DNA of 64,000 bases from Longimicrobiales bacterium (GCA_965116905.1 OZ220732.1:2880001-2944000), one strand, 5' to 3'. Shown: positions 1 to 64,000, counted from the first letter of the stretch. Numbers and translations: made by a program. The notes: generated by a model not told the origin, from the letters alone.

Positions 1-1
1 C

Positions 2-1354
2 CGCAGACAGCAGCTCGCGCAACATCAGGACGAGCTTGCGAGGCAGCTGGAGGGTACGCGCGCCGCACGGCAGCGGGCGGGACAGCGAGCAGCCGAGGCC
101 GATGCGGAGAGGGCAGGGCTGCTCGAAGAGGAGAAGGCGCTGAGCGCGCGGCTGGAGGAATTGCGCTCGCTGCACGCGGCCGTCGACGCCGAATGGGAAC
201 AGGCCCGCAACGCGGAATCGGAGACGGCGATCCGTCTTGCCCGCCTCGAAGGCGATTTCGAGCGCCTCGGCGACCGGATATCGGATGCAGAGAAGACGGT
301 GGCCCGGACGGGGGACCGGATCACCGGGCTTGAACGGGAGGCGGAGTCCCATGAAAAGGAGATTGCCCGGGTCCGGGACGAGCGGGAGCGCGCGCTGACG
401 GGGCTGGAGGACGTCTTCCGGCGGCGCGACGAGCTGCAAGGTGTACTCTCGCACCAGGACCGCCAGCTGCAGGCGGCGTCGGCCGAGGTGCTGAAGGTGG
501 AGCGCAGCGTCGGCGAGATTCGGGACCTCGAGCGCACCTCGGTGGACCGGAAGCACCGGCTCGAGCTTGAGCGTCAGGACTTGCGGAATCGGGCTGCCCG
601 GATCGGCGAGCGTCTCGAGACCGAATGGGGACGCCCGCTGGAGACGCTCCTCGATGAGGTCGAACCGGCGGAAGGCGACGCGGAAGAACTGCGCGACGAG
701 CTGACCGACATCACGGCACGTCTCGCGCGGATCGGACCCGTGAATATGCTGGCGGTCGAGGAACACGAGGAAGAAAGCACGCGTCTGGACTTCCTGATCG
801 GGCAACAGGAGGACCTGATGTCCGCACGCGACGACCTGCGGGCGGCCATACGGCGGATCAACGCCACGGCGACCGAGCTCTTCATGACGACGTTCGACGC
901 GATCCGCGAGAACTTCCGGCGGACGTTCGAACATCTGTTCAGCGGAGGAGAAGCCAATCTCTGGCTTGCGGACGCGGACGACCCGCTGGAGTCACGCGTG
1001 GAGATTCACGCGGCGCCGAGGGGCAAGAAGACGCAGCGAATCGATCTGCTTTCCGGGGGGGAGAGGGCCCTCACCGCCCTTTCTCTGCTCTTCGGCATCT
1101 ACCTGGTCAAGCCGAGTCCGTTCTGCGTCCTGGACGAGGTGGACGCGCCTCTGGACGAGTCCAACATCGGCCGTTTCGTTCGCCTTCTGCAGGGCTTCAA
1201 GGCGGACACCCAGTTTGTCGTCATCACCCACAACCCGTGGACCATCGAGGCGGCCGACTGGATCTACGGCGTCACGATGGAGGAGCCGGGGGTGTCTTCG
1301 ATCGTGGGAGTGCGGCTCGAGGGACGCACGGAGGCCGCGGGTACGGCAGCTTGA
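2..1354 (+). CDS. smc: Chromosome segregation protein SMC, C-terminal part (5' truncated by window)
   Basis: Long coiled coil, then GPVNMLA, ABC signature LLSGGERALTA, Walker B/D-loop FCVLDEVDAPLDESN and ITH motif. Confidence 0.96.
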   Translation, partial: RRQQLAQHQDELARQLEGTRAARQRAGQRAAEADAERAGLLEEEKALSARLEELRSLHAAVDAEWEQARNAESETAIRLARLEGDFERLGDRISDAEKTVARTGDRITGLEREAESHEKEIARVRDERERALTGLEDVFRRRDELQGVLSHQDRQLQAASAEVLKVERSVGEIRDLERTSVDRKHRLELERQDLRNRAARIGERLETEWGRPLETLLDEVEPAEGDAEELRDELTDITARLARIGPVNMLAVEEHEEESTRLDFLIGQQEDLMSARDDLRAAIRRINATATELFMTTFDAIRENFRRTFEHLFSGGEANLWLADADDPLESRVEIHAAPRGKKTQRIDLLSGGERALTALSLLFGIYLVKPSPFCVLDEVDAPLDESNIGRFVRLLQGFKADTQFVVITHNPWTIEAADWIYGVTMEEPGVSSIVGVRLEGRTEAAGTAA

Positions 1355-2124
1355 CCCCCTCGGTGACGGTCGTCGGATCCGGAACGCTCGTTCCGTCCGG
1401 TGAACGGTCTTCGCCGGCCCACCTGGTGGAGTCCGGCCCCACGCGCCTTCTGCTCGACGCGGGCCCCGGGACTGTTCACGGGCTGGCACGCCACGGCCTG
1501 CCCTGGTGGAAGATCACGCACGTCGTCTTCACCCACTACCATACCGACCACTTCGGCGATCTGCACCACCTCCTCTTTGCCATGAAATGGGCGTCTCCGG
1601 CACCCCGCAGCCGTCCGCTGCGGATCCTCGGACCGCCCGGGCTGGCCGAACGCGTCGAAGCGTTGCAGCGTGCGCACGGCGATTACATCGTCCGCCCCGG
1701 ATTCGACCTGGACTACGAGGAGGTCGCACGCTCCGGGATCTGGCACGAAACGGACGCGCCGCTGACGCTCCGATTCCATCCGGTGCCGCATACCGACAGT
1801 TCGGTCGCCGTGCGCGTCGAGATCGCCGGGCGGGCCGTGGGGTATACCGGGGATACGGGCCCGGACCGGACGCTGGGACCGTTTCTGCAAGGCGTGGACG
1901 TGCTGATCAGCGAGTGCGCACACCCCGACCCCGCGCCCCCGGGGTGCCACCTGTCACCGGCTTCGGTGGCCGCGATGGCCCGCCGTGCCGAACCGGGAGT
2001 CCTGGTGCTCACGCACATGTATCCCCCCCTCGACGCCTCGTCGGCCCCGTCCCTTGTGCGCAAGGCCGGCTACCGGGGCAACGTCGTCTGCGCCAGTGAC
2101 GGACAACGCTTTGGGCTCGAATAG
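1351..2124 (+). CDS. MBL-fold metallo-hydrolase, RNase Z/BN-like
   Basis: VVGSG, LLLDAGPG, THYHTDH, YTGDT and LTHMY motifs; TTG start overlaps the smc stop (TTGA). Confidence 0.85.
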   Translation: MTPSVTVVGSGTLVPSGERSSPAHLVESGPTRLLLDAGPGTVHGLARHGLPWWKITHVVFTHYHTDHFGDLHHLLFAMKWASPAPRSRPLRILGPPGLAERVEALQRAHGDYIVRPGFDLDYEEVARSGIWHETDAPLTLRFHPVPHTDSSVAVRVEIAGRAVGYTGDTGPDRTLGPFLQGVDVLISECAHPDPAPPGCHLSPASVAAMARRAEPGVLVLTHMYPPLDASSAPSLVRKAGYRGNVVCASDGQRFGLE

Positions 2125-2289
2125 GCGGTGGAGCCCGCACGGGTGGCCTACACGGGTGGACCTTTTCTCCCGTGTTGTTTACGATTCGCATTCCTTCCGG
2201 CCACCCCGCACAATCTTCGGCGGCGCAACCGGCTGCCCCCGCCGCCGCCCGGGGCCTTCGACACGTTCCTTGAAGGAGAGAAACCTGCC

Positions 2290-3372
2290 GTGCTGATCGT
2301 CATGGATCATCGGGCCACGCCCGAACAGATCGATCGAGTCGTGGACGTGATCGAAGAGATGGGGTACGGGGCCAAGCCGATGCCGGGACGGCAGCGGACC
2401 GCCATTGGACTCGTTGGAAACGATGGACGCGTGGAGTCGGCCAGGCTCGAAGGGCTCGAAGGCGTCCGCGAGGTGATCAAGGTCAGCAAGCCCTACAAGC
2501 AGGTCTCCAGGGAATGGAGGGAGGAGGACTCGGTCGTCACGCTCGGAAACGGCGTGGTCCTCGGGGGCAGGGGAGTCGTTCTGATGGCCGGGCCCTGCGC
2601 GGTCGAAGGGCGCGAGCAGATTCTGGACATCGCCGCGCAGGTGTGTGATCTGGGTGCCAGCGTGCTGCGCGGCGGGGCGTTCAAACCCCGGACCTCACCC
2701 TATTCGTTCCAGGGACTGGGCGTGCGCGGACTGGAACTGCTGGCGGAAGCCCGGGAGCGGACGGGCCTGGCCATCGTGACGGAGGCCGTCGAACCCGAGG
2801 GTGTCGCCGTCGTCGCCGAGTACGCCGACGTGATCCAGATCGGTGCGCGCAACATGCAGAACTACCCACTGCTCAAGCGCGCGGGCCGGGTCGGGAAGCC
2901 GGTGCTCCTCAAGCGCGGAATGTCGGCGACGATCACGGAGCTGCTGCTCGCGGCGGAGTACCTGCTCAACGAGGGAAACCCGGACGTCATCCTCTGTGAA
3001 CGAGGTGTTCGCAGCTTCGATCCGCAGACGCGAAACGTCTTCGACCTGACCGCGATCCCGCTCGTCAAGTCGTTGACGCACCTGCCGATCGTCGCCGACC
3101 CCAGTCACGGCACCGGCGTGCGCACCAAGGTCACGCCGATGGCCCGCGCTGCAGTGGCGGCCGGCGCGGACGGCCTGATCGTGGAGGTGCACCCCAACCC
3201 GCCGGAGGCGCTCTCGGATGGTGCCCAGAGCCTGTACCCGGAGCAGTTCGCGGAGCTGGTCGCCCACTGCGGTCCGATTGCGCGAGCCATCGGCCGGGGC
3301 CTGACCACGCTTCCGGGACCTGCGGTGGCCGGCGCCGGGGAAGCGGTCTCGGCCGCGAGCGCCTCGGTGTAG
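2290..3372 (+). CDS. aroF: DAHP synthase, type I-beta with N-terminal regulatory domain
   Basis: [45 protein letters not shown] motifs; GAAGGAG SD upstream of GTG. Confidence 0.95.
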
Positions 3373-3423
3373 CCGAAAGTCCCATCCAGCCATGTAGGCG
3401 CCCACGTCGCGGGCCCAGCTTGC

Positions 3424-3798
3424 ATGGCGATGAAGAACGACCGGTGGGGACTGGGGCGGCGTGGCGAAGCCGTGGCTGCGGATTATCTGCGGGAACGGGG
3501 ATGGGTGCTGCTGGCGCGCAACTTCAGAGCCGGCCCCAAGGAGTTGGATCTCGTTGCGGCGCGCGGCGGGATCGTAGCCTTCGTAGAGGTGAAGACACGC
3601 TCCACGGCGACGGGAGGCACGCCTCTGGAGCCGATTCGGGCGCTCAAGCGGAGGGCGGTCGAAGCGGCCGCCCGCCGATGGATCCACGAACACGGCAGGC
3701 CGGGGGTCGCGTACCGCTTCGACGCGATCGCGGTGGACATGACCGGAGGCACGGCGCGGGTCGAGCACATTCCGGACGCGTGGCGCCCCGGCACATAG
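3424..3798 (+). CDS. yraN: YraN (UPF0102) nuclease-fold protein
   Basis: GRRGE..A..YL, RNFR, ELDLVA, FVEVKTR, RFDAIAV and HIPDAW motifs. Confidence 0.92.
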   Translation: MAMKNDRWGLGRRGEAVAADYLRERGWVLLARNFRAGPKELDLVAARGGIVAFVEVKTRSTATGGTPLEPIRALKRRAVEAAARRWIHEHGRPGVAYRFDAIAVDMTGGTARVEHIPDAWRPGT

Positions 3799-3840
3799 CC
3801 CCGGCGGGCGCCAGGGTGCACCGGAGACCGTGGCGCTCCG

Positions 3841-3870
3841 TTGACGCCCCCTCCCGGACCCGGGTAGCTT
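3841..3870 (+). promoter_or_regulatory. Sigma-70-like promoter for the SRP RNA
   Basis: TTGACG (3841-3846), 18 bp, TAGCTT (3865-3870), ending 5 nt before the SRP RNA 5' stem. Confidence 0.6.
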
Positions 3871-3875
3871 TGGCC

Positions 3876-3975
3876 GTGCCCCAGGTCCGCGGGACCGGAA
3901 CCCATGAACCCCGTCAGGACCCCGCAGGTAGCAGCGGTAAGTGCGGTGAACGTCGCCGCGGAGTGCCTGGGGCAC
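3876..3975 (+). ncRNA. ffs: Signal recognition particle RNA (4.5S)
   Basis: Closing stem GTGCCCCAGG/CCTGGGGCAC; core TGAACCCCGTCAGG...GGTAGCAGC; typical position upstream of dnaX. Confidence 0.9.
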
Positions 3976-4016
3976 CTCGCGCCCCGTCCGGCCAACCGTG
4001 AGTCCACGCCGCCACC

Positions 4017-5768
4017 TTGTCCTATCTCGCCCTAGCCCGGAAGTATCGGCCCCGACGCTTCGGGGAGGTGTCGACACAGGAGCACGTGTCCCAGACGCTT
4101 CGGCACGCGGTGGCCGGGAACCGTGTCGGTCACGCCTACCTCTTCTGCGGTCCGCGCGGCGTCGGCAAGACGACGTTGGCACGCGTTCTCGCGATGTCGC
4201 TCAACTGTCCCGACCGCACCCCCGAGGGGGAGCCCTGTGGTGTCTGCAGTGACTGCTCCCACATCTGGGCGGGCCACACCTCGCTCGATGTGGTGGAGAT
4301 CGACGCGGCCTCCAACCGGGGCGTCGACGACGCCCGCGAACTGCGTGAACGCGCGATGTACGCGCCCTCCGAAGAGGACCGGTACAAGGTCTACATCCTC
4401 GACGAGGCCCACATGCTTACGCGCGAGGCCTGGAACGCGCTCCTCAAGATCCTGGAGGAGCCTCCGCCGAGGGTGATCTTCGTCTTCGCCACCACGGAGC
4501 CCCGCAAGATCCGCCAGAGTGCGTCCCCGATCCTGTCGCGCTGCCAGCGGTTCGACTTCCGCCGCATCGGCGCCAGCGACATCATGCAGCGGTTGCAGGA
4601 GGTGTTGGAAGCCGAGGGCATCAAGGCGGATCCCGAGGCGCTGCGGGCGATTGCCCGGAAGGCGAACGGGGGCATGCGCGACGGACTGTCGCTGCTGGAC
4701 CAGGTGCTGGCCCTGTCCGACGAGAGCGTGAGCATGGATTCGGTCGTGCGCGTCCTCGGTGTGGTGGATGAACAGCGCTACCTCGATCTCCTCGACATCG
4801 TCATCGAGCGCCGACATGGTGCCGTCTTCGAGTTCGTCGAAGAGCTGATCGACGAAGGGCACGACCTCGTCGAGTTCTACTACGGGCTGGCGGAGAAGCT
4901 GCGCCTGTTGCTGCGCATGTCGCTGGACGCCCCATCCACGGGGGGCGACCTGAACGAGGACCTGCGCGACGATTTCGCCCGGCGCGCGTCGGCGTTCGCT
5001 CCGGGGGACCTGGTCAGGATGCTGGCCATGGCTTCGGCCCTGGAGGCCGACGGCAGCCTGCGCCGCACGGGCAGGCCCCGTGTGCTGATCGAGATGCTCC
5101 TGCTCCGGATGAGCTACCTGGACCGGACGGTGGAACTGGAGGAGATCATCCGGGCACTCGGTGGAACACCGCCCCGGGAGTCTGCACAGTCGGCGCCGTC
5201 CCCGCAGGAGGCCGCCGCGCCCCGGGTCTCCGGCGGCGGTGCATCTCCGGAAGCGCGCGTCAGTGTGCCCGTAGCGCGCGCCACCGTGCCCGACGTGCCC
5301 GCCCAGGGAGCCCCCGCTGGCGGTCCGGACGCGTCTCCCGCGCCGTCCGAAGGAACCGCCGACACGATATGGAGCGCGGTGCTGCGGGACCGGAAGCGAG
5401 TCGAACTCGGGCTTTCGGGCCTCCTGCGCGGATCGGCCACGCTGACCGAGAACGACAAGGGGCTGTCGCTGATGGTTGGCGCGGGGCCGGCATCCGACGA
5501 ACTGCGGGACGCGGCGAAGCGGCGCGCGCTGCTCGACGCGCTGGCCCTTCATTCGGGCCGTGAATCTGCAGAGATTTCAATCGAGATCGACGAGGGTGAT
5601 CGTTCAGGTGGCGAGAGTGTCCCGGGCGGGAAAGCCGGTCCCCCGGGCGGCGCCACCGGAAGAATCACTCGGGACTCGGTTCAGGAGTCGCGTCTGAACG
5701 AACTCGTCAAACGTGCTCCGCAACTCGAGAAGGCCATCGTGGAACTGGATCTCGAGCTGGTGGACTGA
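4017..5768 (+). CDS. dnaX: DNA polymerase III subunit gamma/tau
   Basis: LARKYRP, GPRGVGKTT, Zn-binding cysteines, EIDAASNRGVDD, DEAHML, SRCQRF. Confidence 0.97.
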   Translation: MSYLALARKYRPRRFGEVSTQEHVSQTLRHAVAGNRVGHAYLFCGPRGVGKTTLARVLAMSLNCPDRTPEGEPCGVCSDCSHIWAGHTSLDVVEIDAASNRGVDDARELRERAMYAPSEEDRYKVYILDEAHMLTREAWNALLKILEEPPPRVIFVFATTEPRKIRQSASPILSRCQRFDFRRIGASDIMQRLQEVLEAEGIKADPEALRAIARKANGGMRDGLSLLDQVLALSDESVSMDSVVRVLGVVDEQRYLDLLDIVIERRHGAVFEFVEELIDEGHDLVEFYYGLAEKLRLLLRMSLDAPSTGGDLNEDLRDDFARRASAFAPGDLVRMLAMASALEADGSLRRTGRPRVLIEMLLLRMSYLDRTVELEEIIRALGGTPPRESAQSAPSPQEAAAPRVSGGGASPEARVSVPVARATVPDVPAQGAPAGGPDASPAPSEGTADTIWSAVLRDRKRVELGLSGLLRGSATLTENDKGLSLMVGAGPASDELRDAAKRRALLDALALHSGRESAEISIEIDEGDRSGGESVPGGKAGPPGGATGRITRDSVQESRLNELVKRAPQLEKAIVELDLELVD

Positions 5769-5799
5769 GCGGCGAACCCAAGCAACCGGCAGAAGCGAA

Positions 5800-6117
5800 A
5801 TGACGAATATCCAGCAGTTGATGAAGATGGGACAGCAGATCCAGGCCAGGATCAAGGAGTTGCAGGACAGTCTGCACACGGAGGAGCTGACGGCTTCGTC
5901 CGGGGGCGGCATGGTGACGGCGCGCGTAAACGGCAAGGGCGACCTCCGGGGCATCTCGATCGACCCGGAAGTGATCGACGCGGAAGATCCCGAGATGCTC
6001 GAGGATCTGGTCGTGGCGGCTGTCGCGGAGGCCCAGAACCGCGCGCGTGATTTCTCGGAAGAACGCATGCGCGGAGCGGCAGGGGGGCTGCCGGTCCAGT
6101 TGCCAGGGCTTTTCTGA
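5800..6117 (+). CDS. ybaB: YbaB/EbfC nucleoid-associated protein
   Basis: SSGGGMVT and D.EMLEDLVVAA motifs; dnaX-ybaB-recR synteny. Confidence 0.95.
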   Translation: MTNIQQLMKMGQQIQARIKELQDSLHTEELTASSGGGMVTARVNGKGDLRGISIDPEVIDAEDPEMLEDLVVAAVAEAQNRARDFSEERMRGAAGGLPVQLPGLF

Positions 6118-6126
6118 CCCCGGCTC

Positions 6127-6741
6127 TTGGATAACCGCCGCCCGGCACAATCGCCGATCGACGAGCTCTGCCGAGAGCTGCGGAAGCTTCCCGGAATCGG
6201 AACGAAGACCGCCTTGCGCCTGGCGTTTCATCTCGTCAAGGGATCCAGGGACGATATCCGCCGGCTTGCGGACGTGCTGCTCGAGGTCGCGGAGCGGATA
6301 CACCCTTGCCCACGGTGCGGCAACTATTGCGATGGGGCGCTCTGCCCGGTGTGCCGGGACCCGTCCCGCGACCACGGCATTATCTGCGTGGTCGAAGAAG
6401 CCTACGAGGTGGGGGCCATCGAGAGGGCCGGACGGTACAGGGGACTCTTCCACGTTCTCGGCGGCCGACTCTCTCCTCTTGACGGCGTGGGGCCCGAGCA
6501 TCTGAATATCGATGGCCTGGTCAGCCGGATCACCGATGCGCCCGAGCCGACCGAGGAGGTCATCCTCGCGACCAACGCGAGTGTCGAAGGAGAGGCCACT
6601 GCCGTGTACCTGCAGGGGTTGCTGCGGCCCCACGTGTCGCGAGTGACGCGCCTGGCCAGGGGAATTCCGGTCGGGAGCGACCTGGAGTACGTTGACGGCA
6701 CAACCATCGGCGAGGCTCTGGCCGGCCGCCGGGAAATGTAG
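6127..6741 (+). CDS. recR: Recombination mediator RecR
   Basis: LPGIGTKTA HhH, C4 zinc finger, ICVVE, Toprim EVILAT..EGEATA, GSDLEYVD. Confidence 0.97.
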   Translation: MDNRRPAQSPIDELCRELRKLPGIGTKTALRLAFHLVKGSRDDIRRLADVLLEVAERIHPCPRCGNYCDGALCPVCRDPSRDHGIICVVEEAYEVGAIERAGRYRGLFHVLGGRLSPLDGVGPEHLNIDGLVSRITDAPEPTEEVILATNASVEGEATAVYLQGLLRPHVSRVTRLARGIPVGSDLEYVDGTTIGEALAGRREM

Positions 6742-6754
6742 GGGGGGAGGCATC

Positions 6755-7054
6755 GTGAATCGACGGACGCGGCGGATCGGTCTGTTTCTGCTTGGTGCGG
6801 GTGCGGTGGGTGCGCTGACGGCGTTGCTGCTGAAGCACCAGGTGGTACGGCACCGGCGCGAACTCTTCAGTTCCAACCCGTTCAGGCGACTGGCGGCGCT
6901 CCGGCACATGGCCGGCGAACCCGCCACCGTCGACGGGATCACCGTACTCCGCGATTTCGCCGCGTGGGAGCCGCGGCGCCTCCTGAGGACCCGCGCCGCC
7001 TCCGTGCTTGTGCGCATGCAAAGGGAACTGCGGCAGAAAGCCGAGGGCAGGTGA
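6755..7054 (+). CDS. Small membrane-anchored hypothetical protein (possible HEAT-like helices)
   Basis: GTG start after GGAGG, N-terminal hydrophobic helix, stop overlaps pgsA start. Confidence 0.65.
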   Translation: MNRRTRRIGLFLLGAGAVGALTALLLKHQVVRHRRELFSSNPFRRLAALRHMAGEPATVDGITVLRDFAAWEPRRLLRTRAASVLVRMQRELRQKAEGR

Positions 7055-7680
7055 ACCTACCCAACGCGATTACGATGGCGCGGATCGCGGTCAGTCCCCT
7101 GATCGCCTACCTCGCCCTCTCAACCACGGTCGTGAACCGGTACGCGGCTTTTGTACTGTTTCTGCTGGCCGCGTTTTCGGATGTCTGGGACGGTTATCTG
7201 GCCCGGAGGCACGGGTGGGTCACGGACATGGGCAAGCTCCTCGATCCGATTGCCGACAAACTGCTCCTGGTGAGCACTTTCGTGCCGATTTTCATCATTT
7301 CGCGCCGTGCCGACGAGTTCAGCAACCTCCCGTGGTGGGGCACCCTGCCGGTGTGGGTCGTCGTCGTGGTGTTCGGAAGGGAGCTGTTCGTCACGCTGTT
7401 TCGGGCCTACGCCGCCCGCCGCGGAGTGGTGATCGCCGCCGGAACGCTGGGGAAGCGAAAGGCGCTGCTCCAAAACTTCTTCATCGGTGCACTTCTTTTG
7501 TGGTATCCGCTGCTCCTTTCAGCCACTGCCCTGGGATGGTCCGGATCCTCGTGGGCTGCCTGGCGGGTGGTCCACACGAGTTGGATCGGTGTCACCCTGG
7601 GTCTTGCGGTCCTGCTCACGCTGCTTTCGATGGGTGACTACCTGTGGCGGTATCGGGTCCTGTTGGGGAGGAGGGGGTGA
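7051..7680 (+). CDS. pgsA: CDP-diacylglycerol--glycerol-3-phosphate 3-phosphatidyltransferase
   Basis: NLPNAIT..RI; D..DGYLARR....D.GK.LDPIADK motif. Confidence 0.9.
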   Translation: MNLPNAITMARIAVSPLIAYLALSTTVVNRYAAFVLFLLAAFSDVWDGYLARRHGWVTDMGKLLDPIADKLLLVSTFVPIFIISRRADEFSNLPWWGTLPVWVVVVVFGRELFVTLFRAYAARRGVVIAAGTLGKRKALLQNFFIGALLLWYPLLLSATALGWSGSSWAAWRVVHTSWIGVTLGLAVLLTLLSMGDYLWRYRVLLGRRG

Positions 7681-8195
7681 CGACCGAGCCCGCGACCGAC
7701 TATCGATCCATCCCGGAGCTGGCGCAGCGCCTTTCGGACCTTTCGCGTGAACGCGGACTGAAGATCGCGACGGCGGAGAGCTGTACGGGCGGCATGGCGG
7801 GGGCGGCCATCACGGATCACCCCGGCGCCTCCGCACACTACGTCGGGGGCGTGGTCGCCTATTGCGACGACATCAAGGTGCGCTGCCTGGATGTCGACCC
7901 GATGGTCATCAGCTCCCACGGCGCAGTGTCCCGGCTGGTTGCCCTCCAGATGGCGTTCGGGGCACGCCGGCGTTTCTCCGCCGATGTGGCCCTGGCGGTG
8001 ACGGGGATTGCGGGCCCGCGGGGAGGCAGCCCCGAGAAGCCGGTGGGAACCGTCTGGATCGCGGTGGCGCTGAGCGATGGAACCGGCACGGCGCGGCGTA
8101 TGCAGTTCAAGGGCGGGCGCGCGTCGATCCGGGACAGGAGCGTCGCCGCCGTTCTGCGGATGGCGACGGAGGCGATCGCGACGCGCGATCTGTGA
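7677..8195 (+). CDS. pncC: CinA C-terminal domain protein / NMN deamidase
   Basis: ATAESCTGG, HGAVS and TGIAGP.GG...KPVGTV motifs. Confidence 0.9.
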   Translation: MTTEPATDYRSIPELAQRLSDLSRERGLKIATAESCTGGMAGAAITDHPGASAHYVGGVVAYCDDIKVRCLDVDPMVISSHGAVSRLVALQMAFGARRRFSADVALAVTGIAGPRGGSPEKPVGTVWIAVALSDGTGTARRMQFKGGRASIRDRSVAAVLRMATEAIATRDL

Positions 8196-8303
8196 ACGGA
8201 GGCCGCAAGTGGCCATAATGGATAGGCGTGAGAGGGTTGACGCGCCAAGGGCGGCCGGCAGCCGTGCCGGTCACCGTGTGATCACAGACGGGTTGAAGGT
8301 GGA

Positions 8304-8891
8304 ATGACGGACAAACGACCAAACGAAGAGGCGAACCCTGTGAATCCGGCGGAACCGGAGGATCGTCCGGAGGAGGAAGCGGACGACGCGCCGGCGGCTC
8401 ACGAGCCGGCCGGAGAACCGGAACACACGGATGAGGAAGACATCGCCGAGCGGCTTCGAGCCGAGCGCGACAGGACCAGGGACCAGCATCTGAGACTGGC
8501 GGCCGACTTCGACAACTACCGAAAGCGCACCGAGGACCGGTTGCGCCAGCGATGGAACAGTGCCCAGGCCGACTTGATCTCACGTCTTCTCGACCCTCTC
8601 GACGACCTCCTGCGGGTCACGGCCCTGGAACCCGAAACTGCATCGGTGGAGGCCATCGTCGAGGGCGTCGACCTCGTCGAACGGAAGTTCTTCCGCGTGC
8701 TCGAGGACATCGGGGTGGAAATCGTCGACCCTGCGGGAGACGCCTTCGACCCCAACACGATGGAAGCGATGATGCAGGTGCCGGCCGAGTCGGAAGACGA
8801 CGATGAGACCGTGGCACAGGTGTTTCAGCGGGGGTATGCCATGAAGGGCCTTCTGGTGCGTCCCGCGCGCGTCAGCGTCTACAAGGCGTAA
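8304..8891 (+). CDS. grpE: Nucleotide exchange factor GrpE
   Basis: ADFDNYRKR, FDPN..EA, QRGY...LVRPARVSV. Confidence 0.96.
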   Translation: MTDKRPNEEANPVNPAEPEDRPEEEADDAPAAHEPAGEPEHTDEEDIAERLRAERDRTRDQHLRLAADFDNYRKRTEDRLRQRWNSAQADLISRLLDPLDDLLRVTALEPETASVEAIVEGVDLVERKFFRVLEDIGVEIVDPAGDAFDPNTMEAMMQVPAESEDDDETVAQVFQRGYAMKGLLVRPARVSVYKA

Positions 8892-8910
8892 CGGCGGGGG
8901 CGCGAGCCAT

Positions 8911-10020
8911 ATGACGCAGCCGACCAAGGACTACTACGCGATACTCGGCGTCGACGAGAAAGCCGATCAGGCAGCGATCAAGAGCGCCTATCGGCGACTG
9001 GCAAAGCGCTTTCACCCGGACGCCAACCAGGGCAACCCCCGCGCGGCGGAGCGGTTCAAGGAGGTCGGCGAGGCCAACGGCGTGCTTTCCGATCCGAAGA
9101 AGCGGAAGCAGTACGATCAAATGCGCAAGCTGGGAGCCTTCGGCTTCGGGGGTGCGCGAAGACCGGGGTCGCGCGCGAGCCCGCAGGGCACCTCGAATTT
9201 CTCCTTCGAGGATCTCGGGGGTCTCGGCGGCTTCTCGGACATCTTTTCCTCCATCTTCGACCGGGGCAAGAAGCAGAGCCCGAAACCCGGCGGTCCCAGC
9301 AAGGGCAAGGATATCGATTACAGCGTGGAGGTTGCGTTCAAGACCGCCGTGCAGGGGGGCAAGGTCGCGATCTCGGTGCCGATCAACGAGGAATGCGCCA
9401 CCTGCCGAGGCTCCGGCGGGGCGCCGGGCACAGCCTGGAACAGGTGCGCCGAGTGCAAGGGGAAGGGAAGCGTCTCGTTCGGTCAGGGCGGTTTCGCGGT
9501 CAACCGCCCCTGTCCTGCGTGCCTGGGCCGTGGCGAGCGGCCCGACAAGGAGTGCGAGGCGTGCGATGGTACGGGGAAGGTCCACCAGGACCGCAAGATC
9601 CAGGTGTCGGTCCCCGCCGGCGTGCGGACCGGCTCCAAAGTCCGCCTGACCGGCCAGGGCGAACGCGGGCAGAAGGGTGGGGCGCCCGGGGATGTGGTCA
9701 TCACCTTCAAGGTGGAGCCGCACGCGTTTTTCCGGCGCGACGGCAACGATATCCATGTCACCGTTCCGATCAACCTTGCGCAGGCGGCCCTCGGGTCGCG
9801 CATCCGGGTCTCGACCATTTCGGGGCGGAAGGTCGTGCTCCGCATCCCGCCTGGCACGCAGCCGGGCACGCGTTTCCGCATCCGGGGCCAGGGGATCAGG
9901 AGCAAGGGCCGGACGGGCGATCAGTTGGTCGAAGTGAAGGTTGCCGTGCCCGAATCCCTGAGCGAGGAGCAGGCGGAGCAGTTTCGGGAGTTCGCCGACA
10001 CCGCGGGAATGAAGTGGTGA
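8911..10020 (+). CDS. dnaJ: Molecular chaperone DnaJ (type I)
   Basis: J domain with HPD, G/F region, four CxxCxGxG repeats, C-terminal domain. Confidence 0.96.
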   Translation: MTQPTKDYYAILGVDEKADQAAIKSAYRRLAKRFHPDANQGNPRAAERFKEVGEANGVLSDPKKRKQYDQMRKLGAFGFGGARRPGSRASPQGTSNFSFEDLGGLGGFSDIFSSIFDRGKKQSPKPGGPSKGKDIDYSVEVAFKTAVQGGKVAISVPINEECATCRGSGGAPGTAWNRCAECKGKGSVSFGQGGFAVNRPCPACLGRGERPDKECEACDGTGKVHQDRKIQVSVPAGVRTGSKVRLTGQGERGQKGGAPGDVVITFKVEPHAFFRRDGNDIHVTVPINLAQAALGSRIRVSTISGRKVVLRIPPGTQPGTRFRIRGQGIRSKGRTGDQLVEVKVAVPESLSEEQAEQFREFADTAGMKW

Positions 10021-10026
10021 GGTCGG

Positions 10027-11184
10027 TCAGCCGCCGGCAACGGAGGCGCCACGGATCCGGCCACCGCCCAGAACCTCCTCGCCGCTGAAGAACACGCAGG
10101 ACTGGCCCGGGGTCACCGCGGCCGCCGGCTTCACCAGGGCCAGGGAGAGCCTGTCCGCGTCCAGCGCCTCGACGCGGCAGGGCAGTGCCGGAGACCGATA
10201 GCGGATCTGGATGTCCAGTCGGCTTCCGGGCGACGGGGGCGGCGCCAGCCAGTTGAGCTCGCCGACGCGGACGCTGCCGGTCGCGAGCAGATGTCGCGGT
10301 CCCACGACCACTTCGCGCGTGGCCGCACGAATCTCGAGGACGTAGTAGGGCTCGGTCCTCCCGCCACCGATCCCCTTCCTCTGGCCCACGGTGAACCCGG
10401 AATAGCCCTGGTGCATCCCCAGAACCCGGCCGCCGTGGTCGACGATCGCTCCGGGCGACAGGGCCGGGTGCGTGGGGAGCAGCTTGCGCGCGAGGAAATC
10501 CCGGTAGTTGCCGGTTGGCACGAAGCAGATCTCCTGCGATTCGGGCTTGGCGGCGGTCACAAGGCCGAGCTTCCGGGCCCGCTCCCTCACCTCCGGCTTG
10601 GTCAGGTCACCGAGCGGAAAGTGGAGCCGCGCGAGCAGTTCGGCCGGGAGTCCCCACAGGAAGTAGGACTGGTCCTTGACCGAGTCCCGTCCCCGCAGCA
10701 TGCGCGGGCGCTCCCGGGAGCGGTCGAGGCGCACGTAGTGGCCCGACGCCACACCGTCACAGCCCAGAACGCGTCCCCGCCGGAAGAGATCACGGAACTT
10801 CGTGTTGGAATTGCAGCGGACGCACGGATTGGGCGTGCGTCCCACCGCGTACTCGTCGACGAAGTCGTCAATGACGTCCCGGGTGAACTCCTCCTCGACA
10901 TCGAAGACGTAATGGGGGATTCCCAGTTCGTCGGCCACGCTGCGGGCGTCCCGGATTCCGTCCAGGCCACAACAGGTCTTGCCGCTGCGCTCCGCGCCGC
11001 TGCCCTCCGCGCCGTCCCCCTCCACTCCGCTCTCCTCCGCCTCCGTGTCGCTGTAGCAGAAGGTTTTCATGGTGGCTCCGACCACGTCGTGGCCCGCCTC
11101 GACAAGCAAAGCCGCCGCGACCGACGAATCGACCCCGCCGGACATGGCCACCAGAATCCGCAGCGGCTTCGTCCTGGTCGTCAT
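10027..11184 (-). CDS. mnmA: tRNA-specific 2-thiouridylase MnmA
   Basis: AMSGGVDSS, TPNPCVRCN, KDQSYFL, ESQEICF, TVGQRKG and TPGQ motifs. Confidence 0.97.
   Translation of the reverse strand: MTTRTKPLRILVAMSGGVDSSVAAALLVEAGHDVVGATMKTFCYSDTEAEESGVEGDGAEGSGAERSGKTCCGLDGIRDARSVADELGIPHYVFDVEEEFTRDVIDDFVDEYAVGRTPNPCVRCNSNTKFRDLFRRGRVLGCDGVASGHYVRLDRSRERPRMLRGRDSVKDQSYFLWGLPAELLARLHFPLGDLTKPEVRERARKLGLVTAAKPESQEICFVPTGNYRDFLARKLLPTHPALSPGAIVDHGGRVLGMHQGYSGFTVGQRKGIGGGRTEPYYVLEIRAATREVVVGPRHLLATGSVRVGELNWLAPPPSPGSRLDIQIRYRSPALPCRVEALDADRLSLALVKPAAAVTPGQSCVFFSGEEVLGGGRIRGASVAGG
10981..11040. repeat. Four imperfect 15-bp tandem units inside mnmA
   Basis: GCCGCTGCGCTCCGC / GCCGCTGCCCTCCGC / GCCGTCCCCCTCCAC / TCCGCTCTCCTCCGC, encoding AEESG-VEGDG-AEGSG-AERSG. 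Confidence 0.7.
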
Positions 11185-12350
11185 GGCCGGGCGAACTCGC
11201 GTGTGCGTTCGATGGCCACGGTAACCGAGTCCACGATCCGATCGACCTGCCGCGCCCGGTTGAGCCGGCCGAAGCTCAGTCTGAGGGCTGCCATGGTCTC
11301 GCCGGGGTGGAGGGCTGCGAGCGTGCGGCTGCCCGTGACGGAGCCGCTGGCGCACGCCGACCCCCCCGACGCCGCGATGCCCTCGGCGTCCAGCGCGGCC
11401 AGCAGCGTGTCCGAATCCGCACCGGGAACCCCCATCGAAAGGATGTGAGGCGCGCGCGGGCAACCTTTCCCGTGGATTCGCAGGTCGGGGACGCGGGCTG
11501 CCAGCCGGGACTGCACCGCGTCCCTCAGGGTCGCCAGCCGGGCGGACTCGACCCGGACCTCCTCCACGGCCAGGCGCACCGCCTCGGCGAGTCCAACGGC
11601 TCCCGCGACGTCCTCCGTGCCCGGCCGAACGCCCCGTTCCTGCCCGCCGCCGAAGTGCAGCGGCTTCAGGTGCCCGGGATTCGTCGCGATCAGGGCCCCC
11701 GTCCCCGTGGGGCCATGGATCTTGTGGCCGGTCACCGTCAGCAGATCGACCGCGACGTCCCGAAGCGAAAGGGGGACCTTGCCCACCGCCTGGACCGCAT
11801 CGCTGTGAAGCGGCACCCCGTGCTCTCGGCAGGCCCGCGAAATCTCCGCCATCGGCAGCTCCAGACCGACCTCGTTGTTGACCCACATGCACGACACCAC
11901 CACAGGGCGCTCGCGCACGGCCGCATCGAGCGCATCCAGATCCAGGACCCCGCCGCTGAATCCGATCACCGTGTGGCGGGCACCCTCCGCGGCGGCCTGC
12001 CGGGCGGCCTCGTGCACGGCCGGGTGCTCGATGGAGGAGGTCACCACCAGCGGAGCGCGGACGCCGCCGCCCTCGGAGGTCGCGTGCCGCGCCCGGCCCA
12101 GCACGGCCAGGTTGTCCGATTCGGTTCCCCCGCGCGTGAAGAACACCTGGGCCGCCGGGACGCCCAGCGCCGTGGCCATGGAGGCTCGTGCGGATTCCAG
12201 GCGGCGCCTGGCCTTGCGTCCCCAGGAGTGGCCGCTCGACGGATTGCCGAACGCCTCCTCGCGGCACGCCGACATCGCGGCGATCACTTCCGCGCGGACC
12301 GGCGTGGTTGCGGCGTGGTCGAGGTAGATGGGTTCTGCGATTCCCTGCAC
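11181..12350 (-). CDS. iscS: Cysteine desulfurase (IscS/NifS type I)
   Basis: IYLDHAATT, NPSS, GGTESDN, DAVQ, TGHKIHGP (PLP Lys), SGGSACASG; AGGAG SD; overlaps mnmA start. Confidence 0.93.
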   Translation of the reverse strand: MQGIAEPIYLDHAATTPVRAEVIAAMSACREEAFGNPSSGHSWGRKARRRLESARASMATALGVPAAQVFFTRGGTESDNLAVLGRARHATSEGGGVRAPLVVTSSIEHPAVHEAARQAAAEGARHTVIGFSGGVLDLDALDAAVRERPVVVSCMWVNNEVGLELPMAEISRACREHGVPLHSDAVQAVGKVPLSLRDVAVDLLTVTGHKIHGPTGTGALIATNPGHLKPLHFGGGQERGVRPGTEDVAGAVGLAEAVRLAVEEVRVESARLATLRDAVQSRLAARVPDLRIHGKGCPRAPHILSMGVPGADSDTLLAALDAEGIAASGGSACASGSVTGSRTLAALHPGETMAALRLSFGRLNRARQVDRIVDSVTVAIERTREFARP

Positions 12351-12540
12351 CGGGCTGCTCCTGCCGGGGACTTGCCGTAAAATATGGCAACGCAGCGGCA
12401 CTTGCGTGAATGCTTGATGCGAACGTGTTTCCCGATAACTTGCTAGCGGTCGACGGCGGACGGCGCCCGGTTCCCGCGGATCCACGCCGCCAGGAGCCTC
12501 GTCCGATCGCCCCCACGCACACCTGTTTCCCTTCGAGACG

Positions 12541-13671
12541 ATGAATCTTCACGAATACCAGGCCAAGGAACTGTTCCGCGAAGCCGGAATGGCCGTCAAC
12601 CCGGGGCAAGTCGCGGACAGCCCCGAGCAGGCTCGAGCACTGGCCGAGCGATTCGGCGGCGCCGCCGTCGTCAAGGCGCAGGTGCACTCCGGCGGCAGGG
12701 GGAAGGCGGGAGGGGTCAAGCTTGCTCACAGCCCCGACGAGGCCGCGGCCCACGCCTCCTCCATCCTGGGCATGGAGATCAGCGGGCTCACGGTCGGCGA
12801 GGTCCTGGTGAGCCCGATCGAGGACATCGCCACCGAGGCGTACGTGGGGGTCCTTGTGGATCGCGAGGGACAGTGCCCGGTGTTCATGGTGTCGGCAGAG
12901 GGCGGCGTCGACATCGAGGAGGTGGCAGCCACCCATCCGGAGGCGATCCACAGAGTGCGGGTGGACCCCCGCTACGGGCTGCTTCCCCACCAGGCCTACG
13001 GGCTGGCGGCCCGGCTCTACGACGATCCCGGCCTGGTTCGGCAGGCGGCGCGCATCATCACGCAGCTCTACGACGTGTTCGTGGGCAACGGCGCATCCAT
13101 GGCCGAGATCAACCCGCTCATCTCGACCGCCGAGGGCCGGGTGATGGCGATCGACGCCAAGGTGAGCATCGACGACAACGAACTCTTCCGGCGTCCCGCC
13201 GTCGCGGCACTGAGGGACGCAGGCTCCGAAGCTTCCGCCGATACCCGGGCGCGCGAGGCGGGTCTTTCGTTCGTCAAGCTCGATGGCAGCGTGGGCTGCT
13301 GCGTGAACGGGGCGGGCCTGGCGATGGCCACGATGGACCTGGTCAAGTACTACGGAGGCGAGCCGGCCAACTTCCTCGACATCGGCGGCTCGTCGAATCC
13401 GGACAAGGTCGTCTCGGCGCTGGAGATCATCACCTCCGACCCCGAAGTGAAGGTCATACTCTTCAACATCTTCGGCGGCATCACCCGCTGCGACGACGTG
13501 GCGCGCGGCATCGTGGAGGCCGTCCACCGGATCGGGATCGCGGTGCCGCTCGTGATCCGGCTGACCGGTACCAACGAGGAACTCGCCCGGGAGATTCTGG
13601 CCGAAGCGGGCCTGACCGCCGTGGCCACGATGGACGAGGTCGTGGAGCAGGCGGTTCGCCTGGCCGGATGA
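12541..13671 (+). CDS. sucC: Succinyl-CoA synthetase beta subunit
   Basis: MNLHEYQAK, GGRGKAGGVK, NGAGLAMATMD, NIFGGITRCD. Confidence 0.98.
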   Translation: MNLHEYQAKELFREAGMAVNPGQVADSPEQARALAERFGGAAVVKAQVHSGGRGKAGGVKLAHSPDEAAAHASSILGMEISGLTVGEVLVSPIEDIATEAYVGVLVDREGQCPVFMVSAEGGVDIEEVAATHPEAIHRVRVDPRYGLLPHQAYGLAARLYDDPGLVRQAARIITQLYDVFVGNGASMAEINPLISTAEGRVMAIDAKVSIDDNELFRRPAVAALRDAGSEASADTRAREAGLSFVKLDGSVGCCVNGAGLAMATMDLVKYYGGEPANFLDIGGSSNPDKVVSALEIITSDPEVKVILFNIFGGITRCDDVARGIVEAVHRIGIAVPLVIRLTGTNEELAREILAEAGLTAVATMDEVVEQAVRLAG

Positions 13672-13683
13672 CTGGCCGGATGA
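13660..13683. repeat. Perfect 12-bp tandem duplication spanning the sucC stop codon
   Basis: CTGGCCGGATGA x2. Confidence 0.85.
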
Positions 13684-13737
13684 CTCAAAACGACGAGGCG
13701 GCGTCCCCGGGCGCCGCGGCACAGCCGAGGGAGATTC

Positions 13738-14622
13738 ATGTCGATCTTTGTTGACGAGAGCAACCGGGTCGTGGTGCAGGGGATCACCGGCCGGGACGGC
13801 TCCTTTCACACCCGCCAGATGATGGCGTACGGAACGCGCGTTGTCGCCGGAGTGACCCCGGGCAAGGGGGGACGCGACTTCCAGGGACCGGGCGGCACCG
13901 CGGTTCCGGTCTACGACACCGTCGCAGAGGCCGTGGCCGAGACAGGGGCCGACGCATCCGTGGTCTACGTGCCGCCCGCGTTCGCGGCCAGCGCGATCAT
14001 GGAGGCCGCCGACGCGGGCGTCGGATTCATCGTGTGCGTCACCGAGGGCATACCCGTCCTCGACATGACGCGGGCCCACGCGCTGGCGCGGGATAGGGGA
14101 AGCCGCGTGCTGGGTCCCAACTGTCCCGGCATCATCAGTCCCGGAAAGACGACCCTGGGGATCATTCCCGGGAAAATGGTCATCCCCGGACCCGTGGGAC
14201 TCATCTCGCGCTCGGGAACGCTCACCTACGAGGCGGTGTACCACCTGACCCGCGGCGGGCTCGGGCAGACGACGTGCGTGGGCATCGGGGGGGATCCCCT
14301 GATCGGGACGAGTTTCGTCGATTGCCTCGCGGCATTCGCCGAGGATCCGGACACCGAGGCCGTCGTGATGATCGGGGAGATCGGCGGGACCGCCGAACAG
14401 GAGGCCGCCGAATGGGTCAGCGCCAACCTGGACGTCCCGGTCGTCGGCTTCATCGCGGGCCGGACCGCGCCTCCGGGCAAGCGCATGGGCCATGCCGGAG
14501 CGATCATCAGCGGGTCGGCGGGGACCGCGGCCGAGAAGACGCGGGCCTTCGAGGAGAACGGGATCCGGGTCGCTGAACGTCCTGTGGAGATCGCCGGGCT
14601 CGTGGCGGAGTCCCTGCGGTAA
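13738..14622 (+). CDS. sucD: Succinyl-CoA synthetase alpha subunit
   Basis: [29 protein letters not shown] (phospho-His). Confidence 0.98.
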
Positions 14623-14627
14623 CGGTC

Positions 14628-15503
14628 GTGGACATCCGCTCACTGCGGTTCGGCGAACTCCTCTGCGAGCCCCCGATCGTGCGCGGCTCCGGCGAGGACG
14701 TGTGGGGCTCGCTGTGCCGCGGTGTGGACGATCTGTCCCCGGAACATCCCTTGCGGGAAGTTCGCCGGCGCGTGGAGCGCGGGCGCAGCCATCCCGAACC
14801 GATGTCCCTTGCCTCCAACGTGGATGTGCTCAACCTGGGGCGGGGCGGGGAGGCGCCCGGCATCGTGCTGTGGCTTTCGGAACGAACCGGCGGAATGGAC
14901 AAGCCGCCCTTTGCGAGGGCCGCCTGGGTGCTGTGGGGCCTGCCGAGGCCTTCGTTGAACCTGTTCCTGCTCCCCATCCTGCGCGGCCTCACCGATGCCA
15001 TCGCGGCGGCCGAAAAAGTTGAAGATATACATGATGTACTCATGTCCAATTCGTTTACCGGCAGGGAATTGGAAATCGACGTCCGCGTGGAGAAGGTGGT
15101 CACGCCGCTCACCTACCGGATCTATCCGGACACGCCGCTACGCGAGGTTCAGCATCTTCTCGCGCGCCGTGACCTTGCCGCGGTGCCCGTGGTCGGCGCG
15201 AATCTCGAGATCCTCGGGCTGATCACGGTGAGCGACATTCTTCCCCACATGCTGCCGGGCGCGGAGACGCTGGGCACGAAGGGGGGACGGCCAGTTGCCG
15301 CGCGGGACGTGATGACGCGGTCGGTGCTCTGCGTCTCCGAGGACGAACCCCTGGCGGAGGCGGGCCGTTCCATGATCGCCCGGGGGGTGTCCAGGCTCCC
15401 GGTTGTGCGCGACGCCGAACTCGTCGGCTTTCTGGAACGGGAAACGGTGATGCGCGCATTTGCGAACACCATTCTTCCGCCGAGGCGTTCACGCCCGGGT
15501 TGA
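14628..15503 (+). CDS. CBS-pair protein with a degenerate PTS EIIA-like N-terminal domain
   Basis: Two CBS motifs (AAVPVV...GLITVSDI; SRLPVV...GFLERETV); N-terminal half resembles EIIA-2 by eye only. Confidence 0.75.
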   Translation: MDIRSLRFGELLCEPPIVRGSGEDVWGSLCRGVDDLSPEHPLREVRRRVERGRSHPEPMSLASNVDVLNLGRGGEAPGIVLWLSERTGGMDKPPFARAAWVLWGLPRPSLNLFLLPILRGLTDAIAAAEKVEDIHDVLMSNSFTGRELEIDVRVEKVVTPLTYRIYPDTPLREVQHLLARRDLAAVPVVGANLEILGLITVSDILPHMLPGAETLGTKGGRPVAARDVMTRSVLCVSEDEPLAEAGRSMIARGVSRLPVVRDAELVGFLERETVMRAFANTILPPRRSRPG

Positions 15504-15575
15504 CGCCCGGCGCCGTTCCTGATTCCGTTTACTGCCGTCCTTTTCGAATCGACCTGTCAGCACGTTGAAGACTCA

Positions 15576-15992
15576 ATGAATCAGACTCTGGCCATTATCA
15601 AGCCCGATGCGACCGCCAGCGGCAACGCGGGCAAGATCATCGCCCATCTCGAAACTGCGGGCTTCCAGATCAGGGCTCTGCGCATGGTGACCCTGACCGG
15701 GGCCCAGGCCCGCGCCTTCTACGAAGTCCACCGCGAACGCCCGTTCTATGAATCGCTGGTCGGCTTCATGACCTCCGGCCCCTGCATCCCCATGGTGCTG
15801 GAGGCGGAATCGGCGATCTCACGGTACCGGGACGCGATCGGAGCCACGGATCCGGCCGAAGCCGCCCCCGGCACGGTGCGCCGGCTCTACGCCGAGTCGA
15901 AGGAGAGAAACGCGGTGCACGGCTCGGATTCGGCGGAAAACGCCCGGCGGGAAATCGCGTTCTTCTTCTCCGAATCGGAACGGATCGCGTAG
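15576..15992 (+). CDS. ndk: Nucleoside diphosphate kinase
   Basis: TLAIIKPD, FMTSGP, GATDP, NAVHGSDS. Confidence 0.98.
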   Translation: MNQTLAIIKPDATASGNAGKIIAHLETAGFQIRALRMVTLTGAQARAFYEVHRERPFYESLVGFMTSGPCIPMVLEAESAISRYRDAIGATDPAEAAPGTVRRLYAESKERNAVHGSDSAENARREIAFFFSESERIA

Positions 15993-16027
15993 GAGATTTG
16001 CCAGGTCCGGTTCGACCCGCATTGTCA

Positions 16028-16057
16028 TTGACACCGCATCTGCTTTTGTCATATCTT
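16028..16057 (+). promoter_or_regulatory. Sigma-70-like promoter of the yceD-rpmF-plsX-fab cluster
   Basis: TTGACA (16028-16033), 18 bp, TATCTT (16052-16057) in an AT-rich gap. Confidence 0.65.
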
Positions 16058-16065
16058 TTAAGTCT

Positions 16066-16578
16066 ATGTTGCAGATCGATTTGTCACGCCTGCGGCTTAG
16101 TCGCGAGACCACCGTACAGGCGGCCATCGCACCCGATGCGGAGATTTGGAGGGGCTCGGAGCTGAGGTTCTCGAGCGCTGTTGAAGTCTCTGGCGCCGTC
16201 AGGCTGGCGGCGCGGGGCGAGGTCGTCGTACGAGGGAGCTGGAAGGCCCCGGTCGAGTACGACTGCGGCCGTTGCCTGGCGTCCCTGCCGGTCACCTTCG
16301 AGCGGCCGCTGAGCCTGTTGTACGTGCCCGGCGGCGGGTGGGAGGCCACGGACCCGGATGTGCGAACGATCGGGCATAGCGACACGACGCTGGACCTGGA
16401 GGAGGCGATTCGGGAAGAAGTGGTGCTGGAAGTCCCGCGGTATTTTGTTCCGGCGGAAACCGACGGTCGCTGTGATCGTTGCGGCCACGCGGTGGAGGGG
16501 CTCGGACGGGTGCCGGAACGATCGCAGGACCAACCGGATCCCAGGTGGTCCGCCTTGAAAGCCCTGCAAACCGACTAG
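16066..16578 (+). CDS. yceD: YceD/DUF177 protein
   Basis: CGRCL, LDLEEAIREE, C-terminal DPRWSALK; upstream of rpmF. Confidence 0.9.
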   Translation: MLQIDLSRLRLSRETTVQAAIAPDAEIWRGSELRFSSAVEVSGAVRLAARGEVVVRGSWKAPVEYDCGRCLASLPVTFERPLSLLYVPGGGWEATDPDVRTIGHSDTTLDLEEAIREEVVLEVPRYFVPAETDGRCDRCGHAVEGLGRVPERSQDQPDPRWSALKALQTD

Positions 16579-16590
16579 GAAGATTGCCCA

Positions 16591-16773
16591 ATGGCCGTAC
16601 CGAAGAAGCGAGTGTCCAAGCAGCGGAAACGGAAGCGCCGCACACACTACAAGGCCGAGGAAGCGACGCTGGCCACCTGTTCCCGGACGGGTGATCCACA
16701 GTTGCGGCACCGCGTCTGCCCCACGTCGGGGATGTACCGGAACAAGCTCGTCTACGAGGTGGACCCCGAGTAG
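16591..16773 (+). CDS. rpmF: 50S ribosomal protein L32
   Basis: MAVPKKRVSK...RRTH, HRVC..SGMY. Confidence 0.96.
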   Translation: MAVPKKRVSKQRKRKRRTHYKAEEATLATCSRTGDPQLRHRVCPTSGMYRNKLVYEVDPE

Positions 16774-16809
16774 CCCTCCGGTCCTTCGTGTTTCCCTGAG
16801 TCAACTCCG

Positions 16810-17775
16810 ATGCGGATCGTCCTCGACGCGATGGGGACCGACAACGCCCCCATAACCGAGGTAAGCGGAGCCCTGTTGGCTCTTGAGGCAGATCCCGATC
16901 TCCATGTGATCCTCACCGGGGACCGGGAGCTGTTGGCCCCGCAGGTGGAGAAATCGGCCGCGGGCGACCGGATTCGTGTCGTTCACGCGCCCCAGCGTGT
17001 GGACGGCTCCGAACCACCGGTGTCGGCGGTCCGCCGCAGCCCGAGATCTTCCATCCGGGTCGGCCTCGACATGCAGCGGGCCGGCCAGGCGAACGCGTTC
17101 GTCTCGGCGGGGTCCACGGGCGCGGTGATGGCCGCGTCCCTCCTCACCCTCGGACGCCTGGGGGGCGTGGACCGGCCGGCGCTCGGAACGATCTTCCCGA
17201 CCAGCAGAGGACCCACCCTGGTGGCCGACGCGGGTGCCAACCTCGACTGCAAGTCCCAGCACCTGGTGCAGTTCGCGCGTCTGGGGACGATCTACATGCA
17301 GGATATCCAGGGCGTGCGCGAACCGAGGGTAGGCCTCCTGAATGTCGGGTCCGAGGCCGCGAAGGGGACCGAGGTGCTGCAGGAGGCCTATCGATCCCTC
17401 ACCGCGAGCGATCTCAACTTCGTTGGGAACATCGAGGGCCGTGACATCGTGCATCACGCGTGCGACGTCCTGGTCTGCGACGGCCTCGTCGGCAACATCA
17501 TGCTGAAGTTCTACGAATCGCTCGCCCAGTTCCTGGCCCGCGAAATCGGCACCCGCCTGAACGCGGTGGGTCTTGACCGGGAGCTTGAAGACGCGTTTCG
17601 TGGTTTCGACTACGCCGAGTACGGGGGCGCGCCCCTGCTCGGCGTCAACGGCGTGAGCGTGATCTGTCACGGCGGATCGTCGCCCAAGGCGATCAGCGCG
17701 GGGATAGGGGTTGCGGCGCGCAGTGTGCGCAGCGGCATGGTTGCCCATATTGCTCGCGATCCGGCATTCAGATAA
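16810..17775 (+). CDS. plsX: Phosphate acyltransferase PlsX
   Basis: IVLDAMG.D, SAGSTGA, DAGAN, GNIEG, DGLVGN, HGGS. Confidence 0.97.
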   Translation: MRIVLDAMGTDNAPITEVSGALLALEADPDLHVILTGDRELLAPQVEKSAAGDRIRVVHAPQRVDGSEPPVSAVRRSPRSSIRVGLDMQRAGQANAFVSAGSTGAVMAASLLTLGRLGGVDRPALGTIFPTSRGPTLVADAGANLDCKSQHLVQFARLGTIYMQDIQGVREPRVGLLNVGSEAAKGTEVLQEAYRSLTASDLNFVGNIEGRDIVHHACDVLVCDGLVGNIMLKFYESLAQFLAREIGTRLNAVGLDRELEDAFRGFDYAEYGGAPLLGVNGVSVICHGGSSPKAISAGIGVAARSVRSGMVAHIARDPAFR

Positions 17776-17787
17776 GGACGGCGTTTC

Positions 17788-18783
17788 ATGAACAGCCCAG
17801 CACCGGTGGCACGGATATCGGCGACGGCGCGCTATCTGCCTGAACGGGTCATGACGAATGCCGACCTTGAAGCGCTCGTGGACACCAGCGACACCTGGAT
17901 ACGGGAGCGCACCGGCATTCGCGAGAGGCGGATCGCTGCGGACGACGTCTCGACGGCGGACATGGGGGCGCGGGCCGCGTGCGGCGCCCTGCAAAAGGCG
18001 GGGCTGTCGGCCTCGGACATCGACATGCTCGTGGTCACGACGGCTACCCCCGATCACCTGCTTCCGTCGACGGCCTGCGAGATCCAGGCGCGCATCGGGG
18101 CCTCGCGCAGCTGTGTCGCCTTCGACCTTCAGGCCGCCTGTACCGGCTTCCTGTATGCCGTGTCGGTGGCCGAGGGCTGTGTGGCGGCGGGACGCGGCCA
18201 GAACATCCTGGTGGTGTCGACGGAGAAGATGTCGACGATCGTCGACTGGGAGGACCGGGCGACCTGCATCCTCTTCGGCGACGGCGCCGGCGCCGCCGTG
18301 GTGCAGCCATCGGTGAACGGCGAAGGGATCCTGTCGAGTTTCCACCGCTCGGACGGAGATCTCGTGCCCCTCCTGCAGCGTCGCGCGGGCGGCGCCGTAA
18401 GGCCTCTCGACGAGGAGTCGCTGCGTGAGAAGGAGCACATGCTCCACATGTCCGGCCGCGAAGTCTTCAAGTCGGCGGTGAGGTCCATGGCCCACGCGGG
18501 TGGGCGGGTCATGGAGGAAGCCGGCCTGACGGCGTCCGACATCGATCTGATGGTGCCGCATCAGGCCAACTCCCGGATCATCGAGGCGACCGCCCGTCAT
18601 GCCGGGATCAGCATGGACAAGGTCTTCGTGAACCTCGATCGATACGGCAACATCTCCTCGGCGACGATCCCCGTCGGGCTTGACGAGGCTGCCGAGCAGG
18701 GCCGGATCGGGCCGGGATCGAACATCCTCATGACGGCGTTCGGCGCTGGCCTCACGTGGGGCGCCATGCTCATGCGCTGGTAG
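17788..18783 (+). CDS. fabH: Beta-ketoacyl-ACP synthase III
   Basis: AACTGF, LFGDGAGA, PHQAN, YGNISSA, FGAGLTWG. Confidence 0.97.
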   Translation: MNSPAPVARISATARYLPERVMTNADLEALVDTSDTWIRERTGIRERRIAADDVSTADMGARAACGALQKAGLSASDIDMLVVTTATPDHLLPSTACEIQARIGASRSCVAFDLQAACTGFLYAVSVAEGCVAAGRGQNILVVSTEKMSTIVDWEDRATCILFGDGAGAAVVQPSVNGEGILSSFHRSDGDLVPLLQRRAGGAVRPLDEESLREKEHMLHMSGREVFKSAVRSMAHAGGRVMEEAGLTASDIDLMVPHQANSRIIEATARHAGISMDKVFVNLDRYGNISSATIPVGLDEAAEQGRIGPGSNILMTAFGAGLTWGAMLMRW

Positions 18784-18827
18784 CGTCCGACGAATCGGTG
18801 GTGCGGCCAGGTGGGGGAGATGCGGGC

Positions 18828-19757
18828 ATGAGGGCAGGCCTGCTGTTTCCGGGACAGGGATCTCAGCACGTCGGGATGGGACAGGCCCTCGCACGGCAGT
18901 ACCCGGAGGCAAGGGAGACCTTCGAGGAGGCGGACGACATTCTGGGCCTTTCTCTCTCACATGTGGCGTGGGAAGGCCCGCTCGACGTCCTCACCTCGAC
19001 GGAAAACGCGCAGCCGGCGCTCTACGTGCACGGCCTGGCGACATACCGGGTCGTTCGCGAGCGGATCGGTGCGGTCGGCGCGGCTGCCGGACACTCCCTC
19101 GGCGAGTTGACCGCGCACGCGGCGGCGGGCACCTACACCTTCGCCGACGGCCTGCGTCTGGTCAGGCTCCGGGGGGAGCTGATGGCCGGAGCCGGAGAGG
19201 AGGCGCCGGGAACGATGGCGGCCGTGATCGGGCTGTCCGCGGACACGGTTGCCGCGCTGTGCCGGGAGGCGGCGGACGGCGGCATGACGGTGGTGCCGGC
19301 CAATCTCAACACCGCCAGCCAGATCGTCGTCAGCGGTGATCTCGCAGGCGTCGGATGGCTGTGTGCCGCGGCGAAGGAGCGGGGAGCCAGACGGGCAGTC
19401 CCCCTCACGGTGTCGGCGGCCTTTCATTCGCCCCTCATGCGGCCGGCCGCCGAGGAGTTCCGGGTATGCCTCGACGGCATGCCGCTCCGGTCGCCGTGCT
19501 TTCCGGTCGTCTCCAACGTCACCGCCGAGGCCGAGGGGGACGCGGACGGGATCCGCCGGCTGCTCGTGCGACAACTCACCTCGCCGGTCCGGTGGATCGA
19601 ATGCGTCGCACGGATGCGCGAGGAGGGCGTGACCCGGTTTCTCGAACTGGGTCCGGGAACGGTGCTGACGGGATTGAACAAGAGGAACGCAAGGGGGGTG
19701 CCGGCGAACGCGATCGGGGATCCGGCATCCATCGATTCCATGGAGGAGTGGAAATGA
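18828..19757 (+). CDS. fabD: Malonyl-CoA-ACP transacylase
   Basis: LFPGQGSQ, GHSLGE, AFHSPLM, ELGPG. Confidence 0.97.
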   Translation: MRAGLLFPGQGSQHVGMGQALARQYPEARETFEEADDILGLSLSHVAWEGPLDVLTSTENAQPALYVHGLATYRVVRERIGAVGAAAGHSLGELTAHAAAGTYTFADGLRLVRLRGELMAGAGEEAPGTMAAVIGLSADTVAALCREAADGGMTVVPANLNTASQIVVSGDLAGVGWLCAAAKERGARRAVPLTVSAAFHSPLMRPAAEEFRVCLDGMPLRSPCFPVVSNVTAEAEGDADGIRRLLVRQLTSPVRWIECVARMREEGVTRFLELGPGTVLTGLNKRNARGVPANAIGDPASIDSMEEWK

Positions 19758-20500
19758 CTGGGTCCAGGGAACTTGCCGGGTCCGTGGCGATCGTAACCGG
19801 GGGATCCAGGGGGATCGGCCTGGGGGTCTCGCAGGCGCTCGCGAGCGCGGGGGCCGCCGTGGCCGTGGTCGCCAGGGACGAGGCCCGGGCCGGCGATGCG
19901 GTCGCGGCGCTGGAGGGTGACGGCCACGCGGCCTACTCCTGCGACGTTGCCGACGGGAAGGCCTGCAGGAAGGTGATCGCCCGCGTGGAGTCGGCGCAGG
20001 GACCCGTCTCGGTGCTGGTCAACAACGCGGGGGTCACGCGCGACAACATCCTGCTCCGCATGCGCGACGAGGAATGGTCCCGGGTGATCGACACGAACCT
20101 CCGCGGCGCCTTCAACATGATCCGTGCCGCGACCCGCGGGATGATGAAGCGGCGCAGCGGGTCCATCGTCAACATCAGCTCCGTCATCGGACTGATGGGC
20201 AACCCCGGGCAGGCCAACTACGCCGCGTCCAAGGCGGGGCTGCACGGACTGACCAAATCGGTGGCGAAGGAACTGGCTTCGCGCAACGTGCGTTGCAACG
20301 CAGTCGCTCCCGGATTCATCCGGACGGACATGACCGCCGGTCTGGCCGAGGGACAGGTCGCGGAACTGAAGAACCGCATTCCCGCAGGAAGGCTCGGGGA
20401 GCCGCAGGATGTGGCTGGCGTCGTCCGGTTCCTTGCAGGACCGGAGGCGGGTTACATTACGGGTCAGATCATCGCCGTGGATGGCGGGATGGCGATGTAG
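19754..20500 (+). CDS. fabG: 3-oxoacyl-ACP reductase
   Basis: [24 protein letters not shown]. Confidence 0.97.
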
Positions 20501-20591
20501 TTGCTCGCGAATCGATGCAGTTGCCGGCGAGTCGCCGGCGCGTTCGAGCCGAACCAGGTGCGCCACCGGAAACAACGTACGGAGAAAAAGC

Positions 20592-20831
20592 ATGTCCGAC
20601 ACAACCGAAGCCAGGGTGAAGGAGATCATCGTCGACGAGCTCGGAGTCGAGGCCGACAAGGTCACGTTGGAAGCGTCGTTTGTGGATGACCTTGGCGCGG
20701 ACTCCCTCGACACCGTCGAATTGGTGATGGCGTTCGAAGAGGAATTCGGCATCGACATCCCGGACGAGGATGCGGAACAGATGCGGACGGTCGGAGACGC
20801 CGTATCCTATATCCAGGGAAACGCCGGCTGA
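20592..20831 (+). CDS. acpP: Acyl carrier protein
   Basis: [27 protein letters not shown]. Confidence 0.98.
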
Positions 20832-20852
20832 CCGGTAGCGAGTCGCAGGACC

Positions 20853-22115
20853 ATGGCTGATCGCCGCAGCGAGCGCCGGGTCGCCGTCACCGGGATGGGA
20901 GCGGTGAGCGCGGTCGGCCATGATGTCGCGTCCACCTGGGACGCGCTGCTCGACGGCACGCCCGGGGGCGGCACGATCACCGCGTTCGACCCCGAGGGCT
21001 TCGCCACCCGGATTGCCTGTGAGGTGAAGGACTTCGATCCGGGGCGCTATCTGTCGCGGAAGGAAGTCCGGCGCTACGACCGGTTTTGCCATTTCGCGCT
21101 TGCCTCGGCCGTGCAGGCGATGGCGTCCGGAGGCCTCGAGGGCCCGCCGGCCGGTTGCGATCCGACGGATTTCGGCGTGATCATGGCCAGCGGCGTCGGC
21201 GGCATCGCCACCCTCGAAGCCAACTGCCGCATTCTGAATGACCGGGGACCCGGGCGCGTCAGCCCGTTCTTCATCCCGATGTTCATCCCGGACATCGCCG
21301 CGGGGTTGATGTCGATCCGCTACGGGCTCCAGGGCCCCAACTACGCGACCGTCTCGGCCTGCGCCTCCGGCTCGCACGCGATCGGCGACGCGATGCGGTA
21401 CATCCAGCGCGGCGAGGCGAAGCTCATGCTTGCCGGAGGGGCGGAGGCCGCGGTAACGCCGATCACGATCGCGGGGTTCTCATCGATGAAGGCGATGTCG
21501 CGCCGGAACGACGACCCCGAGGGGGCCAGCCGGCCGTTCGATGCGGGACGCGACGGCTTCGTAATCGGCGAGGGGGCGGCGTGCGTGCTGCTCGAGGAAA
21601 TGGAGCACGCCCGGGCCCGGGGCGCCGAGATCCTCGGCGAGGTCGTCGGTTACGGCGCCACCGGAGACGCCCACCACATCACTGCGCCCCCACCCGACGC
21701 GCACGGCGCGCAGTCGGCAATGCGGCTGGCCCTGGAAGACGCGGGACTGAGCGCCGGGGACGTCACCTACATCAATGCGCACGGCACTTCGACGCCGCAG
21801 AACGACACGGCGGAGACGGCCGCGGTCAAGGCCGTGCTGGGCGAGCACGCGTACGACGTGGTCGTGGGGTCGACCAAGTCCATGACCGGGCACCTTCTCG
21901 GAGCCGCCGGGGCCATGGAGACCGTCATCTGCGTGATGGCCTGCCGGACCGGAAGGATCCCGCCGACCATCAACTTCTCCGAGCGTGACGACACCTGCGA
22001 CCTCGATTACGCGCATGACGGCATGGTCGAGCGGCCGGTGACGTTTGCCCTGAACAACTCCTTCGGGTTTGGCGGACACAACGTTTGCCTGGCGATCGGG
22101 AGATACGAGGGGTAG
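20853..22115 (+). CDS. fabF: Beta-ketoacyl-ACP synthase II
   Basis: SACASG, NAHGTST, KSMTGHLLGAAG, NSFGFGG. Confidence 0.97.
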   Translation: MADRRSERRVAVTGMGAVSAVGHDVASTWDALLDGTPGGGTITAFDPEGFATRIACEVKDFDPGRYLSRKEVRRYDRFCHFALASAVQAMASGGLEGPPAGCDPTDFGVIMASGVGGIATLEANCRILNDRGPGRVSPFFIPMFIPDIAAGLMSIRYGLQGPNYATVSACASGSHAIGDAMRYIQRGEAKLMLAGGAEAAVTPITIAGFSSMKAMSRRNDDPEGASRPFDAGRDGFVIGEGAACVLLEEMEHARARGAEILGEVVGYGATGDAHHITAPPPDAHGAQSAMRLALEDAGLSAGDVTYINAHGTSTPQNDTAETAAVKAVLGEHAYDVVVGSTKSMTGHLLGAAGAMETVICVMACRTGRIPPTINFSERDDTCDLDYAHDGMVERPVTFALNNSFGFGGHNVCLAIGRYEG

Positions 22116-22122
22116 GAAGTCC

Positions 22123-22620
22123 GTGACAGAAGTCCGCGTCGGGATCGGGTACGACTCACACCGCTTCGATCCGGCCCGTCCGCTGATCCTGGCCGGAGTG
22201 CACTTTCCGGACCATCCAGGCCTCGCGGGCTTCTCGGACGCCGATGCCGTTGCCCACGCGGTGATCGATGCGGTGCTGGGGGCGGTCGCCCTCGGCGATG
22301 TCGGCACGCATTTTCCACCGGGCGACGACGCCTGGCGGGACGCGGACTCCATGGACCTGCTGGCGCGGGCGATGGCGATCCTGAGCGCGGAGTCGTGGAG
22401 GGTCAGGAACGTGGACGTGACGGTCGTCTGCGAGAGCCCGCGGATCGGTCCGCGTGTCGATGAAATGCGCGCCAGCCTCGCGGCGTGCCTGGGGATTCCG
22501 GTCGCCGGGGTGTCGGTCAAGGGGAAGTCGAACGAGGGCATGGGCTGGATCGGCAGACGCGAAGGGATCGCGGTCCAGGCCGTGGCCGCCGTGGCGCCCG
22601 CCCCCGATCCGGGGGGCTAG
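22123..22620 (+). CDS. ispF: 2-C-methyl-D-erythritol 2,4-cyclodiphosphate synthase
   Basis: RVGIGYDSH, SDADAVAHA, GDVG.HFP, KGKSNE. Confidence 0.95.
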   Translation: MTEVRVGIGYDSHRFDPARPLILAGVHFPDHPGLAGFSDADAVAHAVIDAVLGAVALGDVGTHFPPGDDAWRDADSMDLLARAMAILSAESWRVRNVDVTVVCESPRIGPRVDEMRASLAACLGIPVAGVSVKGKSNEGMGWIGRREGIAVQAVAAVAPAPDPGG

Positions 22621-22627
22621 CCGCAGG

Positions 22628-23269
22628 GTGGAGCGCGCCCTTTCCTTCCTGACCGAGCTGCCGCCGGCGCTGGCGTACGCGCTGCTCGCGGCCGGTGCGG
22701 CGATAGAGAACATCCTGCCGGTGGTTCCGGCCGACACGTTCATCGTCGCGGGCGGCCTGATCGCGGGATTGGGGACCGTACACCCGGTCGCCATGTTCGG
22801 TGTGGTGTGGGGCGGCAACGTGGGCGGCGCGATCGCCGTCTATGGCGTCGGATGGCGGTACGGGCCCTCGTTTCTACGCACGCGGCCCGGGCGCAGGCTC
22901 GCCGACGAGCACCGGATGGAGAGATTGCAGGCCTTCTACAGGCGCTGGGGAGTGGTGGCCATCTTTCTCGCGCGCTTCCTGCCGGGCTTCCGCGCGGTGG
23001 TCCCGGTGTTCGCCGGCGTGACACGGCTGAGGCCGGCCCGGGCGATTCCGCCGATGGTCGTGGCTTCCGCGATCTGGTACGGCGCGCTTCTGCGCATCGG
23101 CTACCTTGGCGGAGACAACATCGAGGCGGTCGCCGCGACGCTCGAGCAGGCCAATCGCGGCCTCCTGATCGCGTCCTCGGCGCTCGCGGTCCTGATCGCC
23201 GGACTGTGGTGGCGATCCCGTCTCAGGGCGAGGCGGGACCAGGGCGGCGTGGACGGCGATGGGGGCTGA
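22628..23269 (+). CDS. DedA family membrane protein
   Basis: ENILPVVP.D and ARFLPGFR motifs; several TM helices. Confidence 0.9.
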   Translation: MERALSFLTELPPALAYALLAAGAAIENILPVVPADTFIVAGGLIAGLGTVHPVAMFGVVWGGNVGGAIAVYGVGWRYGPSFLRTRPGRRLADEHRMERLQAFYRRWGVVAIFLARFLPGFRAVVPVFAGVTRLRPARAIPPMVVASAIWYGALLRIGYLGGDNIEAVAATLEQANRGLLIASSALAVLIAGLWWRSRLRARRDQGGVDGDGG

Positions 23270-24185
23270 GACCACGGCGGGCGCGCTTGAGCGCAGGTAC
23301 TACGTCGAACCTTTCCTGGACTACCTGGCGCTCGAACGGGGACTGAGACCGGGAACGCTGGCCGCGTATCGTACCGATATCCGCCGCTTCGCGTCGTACC
23401 TTGCGGATCGGGGTGTCTCCGAACCCGGGACGATCGATCACCGGATCCTGCACGAATACCAGTCGAGGTTGAGAAGCGACGGCCTCGCCCCGACGACGAT
23501 TCGCAGGGCCCAGTCGGCGTTGCGCGCATACTTCGGCTTCCTGGCCGCCGAGGGGATCGTGCCGGACGACCCGACCGACCGGATGGATCGTCCCGCCGCT
23601 GCCAGGAGGCTTCCCGAATTCCTGACCCAGGACGAGGCGGCCCGCGTGGTCGAGGCCGTCGATCCGGACTCTCCCGCCCACTGGCGGGATCGCGCCGTGC
23701 TGGAGCTTCTCTATGCCACCGGGATGCGCGTCAGCGAGCTCACGGGGCTGTCGCTCGGCGATGTCGATCTGGAGACGGGGAGCTGCATCGTCTTCGGGAA
23801 GGGCGGAAAGGAGCGACTCGTGCCCGTCGGCGCGGTCGCGCTTGACGTCGTGCAGCGCTACCTCGCCTCCGTTCGTCCGGCCTTCGACCGCGGTCGGGCT
23901 CAGGGAGCCTTCTTCCTCAACCAGCGCGGGGGCCGGCTGAGCCGCATGTCGATCTGGACCATCGTGAAGCAGGCTGCCGCGAGAGCGGGCATCGACCGCG
24001 CCATTTCACCGCACACGCTGCGGCACTCGTGCGCGACGCATCTCCTCGAGGGGGGCGCCGACCTGGCCGCGGTTCAGGAGCTGCTCGGCCACGCCGACAT
24101 CTCCACAACCCAGATCTACACGCACCTGGACAGGGAGTACCTGCGGGCAACCCACCGCCGATACCACCCGCGGAGTCAGGGCTGA
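23259..24185 (+). CDS. xerD: Tyrosine recombinase XerD
   Basis: [47 protein letters not shown]-terminal YHPR. Confidence 0.92.
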
Positions 24186-25786
24186 CGGTCGCCCATCGCA
24201 GCGACGCGGGCAAACAGCTCCGCCGGGGTGTCCACGGAGCGGGCCAGTGCCAGTGCTTCGGCCAGCACCCGGTCACGCTGCGCCAGCACGTCGAGCATGG
24301 GACCGTGGGCGTCGGCGCGGTACAGGTAGCGCATCTGTGTTCGCCAATCCAGGTAATCGCGTGCGACGGGGTCCTGGACGATCTCGGACGACATCCCCTC
24401 CGCAACGAGCTGTTCGGCAAGTCCGTCGAAGGATGAAGAGGGCAGGGGCTCGGCGCTTCCCGCCTCGAGAGCGTCCTTGGCCAGCTCGAAGGCGTACTCC
24501 TCGATGCGCACCGCGAAGGGCACACCAAGCTGGTTGGCGTGATTGAGGAGCGCCTCCTCCTGTGGCTTGAACGAGTCGTCGGCAACCTGCATGTCCGGGA
24601 AGACGCCGCCATCGCTCCGGAGTTCCCGTCCGGCCAGGGTCGCAACCGTCTGGCTCTCCGACTCGACCTCCGGTACGGGCGTGCCGTCGCTGTGCCGCGC
24701 CCGGTGCAGGGAACGGCCCAGCGGCGTGTGCCACGCACCCGTGGTGATGCTGATCCGTCGTCCTGCGATCAGCGGATAGACGGTCTGCACCACGCCCTTG
24801 CCGAACGTCCTCTGCCCCAGCACGACAGCCCGGTCGTGATCCTGCAACGCACCCGATATGATCTCGGCCGCGGACGCGGTGAACTCGTCAACCAGCACGA
24901 TGATGGGGGTGTCGGTGAGGCGCGCCGGGCTGCGGGCCGGCCAGGATTGCGTCTCCAGGATGCCGGTGGGACCCCGGGCCTCCGCGCTCGCCAGCCGCTG
25001 TCCCGGTGCCAGGAACAGGTCTACGATGCGCAAGGATTCGTCGAGGTACCCGCCGGGATTGCGGCGGAGGTCCATGACCAGCGCGCTCAAATCGCCGAAT
25101 TCCCGGAGGGCCTGGTCGAGTTCGTCCGCCGCACCCCGCGCGATGCGATCGATGGCGAGGAACGCGATCCCCCCGTCGAGCAGCGTCGCCTGCACGGCCT
25201 CGACATGCACATTGTCGCGCACGATCGTCATGGGGAGGGGCTCCTCGTAGCCGTCACGCGCCACGCGGATCTGGACGACGGTGCCGGGAGTCCCGCGTAT
25301 GGAGTCCCGCGCCTGATCGAGCGACCAGTCGCGCGCGTCATGCCCCTCCACCCAGACGATTCTGTCCCCCACGATCATTCCCGCGCCCTCGGCGGGCGTG
25401 TCCCGGAACACGGCGGTCACGGTCACCCGTCCCGCAAGGAGGCTGATCTGGACGCCGATTCCGGCGTAGTTGCCCGTGTTCGTTTCGGTGAACCGGCCGT
25501 ATTCGTCGGGAGTGAACACCCGTGCGTACGGGTCGTCCAGCTGCTCGAGGAGACCGTCGATCGCGCGTTCCCATAGAGCCGAGTCGCCCAGCGCCGTCGA
25601 GTGGTACTGGGAGATCGTCTCGAACACCTTGAGAAAGAGCCGGCCCTCTTCCGTGTCCAGGGGGGCCTGCGCGGACACGGAGTCCGCACGGGCTCCAATC
25701 CGAGCACTCGTGTCCTGGCCGTGCGCGGCTCCCGGGAGGAGCGCCAGCGCGGTGGCGATGGATGCAAGCGGGAATGTTCTTGGCAT
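24176..25786 (-). CDS. S41 family C-terminal processing peptidase (CtpA-like)
   Basis: Signal peptide, LDDPY, GIG-PDZ domain, [23 protein letters not shown]. Confidence 0.93.
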
Positions 25787-25894
25787 GGTGCCTTTCTTTC
25801 TGTTTTTCGTAACCTCATAGATTATGGAACATTGTCCGCCGCCGGGGCTACCCCCGGCCCCGCATCCGCAGACGCAAACGGTCGAGAGTCCGAC

Positions 25895-27712
25895 ATGATC
25901 CACGGGGACCGGCTTCACGTCGGGCTCTGCCAGGTCAAGCCGCGCAAGGGAGACCTGGAGGCCAACGCGGCATTGGTACGGAGCATGCTGCATCGGGACG
26001 CGGACATCCTGGTCTTCCCCGAGACGGCGCTGACCGGCTACTTCGTCGAGGGCGCGGCCAGCGAGCTGGCGCTCACGCGGGACGGGCTGGTGCGCCGATT
26101 GGGGCCTCCGCCCGAAGGAGGCGGCTCCGATGTGGTTCTGGGCTTCTACGAGAAGGACACCCGGGGCGTCTATAACAGCATCGCCTACCTGACCCCCGGT
26201 CCGGGTCATTACGAAGTGGTACATGTGCACCGCAAGGTGTTCCTGCCGACCTACGGGCTCTTCGAGGAGAGCCGGTTCGTGGAGCCGGGGCGATCCGTGC
26301 ATGCGTTCGACACGCGCTTCGGACGACTCGGCATGCTGGTCTGCGAGGACTTGACCCACTCGCTGACGGCGTCGATCCTGGCGCTCGGCGGGGCGAGCCT
26401 GATTCTGTGCGGATGCGCTTCGCCCGCGCGCGGATTCGGACCGGAGCTGTCACGTCCGGCCAATCTCGTGACGTGGGACCGGATCGCCGCGCGCGCGGCC
26501 TCGGAGCACGGCGTCTTCGTGCTTCTTGCCCAGCTGGCTGGATCGGAGGGAGGCAAGCTCTTCGCTGGCGGCTCTTCGGCCTGGGGACCCGACGGGCGCC
26601 TGCTCGCGCGCGGGCCGCTCTTCGAGCCATGCGTGACCCCGGTTGAACTGGATCCGGACAAGGTGACCCGTGTGCGCGCCGAGTCTCCGTACCTGTCCGA
26701 CCTGACGACGGCCCTGCCGCATCTCCTGCGGTCGCTGGAGCGATCGTGGAGGGGGGAAGAGGGGGAGGGGGAGGGGGAGGGCGAAGGGGAGGGTCCTGGG
26801 GACAGTGGCCGCACGCGACGTGCCGACGATTCATCCGGGCAGGCCGTGGAATCGGCGCCCGCCGGGCAGCGCCAGCGCCCGGACGGCGAGGACCTGCAGG
26901 CACTCGCGATCGATCCGGAACTGGTGGAAGCCGCACTTGTCGAGTTCATCCGTGAGGAGGTGGTTCGGCGGCGCGGCTTTTCCCGGGTGGTGATCGGAGT
27001 CTCCGGCGGAGTGGACTCGGCGGTGTCCCTCGTCCTGGCCTGCAAGGCGCTGGGCCCGGACAACGTGTTCGCCTTTCGGCTCCCGTACGCCACCTCCAGT
27101 CCCGACAGCCTCGAGCACGCGCACCTGGTGATTTCCGCCGTGGGCGCGCACGAGCGCACGCTGTCGATCACCGATGCCGTGGACGCGTACGTGGATGCCC
27201 ACGAGCCGGAACTGACGCCGATGCGCCGAGGGAACCTGGCCGCACGGCAGCGTTCCCTGATCCTCTTCGATCAGTCGGCCAAGCTCGGCGCGCTCCCCCT
27301 CGGAACGGGCAACAAGAGCGAGCGCCTGCTCGGGTACTATACCTGGCACGCCGACGATTCTCCGCCGATCAACCCCCTCGGCGACCTGTTCAAGACGCAG
27401 GTGTGGACTCTGGCGCGGCACCTTGGCGTGCCGCCCGAAATCGTCGAGAAGCCGGCGAGCGCGGACCTGATCCGGGGCGTTCACGACGAAGACGAGCTGG
27501 GCATCTCGTACCACCGGGCCGACCCCGTCCTGCACTGGCTGCTGCAGGGGTACGATGTCGAGGCCCTCGTGGCCATGGGGTTCAGGCGTGACGAGGTGTC
27601 GACCGTCTGGCGGCGCCTGTCGTCGACGCACTGGAAGCGGCAGCTCCCGACGGTTGCACTGCTTTCGGACAGCGCGATCGGGCAGTGGTACCTGCGTCCG
27701 GTCGACTACTAG
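25895..27712 (+). CDS. nadE: Glutamine-dependent NAD+ synthetase (nitrilase-fold + NadE)
   Basis: Nitrilase triad FPE / HRK / VCED; synthetase GVSGGVDS, GTGNKSE, GDLFKTQV, PASADL. Confidence 0.93.
   Translation: MIHGDRLHVGLCQVKPRKGDLEANAALVRSMLHRDADILVFPETALTGYFVEGAASELALTRDGLVRRLGPPPEGGGSDVVLGFYEKDTRGVYNSIAYLTPGPGHYEVVHVHRKVFLPTYGLFEESRFVEPGRSVHAFDTRFGRLGMLVCEDLTHSLTASILALGGASLILCGCASPARGFGPELSRPANLVTWDRIAARAASEHGVFVLLAQLAGSEGGKLFAGGSSAWGPDGRLLARGPLFEPCVTPVELDPDKVTRVRAESPYLSDLTTALPHLLRSLERSWRGEEGEGEGEGEGEGPGDSGRTRRADDSSGQAVESAPAGQRQRPDGEDLQALAIDPELVEAALVEFIREEVVRRRGFSRVVIGVSGGVDSAVSLVLACKALGPDNVFAFRLPYATSSPDSLEHAHLVISAVGAHERTLSITDAVDAYVDAHEPELTPMRRGNLAARQRSLILFDQSAKLGALPLGTGNKSERLLGYYTWHADDSPPINPLGDLFKTQVWTLARHLGVPPEIVEKPASADLIRGVHDEDELGISYHRADPVLHWLLQGYDVEALVAMGFRRDEVSTVWRRLSSTHWKRQLPTVALLSDSAIGQWYLRPVDY
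26750..26795 (+). repeat. (Gly-Glu)n low-complexity hexamer repeat in the NadE linker
   Basis: GGGGAG-type repeat encoding GEEGEGEGEGEGEG. Confidence 0.85.
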
Positions 27713-27714
27713 CT

Positions 27715-27744
27715 TCGGGCGTTCACCGGTCGGGCGTTCACCGG
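27715..27744. repeat. Perfect 15-bp tandem repeat between convergent genes
   Basis: TCGGGCGTTCACCGG x2. Confidence 0.85.
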
Positions 27745-27764
27745 GCCCCCGGCCGTCCGGGCCG

Positions 27765-28796
27765 CTAGCGCGAACCCGCGATTCGGCGGCGCAGGGAATC
27801 GAGGAGAGGCGTCGGCGTCAGCGACCCGTCCATGATCTCGGCCAGCTCCTCCTCCCGGCGCCAGTGGGCCTCCAGTTCCGCCACCTGCATTGCCAGCAGC
27901 CGCTGCTCGCGTTCCTCGTGGACGGCGATCTCGAGCGCGACTCGTCCAAGGTTGCCGACCTGGCCCAGCGTCCTCCCCGGCCGAAGGATCCTGCCGGCAA
28001 GGGCCTGCGGGCCACCGGTAACCTCGATCAGGCGGGCCGCCCCCCTCACCCGTTTTTCCGATGCGCCGGCGAAGTGGTGGTATGCCAGCACCCTGCGGAG
28101 CGTGCGGTTGGCCTCCTGGCCACGAAGTTCCAATCCGGATTCGTTCGAGCGGTCGGTGCATCGGCTGCACGACAGGACGACGCCCTGGGCCTCTTCGTCC
28201 GCGGTGATGATCAGGCCGCCCCGGTCGCGGTAGCGGAAGCTCCGGATCGCCCTGCCGCACCGTCGGCACTGTCCGGTGCCCCGCCAGGCGATGTTGCCGA
28301 AACGGAGCCAGCGCGCCCCTCCGGTGACCAGGCCCGGAGCATTGTCCCAGATGAGCCAGGCCGCCAGAAAACTCATTCCGCCGGTCGCCCAGGAACCCGC
28401 GATCGCCGCTGCGGCTCCCACGGTACCGGCGGTCGAGAGCTTGCGGTAGCGCTCCCGGCGGGCGCGAAGTTCCCTGCCGTAGCGCCACCACGCTTCCTCC
28501 ACCAGCCTGGCTTGACCGACGCGGACGATCTCCAGAGGTCCGGCTCGCATCAGGGCGATGTTGTCCGTGCTGGACAGGAGCCGCCCCCGGTCTGTAACCA
28601 GTCGTTCCAGCTCCTCGAGCGCCTCCCACCGCGACTCGATCGGGATCAGGGACCAGCGCGAACAGGAGCGGCAGATTTGCCAGAGGCGCCCGCGCGCCGG
28701 GTCGTACGCCACGCGCCTGCCCCGGTCGAGGTGCTCGAGCGCTTCGTTCGGCCGGAAACCCTGGCCGCAGACGAGGCATTTCTGGTACATGCTCAT
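27765..28796 (-). CDS. Hypothetical membrane protein with four CxxC pairs
   Basis: CLVC, CRSC, central hydrophobic segment, CRRC, CSRC, C-terminal helical E/R-rich region. Confidence 0.8.
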   Translation of the reverse strand: MSMYQKCLVCGQGFRPNEALEHLDRGRRVAYDPARGRLWQICRSCSRWSLIPIESRWEALEELERLVTDRGRLLSSTDNIALMRAGPLEIVRVGQARLVEEAWWRYGRELRARRERYRKLSTAGTVGAAAAIAGSWATGGMSFLAAWLIWDNAPGLVTGGARWLRFGNIAWRGTGQCRRCGRAIRSFRYRDRGGLIITADEEAQGVVLSCSRCTDRSNESGLELRGQEANRTLRRVLAYHHFAGASEKRVRGAARLIEVTGGPQALAGRILRPGRTLGQVGNLGRVALEIAVHEEREQRLLAMQVAELEAHWRREEELAEIMDGSLTPTPLLDSLRRRIAGSR

Positions 28797-28806
28797 GATA
28801 CCCGCC

Positions 28807-28814
28807 TTATTATA
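28807..28814. promoter_or_regulatory. Overlapping bidirectional -10 elements
   Basis: TATTAT on + (28808-28813) 6 nt before ATG 28820; TATAAT on - (28814-28809), in a 23-bp divergent gap. Confidence 0.55.
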
Positions 28815-28819
28815 CGTGC

Positions 28820-29407
28820 ATGCTGGCCGTAATCGACAACTACGATTCCTTTACGTGGAACCTGGTCCAGATGCTTGGCGAACTGGGCCGGAACCCCCGC
28901 GTCTTCCGGAACGACGAGGTCACGCCGGACGAACTGCGCATCGGGGGAACCACCCGCCTGGTGGTGTCGCCGGGACCGTGCACCCCGGCCGAGGCCGGGA
29001 TCAGTGTCGAGGCCATCCGGACACTCGGGCCGACAACTCCGGTCCTGGGCGTGTGCCTCGGCCATCAGGCCATCGGCGAGGCGTACGGCGGCCGCACCAT
29101 CCGGGCTGCGCGAACGGTACACGGCAAGATCGGGAGGATACGCCACAACGGTGACCCGCTCTTCGCCGGCGTGCCCGAACGGAGCCGGGTGGCCCGCTAT
29201 CACTCGCTGGTGACTTCGCCGGACCTTCCCGGGGGTCTCGTTCCGATTGCCTGGAGCGCGGAACCGTCGGACGAGGGCGAGATCCAGGCCATGAGGCATC
29301 GCACGCATCCGGTCTGGGGGATTCAGTTCCATCCGGAGTCGTGGTTCACCGAGGGAGGGCGACGCATCCTGCGGAACTTCCTTGCCGTGCCCCCCGGTTC
29401 GGGGTAG
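28820..29407 (+). CDS. Anthranilate/ADC synthase glutamine amidotransferase component (TrpG/PabA)
   Basis: IDNYDSFT, SPGP, GVCLGHQ, RYHSL, QFHPES. Confidence 0.95.
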   Translation: MLAVIDNYDSFTWNLVQMLGELGRNPRVFRNDEVTPDELRIGGTTRLVVSPGPCTPAEAGISVEAIRTLGPTTPVLGVCLGHQAIGEAYGGRTIRAARTVHGKIGRIRHNGDPLFAGVPERSRVARYHSLVTSPDLPGGLVPIAWSAEPSDEGEIQAMRHRTHPVWGIQFHPESWFTEGGRRILRNFLAVPPGSG

Positions 29408-29443
29408 CTTGAGGTCCGTGAAACACACGGATTTTCGGGGTTC

Positions 29444-31911
<2,468 letters not shown>

Positions 31912-31915
31912 GTCG

Positions 31916-32764
31916 GTGCCGCGTGTCGCTCGGCGCAGCGATTCCCGGCGTCGGATTGGCGGTACTCCGGGACCGTTCACACTCTTCGCGGGCCCCTGCG
32001 TTCTCGAAGACGACGAACTGAACGTCGCCGTGGCCAGGGGGGTGCAGGCCGCGGCTGACCGGGCCGGATTCCCGGCGGTCTTCAAGGCTTCATTCGACAA
32101 GGCCAACAGATCGCGCCTCGGCTCTCACCGCGGTCCGGGTCTCAGCGCGGGGCTAGCACGCCTTCGTACGGTGCGGGCCGAGACGGGACTGCCCGTCGTG
32201 ACCGATATTCACGAGCCGACTCAGGCCGAGGCGGTAGCCGAAGTGGCGGACGTGCTCCAGGTTCCCGCCTTTCTCTGCCGGCAGACGGAGTTGCTTTTGG
32301 CGGCCGGGAAAACGGGAAGGGCGGTCAACGTGAAGAAGGGGCAGTGGATGTCCCCGTCCGCGATGGCCGGCGCCGTGGAGAAGGTGCGAGCCGGCGGCGC
32401 CCGCCATGTCATGGTCACGGAGAGGGGCACGTCGTTCGGCTATGGCGACCTCGTCGTGGACATGCGCAGCTTTGCCCTTATCCGGGAGGCTGCGGGAGTT
32501 CCCGTGATCTTCGACGGGACGCACTCGGTCCAGCAGCCCGGAGGTGCGGCAGGGGGGTCGACCGGCGGCAGGCCCGAACACATCGCACCGCTCGTCAGGG
32601 CCGCGGTCGCGGCGGGTTGCGACGGACTCTTTGTCGAAGTCCACCCCCATCCGGCGTCGGCACCCTCGGACGGCAGCAACATGCTCCCGCTCGAGGAACT
32701 CCCCCGGCTCCTGGACGCCGTGGCGGCCATCCGCTCCGCCCTTGCCGCAGGGGCTGTCGCGTAG
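31916..32764 (+). CDS. kdsA: KDO 8-phosphate synthase (start approximate)
   Basis: AGPCVLE, KASFDKANRS, PAFLCRQT, KKGQ, DGTHSVQQPG. Confidence 0.96.
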   Translation: MPRVARRSDSRRRIGGTPGPFTLFAGPCVLEDDELNVAVARGVQAAADRAGFPAVFKASFDKANRSRLGSHRGPGLSAGLARLRTVRAETGLPVVTDIHEPTQAEAVAEVADVLQVPAFLCRQTELLLAAGKTGRAVNVKKGQWMSPSAMAGAVEKVRAGGARHVMVTERGTSFGYGDLVVDMRSFALIREAAGVPVIFDGTHSVQQPGGAAGGSTGGRPEHIAPLVRAAVAAGCDGLFVEVHPHPASAPSDGSNMLPLEELPRLLDAVAAIRSALAAGAVA

Positions 32765-32766
32765 CC

Positions 32767-33327
32767 GTGGGCGCGAACGGGATTCCGCGGGCAACGGCCC
32801 AGGGCATTCGCCTGGTCGTACTCGATGTGGATGGGGTGATGACCGACGGCGGCGTGTACATCGGGGCCACCCGGGACGGTGAGGCGGCGGAGTTCAAACG
32901 CTTTGACGTGCAGGACGGAATCGGCGTGAAGATGCTGAGACAGGCCGGAATACATGTGGCGATCGTATCGGGCAGGGTTTCCGCGGCGACGGAACTCCGT
33001 GCCGCCGAACTCGGCGTCGCGGATGTGTTCCAGGACGACGGCGCACGCAAGGTGGCGATCCTGCGGCGACTGCTTGCGGCCAGGAAGGTGAGCTGGGCGC
33101 AAGTGGCGCTGCTGGGTGACGACCTGGCCGACCTGCCGGCTCTGCGCAAGGTGGGTCTGCCCGCCACCGTGGCCAACGGCACGGCCGAGGTGCGGGGCGT
33201 CGCCGCGTGGAAGGGTTCGCGGTCAGGCGGACAGGGTGCGGTGAGAGAGTTCGCGGAGGCGCTGTTGAGAGCGCGCGGAGAATGGGACGGACTGGTCGAG
33301 GAGTACTGCCGTGAGCGTAGCGACTGA
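32767..33327 (+). CDS. kdsC: KDO 8-phosphate phosphatase (HAD)
   Basis: DVDGVMTDG, DGIG, SGR, GDDLAD, GGQGAVRE. Confidence 0.95.
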   Translation: MGANGIPRATAQGIRLVVLDVDGVMTDGGVYIGATRDGEAAEFKRFDVQDGIGVKMLRQAGIHVAIVSGRVSAATELRAAELGVADVFQDDGARKVAILRRLLAARKVSWAQVALLGDDLADLPALRKVGLPATVANGTAEVRGVAAWKGSRSGGQGAVREFAEALLRARGEWDGLVEEYCRERSD

Positions 33328-34306
33328 CGTGCGACCCGCCGTCGGGCGTGACGACGGGGTGCTTGCCGAGGGGCGGCGGGTCCTCGAGGCCGAAGCGGAC
33401 GCAGTGAGAAGTCTGGCGGACAGGCTGGGACCGAGCTTCCTCGACGCGGTCGATCTGGTCCACCGCGCAAAGGGGAGAGTCGTGGTTTCCGGCGTCGGCA
33501 AATCCGGGCTGGTCGCCCGCAAGATTGCGGCCACGCTCACGTCGACGGGAACTCCCGCCACCTTTCTCCATCCCGTCGACGGGCTCCACGGCGACCTGGG
33601 CCTGATCGGACCGGAAGACGTGATGATCCTGCTGTCGAAGAGCGGCGCGACCGGCGAACTGGAGGGCCTGCTGGCATTTGCCCGGCGTCACGAAATCGCG
33701 GTGATCGCCCTCACCGGCGACCGTGCTGCGCCCGTGGCGGGACGGGCCACGGTGGCGGTCGACTGCAGCGTATCCTCCGAAGCCTGTCCCATGGACCTCA
33801 CTCCGACCTGTTCCACCACGGCCAGCCTGGCGATGGGCGACGCACTCGCGATGGCGCTGCTGAGGCGGCGGGGCTTCGGGCACCGGGACTTTGCGCGTAT
33901 CCACCCGGGAGGGACCCTGGGGCTGCGCCTGACGCTGACGGTAGAGGACGTTATGGTGAGCGACGACTATCCCGCGGTGCTGCCCGACCATCACGCCCGT
34001 GACGTCATCGTTCCCCTGGCACGAATGAGGGGAACGGTTCCGGTCATTGAAGCGGATCGCTCGGTGACCGGAGTCGTCACGGCAGGCGACCTGACGCGGC
34101 TGATGGAAGGGACGGACGCGTTTCTCGACGTCCCGGTGTCGGGATTCATGAATCGATCGCCCAGGCTCGCCGCGCCGGACGAGCTCGGGTCGGCGGTCGT
34201 CCGGCGGATGGAGGAGCACGGAATCATGGCAATGCCTGTGGTGAGCGACGGGGCCCTGGTCGGCATCGTGCACCTTCACGACCTGCTGCGTGCGGGAGCG
34301 GTCTGA
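33311..34306 (+). CDS. kdsD: Arabinose-5-phosphate isomerase KpsF/GutQ
   Basis: SIS domain GVGKSG, HGDLG, HPGG, plus a CBS pair. Confidence 0.95.
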   Translation: MSVATDVRPAVGRDDGVLAEGRRVLEAEADAVRSLADRLGPSFLDAVDLVHRAKGRVVVSGVGKSGLVARKIAATLTSTGTPATFLHPVDGLHGDLGLIGPEDVMILLSKSGATGELEGLLAFARRHEIAVIALTGDRAAPVAGRATVAVDCSVSSEACPMDLTPTCSTTASLAMGDALAMALLRRRGFGHRDFARIHPGGTLGLRLTLTVEDVMVSDDYPAVLPDHHARDVIVPLARMRGTVPVIEADRSVTGVVTAGDLTRLMEGTDAFLDVPVSGFMNRSPRLAAPDELGSAVVRRMEEHGIMAMPVVSDGALVGIVHLHDLLRAGAV

Positions 34307-34875
34307 TGGCGACCGGTTCGACGCCGGCGGCGAGACCCCGCCGAACCCTGCGCATCGGCATGTGGCTGCCGGTCGGCCTGACGCTGCTGGCGGCGGCGTG
34401 CGTCAATACGACGGAAGAGCAGCCGCCGGCGGGATTGGAGACGGTGGACGCCGACGAGATCATCTACGGTGTGTCCCTCAACATGTCCCGCGAGGGCATC
34501 CGGGAGGCGATGCTCACGGCCGACAGCATGTTCAGCTGGAAGGACTCCACGCACGCACGGGTGATGGGCCTGTCCCTGATCGTCTTCAACGAAAGTGGGG
34601 GACGGAGGGCCACGATTTCGGCCGAGGAGGGACGTCTGAACCGGATGGGCAACGAGTTGACCGCGATGGGCAGCGCGGTTCTGAGCATCCCCGGGCAGGG
34701 CCGCGAAATCCGCACGGAAGAACTCCACTTCGCCCCCGAGGTCGATCGCGTCTGGACCGACGTGCCCGTCGTGATGCACGAGGGCGGGTGCGTGTTCGAG
34801 GGCGACCGGCTCCAGTCGGACATGGATTTCGACGACGTCAGGATCTGGGGAACCCGGGAGCGAGGGTGCTCCTGA
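34306..34875 (+). CDS. lptC: LPS export ABC transporter periplasmic protein LptC
   Basis: Lipoprotein-like signal LAAAC, beta-jellyroll-type sequence (IRTEELHF, VWTDVPV), position in the kds-lpt operon. Confidence 0.8.
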   Translation: MATGSTPAARPRRTLRIGMWLPVGLTLLAAACVNTTEEQPPAGLETVDADEIIYGVSLNMSREGIREAMLTADSMFSWKDSTHARVMGLSLIVFNESGGRRATISAEEGRLNRMGNELTAMGSAVLSIPGQGREIRTEELHFAPEVDRVWTDVPVVMHEGGCVFEGDRLQSDMDFDDVRIWGTRERGCS

Positions 34876-34877
34876 AG

Positions 34878-36854
34878 ATGCGATTCGCCGGACGGGCCTG
34901 CGTGGCGGCGCTTGGCGCAGTGGCGCTTGCCGTGGCAGTTCTCCCCGGCGCATTGGCCGGACAGCAACGGCAGTGCTGGCTGGACGGCGTCGGGGGCTAC
35001 ACCCACAGCACCCGCTTCGATTCCCTGAACTACATACACCGGGCTTCCGGCGGGATCGACTACCGCTGCTCGGACGGCACCCAAATCCTCGCCGATTCGG
35101 CTGTGGTCTACGAAATGAACGGGACGGTGCAACTGTTCGGCCGGATTCGCTTCGAGGACCTGGACACGCGGCTCGACGCCGACAGCGCCCGCTACTTCGG
35201 CAATATCAGCCAGCTCGAGGCGTGGTCGGACGTTACGGTAACGGATCTGCACAGCGACGCGATCATCGAAGGCGACAGTCTCAGGTACTTCCAGGCCTCC
35301 GAGTTCCGCGCCGTGGACCGCGTACTCGTCTACGGGGGCGACCCCCGTGCCACGTTCTATCCACCACCGGTGCCGATGCCGCCCCCGCCTCCCCCGGAGC
35401 CGGAGGCCGCCGACACGGTCGATGCGGCGGCTCCCGACAGTGCGGAAGCCGATCCCCCCGAGGCCGGCGAAACCGACCCGCCCGAGGACGAGGAAACCGA
35501 CCCGCCCCAGGGCGCTGAGGTCCTCGCGGCCGACAGTACCGAGGCCGGTGAAGCCGAGCAAGCCGACAGCGCCGAAGCCGGTCAGCCCGAGCCGGATGCG
35601 ACCGACCCGCCCGAGGACACCGAGGCCCCCGCGGCCGACAGCACCGAGGCCGATCCGGAGGCTGCAACCGTTCCCCCCGCGGATCCACCCCCGGTGGACT
35701 CGGTCAGTCCCCCCCCATACCACATCGAAGCGCGCCGGTTCATGATCGACGGCCGCCGCTATTTCCGCGCGGCCGAAGAGGTGGTCGTGCTGCGCGACTC
35801 CCTGAGGGCCGTCGGAGATTCGCTGGACTTCGACCAGGACCTCGGCACCATGTCCATCATCGGGGACTCGCGCGTGGACCAGCAGGGATTCGAACTGTCG
35901 TCCGACGCGGTAGAGGTGACGCCCACGACGGGGCTGAGCGAGGAGATTCTTGCCCGCGGGAACGCGGAACTCGTGGGCAGGCAAATGACCATGAACGCTC
36001 CTGCCATCCGCATGTTCCTGGACGGTGGCGCAGTCAACCGGCTGGTGGCGATTTCATTGCTCCCTCCGATCGAGCAGGAGGTGCTCGACACGACCGGGCT
36101 GTCGGCTGGCGACGCCGAGCGCGCCCGCGCCCTCGCGGCCGCAGGGGCGAGGGCCGACTCCGCTGAGGCCCAGCCGGTGGACTCGATCGTCCAGCCGTCG
36201 GCCTTTGCGGACGAGTTCAAGCTGACCGCCGACTCGATCGACGTGCTGTCTCCGGCACAGTTGCTCGAGCTCGTGACCGCGGTGGGCTCGGCGCGGGCCG
36301 AGGCCGCGCAACCGGCTTCGGCCGGCTCGGACGGACTTCCCGAGATTGCGAGTCGTGACTGGATGGAGGGCAGTACGATCCTGGCTCATTTTGCCGTGGC
36401 CGACTCGGGGACGGCGGGCGGGTTGACCGGCCAGAACCCGTCGCGACTGGAGACGCTGACCGCGGTCGGCGAGGCTCGCAGTCTCTACCGAATGACCCCG
36501 TCGGACACGGCGGTCACCGAACCCGACGCCCCTCCGGCGTTACACTTAGTCGAGGGCAACCAGATCAGGATCCATATGCGAGGACGAGAAGTCGTGAAGA
36601 TGGAGGTCGAAGGCCAGACCCTGGGCTACCACCTCGAACCGCTGCCGCCGGACTCGGCCGGCGCGGCTGGCGATTCCGCGGCCGCCGGGCTGGATTCGGC
36701 CAACGCAGTGCCCGATTCGGCCAATGCAGTGCCCGATTCGGCCGCCGTGGTCCCGGACAGCGCCACGATCACGCCCGACACGGCCGGGGTTTCTCCCGAT
36801 ACGCTTTCGTCGCGCTCGCGTCCCTTTCTCATGCGCCGCAGAGGCTGGCGATGA
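34878..36854 (+). CDS. Large OstA/LptA-like periplasmic beta-jellyroll protein with acidic/Pro-rich linkers
   Basis: Signal peptide, repeated jellyroll-like segments, position between lptC and lptB; 658 aa. Confidence 0.75.
36651..36806 (+). repeat. 21-bp (7-aa) tandem repeat at the C-terminus of the LptA-like protein
   Basis: GATTCGGCCAA(C/T)GCAGTGCCC units encoding [35 protein letters not shown]. Confidence 0.85.
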
Positions 36855-37633
36855 GCGGGGGAGTGGCGGTAGCGACGGCCTCGATGTTGAGGGGCACCGG
36901 GCTGACCAAGATCTACAAGAAGCGCCGTGTCGTGTCCGAGGTGGACATCCAGGTCCGGCAGCGCGAGATCGTCGCGCTTCTCGGGCCGAACGGGGCGGGG
37001 AAGACCACCACCTTCTACATGCTGGTCGGCCTGATCGCTCCGGACGGCGGACGCGTCTTCCTCGACGAGACGTCACTGACCGGGGTGCCGATGTACAAGC
37101 GGGCGCGGATGGGGGTCGGCTACCTGGCACAGGAGCCGTCGGTCTTTCGGCGCCTGACGGTGGAGCAGAACGTCATGGCGATTCTAGAGACGCTCGATAT
37201 CGATCGCCACGAGCGCGCCGAACGGCTCGAAGAGCTCCTGGGCGAGCTTTCGATCGGCCACCTGCGCAATGCCAAGGCCTTTTCGCTCTCAGGCGGCGAA
37301 CGCCGCCGGCTCGAGATTACCCGAGCGCTCGTACAGCGGCCGAAGTTCATGCTCCTGGACGAGCCGTTCGCGGGTATCGATCCCATTGCCCTGCACGATA
37401 TCCAGGAGATCGTGTCCGAACTCAAGCACCGGGATATCGGCGTGATCATCTCGGACCATAACGTCGAACAGACGCTGGAGATCGTCGACCGCGCGTACAT
37501 CATGCACGAAGGCAGGATACGCGTGGCCGGAACCGTACCCGAGCTCGTGTGGAACGACGAGGTCGCCGACCTCTACCTCGGACCGACCCTGACCGTGCGC
37601 ATGAGATCGAGGTTCCCCCGCCCAGGAACTTGA
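36851..37633 (+). CDS. lptB: LPS export ABC transporter ATP-binding protein
   Basis: [43 protein letters not shown]. Confidence 0.97.
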
Positions 37634-37640
37634 GCATCCG

Positions 37641-39098
37641 GTGACCGCGATCAGGACGGGACTGCACCAGAGCGCTCACCTGCGGCAGGAGTTGAAGGCC
37701 AATCCCCGCCTGTACCAGGCGATGGATCTGCTGTACATGCCTCTTCTCGACCTTCAGGCGCGGCTTGAACAGGAGCTCCTGGAGAACCCGTTCCTGGAAC
37801 TCTCCGAACCGGACAACGAAGAGGTCGACTGGCAGGAAGTCCTGATCGACGACTTCGATGCGGGTGGGCAGAGGATGCGCTATGAACCCCGCGAGCCCTA
37901 CGAGCCGGCCGTGGTCGAGACGCGCCATCTCCACGACTTCCTCCGTGAGCAAGTCGGCCTGCTGCATCTCGACGAGCGGCAGCTCTGGATTGCCGAGGAG
38001 ATCATCGGGAATATCGACGATGACGGCCTCCTGACGTGCACCCTGCAGGACGTGGTGGACGGGCTCGACGCCTCGCGCGAGGAGATCCGGGACAAGGCTC
38101 TCGAACAGGCCGGCAAGATCGACGATGACGAAGAGCGCGACCGCGAAATGGCGGAACTGGCGGCTCTCTTCGCTCCGCACAGGCAGTCGGAGGTGGAATC
38201 GGTACTTCTGGTCGTCCAGTCGCTCGACCCTCCGGGGGTCGGAGCGCGCGGCCTCAGGGAGTGCCTGATGATTCAGCTGCGCAGGGAAGACAGGGAGGAC
38301 ACGCTCGCCTACCGGATCGTGGCCGATCATTTCGACGGCCTGCTGGGCCACCGGTGGGTGGACATCGGGCGCGCGCTGGAGATCGCCCCGGGCAAGGTGC
38401 AGGACGCCGCCGACGACATCGCAAAGCTGGATCCCAAGCCCGGGCGACGGTATGCGGCCGACCCGGACCACTACGTCATACCGGATCTCATCGTGGACAA
38501 GATCGGTGGCGAGTACATGGTCTTCGCCAACGACACGGGACTGCCGCGCCTGCGACTTTCCCAGTCGTACCGGGACGTGGCCGCGGACAGGTCGAAGTTC
38601 GTGGGACCGAACAAGGAGTTCATCGCCAACAAGCTCAACGCCGCGCAGTGGCTCATTCAGATGATCGAACAGCGCCGGCAGACCATGCTCAAGGTGATGC
38701 GGTTCATCGTGGCGCGGCAGTCCGGCTTCTTCGAAAAAGGGGTACAGCACCTGAAGCCGCTTACGCTGCGCGAGGTGGCGGATCATATCGAAATGGCTGA
38801 ATCGACGGTGTCGCGCGTGACCAACGACAAGTTTGTCCAGTCACCCAGCGGCGTGCATCCGCTCAAGTTCTTCTTCTCCGGCGGACTGCCCACGGTGACC
38901 GGAGAGGACGTGTCCACTCGCGGGGTCCAGGAGAAGATCCGGAACCTGATCGGAGATGAGGACTCGCAACGTCCCCTGACGGATCAGGCGCTGGTCAACC
39001 TCCTGAAGAGCGAAGGGATCAAGATCGCCCGCCGCACGGTGGCGAAGTACCGGGACCAGCTGGGGATACTGCCCGCCAGGATGAGAAAGCGCATCTAG
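37641..39098 (+). CDS. rpoN: RNA polymerase sigma-54 factor
   Basis: ENPFLE, DPPGVGAR, ESTVSRVT, RpoN box ARRTVAKYR. Confidence 0.97.
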   Translation: MTAIRTGLHQSAHLRQELKANPRLYQAMDLLYMPLLDLQARLEQELLENPFLELSEPDNEEVDWQEVLIDDFDAGGQRMRYEPREPYEPAVVETRHLHDFLREQVGLLHLDERQLWIAEEIIGNIDDDGLLTCTLQDVVDGLDASREEIRDKALEQAGKIDDDEERDREMAELAALFAPHRQSEVESVLLVVQSLDPPGVGARGLRECLMIQLRREDREDTLAYRIVADHFDGLLGHRWVDIGRALEIAPGKVQDAADDIAKLDPKPGRRYAADPDHYVIPDLIVDKIGGEYMVFANDTGLPRLRLSQSYRDVAADRSKFVGPNKEFIANKLNAAQWLIQMIEQRRQTMLKVMRFIVARQSGFFEKGVQHLKPLTLREVADHIEMAESTVSRVTNDKFVQSPSGVHPLKFFFSGGLPTVTGEDVSTRGVQEKIRNLIGDEDSQRPLTDQALVNLLKSEGIKIARRTVAKYRDQLGILPARMRKRI

Positions 39099-40103
39099 AT
39101 GGCGAACCCCGGTGCCACGGCCGGACGGGCGTCGCCCTCCGAGGCCGATGCCTATGGCGACTTCGCACTTGTCGTGCCGGCCTTCAACGAGGCCGAGAAC
39201 GTCCCCAGGCTGGTCCGCTCGATCCGCGGCGCCTTCGAAGAGTTCGGACTCGCGGGCGAAGTCCTGATCGTCGATGACGGCTCCACCGACGGCACCGGGG
39301 ACCTGGCGCGGACCGAGGGTTCGGGATGGCCCGCGCTGCGGGTCCTTGCGCACAGGGTCAACCTCGGGAAGACCGAGGCGCTGCTCACGGCCGCCGCGGC
39401 AACCGACCGGAAGTACCTGGTGCTCTTCGACGCCGATCTCCAGCATCTTCCGGCCGAGATCCCCCGCTTCCTCGACAAGCTCGCCGAAGGGTGGGACATC
39501 GTGACCGGAAGGAAGGTCGGCGCCTACGACAAGCGGCTGGTTTCGTCGATCTACAATGCGGTGAGCCGCCGCATCTTCGACGTGCCCGTTAGCGACCTGA
39601 ACTCCATGAAGGCGTTCCGCGCGGACATCCTCGACACCGTCAGGCTGCGCCACGACTGGCACCGTTTCTTCGTGGTCATGGCCTGCCGCAGGGGGTTCAC
39701 GGCCACCGAGATCGACATCGCGCTCTACCCGAGAGAAGCCGGAGAGTCGAAGTACTCCGGAAAGGGACGGGTCGTCGGAGCCGTACTGGACCTGGTCGCG
39801 GTCTGGTTCCAGCTTCGGCTCTCCCGCAGGCCGATGCTCGCATTCGGGATTCCGGGCCTTCTGCTGATGACGGGCGGGATCCTGACCGGACTCGCCGCAC
39901 TGTTTGCGCGCTACGCCATGGGCGTGGGATTCCGGCCGCTGCTCTACCTGGTCATGCTGCTGGTGACCGTCGGCGTGCTGTTCTTCGTCGCGGGATTCCT
40001 CGCTGAAATGATCGCGTCGGTGCACGACGAACTCGACGCCTACCGGAGACGCGGCTCCGACCGCAGCTCCACGGGAGCGAAGCCTCGTGACCGGGCCCGC
40101 TGA
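39099..40103 (+). CDS. GT2 glycosyltransferase (ArnC/GtrB-like polyprenol-phosphate glycosyltransferase)
   Basis: PAFNE, VDDGSTD, DADLQ, two C-terminal TM helices. Confidence 0.9.
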   Translation: MANPGATAGRASPSEADAYGDFALVVPAFNEAENVPRLVRSIRGAFEEFGLAGEVLIVDDGSTDGTGDLARTEGSGWPALRVLAHRVNLGKTEALLTAAAATDRKYLVLFDADLQHLPAEIPRFLDKLAEGWDIVTGRKVGAYDKRLVSSIYNAVSRRIFDVPVSDLNSMKAFRADILDTVRLRHDWHRFFVVMACRRGFTATEIDIALYPREAGESKYSGKGRVVGAVLDLVAVWFQLRLSRRPMLAFGIPGLLLMTGGILTGLAALFARYAMGVGFRPLLYLVMLLVTVGVLFFVAGFLAEMIASVHDELDAYRRRGSDRSSTGAKPRDRAR

Positions 40104-40145
40104 GCCCGTCGGCCGGGACCGCGATCCGGTCCTGCTCGGGTGACC

Positions 40146-41291
40146 ATGTCGTCGCCGAGGATTCTCTCCGTGATCGGGACCCGTCCGGAGGCCATCAAGA
40201 TGGCTCCCGTGATCCGGGCCCTGGAGGCTCGCGGAGGGACCACGCACCGGGTGGCCCTGACCGGCCAGCACACCGACATGGTCGACCAGGTGCTGAGCGC
40301 CTTCGGCATCGAACCGGACTACGATCTCGACCTGATGACGCCGGGACAGAGCCTCTATGACATCGGCCACGCCTGCCTCGATGGCCTTCGGAAGGTCGCC
40401 GCGGAGTTCAGGCCCGATGTGACGATCGTGCAGGGCGATACGGCGACGGTCTTCTTCGCCGCCGTGGTCACCTTCTTCCAGCAGGGCAGGCTGGCGCACG
40501 TCGAGGCGGGCCTCCGAAGCCATGAGAAGTGGGCCCCGTTCCCGGAAGAAATGCTCCGCCGCATGACCGACACCGTCTCCGACTTCTGCTTTGCTCCCAC
40601 GGCTGCCGCCGCGGCCAATCTGGGCGCGGAGGGCATCGAGTCCGGACGGGTCTGGGTCACCGGCAACACGGTGGTGGATGCGCTCGAAGAGATCCGCTCC
40701 CGTCCGCTTCCGCTGTGCGACCCCCGCGCGGCCGAATTGCCAGGGCCCGGCCGCCGTCTCGTCCTGCTGACCGCCCACCGGCGCGAGTCGTTCGGCCGTC
40801 CGCTCGAACGCGTGTTCGAGGCCGTGGCGTCGCTCGTCCGCCTTGTCGACGACGTGGACGTGCTCTATCCCGTGCACCCCAATCCGAAGGTTCGAGAGCC
40901 CGCCCGGCGAATCCTGGAAGGCCACCCGCGGGTCCACCTGTTGGAGCCGCTGGACTACGGCGATCTCGTCGCCGCGCTCGGCAGGGCGAGTCTGGTGCTG
41001 ACCGATTCGGGGGGGATCCAGGAGGAAGCGCCCGCGTTCGGCGTGCACACCCTTGTCCTCAGGGAGGTGACGGAGCGCCCCGAGGCGGTGCAGGCGGGGG
41101 CCGCCACACTCGTCGGCACCGATGCGGAACGGATCCTGTCCGAAGCGACAGGGCGCCTCGACCGGACGGAGACCGACCCCGTGCCGGCGAATCCCTACGG
41201 GGACGGCCGGGCCGGCGAGCGCATCGCGGACATACTCCTGGCCGAACTGAGGGGGTTGCCGCGCCAGACGGCCGATTGGGGCGGGCCGTGA
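40146..41291 (+). CDS. wecB: UDP-N-acetylglucosamine 2-epimerase (non-hydrolysing)
   Basis: GTRPEAIKMAP, TGQH, HVEAGLRS, PFPEE, TDSGGIQEEA. Confidence 0.96.
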   Translation: MSSPRILSVIGTRPEAIKMAPVIRALEARGGTTHRVALTGQHTDMVDQVLSAFGIEPDYDLDLMTPGQSLYDIGHACLDGLRKVAAEFRPDVTIVQGDTATVFFAAVVTFFQQGRLAHVEAGLRSHEKWAPFPEEMLRRMTDTVSDFCFAPTAAAAANLGAEGIESGRVWVTGNTVVDALEEIRSRPLPLCDPRAAELPGPGRRLVLLTAHRRESFGRPLERVFEAVASLVRLVDDVDVLYPVHPNPKVREPARRILEGHPRVHLLEPLDYGDLVAALGRASLVLTDSGGIQEEAPAFGVHTLVLREVTERPEAVQAGAATLVGTDAERILSEATGRLDRTETDPVPANPYGDGRAGERIADILLAELRGLPRQTADWGGP

Positions 41292-42397
41292 GGATCGTCG
41301 TCCACTGCGTGTACTTCCCCCCCGAGGTGGGCGGACTCGAGAGCCATGTGCACTACCTGTGCCGGGGACTCGCCCGGCAGGGTCACGACGTGACGGTGAT
41401 CACGTCGCTGTCTCAGCCCGGTCTCGCAAAGGAAGAAGTCCGGGACGGTATCCGCATACACCGCACGCCGTTGCCGTCCCGCACACCAGTGGGTTGGTTC
41501 CTTCACGCGGTGGGGTCGACGCCTCGCACGCGCGCAGCCGTACGCGATGCTGACATCGTGCACGCACAGGCGTTTCCGTCGCTCCTCCCTTGCGCACTGG
41601 CACTGGCGGGGGCAAGCGCGCCGCTCCTTTGCACCCTTCACACCTCGCATTTCCTGCGCCTGGCCCGGCGGCCGCTGGCACGGACAGGGCTTGGCAGGCT
41701 CCTCGAACTAAGCGATTACAACTTCGCTGCCAGCAAGGAGATCGCGGATGTCGGCGAGAGCCTGAGCGAGTCGGTGTCGGTGGAGGTCGTGGTCAACGGA
41801 GTGGAGACCGACATCTTTCGGCCAGTGCCGCCCGGGATCGCGCGGCGATCCGGCCGCCAGCGCATCATCGTCCCCCGGCGTCTGTTTCCGAAGAACGGCG
41901 TGGAGTACTTCGTGCGGGCGCTGCCGGCAATTCTGGCGGGCGCGGACGTGGAAGCGATGGTGGTCGGGGACGGGCCGGAACGAGAGCGGCTGCAGGGGAT
42001 CGCGGGGGAGTTGGGGGTGGCGGAACGGATCGAGTTCCTGGGCGCGCGTCCCCACGCGGACATGCCGGGACTGCTGTGCTCGGCGGATATCTCCGTATTC
42101 CCGTCGCTGATGGAGGCGACATCGGTCGCGGCCCTGGAGTCGATGGCATGCGGAGTCCCGGTCGCCGCCTCCGCCGTCGGCGGCCTTCCACAGATCATCG
42201 ACGACGAGGTGGGCGGGCTCTTTGCACCGGCAGACCCGGAAGCGCTGGCCGCCACCGTGTTGCGCCTGCTGGGCGATGCCGGACTGCCCGAGCGTGCGAA
42301 GGCCGCCAGGCGGCGCGTCGTGTCCCATTGGAGCAACGCGCGTCTGGTGGAGCGCCACCTGGAGGTCTACCGTGAGCTGCTGGGGAGGCGCACATGA
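41288..42397 (+). CDS. GT4 family glycosyltransferase
   Basis: PPEVGGLE, NGV, KNG, EATSVAALESMACG (EX7E). Confidence 0.92.
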   Translation: MRIVVHCVYFPPEVGGLESHVHYLCRGLARQGHDVTVITSLSQPGLAKEEVRDGIRIHRTPLPSRTPVGWFLHAVGSTPRTRAAVRDADIVHAQAFPSLLPCALALAGASAPLLCTLHTSHFLRLARRPLARTGLGRLLELSDYNFAASKEIADVGESLSESVSVEVVVNGVETDIFRPVPPGIARRSGRQRIIVPRRLFPKNGVEYFVRALPAILAGADVEAMVVGDGPERERLQGIAGELGVAERIEFLGARPHADMPGLLCSADISVFPSLMEATSVAALESMACGVPVAASAVGGLPQIIDDEVGGLFAPADPEALAATVLRLLGDAGLPERAKAARRRVVSHWSNARLVERHLEVYRELLGRRT

Positions 42398-44829
42398 CCA
42401 AAGCGCGACCGTCGGCGGTGAACATGCCGTGGTGGCTGACCGCCGGGATCTTCGTGCTGACCACGGTGATCCTGTTCGGCGAGTTCATCTTCTCCGACCG
42501 GATGCTCTACGGCGGGGACACGCTCGCGCTGGGATACATGGCGCGCGCCTACTTCGCGGAACAACTTGCGGCGGGCGCCTTTCCGCTGTGGAATCCGCGG
42601 CTTCTTGGCGGAATCCCCTTCGTGGAAGCCCTCTCCGCCGGCGACTCGATCTACCCCACGAGTCTCCTGTACTACTTCATGGAGCCGTACCGGGCTCTGG
42701 GCTGGAAGCTCGTGCTCCATGTACTGGCGGGCGGGTTCTTCATGTACGGCTGGGCCCGCGGCCTGGGCCTGCAACGCCCGGCCGCCGCGCTCGGGGGGCT
42801 GGCCTGGCTGCTGGCCCCGGTCATCGTGACCCTCGTACTGCCCGGCAACGACGGCAAGCTCATGGTGGCGTCCCTCGCGCCCCTCGTCTTCTGGGCGGCC
42901 GACTCGGTCCTCCGCAGTCCCTCGGGGAAGACCGGCGCCGGGCTCGCGGGCGCCGTCGCCCTGGCCAGCCTGACCACTCAGTTCCAGACCGCGTACTTTC
43001 TCTTCGGTTCGGTCGGCGCCTACGCGGCATTTCGCACCGTACGGCTCTGGCGGGGCAGGGGACCGGGCGAGCGGGGCGTGCGGGAGGCGAGGGCGGCCCT
43101 TGCGCCGCTTGGTCTGTTCCTGCTGTGCGCGGTCCTGGGTGCAGGGATCGCGAGCGTCCAGCTGATACCCGCGGCGGAATACGTCACCGAGTCCTCCCGG
43201 CGCATTGCGACCACCCTCGAGGCCACGCCCGAAGAGGCGATCGCCTATTCGAGCTCCTGGTCATTGCACCCGGAAGAAGTGGCGGGCCTGATGGTTCCGG
43301 AGTTCGTGGGGAACAGCGGGGCCGAAGCCGACTGGGCTCGGGGGACCTACTGGGGACGGAACGCCTTCAAGGGCAACCACGAGTACCTGGGAATCCCCGT
43401 ATTGCTGCTCGCCGTGTTCGCGCTTTTCGGTCGGCGCCGGCGGGCCCTCAGGTGGTTCATGGCGGCGATGAGCCTGCTCTGGCTCCTCTTTGCGCTGGGC
43501 ACCCACACCCCCGTGTGGCGGCTCTTCTATGAAATCGTGCCCGGCATCTCGCTGTTCCGGGTTCCGTCGATAAGCGCTTTTCTGGTCAGCTTCGGTGCCA
43601 CCACGCTGTTCGCGCTCGGAGTCGACGACATGGTGCGCGAGCCCCCATCGCGCGCCGGGTTCTTCCGCACGCGGCGTGGCCAGGCCCTGCTCGCATGCCT
43701 GGGCTTGCTGGTCGTCGGCCTCCTCCTCCAGTCCTCGGGCGCGCTCGGGCGAATGTGGACGACACTGGTGTATCCGGATGCGGGCCCGCGCAGCCTGGCG
43801 ACGCTTGCAGCCGCTTCCCCCTTCATCACCCGCGGCTTCGTGATCGCGATCCTGCTGGCCGGCCTGACGATCGGCTCGCTGTGGGCCGGCCTTGAGCGCA
43901 AAGTGCCCCTCACCGCCGCGCTGGCTGCGCTGGGACTGCTCGTCGCGCTCGACCTCGGCCGGGTGGACCGGGCCTTCATCACCACATGGGACTTCCATGC
44001 CTGGGCGGCCGCCGACGACAACACGCGCTTCCTGCAGAACCGCCGCGAGACAGCCCCGCCGTTCCGGGTCGCGGACCTGCGGGGCGACGACCAGAACGTC
44101 GATCTGGCCATGTTCGGACTGGACCTGTTCGCGGGGCACCACCCGAACGACCTGGCCCGGTACCGCCAGCTTCTCGGCCTGGAGGCGAGCCGCCGGGAGG
44201 GCGCGAATACACGGCATCAGAACGTCCTGCGCCTGATGAACGTCAAGTACCTGGTCTGGCCCGAGGGGGCATTCGGCGGGCCTCCCTACGAGGGCGCTCC
44301 GCGCATGAGTTCGGCCCAAACCGCGAGGGGGCTCGAGGCGGTCTATGCCTACCCGGGGCTGGACCGGGCCTGGCTCGCGGGAGCGACCACGGTGCTGGAC
44401 GACGATCGCGCTATCGAGCGGATCCTGTCCGCCGACTTCGATCCCGCGGCCGAGGCCGTCCTCTCCAACGCCGTGCCGATCGCCCCCGTGTCCGACGCCT
44501 CGGGCTCGGTCGAGTGGGAGATGGATACACCGGGGCACCGCACGCTCACGGTCCGGAGCGATGGCCCGGCTCTGCTGGTCGTTTCCGAAAACTGGTTCCC
44601 CGGGTGGGAGGCCGAGGTCGATGGCCGGCAAACGCCCGTGCACCGGGTCAACCTCACGCTGCAGGCCGTGGAGATCCCCGGGCCGGGCGTCCATAGCGTC
44701 ACGCTGCGCTTCACGGCCCCCTCCGTCCGCAATGCACTGCGGGTCAGCATCGCGTGCGCGGTGGCAACCCTGCTGCTCCTGACGGTGTCCCTGGTTCCCG
44801 CGCGGCTGCGGCAACGGAAGCGGGATTGA
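42394..44829 (+). CDS. YfhO-family GT-C membrane glycosyltransferase
   Basis: PLWNP...GG.PF, many TM helices, YLG, RVP, C-terminal LVVSENWFPGWEAEVDG....VN..LQAV. Confidence 0.85.
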   Translation: MTKARPSAVNMPWWLTAGIFVLTTVILFGEFIFSDRMLYGGDTLALGYMARAYFAEQLAAGAFPLWNPRLLGGIPFVEALSAGDSIYPTSLLYYFMEPYRALGWKLVLHVLAGGFFMYGWARGLGLQRPAAALGGLAWLLAPVIVTLVLPGNDGKLMVASLAPLVFWAADSVLRSPSGKTGAGLAGAVALASLTTQFQTAYFLFGSVGAYAAFRTVRLWRGRGPGERGVREARAALAPLGLFLLCAVLGAGIASVQLIPAAEYVTESSRRIATTLEATPEEAIAYSSSWSLHPEEVAGLMVPEFVGNSGAEADWARGTYWGRNAFKGNHEYLGIPVLLLAVFALFGRRRRALRWFMAAMSLLWLLFALGTHTPVWRLFYEIVPGISLFRVPSISAFLVSFGATTLFALGVDDMVREPPSRAGFFRTRRGQALLACLGLLVVGLLLQSSGALGRMWTTLVYPDAGPRSLATLAAASPFITRGFVIAILLAGLTIGSLWAGLERKVPLTAALAALGLLVALDLGRVDRAFITTWDFHAWAAADDNTRFLQNRRETAPPFRVADLRGDDQNVDLAMFGLDLFAGHHPNDLARYRQLLGLEASRREGANTRHQNVLRLMNVKYLVWPEGAFGGPPYEGAPRMSSAQTARGLEAVYAYPGLDRAWLAGATTVLDDDRAIERILSADFDPAAEAVLSNAVPIAPVSDASGSVEWEMDTPGHRTLTVRSDGPALLVVSENWFPGWEAEVDGRQTPVHRVNLTLQAVEIPGPGVHSVTLRFTAPSVRNALRVSIACAVATLLLLTVSLVPARLRQRKRD

Positions 44830-45788
44830 CGCTCTCCGGGGAAGCGCGCGCCGGGTTGGGCCGGAAGCACGCGCGGCGGTGGGGCGCTGCGGCGGCCAAG
44901 GCTGCCCTTGCGGTCGCCGTGACATGGCTGATCCTGCGGGCCGCGGGTGTTCGCCTCGCCGAGGCCGGTTCCAATATCGACTGGTCGCTTCTGCGACCGG
45001 ACATTCCCGTCCTGCTCCTGTCGATGGCGGCCCTCTTCGCCGCATTTGCCCTGCAGGCCCGGCTGTGGGCCTGGCTCCTGACCCATTTCGGAGGACCGCC
45101 GGTTCGGCTCGTGGTGGCCACGGCGATCATCCTCGTGGCCAACATGGGGAGGTACATCCCTGGCAAGATCTTCCAACTGGCGGGCCTGGCCCTGCTCGCC
45201 AGGCGTGAAGGCGCATCCGGGGTGCAGGCCGGCGTGGCCGCGGTCACGGGACAGGTCCTGAATCTCCTGGCGGCCGCGCTGGTGGGTGGATGGGCGGCCT
45301 ACGCCGCCGGTTCGATCCCGCCCGGGATCGGCCTCGCCGCGGGATTGGCGGTCGTGCTGGGTGTCGCCGTTCTGGTGGGCACAGGCTGGGCCGGAAGGGT
45401 GCTGCGCTGGATGCTGCGGCGCAGCGGTCACGAACAGGACGTGGCGTTGCCTGGGCGGAGGGTCCTCGGACTCTGTCTGGCCGGATACGTCGCGGGCTGG
45501 GCCGCGTATGGCCTCGCGTTCTTCTGGCTGGCCCGCGGTGCCGGCCTCGATATCCCGCTCGCCACCGCCATCACGGCCTTCTCCGGCGCCTATTTCGTCG
45601 GCTACATTTCTCTGGTACCCGGGGGTATCGGGGTCCGGGAAGGAGGTCTTTACGTGCTCCTTGTTTCGGTGCTGGGACCTCAGGGCAGCCTGGTATTGGC
45701 CGGACTGCAGCGCGTGTGGATCACGGTTGGCGAGCTCCTGGGAGCCGTGGGCGGCACAGCGCTACTGAAGATGCGGGGGCGGGCATGA
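44826..45788 (+). CDS. UPF0104 / LPG-synthase-TM flippase-like membrane protein
   Basis: GRYIPGK and PGGIGVRE motifs; multi-TM. Confidence 0.8.
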   Translation: MTLSGEARAGLGRKHARRWGAAAAKAALAVAVTWLILRAAGVRLAEAGSNIDWSLLRPDIPVLLLSMAALFAAFALQARLWAWLLTHFGGPPVRLVVATAIILVANMGRYIPGKIFQLAGLALLARREGASGVQAGVAAVTGQVLNLLAAALVGGWAAYAAGSIPPGIGLAAGLAVVLGVAVLVGTGWAGRVLRWMLRRSGHEQDVALPGRRVLGLCLAGYVAGWAAYGLAFFWLARGAGLDIPLATAITAFSGAYFVGYISLVPGGIGVREGGLYVLLVSVLGPQGSLVLAGLQRVWITVGELLGAVGGTALLKMRGRA

Positions 45789-46516
45789 CAGATTCCGAAC
45801 GCGTGCTGGTCGTGATTCCCACGTACAACGAGCGCGACAACCTGCCGCGCATCGTCCCGCAGGTGCTGGAGCAGGGAGACGCGTTGCACGTGCTCGTAGT
45901 CGACGACAACTCGCCCGACGGAACCGGTGACATCGCTGACCAGCTGGCGGCCGGCAACGAACGGGTCGCCGTGCTCCACCGACCGGGAAAGCAGGGCCTG
46001 GGCGCGGCTTACGTTGCCGGGTTCAAGTGGGGATTGAAGAGAGATTTCGACGCGTTCGTGGAGATGGACGCCGATCTCTCCCACCCGCCGGCCATGCTGC
46101 CCGTGATCCTGGACGAGATCCGGCGGGACATCGACGTCGTGGTGGGCTCCCGATACCTGGGCGGCCGGATCACGGTGGTGAACTGGCCGATGCGGCGTCT
46201 GATGATCAGCCTCTTCGGGTCGTGGTACGCGCGGGTGATCACCCGCCTTCCGGTTCGCGACGCCACCGGTGGCTTCAACGCCTTCCGGCGCCGCGTCCTC
46301 GAGCGCGTCCGCCTGGACCGGATCCAGTCGAACGGATACAGCTTTCAGATCGAGCTGAAGCTGAGGGCGTGGCGAGGGGGCTTCGAGTTGCGCGAGGTGC
46401 CCTTCGTCTTCACCGAACGGGACAGCGGCGAGTCCAAGATGTCGAAGAACATCATCTGGGAAGCCGTGTGGCGGGTCTGGAAGCTGCGCATTCTGGATCT
46501 GCTGGGACGCCTCTGA
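45785..46516 (+). CDS. Polyprenol monophosphomannose synthase-like GT2
   Basis: IPTYNE, VDDNSPDGT, MDADLSH, DATGGF, GYSFQIE, GESKMS. Confidence 0.93.
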   Translation: MTDSERVLVVIPTYNERDNLPRIVPQVLEQGDALHVLVVDDNSPDGTGDIADQLAAGNERVAVLHRPGKQGLGAAYVAGFKWGLKRDFDAFVEMDADLSHPPAMLPVILDEIRRDIDVVVGSRYLGGRITVVNWPMRRLMISLFGSWYARVITRLPVRDATGGFNAFRRRVLERVRLDRIQSNGYSFQIELKLRAWRGGFELREVPFVFTERDSGESKMSKNIIWEAVWRVWKLRILDLLGRL

Positions 46517-46527
46517 CAGCCCGAGCC

Positions 46528-47145
46528 ATGGCGCTCATCGATCTGTGCTACCGGTGTCCACAGTGCGGCCACGACCCGATGAGCGGGGAAGGGGACGCGG
46601 CCTGGTGCGCATCCTGCGGCATTCGGCTCGAGCGCAGCCGCGGCCGACTCCTGCTGTCGCTTCCGGACGGCGACAAGCGGTTCGACGTCAGCGCGGCCGA
46701 CCTGTGCCGGCGGATCGACGAACACGGCGGCCCGGTCAGCCGTGCGACCAGGGACGACGGTACGCTGGAATACTCGGCCCGCGCGCGGATTTCCTGGCGG
46801 GTCGCGGAGCGGGCCGTTCGGTACCGCGGGGTGTTGCGGGGCTTCGCCGAGAGCATGGGCCCCGCGGCGCCGGGCACCATCACTGTCGACCGCGAACGGG
46901 TACATGTGGGGTGCGGCGACCGACGCGCCGGAAGCTGGCGCCATCTCGACCTTGGCGCGGTCCAGGCGTCGTCCTCTTCGCTGCAGCTGTCGCTGCCGGG
47001 TGACCAGCTCGTCCAGCTCCGTTTCGTTGACGATTCGCCCAGGCGCTGGGAAACCCTGATGCGGCGGCTGATCAGCGACGCGTACGAGCGCGCGGGGCGG
47101 GGCACGGTGGTGGAATTCCAGCCCAGGATCGTCACACGATGGTAG
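46528..47145 (+). CDS. Hypothetical Zn-ribbon protein (CPQC...CASC)
   Basis: YRCPQCG...WCASCG N-terminus, beta-rich C-terminus; in operon context. Confidence 0.75.
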   Translation: MALIDLCYRCPQCGHDPMSGEGDAAWCASCGIRLERSRGRLLLSLPDGDKRFDVSAADLCRRIDEHGGPVSRATRDDGTLEYSARARISWRVAERAVRYRGVLRGFAESMGPAAPGTITVDRERVHVGCGDRRAGSWRHLDLGAVQASSSSLQLSLPGDQLVQLRFVDDSPRRWETLMRRLISDAYERAGRGTVVEFQPRIVTRW

Positions 47146-47152
47146 GCGCCCA

Positions 47153-47803
47153 ATGGTAGGCGGCTGGTATGCGTTCTTCCGGTTCGCGTTCGGGTGGATC
47201 GGGAAGGTGCTGGCCCGGTGCCGCGTGTCGGGCACGTCGCACATCCCCCGCAAAGGGGCCTTCATCCTGGTCGCGAACCACGAGAGCATCCTCGATCCGC
47301 TCCTCATACAGACGAACTGCCGCCGCACCGTCCATTTCTTCGCGAAGAGCACACAGTTCGGGGCGAACGCCCTGTTCGCCTGGTTCCTGCCCCGTGTCGC
47401 GGCCATTCCGGCCCGCCGCTACCGGGTCGATCCGCAATCGGTCCGCACCGCGCTCAGGGCCCTGGACCACGGCGACGGCGTGGGCATCTACCTGGAGGGA
47501 GAGCGCAGCTGGGAGGGCGCGCTGCGGCCCTTCCGGCGCGGGTCCATCCGCCTGATCCTGAAAGCGGGCGTGCCCGTGGTCCCGTGCCACATATCCGGCA
47601 CCTACGACGCGTGGCCGCGCTGGACCCGTTCCAGGTGGCGGTCGCCCGTTCACATTCGCTACGGCGAGCCGCTGCACTTCGGCGTGCACGAAACGCGGGC
47701 CGAACGGGAATCGGCGCTGGAGCCCGCCACCCGACGCCTGCGCCAGGCCCTGCTCGGATTGGCCGGGGAGCGTCCCGACCGACCGTGGCCCACTGGCGCC
47801 TGA
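47153..47803 (+). CDS. plsC: 1-acyl-sn-glycerol-3-phosphate acyltransferase family
   Basis: NHESILDP (HX4D), FFAK, YLEGERS, PVVP. Confidence 0.88.
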   Translation: MVGGWYAFFRFAFGWIGKVLARCRVSGTSHIPRKGAFILVANHESILDPLLIQTNCRRTVHFFAKSTQFGANALFAWFLPRVAAIPARRYRVDPQSVRTALRALDHGDGVGIYLEGERSWEGALRPFRRGSIRLILKAGVPVVPCHISGTYDAWPRWTRSRWRSPVHIRYGEPLHFGVHETRAERESALEPATRRLRQALLGLAGERPDRPWPTGA

Positions 47804-47829
47804 CGCCGAACGCAGCGAGTATTCCGGTC

Positions 47830-48756
47830 ATGCGCTCGGCACTTCTGTGGGTCTCGGAGAACAGGTGGTGCTCCAACACGCTGCCCCGGTACGGGTTTGT
47901 ACGAAGGGCCGTGCGCAGGTTCATGCCCGGCGAAACCCTGGGAGACGCGCTCGACGCCGCCAGAGGGCTGGAACGGGCGCGGGGAATCCCGACGCTGATC
48001 ACTTTCCTCGGCGAAAACGTCGCGGACCGGGCCGAAGCGCGGGCGGTTGCCGACCACTACGTACAGGCCGCCGCCGAAGTCGCTTCGCGTGGCCTCGACG
48101 CCGAGTTGTCCGTAAAGCCCACGCACCTGGGCCTCGATCTGGGGATCGACGTCGCCGAGGAGAATCTGCGGCTGATCACGCGCTCTGCGGAGGCCCACGG
48201 GAACTGGGTCTGGATCGACATGGAGTACAGCCGGTATGTGGATCCGACCCTCGATCTCTACCGCTCCATCCGCACCGACCACGACAATTTCGGCATCTGT
48301 CTGCAGTCCTACCTCTATCGCACCCCGGCCGACCTCGAGTCGCTCATCCCGATGGGCCCTGCCATACGGATGGTGAAGGGCGCCTACGCCGAACCCGCCG
48401 AAATCGCGTTTCCCGAAAAGAGGGACGTCGACCAGGCATTCTTCGACCTGACGACGCGCATGCTCGCCCCCGACGCGCTCGCGGCGGGAATGCGCGCCGG
48501 TCTGGCCACGCACGATACGGCGCTGATCGCCCGAATCGACGAATGGGCGCAGTCGAACGGCGTTGCATCCGAAGCCTACGAATACCAGATGCTGTATGGC
48601 ATCTCACAGAGGGAACAGGTCCGTCTCGCCCGGATGGGGCGGGGAGTGCGCGTTCTCATCAGCTACGGCGAACACTGGTTCCCGTGGTACGTGAGGCGGC
48701 TGGCCGAACGCCCTGCCAACGTCGCCTTCGTCGTCCGCAGCATGCTTCCATGGTGA
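47830..48756 (+). CDS. Monofunctional proline dehydrogenase
   Basis: RFMPGE, SVKPT.LG, IDME, QSYLYRT, RMVKGAY, ATHD, QMLYG, YVRRLAERP. Confidence 0.95.
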   Translation: MRSALLWVSENRWCSNTLPRYGFVRRAVRRFMPGETLGDALDAARGLERARGIPTLITFLGENVADRAEARAVADHYVQAAAEVASRGLDAELSVKPTHLGLDLGIDVAEENLRLITRSAEAHGNWVWIDMEYSRYVDPTLDLYRSIRTDHDNFGICLQSYLYRTPADLESLIPMGPAIRMVKGAYAEPAEIAFPEKRDVDQAFFDLTTRMLAPDALAAGMRAGLATHDTALIARIDEWAQSNGVASEAYEYQMLYGISQREQVRLARMGRGVRVLISYGEHWFPWYVRRLAERPANVAFVVRSMLPW

Positions 48757-49916
48757 ACGTCCCAATGAACACAAGTCATCGTCCGCCCGCTCGCATTCGT
48801 CCGCCCGTTGTTCGCATTCGTCCGCCTGCCCGCCGATGGGTCGGCGTATGCGTCCTGTCGGCGTGCCTCGGCAGTGCTGCGTGCGAAACCGCTGAGGCCC
48901 CGAGTGCGGCCGAGCATCCGAGTGTCGTCGCCGCCCGCGCCCTGGTGGACTCGGTGATGGAGGCAAACGCGATCCCCGGTCTGTCCGTGGCCGTTGGAAG
49001 GGATTCAGAAGTCATGTGGTCAGAAGGTTTTGGGTATTCGGACTTGACTCACGACGTAAGAGTGACGCCCGCCACGAAGTTCCGCGTCGGAAGCGTGTCC
49101 AAGCCGATAACGGCGGCGGCGATCGGCGTGCTCCTGGAAGAGGGTGCGCTGGACCTGGACGCGCCGGTGCAGACGTACGTGCCGTCCTTTCCGGAGAAGC
49201 AGTGGCCGGTCACCACCAGGCTGCTGGCGGGGCACCTGGGGGGAATCCGGCACTACGAGGGGGACGAGAACTTCTCTTCGGTCCGCTATCCGACCGTCCT
49301 GTCCGGCCTCGCCATCTTCCAGGACGACCCGCTGATCAACGAGCCGGGCACCGAGTATTCCTACTCGTCATATGCATGGAATCTGATCAGCGCGGTGATC
49401 GAGGGCGCCAGTGGCGAGGCGTTCCTGGACTACATGGACAGGGTGGTGTTCGATCCGCTGGCGATGGAGCACACGGTGGCGGGCCACACGGACAGCATCA
49501 TCCCGAATCGGACGCGTTTCTACACTCTGTCGCCCACGGGCGAGGTCCTGAACGCCCCGTACGTCGACAACAGCTACAAATGGGCGGGCGGGGGATTCCT
49601 CTCGACGCCGGAGGATCTGTTGCGCTTTGCGAACGGCCACCTGGAGCCCGGTTTCCTGCAGGCGGAGACGCTGGAGCTGCTGTTCGCCTCCCAGCGAACG
49701 CGGGACGGGACCGAGACGGGATACGGTTTGGGCTGGCGCTCCAGCACCAACTCGCATGGCGAACGAATCGTGTCGCACGGCGGCGGATCGGTCGGTGGGC
49801 GCACGATGCTAACCATGAATCGGGACAACGGGCTCATCGTGGCCATCGTTGCGAATCTGTCCAGCGCGCCCATGACGGGCGAACTGGCAGGGGGGATCGA
49901 GGAACTGTTCCGATAG
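48750..49916 (+). CDS. Serine hydrolase, beta-lactamase-related lipoprotein (start uncertain)
   Basis: SVSK (SxxK), YSYSS, HGG; lipobox-like GSAAC. Confidence 0.9.
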   Translation: MVNVPMNTSHRPPARIRPPVVRIRPPARRWVGVCVLSACLGSAACETAEAPSAAEHPSVVAARALVDSVMEANAIPGLSVAVGRDSEVMWSEGFGYSDLTHDVRVTPATKFRVGSVSKPITAAAIGVLLEEGALDLDAPVQTYVPSFPEKQWPVTTRLLAGHLGGIRHYEGDENFSSVRYPTVLSGLAIFQDDPLINEPGTEYSYSSYAWNLISAVIEGASGEAFLDYMDRVVFDPLAMEHTVAGHTDSIIPNRTRFYTLSPTGEVLNAPYVDNSYKWAGGGFLSTPEDLLRFANGHLEPGFLQAETLELLFASQRTRDGTETGYGLGWRSSTNSHGERIVSHGGGSVGGRTMLTMNRDNGLIVAIVANLSSAPMTGELAGGIEELFR

Positions 49917-49976
49917 CCGAGGGCAGGGACCGGTCGGGATTCCCATTGTGTTAGGTCGTGATGCTGAAAATGCACG

Positions 49977-50004
49977 ACTTTACATAATACATATTATGCG
50001 ACAT
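49977..50004 (-). other. dif: XerC/XerD dif-like chromosome dimer resolution site
   Basis: Minus strand ATGTCGCATAA-TATGTA-TTATGTAAAGT versus E. coli GGTGCGCATAA-TGTATA-TTATGTTAAAT; AT-rich gap between convergent genes. Confidence 0.88.
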
Positions 50005-50039
50005 AATAGGGCGAAGCGTGGAAAAACCTCCGGGTCCGC

Positions 50040-50738
50040 CTAGTTCAGCGCCGCCGCCATCTCCGCCCGCCGCATCTCCACGAGCCCGCGCTCGGGATCC
50101 CCTTCCTCCATTTCCTCCAGCAGACGGTCGTAGATCTCCAGCGCGGCCTCGTAGTCGCCCTGGCTCGCTTGCAGCCGAGCCTCGTCCGCGAGGGCGTCGC
50201 GTGTCACAAAGCTCAGGCGGGCCCGTTCGGCGAGCCGTTCGTACAACCCCTCGGCCATCTGGAGGTTGCCGGCGTCTTCGGAGATGGCGGCGAGGAGTGC
50301 CGCAGCCTGGGCCCCCAACGGGTTCCCGACATCGCCGGCAATCGGCTCCAGCACCTCGATGGCCGCGTCGAGGTCGCCGAGATCAGCGGTCACCTGACCC
50401 AGCGTTAGTCGCGCTTCACCCGCCGAAGAGGTGCTTCCGAAGCGCTCCAGGTACACCTGCAGGTCGGCCTGGACGCCGGCCTGATCTCCAGCGTCGAGGC
50501 GCAACTGCAGATCCTCGAGCCGTGCGGCCGCCGTTTCTCCCAGGTCGGCCCGGTAGCGCGCGTAGTACACGAGGGCGACGACGCCCAAAGCCACCAGGAT
50601 GACACCGGCGGTCAGTGTCGGCCTGTTGCGCTGGGCCCAGTTGCTGACTTCCAGTGTCTTGGCGACGAAGGCGTCCTCCTGGTCGACCGGATTGACGGGT
50701 TTGCTGGGTCGGGACCCGGGTTTGCGGTATTTTGTCAT
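50040..50738 (-). CDS. YfgM-like membrane-anchored TPR protein
   Basis: N-terminal EDAFV motif, one TM helix, TPR-like helical repeats. Confidence 0.8.
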   Translation of the reverse strand: MTKYRKPGSRPSKPVNPVDQEDAFVAKTLEVSNWAQRNRPTLTAGVILVALGVVALVYYARYRADLGETAAARLEDLQLRLDAGDQAGVQADLQVYLERFGSTSSAGEARLTLGQVTADLGDLDAAIEVLEPIAGDVGNPLGAQAAALLAAISEDAGNLQMAEGLYERLAERARLSFVTRDALADEARLQASQGDYEAALEIYDRLLEEMEEGDPERGLVEMRRAEMAAALN

Positions 50739-50745
50739 CGGATCA

Positions 50746-50783
50746 CGTCGTTTAGCCGGACTGTCGTCGTTTAGCCGCACTGT
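50746..50783. repeat. 19-bp tandem repeat in a divergent intergenic gap
   Basis: CGTCGTTTAGCCGGACTGT / CGTCGTTTAGCCGCACTGT (one mismatch). Confidence 0.85.
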
Positions 50784-50791
50784 CGCGTAGC

Positions 50792-53344
50792 GTGGAAAAC
50801 TCGCACGAAACAACACTAATCCCAAGGCCGAACGCGGGTCAACGGTTGATCGGCGGCCTGCTGTGCTGGGCCGTGGTGGCCGCCTGCGCCGACCCGCCGC
50901 TCCCCTCCCGGATCGAGATTACGCCCTCGCTGGCCACTGCGGACGTGGTGGGCGCTACCATCCAGTACACCGCCCGCGTGTTCGACGACGAAGAACGCGA
51001 AATCGTCGGTGCGGCGGTTGGCTGGTCGTCGGACCATCCGGGGATCGCAACGATTTCAGAGACCGGGCTGGCCACGATCACCGGCCAGGGCGATGCGACG
51101 TTGCGGGCGACGCACCAGGCCCTTTCGGCATCGGCGTTGCTGGTGGTCGAACTGAAGCCCGTACGTCTGGCGAAGGTCGCCGGAGACGGACAGACGGCCC
51201 CCGCGCTTTCGATTCTTCCGGACAGACCCACGGTGCGCGTGGAAGACGGCAGCGGGGCCCCGATTCCGGATGTCCTGGTGACCTTCGAGGTCATCGCGGG
51301 TGGTGGCCAGGTCGTCCCGCTGACCGGTGTCACGGGGGTCGACGGTGAGGCCTCCACGCGGTGGACCCTGGGCGATACGGTGGGCCGGCAAGCGTTGCGG
51401 GCGGCCGCGGGGCTGCTGGAGGCCGACTTTGTGGTGACCGCGACGCCGCCCCTGCTGGCGATCAGCACCACGCGGCTGAAGCGGGCTCGGGCATCGCTGG
51501 ACTACTCGGCGACGCTGGAAGTCATCGGGGGGACGCCACCGCTGGTGTGGTCCGCCGAGGACGGTGCCCTTCCCCCTGGACTGCAGCTCGACAGTCTGGG
51601 GATCATCTCCGGAACCGCGGCCGTGCCGGGATTCCACGTCTTCGCCGTTCACGTTCAGGACGCGGTGGGCAACCGGGCCACGGGTGAACTGGGTCTGCGC
51701 GTGTGCGAGCCCCCGCTGTCGCTCGAGCCGGGCGGCGTGGCAGCCCACGACCCGCTGGGGCTGATGCCGTGTCCTCCCTTCCTCCCCGCGGGCGTGGAGG
51801 GCGACGCCTACCGGGTGGCGGTCGTCAGCACGGACCTTTCCCGGACCGGACCACTGGCGCAGGCGGTCGTTTCGGTGATCGAACACGGTGCCCCGCCCGC
51901 CGCTCAGGCAGCCGACGGGCCGGCAACCGGGGTCCGGCGGTTCCCCGAATTGCCCGCGGGGCTGGACGCGGGCGTCAGGCTTGCGAACGAGACGGCGCGC
52001 TGGCACGCCACGCTGCACGAGCAGGCGGAGCAGCTCCTAGGGCAACTGGGCCCCGGCGCGATACTTCCGGATCTGCGGACATCCGCGGCCGACAGGGTCG
52101 CGGCCGGCCGGCTCGATCCGCCCCCTGAACGGTTGCACGTCCGTCCCTACGACCGCGGCCGGTCGAGTGAAGCATGCCGGGAACCCGCGCCGGTCCTCAC
52201 GCCCGCGCTGCTCGTCGCCTACAACGATCACCTCGCCATCTACCAGGACTCCACGCAGCGGGACACCGACCCCGTCAGGGTTGAAGACGCGGACCAGGTG
52301 CTCGACTACTACACCACCTACGGAGCCGACACGATCGAGGAGTATTTCGGTGGCGTGGCCGACATTAACGGCGACGGCAGGGTCAACGTGTTCGTGTCCC
52401 CCGCGGTGGAGGACCGCTTCGCGGCGTTCGTGTGGGTGGGGGACTTCTTCGACGCCGCGCAGTGCTCGTGGTCGAACCAGATGGAGCTCATCTACTTCAA
52501 CGAGAGCATGTTCCATGCGGTCGGCAGCGCTCCGGAGGACGGGCATTACCAGGCGTTGGCCACGATGGTTCACGAGATGAAGCACGTGAGCTCGATGTAC
52601 CTGCGTTCCCGGGCCAGGAGGTATCACCCCGGCTGGATCGAGGAAGGAACCGCAGAGATCGCTGCAGAGATCTCGTCGAGGCGCGCGATGGAGGCCGTGG
52701 GGGGCGTGGCGCAGGGCGCCCTGCTCACGCGTGACGCGTACCCGCCTCGGGAGGGCTCGATCATCACGCCCGAGAACTACGGGATGCTGCTGCGGCTCGC
52801 CCGCACCTCGCGGTCGTACGCCGCGCCGGTGAATTCGCTAACGAGCGACCCCGTCGACGAGCACACCTACTACGGGACCTCCTGGCACTTTCACCGTTTC
52901 CTGGGCGACGCGTACGGGAACGCCGCCGCGAGCGGTGACGGCCCCTTCTTTCGATCTCTCAACGACACGACCACTCCGCCCGGGCCGGAAGGCATCCGGC
53001 TCGTGACCGGCAAGAGCGTGGAGCAGCACCTGGAGGACTATGCGGCGGCCATGATGCTGAACGGCACCGGGGCCCCGCCGCCGGAGCACTCCTTTACGAC
53101 CTACGACTTTCGGTCGGCCACCTTCGAGCTGTTCCGCCCCGACTACCAGCCCGAAGGACTCTATCCGTGGCCGCACACGGGGCCCGAGCCCGCAGGATAC
53201 GAGACCGCCACCTATTCGGGCGATCTGGCGCCCGCCGGCATCCGCTTCCACGACTTCGTGTCGGACGGCGTTGGAGACGGCCTGGACGTGGAAGTCTCGG
53301 TCAGCGGAGGCACCGCGAGGGTGGTGATCGTCCGGCTGCGATAG
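50792..53344 (+). CDS. Secreted lipoprotein with Ig-like domains and a zincin metallopeptidase (M30-like) domain
   Basis: Lipobox VVAAC; Ig-like WSSD..IATIS..G and LPPGL.L...G.ISG segments; HEMKH plus WIEEGTAE. Confidence 0.8.
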   Translation: MENSHETTLIPRPNAGQRLIGGLLCWAVVAACADPPLPSRIEITPSLATADVVGATIQYTARVFDDEEREIVGAAVGWSSDHPGIATISETGLATITGQGDATLRATHQALSASALLVVELKPVRLAKVAGDGQTAPALSILPDRPTVRVEDGSGAPIPDVLVTFEVIAGGGQVVPLTGVTGVDGEASTRWTLGDTVGRQALRAAAGLLEADFVVTATPPLLAISTTRLKRARASLDYSATLEVIGGTPPLVWSAEDGALPPGLQLDSLGIISGTAAVPGFHVFAVHVQDAVGNRATGELGLRVCEPPLSLEPGGVAAHDPLGLMPCPPFLPAGVEGDAYRVAVVSTDLSRTGPLAQAVVSVIEHGAPPAAQAADGPATGVRRFPELPAGLDAGVRLANETARWHATLHEQAEQLLGQLGPGAILPDLRTSAADRVAAGRLDPPPERLHVRPYDRGRSSEACREPAPVLTPALLVAYNDHLAIYQDSTQRDTDPVRVEDADQVLDYYTTYGADTIEEYFGGVADINGDGRVNVFVSPAVEDRFAAFVWVGDFFDAAQCSWSNQMELIYFNESMFHAVGSAPEDGHYQALATMVHEMKHVSSMYLRSRARRYHPGWIEEGTAEIAAEISSRRAMEAVGGVAQGALLTRDAYPPREGSIITPENYGMLLRLARTSRSYAAPVNSLTSDPVDEHTYYGTSWHFHRFLGDAYGNAAASGDGPFFRSLNDTTTPPGPEGIRLVTGKSVEQHLEDYAAAMMLNGTGAPPPEHSFTTYDFRSATFELFRPDYQPEGLYPWPHTGPEPAGYETATYSGDLAPAGIRFHDFVSDGVGDGLDVEVSVSGGTARVVIVRLR

Positions 53345-53368
53345 GTGGACTAAGTCAAGTGGACTAAG
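53345..53368. repeat. 10-bp direct repeat between convergent stop codons
   Basis: GTGGACTAAG-TCAA-GTGGACTAAG. Confidence 0.8.
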
Positions 53369-54312
53369 CTAACTGCTGGCCAGGAAATCCTCCCCGTCGT
53401 CCTCCTTGCAGTTGCCGGAACCGGTTTCGAGCTGGATGGTGACGTGTTGCAGGTCGAAACGGCCATATGCGATGTCCCGCAGGCGATTCAGGATCGTGTC
53501 GTCCCCGGCCTGCAGCTCATAGCCCGCCTTCACCGTGACGTGCGCGGTGAGCACCTCGTACCCGGGCGCGAGGGTCCACGCGTGAATGTCGTGCACCCGG
53601 TCGACGCCCTCGACCTCCTCGAACCGCCGGCACAGGCGGTCCAGATCCACATGATCCGGGGCCCCTTCCAGCAGGACGTGCACGACCTTGGCCAGCAGCC
53701 GCCAGGTGCTCACCAGGATGAGGATGCCGATCAGCACGCTGAGAATGGGATCCGCGATGTGCCATCCGAAGGCCCACACGAGCACGCCCGACACGACCAC
53801 GGCGACCGATCCGAGGAGATCGGCGATCACATGCCGATACGCCCCCTCGACGTTGACGCTGTGCTTCGCCGAGCGATGCAGGATCGATGCGGCCACGATG
53901 TTGACGACAAGCCCGATCGACCCGATCCCGAGCACGATTCCGCCCTGCACCTCGGGCGTGCTCGTGAAACGGCCGTACGCTTCGACGAGGATCCACACCG
54001 AGACCGCCCAAGCGTCAATCCGTTGATGAGCGCGGCCAGGATCTCCAGACGATGGTAGCCGAAGGTGTGTCGACGCGACGCGGCCCGCGTGGAGAAGTGC
54101 ATCGCGGCCAGCGCGAGGCCGATCGACGCGGCATCGGCGAGCATGTGTCCCGCGTCGGCGATCAGGGCCAGGCTTCCCGAGATGATGCCGCCGATGATCT
54201 CGGCGAACATGTACCCGACGATCAGGACGAGCGCGAGCGTCAGGTTGCGCTTGCCGGCGCTGCGCAGCTGGTGCTGATGCTGCTGGTGCGTATGATCGTG
54301 GTCGCGCGCCAT
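53369..54312 (-). pseudogene. Cation diffusion facilitator (CzcD/ZitB-like), 1-nt frameshift near 54010
   Basis: His-rich N-terminus and SLALIADAGHMLAD, TFGYHRLEILAA in one frame; HVIADLLGS, DPILS, HDIHAW, HVTIQLE in another. Confidence 0.88.
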
Positions 54313-54316
54313 CGGC

Positions 54317-55261
54317 TCAGCCACCCGTCACCAGTCTCTTCAACAGCGATCGGTCCACGTTCCCCCCGGAGACGATCACGGCCGCCGGGCCCGTCGGCCG
54401 GTAACGCCCCGACCACAGGGCGGCGAGCCCGACCGCGCCGCCGCCCTCCACCACCAGGCGGTGCTCACGGAACGCATGCGCGACGGCGGCCCTGATGTCG
54501 CTCTCATCCACAACCACGTGTTCCGAGATGACGCTCCTGCAGAGCGCGAAGGTGAGCCGGTTGTCGAGTCCGATCCCCCCGGAAAGGGCCGAAGCGATCG
54601 TCTCCTCGTCCGGAAGCTCGATCGGACGGCCCTGGCTGAGGCTGTGGAACATGACACTCGCGCGGCGGGCCGAGACCGCGACCACTCGAATGCGCCGGTC
54701 ACGCAGGGCGAGCCCGACTCCGGCCACCAGTCCTCCGCCGGACAGCGGCACGATGACCTCCCCCATGTCGGGTGCCTGGCGGGCGAGCTCCACGCCCAGG
54801 GTCCCCTGCCCTTCGATCACGTCCGGGTCGTCGAATGCATGGACGAGCGCCATGCCGCCGGACTCGGCCATGGTCGCCGCGCGCTCCTCCGCTTCGTCGT
54901 AGGACGGGCCTGCCATGACGACCCGAGCCCCGGTCGCCCGGATCGCCCGGAGCTTGGACGGATCCACCCAGTCGGGCACGCAGATCGTCGCGGGAACGCC
55001 CGTCCGTGCGGCCACCACCGCCACCGCCCGGCCGTGGTTGCCGGATGAGGCGGCGATCACTCCGCTCCTGCGCTCGTGCGCGCCCAGCTTGTGCAACCGG
55101 TTCGCCGCGCCGCGGACCTTGAACGACCCCGTGTGCTGGAGCGACTCGAGCTTCATGAGGGCTGGCGGCGAGTCCGGCAGGTCCAGGGGGACGACCGGCG
55201 TGCGCCACGCGTGCGGCCGCACTCTCGCGAGCGCCCCGGCAAAATCCAGGTTCGCTGACAT
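54317..55261 (-). CDS. PLP-dependent threonine/serine dehydratase, EutB-like
   Basis: KLESLQHTGSFKVRGA, SSGNHG, PLSGGGL, LSGGIGLDNR, SGGN. Confidence 0.88.
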   Translation of the reverse strand: MSANLDFAGALARVRPHAWRTPVVPLDLPDSPPALMKLESLQHTGSFKVRGAANRLHKLGAHERRSGVIAASSGNHGRAVAVVAARTGVPATICVPDWVDPSKLRAIRATGARVVMAGPSYDEAEERAATMAESGGMALVHAFDDPDVIEGQGTLGVELARQAPDMGEVIVPLSGGGLVAGVGLALRDRRIRVVAVSARRASVMFHSLSQGRPIELPDEETIASALSGGIGLDNRLTFALCRSVISEHVVVDESDIRAAVAHAFREHRLVVEGGGAVGLAALWSGRYRPTGPAAVIVSGGNVDRSLLKRLVTGG

Positions 55262-55301
55262 GGACTTCGGTCGGCGGCTCCTGCGACGGCCTCTCCTTCG
55301 C

Positions 55302-57185
55302 CTAGGAAATGATCCGCTGTCCCTCGACGAGCTTGACCACCCAGAGCCCCGAGTTCAGGTCCGAGGTGAAGATGTGGCCCTTGTGGATCTGGGCGCCCCA
55401 GGTCATCCCCCAGTTGGGCACGGTCGTCTCCGAGTCGGTCGTCTTGAGGACGGCGATCTCCCTCCCCTGCCGATAGAGGTCCCCGCGCAGCTCGCCCGAG
55501 ATGTCCAACACCCGGAGGCCGGCCTGGTAGTACCCGACGTAGAGCCGGTCGCCCTCCACCCAGATGTTGTGCGCGCCGGCCTCGGGAACCTCGTAGCGGG
55601 CGACCTCGACCGGGTTCTCCGGATCCTCCATGTCCAGCACGTGGATGTAGCCCCGCGCTTCGATCGGCGCGTCCTCGTCCCAGTCGTCCGGGAAGATCTC
55701 GTCGCCCACGAAGAGGTACCGCCCGGCGCGCCACGCCGTGTGCGTGTTCCCGGCAGGGTACTTGTAGCGCGACACGAAGGCGGGCTCGGTGGGCGTGCCC
55801 CCGTGGGTTCCGGCGCCCACGTCCAGCATGACCGCGCCGTCGTCCCAGTACGACAGGTAGGCGTACCCGTCCTGCACGATCACGTCATGGAGCGACTTCG
55901 TGTCCGACGGCGGCAGTCCCCAGCGGCCGATCTCGTCCGGCGCGGCCGGATCCGAGATGTCGATGATGTGAATGTCGCGCGTGCCGTTGTGGACGGCGTA
56001 GACGAGGTCCCCCTCGACCCAGACGTTGTGCACCCCTCCGGGCACCGTGCGCTTGTATTCGGAGATGATGGAAGGGTGCGCGGGGTCCGCGAGATCGAGG
56101 ATCACGATACCGTTGCGGCGGTCGGAAGCGCCCTCGCGGGTCAGGATGCCGATGCGGTTGTTGGAATGGATCTTGACGTCGTTGATGCGTCTCGCGTCCA
56201 GCTGGACCGAGTCGGTGAGGACGGGGGAAGACGGATCGGTCACGTCCCAGGCCTTCATCCAGTCGTACATGAAGGTGCCCACGTACGCGTAGTCGCGGCC
56301 GTCGACGCCTTCGAACACCCATGTGTCGCCGGAGTGGTGGTCCGCGGCGGCGCCCCGTCCGACCCTGACCAGCTCGGCCTCTGAAATGCGGCTGGTGACC
56401 TCGGCGGTCGCAACGGCTGCGCGGCCCTCGCCGTACATCGCGGTGATGCGGTAGGTGCCCGGACGCTCGGCCACGAACACCCCCTCGGCGCCCTCGGCCT
56501 CGATCTGCGCGCCGGCCCCGCTCACGCTCCATTCCGGGTACAGGGGCGCGGACCCCTCGGCGCGGAAGCGGACCACGTCTCCCGTGCGGGCCTCGACTGC
56601 GGCGGGTGCGACGGCGACCTGGCCGGGGTCGCCTTCCCGGACCGTGACGGTCGTGGTGGCGCGCACCTCTCCCGCCGACACGGTGATCACGGCCTGGCCC
56701 GCGCCGCGCGCATGCACGCGTCCCATCGCGTCGACGGCGGCCACGGCGTCGTTGCTCGAGGAGAATGCGACGGACGGGGCACGCACCATCTCGCCGTCCG
56801 TGCCCTCTGCCATCACCTGCACCGGTGCGCTCGTTCCGGCGACCATTTCGGCGACGGGCATGCCGGCCTCCAGACTCGCCACGGGGTGCACCCGCACGAC
56901 GACGGACGCGAAGGCCATCACGTTGCCCGACCGGGCGGCGATACGGGCCTCGCCCGGAGAGACCGCGGTCACCTGCCCCGCCTGGTCCACGGCCGCCACC
57001 TCGGGAGTCATCGCGATCCAGCGCAGCGGCGCGTCGGCCAGCACCGAGCCGTTCTCGTCGCGGACGGTGGCCGTCACCGCCACGGTCTCACCCACGTCCA
57101 GGGTCAGTCCGGCGGGATCGAGGTCGATCCGGTCGGGTCCCATCTGGGCACCCGCCAGGAGAAGCAGAATCGTGCTCGTCGTCAT
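55302..57185 (-). CDS. Secreted protein with Ig-like domains and LVIVD-type beta-propeller repeats
   Basis: Signal-like N-terminus, VAAVD..G.V repeats, repeated WDVTDP / LDLADP / IDISDP / LDMEDP and HN.W motifs. Confidence 0.85.
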   Translation of the reverse strand: MTTSTILLLLAGAQMGPDRIDLDPAGLTLDVGETVAVTATVRDENGSVLADAPLRWIAMTPEVAAVDQAGQVTAVSPGEARIAARSGNVMAFASVVVRVHPVASLEAGMPVAEMVAGTSAPVQVMAEGTDGEMVRAPSVAFSSSNDAVAAVDAMGRVHARGAGQAVITVSAGEVRATTTVTVREGDPGQVAVAPAAVEARTGDVVRFRAEGSAPLYPEWSVSGAGAQIEAEGAEGVFVAERPGTYRITAMYGEGRAAVATAEVTSRISEAELVRVGRGAAADHHSGDTWVFEGVDGRDYAYVGTFMYDWMKAWDVTDPSSPVLTDSVQLDARRINDVKIHSNNRIGILTREGASDRRNGIVILDLADPAHPSIISEYKRTVPGGVHNVWVEGDLVYAVHNGTRDIHIIDISDPAAPDEIGRWGLPPSDTKSLHDVIVQDGYAYLSYWDDGAVMLDVGAGTHGGTPTEPAFVSRYKYPAGNTHTAWRAGRYLFVGDEIFPDDWDEDAPIEARGYIHVLDMEDPENPVEVARYEVPEAGAHNIWVEGDRLYVGYYQAGLRVLDISGELRGDLYRQGREIAVLKTTDSETTVPNWGMTWGAQIHKGHIFTSDLNSGLWVVKLVEGQRIIS

Positions 57186-57309
57186 CGGTCGGCATCCTCT
57201 TCGGTGGCAAAAACGTGCGCTGCCACAAGATAGGCCGTGGGCTGGTTTCAGTCACCAGCCGTGCGCGCGGGCGCCGTGCCCGCTGGCGCCGTGCCCGGCC
57301 GGCTAGCTG

Positions 57310-57813
57310 CTAGGGGTCCGGGGGCGGCGGGTACGACTCGTGCACCTGCACCACCTTCCACTCGCCCTCGATGCGCTGCACCACGATGCTCCAGACCTCG
57401 TGACCGCTGATCGGCTCTCCATCCTCGCCGACGTTCGTCGAGTGAATGACCGACGTGGCCACCGCGGCGTCCCGGCTCAGCACGTGCACGGTGCTTTCTC
57501 CGAGCGTGAAGTGCACGTTCCTTCCGACGCCGGGGAAGTACTCCTTCATCGAGGCACGGTGGGACTCCAGCGGGGTGACCTCCCCGCGGCTCGCCCAGGC
57601 GAAGTCGGGGCCGTCCAGGTGATATCCGATGAAGCCGTCCACATCGTGACCGTCGATGGTCTCGACCATCTCGTTGGCGAACAGACGTATGGAGTCGGCA
57701 AGCGCCGCGCGCTCGACATCGGTGAGCTCTCCATCACCGACGCCGGCGCACCCCGCCAACAGTACCGACAAGCCCAGGACCGACAAGCCCAGGACCGAGT
57801 TCAGCGTTCTCAT
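57310..57813 (-). CDS. SnoaL/NTF2-like (DUF4440-type) lipoprotein
   Basis: Lipobox LLAGC; C-terminal GEWKVVQVHES; signal peptide has a duplicated SVLGL (15-bp tandem). Confidence 0.8.
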   Translation of the reverse strand: MRTLNSVLGLSVLGLSVLLAGCAGVGDGELTDVERAALADSIRLFANEMVETIDGHDVDGFIGYHLDGPDFAWASRGEVTPLESHRASMKEYFPGVGRNVHFTLGESTVHVLSRDAAVATSVIHSTNVGEDGEPISGHEVWSIVVQRIEGEWKVVQVHESYPPPPDP

Positions 57814-57818
57814 GTTTG

Positions 57819-59564
57819 TCACTCCTTCCAGTTGAGCCGCTCCCGCTTCCAGAGATCCCGCACCTCGTCGTCCAGGCCCGTCATCTCCCAGCGGATCAGC
57901 GAGATCGGAAGCCGCCCGGCGGCCATGAACGTGTCGTGGAACTCCGCGAGGTCGAAATCGTCGCCCAGCTGGCGCTTGCGATCCGCGAGGAGCTGTTGCA
58001 TCTGCAGCATGCCGACCGCGTACCCCAGCCCGTAGCCGGGCGGCCGGCGCAGGTAGATCTCGGCGTCCACGCGCGCAACGTTCTCGTCCAGCCACGGGGT
58101 GCGCTCCATCCACCACGCTACGACTTCGTCGACGGTCATCTCGTTGAGCTGGAGCCACACGTCCGCCGGCACCCTGGCGGCCCGGAAGATCCCGAAGATA
58201 TAGATGAGCTCACGGACCCGCGGCGCGTCATCGAGCAAGCCGGCGTTCATGACGGCTTCTTCCAGATAGGTGGCCCAGCCCTCGGCGCGCGCCCCGCTGC
58301 TGATTTTGCCGCGGATGGGGTGCGGGTTGTGCCGTGCGACCAGCCCGTCGAAACGATGCCCGGGGATGACGGCGTGCAGGTGATCGGGCGTCGGGTCACG
58401 GAACTGCACCTGCTCCCAGAAGTTCGGGCCGCCGGGACGGACGATCCACGGCACGTTCGTGTCGAGCTCCCCGATGTAGTCCGGGATCGTGATGATGTCC
58501 TCTTCCACCAGGAAATCGCGGATCCGCGTGTCGACGCTGCCGATCCGCGCCTCATACTCCTCCTCCGACGCCGACAGCTCGAGCGGCGGCAGATGCCGGT
58601 TCCGGTGCTGTTCCAGCGCATACACACCCCAGAGGCGATCCAGCTCCCGGAGGCCGAGCGTGATGATCTGATCCGCGTCGTACGGCATGAGCTTCACGTG
58701 CTTCAGGTACCAGTCGAACATCTCTCGACCCACGCCGCCCTCTGCGGTCATGTCGCCTCGATTCGCGACGAGCCAGTCGTGGAAGCCGCGGACGGACTCC
58801 CGGGCCGCGGCGATGTCGGCGCGGAGATCGGGTTGCTGCGTGGCCGCCCGCTCGTGGAAGTCGTCGTACCAGCCGAGGACGCCGGCCGGCGGCGCTGCTC
58901 GGTACGGGTAGCCGTGCCCCACGCCGTCGGCGTTGGTCAGATTGAAGATTGCGAGGTCCGCGTAGTCGGCGGCTACTTCCGTCAGGTTGTTCCTGGCCTG
59001 CTCCACCAGGAGTGAGATGGCCTCGAGGCGCGTCCGGAGCGCGGTGGTCCCATCGTCGTCCAATGGCAAGTCCGCGAACGTGATGCGCAGCATCTGATCC
59101 ACATAGAAGCCGGGGTCCCTGGACCAGGGGCGGGACACGTTCAATGTGAAGTCGTGACGATCGAATCGGGAACGAACCGCCAGATAGTCGACCTGTTGAT
59201 CGAGCCCCCAGTCCACGACCGCCATGTCCTCGAGCCGCGCCTGGAAGTCCCGCATCGTGCGCGACGCCGCTCGACGGTCGCCTCGGCGTAGTCGGGATAG
59301 ACGTCGGTCGCGCTGCCGGCGATGTCCCGGTTCGGAACGTTACCCGACGCCCTGGCCGGATCCGTCCACTCGAGGAATTCCTGGAACAGTGCAACGAGGT
59401 CGTCGTAGGTGCCCGACCCGTCCGGCATACCCGCCTCACGCGTCTCCCCCCTCACGAGCGTCTCCGGCCTCACGTGCGTCTCCGGCCTGCCATTGGCACG
59501 CCGTCAAGAGGAGCAGGAGGAGGAGCGCCGTCGAGGCGGATTTGATCGAGGTCGACGTCTTCAT
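57819..59564 (-). pseudogene. DUF885 family lipoprotein, two frameshifts (near 59441 and 59259)
   Basis: Lipobox LLTAC; HAVIPGH, AEGWATYLE, GY..G, F.L.EFHD motifs; three consecutive frames join after restoring 2 nt and 1 nt. Confidence 0.82.
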
Positions 59565-59708
59565 ATGCCCTCCGGTTGGTGGCAGAATGCTACCAAACAG
59601 CGCGCCGCGCCACCTCGGGTGTGTCGGTCGGCTGCGCCGGCGCCCCACAATCCCTATCTTGGCCGTGGTCGGAGCCCATTTGCTTCTCGAGTCCGGGAGG
59701 GACGCAGG

Positions 59709-60569
59709 ATGAAGACACCCTGTTGGACGTCGCGAGGCATTCTGCGAGGGTCTGTCCTGGGCCTTGTCGTGCTTGTAGGGGCGGTCGGATGTGCGTCGGA
59801 GGGCACCACGGAAACGACCGGGGCTCGCACACTCGACGACATCCTCAAGGCCGGTACGATCAGGATCGGTTTGAATCCGAGGATTCCGCCGCGCGCCCTG
59901 TACGACGACCAGAACGAGATCGTCGGGTTCGAGGTTGACGTCGCGTCCGAGATCGGCCGCTTGCTCGGGGTCGATGTCGAACTCGTGGTCGTCGGCTCAC
60001 CGGACCGCATCCCGTTCGTCGCGCTGGGAAAGGTGGATGCCGTCATGGGAGCAATGACGCGGGACTCCAAACGGGCCAAGGTCATCGACTTCAGCGTTCC
60101 GATTCACACGTCGAGCTACGGTGTCCTGACCCGGAAGGACACGGGGATCACCACGTGGCAGCAGCTCAATCACGAGAACATCACCCTCGTTCAGGTACGG
60201 GGCACCGTCACGGTCGAGATCGTCAGACGGCTGTTGCCGCGGGCCCAACTCCTGCTGCTCGACAACTACACGGACCGAGACCGGGCGCTGGCCCAGGGTC
60301 GCGCGGACGCGTCGGTGGACGGGATCGACACCCTCGGGTTCCGGCTCAAGCGTGCGTTTTCCGATGTCGACTGGTATTGGTTCGCCACGCCCGACTTCCG
60401 ACCTCCCGACTACTCGGGGTTCGGGGTCGCCAAGGGTAATGACACGCTCCGGGACTGGCTGAACGTCGCTGTCTACGAGATGCACGAGTCCGGCTTCATC
60501 GCGACTCGCTGGGAGGAGTGGTTCGGAGCCCCGATGGCCACCCCCGTACCGTTCACTCCCTTCTTCTAG
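59709..60569 (+). CDS. Polar amino acid ABC transporter substrate-binding lipoprotein
   Basis: Lipobox AVGC, TLDDI...G.IRIG, GFEVDVA, RIP....KVD, IDFS.P. Confidence 0.9.
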   Translation: MKTPCWTSRGILRGSVLGLVVLVGAVGCASEGTTETTGARTLDDILKAGTIRIGLNPRIPPRALYDDQNEIVGFEVDVASEIGRLLGVDVELVVVGSPDRIPFVALGKVDAVMGAMTRDSKRAKVIDFSVPIHTSSYGVLTRKDTGITTWQQLNHENITLVQVRGTVTVEIVRRLLPRAQLLLLDNYTDRDRALAQGRADASVDGIDTLGFRLKRAFSDVDWYWFATPDFRPPDYSGFGVAKGNDTLRDWLNVAVYEMHESGFIATRWEEWFGAPMATPVPFTPFF

Positions 60570-60642
60570 CAGTCCGTGGATAAAGCTCCGCGAGCACGGA
60601 GAGCGCCGAGGGACCGACCAGTGGCGACCGGCAGGGACTGAC

Positions 60643-61320
60643 GTGGCCTATACGCTCCAATGGGGGCAGGTCGTCGGCTTCACGGGCTACCTGATCGGGG
60701 GAGCCTGGCTCGCGCTCCAGATTGCGTTTCTCGCCTTCGTCGGGGGCCTCACCATCGCCACCGTCAATGCGACCGTCCTGTCCTACAGCAGGAACCGGCC
60801 GTTGCGCGCCGCGGTGCGCGGCTACGTCGCCTTCTTCATGAACACCCCTGTCCTGGTACAGATCTTCTTCCTGTTCTTTGCTCTGCCCGAAATGGGCGTG
60901 TTCCTGTCTTCCTACCAGGCCGTGCTGCTGGGGTTGACGCTCAACGTCAGCGGGTATCTGACGGAAACGTTGCGTGCCGGCTTCCAGTCCGTACGCAGGT
61001 CGGAGATCGAGGCGGCGGAAGCGCTCGGCATGGGCGTTGCACAAATGACGTGGTACGTCATTCTGCCCCACGTCGTCCGAGTGCTCTATCCCCCGTTGAC
61101 CAACCAGTACATCCTGCTGACGATGACGACGTCCATCGCGTCGATCTTCGGTCTCGAGGAGCTCACCGGCCGGGCCTACAACGTCAGCGCCGAGACCTTC
61201 CGCTCATTCGAGGTCTTCTCATTGTCGGCCGTCTTCTACGTGGTGTTGACCTTCGTCGCCAGCGCCGTGCTGTGGCTCATCGGACGCCAACTCTTCCGCG
61301 TCAAGGCGAGGTTCGTCTGA
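60643..61320 (+). CDS. Amino acid ABC transporter permease
   Basis: NTPVLVQ, Y.TE.LRAG, EAAEALGM (EAA loop). Confidence 0.93.
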   Translation: MAYTLQWGQVVGFTGYLIGGAWLALQIAFLAFVGGLTIATVNATVLSYSRNRPLRAAVRGYVAFFMNTPVLVQIFFLFFALPEMGVFLSSYQAVLLGLTLNVSGYLTETLRAGFQSVRRSEIEAAEALGMGVAQMTWYVILPHVVRVLYPPLTNQYILLTMTTSIASIFGLEELTGRAYNVSAETFRSFEVFSLSAVFYVVLTFVASAVLWLIGRQLFRVKARFV

Positions 61321-62048
61321 TGGATGGGTCCCTCCTGGAGCAGCTGCCCCTCTTCCTGTCGTATGCCAATGTGTCGTTTCTGGCCCGGGCCTTTGGCACG
61401 ACCGTGGCCCTGTCGATTGTCGGCTCCGTCGTCGGGTACACCGTCGGCGCGCTGCTCGCCTTCATTCGCAACCGCCATGTGGTCGACGTGTTGCCCGCGC
61501 GCTTCCTTTCCGTCGGGTTCAGCGAGACCTTCCGGCGGGTTCCGTTCCTGGTCAAGCTGATGGTGGTCTTTTTCGCTTTCGAGGTCGTCGGGATGAGGGT
61601 CTCGATGTTCACCGTCACTGCGACCACGGTTGCGCTGGCCGCGGCCGCCTTCTCGGCGGAGATCATGCGCGCGGGGCTCGAGGCATTGCCCGAGAGTCAG
61701 TGGGACGCGGCGGAATCCATGAACATGGGGGGCGTCACGAGCCTCAGACTCTGGGCGTTGCCACAGTCGTGGAAGGTCATTCTGCCGCCGTCGCTGAGCT
61801 TTACGGTCGGCCTCATCAAGTCGACGTCGATCGCCTCGCAGATCTCCGTCTTCGAGTTGACCTACGCGGCGAAGGTCCTCAACGAGAGAGGGTTCTCGCC
61901 CGTCCTGAGCTTCGGATCCCTGCTCGTCCTATACTTCATCATCTGCTACCCGCTCAACCTCTACGCACGAAGGCTCGAGAGGCAGCTGGAGCGACCTCGT
62001 GGCTGGAAGCCGGGCGCCCCGCTGCTGGCCGAGTCCGGGGCTGCATGA
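61320..62048 (+). CDS. Amino acid ABC transporter permease
   Basis: FRRVP.LV, AEIMRAG, QWDAAESM, IKSTS. Confidence 0.93.
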   Translation: MDGSLLEQLPLFLSYANVSFLARAFGTTVALSIVGSVVGYTVGALLAFIRNRHVVDVLPARFLSVGFSETFRRVPFLVKLMVVFFAFEVVGMRVSMFTVTATTVALAAAAFSAEIMRAGLEALPESQWDAAESMNMGGVTSLRLWALPQSWKVILPPSLSFTVGLIKSTSIASQISVFELTYAAKVLNERGFSPVLSFGSLLVLYFIICYPLNLYARRLERQLERPRGWKPGAPLLAESGAA

Positions 62049-62079
62049 CCGCGACCGACCACTCCAACCGACCCGAAAG

Positions 62080-63012
62080 ATGACGACATCGACGAGTCCC
62101 GGGATGCATTATCTGCGAGGTGCGATCGACTGCCATACGCATGTCTGCCCGCACATCAACGGCCGGTCGATCAACGTGTTCGAGGCGACACGACAGGCGG
62201 CCGCCGCCGGCATGCGGGCGATCGGCCTGATGGACAACTTCGGCAACAGCTCGGGGTTCGCCGCCCTGGCCATGGCCGAACTCGGGTCGCTGGGCGTCGA
62301 AGTGTTCGGCGGGATCATCATGCAGCCGATCGCCGGTGGCGTCACGGTCGAGGCCGCACGTACGGCGCTGGCCTACGGGTACGGACCGGGGACCGGCGCT
62401 CGGTTCGTCTCGCTGCCCACCCATCACACGCGCAATGTTGCCGAACTTGAGGGCCGAAGTCCTGCCTACATCGAGACGGCCTTCTCGGTGCCCCGGTCGG
62501 GCAAGGTGCCGGACGTGGTGCTCAGGATCATGGATCTGGTCGCCGAGGCCGATGCGGTCTTCGACTGCGGGCATGTGGCCGGGCACGAAGCGGTCGCGCT
62601 GGTCGAGGAAGGCAAGCGACGAGGTCTCGAACGACTGCGCACCCAGGCGGCACGCTATACCGAAGACGAGATCAAGGCCATCGTCGCCGCCGGTGCGTAC
62701 GCCGAGTTCTCGTTTTTCGTCCTGACGCATGCGACGCAGGTGGGGCTGACCCATGTGGACGAGGAGAAACACCGCTCGAGGGGCATGACCATCGACGAGA
62801 TGGCGCCCAGGATCCGGGCCGCGACCCCGCAGCGCGCCATTGTCTCGAGCGATGCGGGCGTCTTCCTGCTGCCGCCGCCGGTCGAGGCCTTTCGGGAGTT
62901 CATGTTGCTCCTGGAGAGCGCCGGTTTCAGCGAAGAGGAGATCCGCACGATGAACTCGACCAATCCTGGAGAGCTGTTCCGGATCCGTGCCGGCCCGGTC
63001 CAGTCGGTCTGA
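62080..63012 (+). CDS. Amidohydrolase-superfamily TIM-barrel protein (DUF6282-like)
   Basis: GAIDCHTH.P, AGMRAI, SLPT, GHV, GAYAEF, SSDAG, NP motifs. Confidence 0.78.
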   Translation: MTTSTSPGMHYLRGAIDCHTHVCPHINGRSINVFEATRQAAAAGMRAIGLMDNFGNSSGFAALAMAELGSLGVEVFGGIIMQPIAGGVTVEAARTALAYGYGPGTGARFVSLPTHHTRNVAELEGRSPAYIETAFSVPRSGKVPDVVLRIMDLVAEADAVFDCGHVAGHEAVALVEEGKRRGLERLRTQAARYTEDEIKAIVAAGAYAEFSFFVLTHATQVGLTHVDEEKHRSRGMTIDEMAPRIRAATPQRAIVSSDAGVFLLPPPVEAFREFMLLLESAGFSEEEIRTMNSTNPGELFRIRAGPVQSV

Positions 63013-63752
63013 TGCATCACCTGGAAATCGATCGCCTCTCGGCGAGCTACGACGGGAAGGAACATGTCCTCGTCGACGTCAGCCTTCAGGTCGCGAAGGG
63101 AGAGATCATCAGCCTGATCGGCCCTTCGGGCTCGGGGAAGAGTTCGTTGTTGAGGAGCCTCATGGGGCTCCTGGTGCCCAAGTCCGGCGAGGTGATGCTG
63201 GACGGGGAGAAGGTCGACTATGCGAGCAGGAAGAGCGTGAAGGCGCTCCGGGAGCGGCTGGCGATCGTGTTTCAGCAGTACAACCTGTTTCAGAACATGG
63301 ATGTGCTGCGCAATGTGACCGTCGCACCGGTCAAGGTCCGCAAGCGCAACGCCCGAGAGGTCGAGGAGGAAGCCACCGCCCTGCTCCGGAAGGTGGGTCT
63401 CGGCGACAAGCTGCACGCGTATCCTGACGAGCTGTCAGGCGGCCAGCAGCAACGGGTGGCGATCGCTCGGGCCCTGGCGCTCAAGCCGGACATCCTGCTG
63501 CTGGACGAGGTGACGTCGGCGCTCGACCCCGAACTGGTCAGTGAGGTGCTCGACGCGATCCGCATCCTGGCCGCCGACGGGATGACCATGCTGATGGTCT
63601 CTCACGAGATGGCGCTGGTCCGCGAGATCTCCACAAGGGTCGTCATGATGGACCGAGGCCGTGTGATCGAGGAAGGCACTGCGGACCGGATCTTCGACAA
63701 CCCTCGGACGCGACGGTGCCAGGCGTTCGTGGGCAAGATTCTCAGCCACTGA
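63012..63752 (+). CDS. Amino acid ABC transporter ATP-binding protein (GlnQ-like)
   Basis: GPSGSGKS, FQQYNLF, LSGGQQQRVAIARAL, LLDEVTSALDPE. Confidence 0.96.
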   Translation: MHHLEIDRLSASYDGKEHVLVDVSLQVAKGEIISLIGPSGSGKSSLLRSLMGLLVPKSGEVMLDGEKVDYASRKSVKALRERLAIVFQQYNLFQNMDVLRNVTVAPVKVRKRNAREVEEEATALLRKVGLGDKLHAYPDELSGGQQQRVAIARALALKPDILLLDEVTSALDPELVSEVLDAIRILAADGMTMLMVSHEMALVREISTRVVMMDRGRVIEEGTADRIFDNPRTRRCQAFVGKILSH

Positions 63753-63805
63753 GGTGCCGTACAGCCAGAACAACATCGAGCGGCGGATTCGTGTAAGTTC
63801 AGGCA

Positions 63806-63879
<74 letters not shown>

Positions 63880-64000
63880 TTTCCGCCGTTACGGCAGGGT
63901 TGCTTCGGCCGGATCCCCCAACCCCCTCCCCTTCCACAGGTAGAACGCCACGGGAAACAACACCAGTACGACCATCCCCGACGTCACTACCCCGCCCATC

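Follow-up and report, generated by a model that had tools for sequence, protein, structure and literature searches.

Two-sided selection on the D-(S/T)-x sequon points to Bacteroidota-type general protein O-glycosylation in Gemmatimonadota

Described systems and the Longimicrobiales locus

General protein O-glycosylation of the Bacteroidota type has been described as unique to that phylum, and for more than 15 years no enzyme has been assigned as its OTase, ligase or core flippase (PMC12871550; bioRxiv 10.64898/2026.07.27.740950); the two-step model proposed for it needs both an OTase and a ligase, neither yet found (PMC12871550). A tree-wide survey in a 2025 review names Bacteroidota and Fibrobacterota, with Gemmatimonadota absent from the available part of its text. 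In a preprint of July 2026, YfhO was predicted in silico, by four arguments, to be the Bacteroidota transferase (bioRxiv 10.64898/2026.07.27.740950). The streptococcal YfhO-family proteins PgtC2 and PgfM1 directly glycosylate disordered Ser/Thr regions of proteins together with a GT2 partner (PMC12041528), and YfhO of Bacillus and Listeria acts on glycopolymers, the Firmicute protein decorating teichoic acids (available text of PMC5836110).

Glycans have also been modelled in the phylum studied here. In the 2.4 Å photosystem of Gemmatimonas phototrophica, O-glycans were placed at cytochrome c Thr108 and RC-M Ser331; these are two O-linked Man(GlcA-GlcNAc)(Rha) units of four sugars built on the Pedobacter core Man(a1-2 GlcA)(a1-4 Rha), i.e. 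the Bacteroidota core, and the sugars were assigned from the fit to the cryo-EM map and a Pedobacter template (available text of PMC8849296). Glycan terms are absent from the available main text of a second Gemmatimonas photosystem paper (PMC12817894). Proteins encoded by genome G136 are identical to chains C and M of PDB 7O0U, and both modelled sites lie in sequons, D-T-L and D-S-F, which as two cryo-EM sites constitute evidence at the level of the phylum.

The window, the whole stretch of 64,000 nucleotides that was analysed, comes from a member of the Gemmatimonadota, order Longimicrobiales, and close kin of its yfhO gene carry Longimicrobiales or Gemmatimonadota labels. The gene run holds two GT2 enzymes, WecB, a GT4, a UPF0104 protein and YfhO, tightly packed as the first-pass annotation described it, with spacings of -4 to +11 nt except ahead of wecB (Table 1). 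In relatives, the UPF0104 gene adjoins yfhO or the DPM1-like GT2 gene; in the majority of the class's loci rpoN precedes the GT2a gene, and wecB is found at this locus chiefly in Longimicrobiales. The DPM1-like GT2 (~240 aa) has dolichol-P-mannose synthase as its best PDB relative (E 3e-36, next match 5e-10) and is present as a single copy in each of 150 of the 151 phylum genomes (E<=1e-60). Profile evidence for the LptA label is weak (OstA_2 E 6e-4, under the cut-off), but the identity is firm from the position between lptC and lptB and the predicted all-beta fold.

Table 1. Features of the locus and related genes (window positions unless marked)
Feature	Position	Strand	Basis or predicted role
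Presumed S41-type protease, 536 aa, 3 sequons	24176..25786	-	Motif count; near chance alone
lptC, 2 sequons	34306..34875	+	TIGR04409 above cut-off; predicted substrate
LptA/OstA-like periplasmic beta-jellyroll protein, 658 aa, signal peptide, 25 sequons	34878..36854	+	Predicted heavily glycosylated substrate
LptA Pro/acidic low-confidence linker, ~residues 162-280, 6 sequons	35361..35717	+	pLDDT <50 over 183-250
LptA C-terminal 7-aa repeat, 8 sequons, 7-residue spacing	36651..36806	+	pLDDT <50 over 602-658
GT2 (GT2a), C-terminal membrane segments, ArnC/GtrB/AglJ/PgfS-like	39099..40103	+	PF00535; predicted to load sugar on polyprenol phosphate
WecB, non-hydrolysing UDP-GlcNAc 2-epimerase	40140..41291	+	TIGR00236, 414 bits, above cut-off
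GT4 glycosyltransferase	41288..42397	+	Predicted to extend lipid-linked glycan
YfhO-family GT-C, 811 aa	42394..44829	+	PF09586; candidate outer-glycan ligase or OTase
UPF0104/PF03706 flippase-like membrane protein (start possibly 44754)	44826..45788	+	Profile match
DPM1-like GT2	45785..46516	+	Best PDB match 5mlz; predicted polyprenol-phosphate-mannose synthase
TMEM260-like (DUF2723/GT117) gene 1, outside window	G000:C1:498948-501326		PF11028
TMEM260-like (DUF2723/GT117) gene 2, outside window	about 2064530-2066708		PF11028

Hoarding and purging of the sequon in exported proteins

The LptA-like protein contains exactly 25 D[ST][AILVMT] motifs, in agreement with the earlier manual count, against a shuffled mean of 3.3 (sd 1.7, maximum 14 in 10,000 shuffles); it has 29 D[ST] pairs, and the classic motif accounts for 25 of them, the extended one for 26. 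In the AlphaFold model, 14 of the 25 sites fall in 10-residue blocks with pLDDT <70, namely in the Pro/acidic linker, in a loop near residue 544 and in the C-terminal tail, where eight sites stand one per 7 aa over residues 593-642. The remaining 11 are within the folded beta-jellyroll portions or close to them. Eleven distant Gemmatimonadota orthologs, gathered by synteny because a PF13100 search matched only 6/30 genomes, hoard the sequon likewise (146 vs 23.5 expected, 6.2-fold), whereas 26 LptC/LptA jellyroll proteins of Acidobacteriota are flat (63/54.5 = 1.16), a contrast of p ~4e-32 when kin are treated as independent. An origin of the motifs in beta-jellyroll repeats, a caveat of the first-pass annotation, is rejected on this control, and 103 of the 146 sequons in the distant orthologs have no preceding Ala. 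Motifs that had also been pointed out in the S41-type protease (a label taken from that annotation and general knowledge, and presumed here), in LptC and in a SnoaL-like protein (one sequon) are present, but singly they are close to chance, the genome mean being 2.3-4.0 sequons per 1000 aa; as a set, LptC orthologs are enriched (80 vs 30 expected, 40 ortholog rows).

A comparison of sequon frequency between secreted and cytoplasmic proteins had been proposed as the check, and in bulk it came out flat: with heuristic gene calls and signal-peptide classes made in this analysis, 838 exported proteins of this genome gave an observed/expected ratio of 1090/1237 = 0.88, equal to that of cytoplasmic proteins. 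Bulk over-representation among non-cytoplasmic proteins is the quantity plotted in Fig. 2A of PMC12871550; it was dropped here as the right test because hoarding and purging cancel. The signal of exported proteins lies instead in the spread, and selection is two-sided. The variance of per-protein z was 2.23 in 740 exported vs 0.87 in 964 cytoplasmic proteins and 0.80-0.99 for control motifs, and stayed at 1.53 in exported proteins after removal of the top six. Ten outliers were found at p<1e-3, none in the strict cytoplasmic class, and four permuted motifs gave zero; V[ST][AILVMT] likewise yielded ten, although weaker (best p 2e-6). Among the outliers and near-outliers are a Big_5 lipoprotein, a plug-domain protein, SurA/PPIases, CcmH and PilN. 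The enrichment of lipoproteins falls from 1.18 to 1.04 when four outliers are dropped, and, as counter-evidence, orthologs of the cytoplasmic WecB are also high (90/49 = 1.85). A contrast at z<-1.5 was set aside as confounded by protein length; among size-matched proteins of 700-1200 aa, observed/expected was 150/305 in the Sec class and 140/155 in the cytoplasmic class.

Purging is clearest in TonB-receptor barrels, for which the C-terminal 650 aa were taken, several frames being picked automatically and some C-termini seeming truncated. This genome holds 13/67 = 0.19 of the expected sequons in 32 proteins (100 shuffles: 66.5±7.8, minimum 47), and five other Gemmatimonadota hold 15/60 = 0.25 in 30 proteins, each genome at or below 0.39; the Acidobacteriota control gave 48/59 = 0.82 in 30 proteins, and reversed and permuted motifs gave 0.87-1.31. 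The extended D[ST][SCGF] is depleted there too (0.33-0.43). A similar avoidance is reported for surface cargo of P. gingivalis (available text of PMC8729774). Throughout the phylum, linkers of periplasmic proteins and lipoproteins hoard the sequon and barrels of the outer membrane are purged of it; selection on D-(S/T)-(A/I/L/V/M/T; extended S/C/G/F) is confined to exported classes, and the permuted and Acidobacteriota controls are flat.

Since exported proteins of Gemmatimonadota hoard and avoid the Bacteroides sequon, they likely share that system. There is strong support for the proposed O-glycosylation of exported proteins in this lineage at the Bacteroidota sequon, from two-sided selection seen in exported proteins only and from the fall of the published G. 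phototrophica glycans on sequons, and a Bacteroidota-type general O-glycosylation at D-[ST]-x in Gemmatimonadota is given a probability of roughly 0.9. N-glycosylation was considered and rejected: N-x-S/T is at chance in exported proteins (observed/expected 0.89-1.07), and STT3 has no match. Searches of this genome, 97% complete, likewise turned up no PMT_2 or Wzy_C.

Candidate enzymes and rival readings

The DPM1-like GT2, a TMEM260-like GT117 and YfhO are near-universal in the phylum. The GT117 family occurs in 150/151 phylum genomes and, among 14 controls, only in B. thetaiotaomicron. This genome has two such genes above the PF11028 cut-off (125-136 bits), and Asp44 in the GT117 protein lines up with the catalytic Asp52 of TMEM260, which is required for O-mannosylation (PMC10214176). 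A W-D-x-x-E motif is common to the GT117 of Gemmatimonadota and Bacteroidales, which form a clade apart from the Acidobacteriota copies (SH-aLRT 98 for the split, in a quick tree with long Acidobacteriota branches). The presence of GT117 alone is insufficient, because PF11028 is found in 18/40 Acidobacteriota, where the sequon signature is absent. In P. vulgatus, transposon insertions numbered zero in DUF2723 and the polyprenol-P-Man synthase and were 0.69% in YfhO. By sequence, only GT117 among the enzymes here has a homolog proven to be a protein O-mannosyltransferase, and the reducing sugar is mannose. For the first, mannose-transferring step, GT117 appears the stronger candidate compared with YfhO.

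YfhO is a single-copy protein in this genome. It matches PF09586 over its C-terminal 61 aa only (35.2 bits vs a cut-off of 28.5) and fell under that cut-off in a six-frame search; an Atlas search returned YfhO clusters only. The reported absence of YfhO from P. gingivalis depends on the same Pfam cut-off, which the window protein barely clears. Asp42, in the first external loop, is invariant in 31 sequences. The suggested comparison with PglB, AglB and ArnT bore out a predicted GT-C fold for the YfhO model (Z 15.3, 16.4 and 13.8), with AftD (19.4) and STT3 (19.1) tied above them by VIA-align, and identity to these enzymes of 8-16%. AftD uses a glycan acceptor and STT3 a protein acceptor, and family precedents run both ways. 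YfhO was originally put forward as the transferase; it stands as a fair candidate, neither new nor the only one. The adjacency of lptA and yfhO fails as evidence that ties enzyme to substrate, because yfhO is absent from the locus in genomes G136 and G103, whose LptA proteins still carry 18 and 19 sequons.

A model was accordingly drawn up in which the DPM1-like GT2 would make polyprenol-phosphate-mannose, GT117, encoded elsewhere, would put mannose on Ser/Thr of D-[ST]-x in the periplasm, and YfhO would then ligate the rest of the glycan. GT2a and GT4, and in Longimicrobiales also WecB, may assemble the outer part on undecaprenyl phosphate, and the UPF0104 protein may flip the lipid-linked sugar; GT117 would thus act first and YfhO second. 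This division of labour is held somewhat probable, a little above even odds.

A rather unlikely arrangement of the same system, the one put forward in the first-pass annotation and the preprint, has YfhO attach the core or the whole glycan to the sequon, leaving to GT117 a branch sugar or other acceptors. It would suit the universality of yfhO (151/151 phylum genomes), its place directly upstream of the DPM1-like GT2 gene in 16 of 20 distant loci fetched (two rearranged, two orphan paralogs), the AftD/STT3 tie above ArnT, the direct action of PgtC2 and PgfM1 on proteins (PMC12041528) and the four arguments of the preprint. However, P. gingivalis glycosylates 145 proteins, has DUF2723 (PGN_0192) and is reported to be without YfhO though a proven glycosylator (bioRxiv 10.64898/2026.07.27.740950), homology to a proven O-mannosyltransferase is found only in GT117, G136 has only a divergent off-locus YfhO paralog (41% against the locus-type copy in G067), and the Bacillus and Listeria proteins act on glycopolymers (available text of PMC5836110).

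Less likely again, GT117 and the DPM1-like GT2 would glycosylate proteins while YfhO, GT2a, GT4 and WecB modify lipid A-core/LPS or some other glycolipid of the envelope. Throughout the class the cassette is joined to the kdsB-pyrG-kdsA-kdsC-kdsD-lptCAB LPS cluster, which speaks for this, as do ArnT among the top Foldseek matches of YfhO, the ArnC/GtrB-like GT2a and the teichoic acid acceptors of Firmicute YfhO (available text of PMC5836110); Wzy_C O-antigen ligase was not found in the genome, and therefore another ligase might serve. Against it, the modelled four-sugar protein glycan would require periplasmic transfer past one Man, the GT2a-GT4-flippase-DPM1 block stays together in G136, VIA-align places ArnT far behind AftD and STT3, and Bacteroides yfhO adjoins sahH/luxS, not lpt genes (bioRxiv 10.64898/2026.07.27.740950). 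That there is no general glycosylation, the clusters being low-complexity repeats and beta-jellyroll turns and the locus an LPS locus, is very improbable: the equal bulk ratios, the many sites within tandem repeats and the invariance of D73-S74 and D452-S453 within the LptA fold would fit, but the four- to five-fold barrel purge, the flat Acidobacteriota controls and two modelled glycans on sequons would be unexplained.

Under the favoured order of GT117 before YfhO, D-[ST]-x O-mannosylation might be ancestral to the FCB group and occur in all Gemmatimonadota, initiated by the W-D-x-x-E GT117 with YfhO ligating the outer glycan; this broader proposal is tentative, at slightly below even odds.

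Comparison with known systems

The nearest system is that of Bacteroidota (B. fragilis, T. forsythia, P. gingivalis, P. intermedia, Flavobacterium, Pedobacter), which shares the sequon down to its extended third position. As here, it is directed to exported proteins only and some surface proteins avoid the sequon; its Man/Rha/GlcA core is the one modelled in G. phototrophica (available text of PMC8849296), and YfhO, DUF2723 and a polyprenol-P-Man synthase are shared, all three being essential or close to it in P. vulgatus. The differences are the phylum, the absence of bulk enrichment in this genome and the layout: unlike the Bacteroidota metG-wzx LFG type, the cassette in the window, in which metG and wzx were not found, has UPF0104 and hangs on a kds-lpt-rpoN cluster. 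The two GT117 paralogs have ~720-790 aa here vs 1134 aa in P. vulgatus.

In Firmicutes, CsbB-YfhO (B. subtilis, LTA) and the streptococcal GtrB-PgtC2 and PgfS-PgfM1 follow the same logic of GT2, flippase-like protein and YfhO, share the C-terminal PF09586 match and, in streptococci, have disordered regions of exported proteins as acceptors. They differ in placing single sugars on teichoic acids or poly-Ser/Thr tracts without a D-[ST]-x sequon, and the similarity to the window YfhO is limited to ~60 residues. STT3/PglB/AglB, AftD and ArnT have the predicted GT-C fold in common with the window YfhO, which has no STT3 Pfam match.

Human TMEM260 (GT117) shares PF11028, the catalytic Asp and a second conserved block (residues 411-529), with a phmmer E of 1e-15 to PDB 9rql. 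It differs in its folded IPT domain acceptors, its Dol-P-Man donor and a mannose that is not elongated; it carries G-D-S-G-E where the bacterial clade has W-D-x-x-E, and Pfam found no TPR domain in that clade. In conclusion, a test independent of bulk enrichment likely extends the Bacteroidota system beyond its own phylum to a second one, two glycans little noticed in cryo-EM methods are tied to that sequon test, and the missing enzymes are narrowed to candidates in two GT-C families and a DPM1-like donor synthase. The purge of the sequon from barrels could serve to chart the glycosylation system in uncultured phyla by sequence alone, and, if the assignment is true, bacterial general glycosylation and a human disease-linked O-mannosyltransferase would share one enzyme family.

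Sequon distribution among exported proteins

The exported LptA-like protein of 658 aa, encoded between lptC and lptB, was credited in the first-pass annotation with about 25 O-glycosylation sequons, and exactly 25 D[ST][AILVMT] tripeptides were counted, against 3.3±1.7 in 10,000 shuffles (maximum 14). In its AlphaFold model 14 of the 25 sites fall within low-confidence blocks, and 8 lie in the tail at 7-aa spacing. The 41 rows of its ortholog set, mostly close kin, with one gene present as two rows and genome G142 entered twice, hold 942 sequons against 135 expected; 11 distant orthologs hold 146 against 23.5. In the Acidobacteriota control, 26 LptC/LptA jellyroll proteins (one per genome, 27 of 41 genomes with a match, the unpublished G179 left out) gave 63 against 54.5. 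Cytoplasmic neighbours had observed/expected ratios of 0.21-0.97, with WecB (1.85) as the exception. One LptA ortholog (locus L036) is broken across two reading frames, by a frameshift or an assembly error.

The host genome (G000) is a single 4.2-Mb contig, 97% complete, in which 3217 genes were called by a dicodon model and classified by a simple signal-peptide and membrane rule, both heuristics. Bulk observed/expected ratios were 0.74 for Sec-type proteins, 1.18 for lipoproteins and 0.88 for strict cytoplasmic proteins. A sequon excess in secreted over cytoplasmic proteins had been proposed as the check; since no bulk enrichment was found across all 838 exported proteins (1090/1237 = 0.88, equal to the cytoplasmic ratio), that test fails when taken literally. 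The two classes differ in how sequons are distributed, not in bulk level. Per-protein variance was 2.23 in 740 exported proteins versus 0.87 in 964 cytoplasmic ones, and 0.80-0.99 for reversed, permuted and Glu control motifs; without the top six proteins the exported value was still 1.53 (Levene p 5e-6). Nine of ten outlier proteins at p<1e-3 belong to exported or membrane classes and none to the strict cytoplasmic class. Permuting the sequon residues in four ways gave no outlier in this genome, and the motif V[ST][AILVMT] gave ten weaker outliers.

The highest counts per protein were 30, 25, 19, 15, 10 and 10, and the top and next tiers include a Big_5 lipoprotein, a HEAT protein, a plug-domain protein, SurA/PPIases, CcmH and PilN. 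The lipoprotein (L161) has a C-terminal 7-aa repeat resembling that of the LptA-like protein and would make a good glycosylation reporter. Many sequons of the HEAT-repeat protein (L162) recur at 18-residue intervals on a predicted long helix, and a similar helical setting was seen in L164.

Sequons are avoided elsewhere among exported proteins. Host proteins of 700-1200 aa gave 150/305 (observed/expected) for the Sec class versus 140/155 for size-matched cytoplasmic proteins. The barrels of 32 host TonB receptors gave 13/67 (0.19) for the sequon, 0.33 for the extended motif and 0.87-1.31 for permuted motifs. Thirty TonB receptors from five other Gemmatimonadota, these genomes belonging to five families, gave 15/60, and thirty from five Acidobacteriota gave 48/59 (p 2e-5 for the contrast). 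By the Acidobacteriota LptC/LptA and TonB controls, the pattern is not a property of these folds or of high GC. Two-way selection on one tripeptide, restricted to exported proteins, is what high-occupancy periplasmic modification would predict. Abundant surface cargo of P. gingivalis is likewise reported to lack the motif (PMC8729774), and for T. forsythia most sites are reported to be more than 99% occupied (PMC8550257). The most sequon-depleted proteins of the host genome (1/11.1, 2/11.4, 4/11.6) are large exported ones of 759-1623 aa encoded in one cluster. Several of them are lipoprotein-like, and they are possibly surface proteins that need to stay unglycosylated.

The yfhO locus and its product

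Downstream of the LptA gene, lptB, rpoN, a GT2 gene with a membrane tail, wecB, a GT4 gene, yfhO, a PF03706 gene and a DPM1-like GT2 gene form one tight run, as the first-pass annotation had described it (two GT2 enzymes, WecB, GT4, a UPF0104 flippase-like protein and a YfhO GT-C). Across the class the order is kds-lptCAB-rpoN-GT2-GT4-(flippase)-yfhO-(flippase)-GT2, and 16 of 20 distant loci have the DPM1-like gene after yfhO. Sequences 57-89% identical to yfhO carry Longimicrobiales/Gemmatimonadota labels. Homologs of yfhO were found in 151/151 sampled phylum genomes, mostly in one copy, and the DPM1-like GT2 as a single copy in each of 150/151; the sole genome without a match (G057) has its yfhO at a contig end. 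Methyltransferases, an acetyltransferase, GDP-mannose dehydratases and a bacterial sugar transferase are inserted in relatives' loci, which fits a tailored glycan.

The GT4-yfhO interval is a variable insertion hot spot in four loci (L047, L053, L057, L073) and holds Methyltransf_24 genes as well as several ORFs lacking a Pfam match. In the Gemmatimonadota genomes G136 and G103 yfhO has moved out, GT2-GT4-GT2 remains, and the LptA orthologs carry 18 and 19 sequons. A second YfhO paralog lies away from the lpt locus in G067 and G136 (L104, L105/L280), and in G136 no YfhO was found besides this divergent paralog. The yfhO locus of G002, from another class whose genomes have 3-4 YfhO-like matches each, also holds a GDP-mannose dehydratase and a bacterial sugar transferase. 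Many Longimicrobiales keep a CxxC ORF and an acyltransferase gene 3' of the DPM1-like gene.

Locations of the features discussed
Feature	Location	Strand
LptA-like protein gene	window 34878-36854	
yfhO	window 42394..44829	+
DPM1-like GT2, predicted polyprenol-P-Man synthase	window 45785..46516	+
205-aa ORF, two CxxC pairs, no Pfam match, then acyltransferase (PF01553)	window 46528-47803	+
Big_5/carboxypeptidase-regulatory lipoprotein (L161), 30 sequons, genome maximum	G000:C1:3085880-3087793	-
924-aa exported HEAT-repeat protein (L162), 19 sequons	G000:C1:1249844-1252618	+
Protein without Pfam match (L164), 10 sequons	G000:C1:100475-101689	
Sequon-depleted cluster	G000:C1:3418521-3472892	
PMT/PMT_2-like GT-C and 791-aa ORF without Pfam match, G002 yfhO locus	L111:11576-13177 and L111:15079-17451	

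The predicted structure of YfhO (pLDDT 91) is a GT-C fold, with Asp42 invariant in 31 sequences. Foldseek ranked AftD > ArnT > STT3, and VIA-align gave AftD 19.4, STT3 19.1, AglB 16.4, PglB 15.3, Pmt4 14.5 and ArnT 13.8. The fold is compatible with more than one kind of acceptor, and family precedent is divided between teichoic acids (PMC5836110) and proteins, which are O-glycosylated directly in streptococci (PMC12041528).

Two GT-C families and a proposed order of transfer

PMT_2, STT3 and Wzy_C gave no match in a search of the host genome for other GT-C families, which found two TMEM260-like (GT117, DUF2723) genes. This family occurs in 150/151 phylum genomes, in one of 14 controls (B. thetaiotaomicron) and, with mostly weaker scores, in 18/40 Acidobacteriota. 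The first host copy matches human TMEM260 (9rql) at E 1e-15, with Asp44 aligned on Asp52, a residue reported as required for O-mannosylation (PMC10214176). In a tree of 40 N-terminal modules, from a quick search only and with long branches, a branch with SH-aLRT 98 parts 10 Acidobacteriota rows from a side with 12 Gemmatimonadota, 4 Bacteroidales and 10 further rows without a name.

The published two-step model for Bacteroidota requires an OTase and a ligase (PMC12871550), slots that the two universal families, GT117 and YfhO, would fill. Mannose at the glycan root argues for GT117 in the first slot, and an order with GT117 as OTase and YfhO second is modestly favoured, as our own assignment. 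A DUF2723 protein is present in P. gingivalis (PMC8729774 supplement). In P. vulgatus CL10 the DUF2723 and polyprenol-P-Man synthase genes are listed with no internal insertions and YfhO with insertions at 0.69% of sites; each of the three was flagged in 4/5 other strains of that matrix (PMC13114119). In B. thetaiotaomicron VPI-5482 the DUF2723, yfhO and DPM1-like genes are BT3247, BT2796 and BT0251. A reading with YfhO first is less likely. A July 2026 preprint names YfhO as the Bacteroidota OTase, as a prediction only, and states that P. gingivalis lacks it (10.64898/2026.07.27.740950). YfhO remains a candidate transferase; the proposal is not new, and a second GT-C family competes with it. 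Action of the YfhO cassette on LPS, for which its place beside the lpt genes and the teichoic acid precedent may speak, is still less probable. That there is no glycosylation system at all, with the flat bulk ratio on its side and the two-way selection against it, is highly improbable.

Modelled glycans of a Gemmatimonadota photosystem and known systems

In the G. phototrophica photosystem, O-glycans at Thr108 of cytochrome c and Ser331 of RC-M were built from a Pedobacter heparinase II glycan; both are modelled, mass spectrometry having covered neither site (PMC8849296). Chains C and M of PDB 7O0U are identical to proteins encoded by G136, and Thr108 lies in D-T-L, a classic Bacteroidota sequon, and Ser331 in D-S-F, an extended one. 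The glycan passage of that paper mentions neither a sequon nor a general system. The pufM/pufC products of G136 and G103 (L270, L269) are horizontally acquired photosystem subunits whose C-terminal tails hold several extra sequons, which suggests that imported periplasmic proteins acquire glycosylation tails.

In the literature searched, with subscription journals mostly outside its coverage, neither general O-glycosylation in Gemmatimonadota nor a TMEM260-Bacteroidota link was found; neither the phylum name nor G. phototrophica appears among the matches listed, DUF2723 is mentioned in the main text of one paper, and the text of a 2025 review names Fibrobacterota as the only sister case. The first-pass observations were borne out and their interpretation was supported in part: O-glycosylation of exported proteins at the Bacteroidota sequon agrees with the two-way selection, the phylum controls and the photosystem glycans, and the probability that Gemmatimonadota have a Bacteroidota-type system is put at about 90%. 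The long-open question of the Bacteroidota-type glycosylation enzymes becomes directly testable. The O-glycosylation system is already known; its likely occurrence in Gemmatimonadota, as a general system, would be new. The modelled G. phototrophica core, Man(a1-2 GlcA)(a1-4 Rha) with O-acetylated GlcA and terminal GlcNAc (PMC8849296), shares Man, Rha and GlcA with the common reducing-end trisaccharide of Bacteroidota (PMC12871550).
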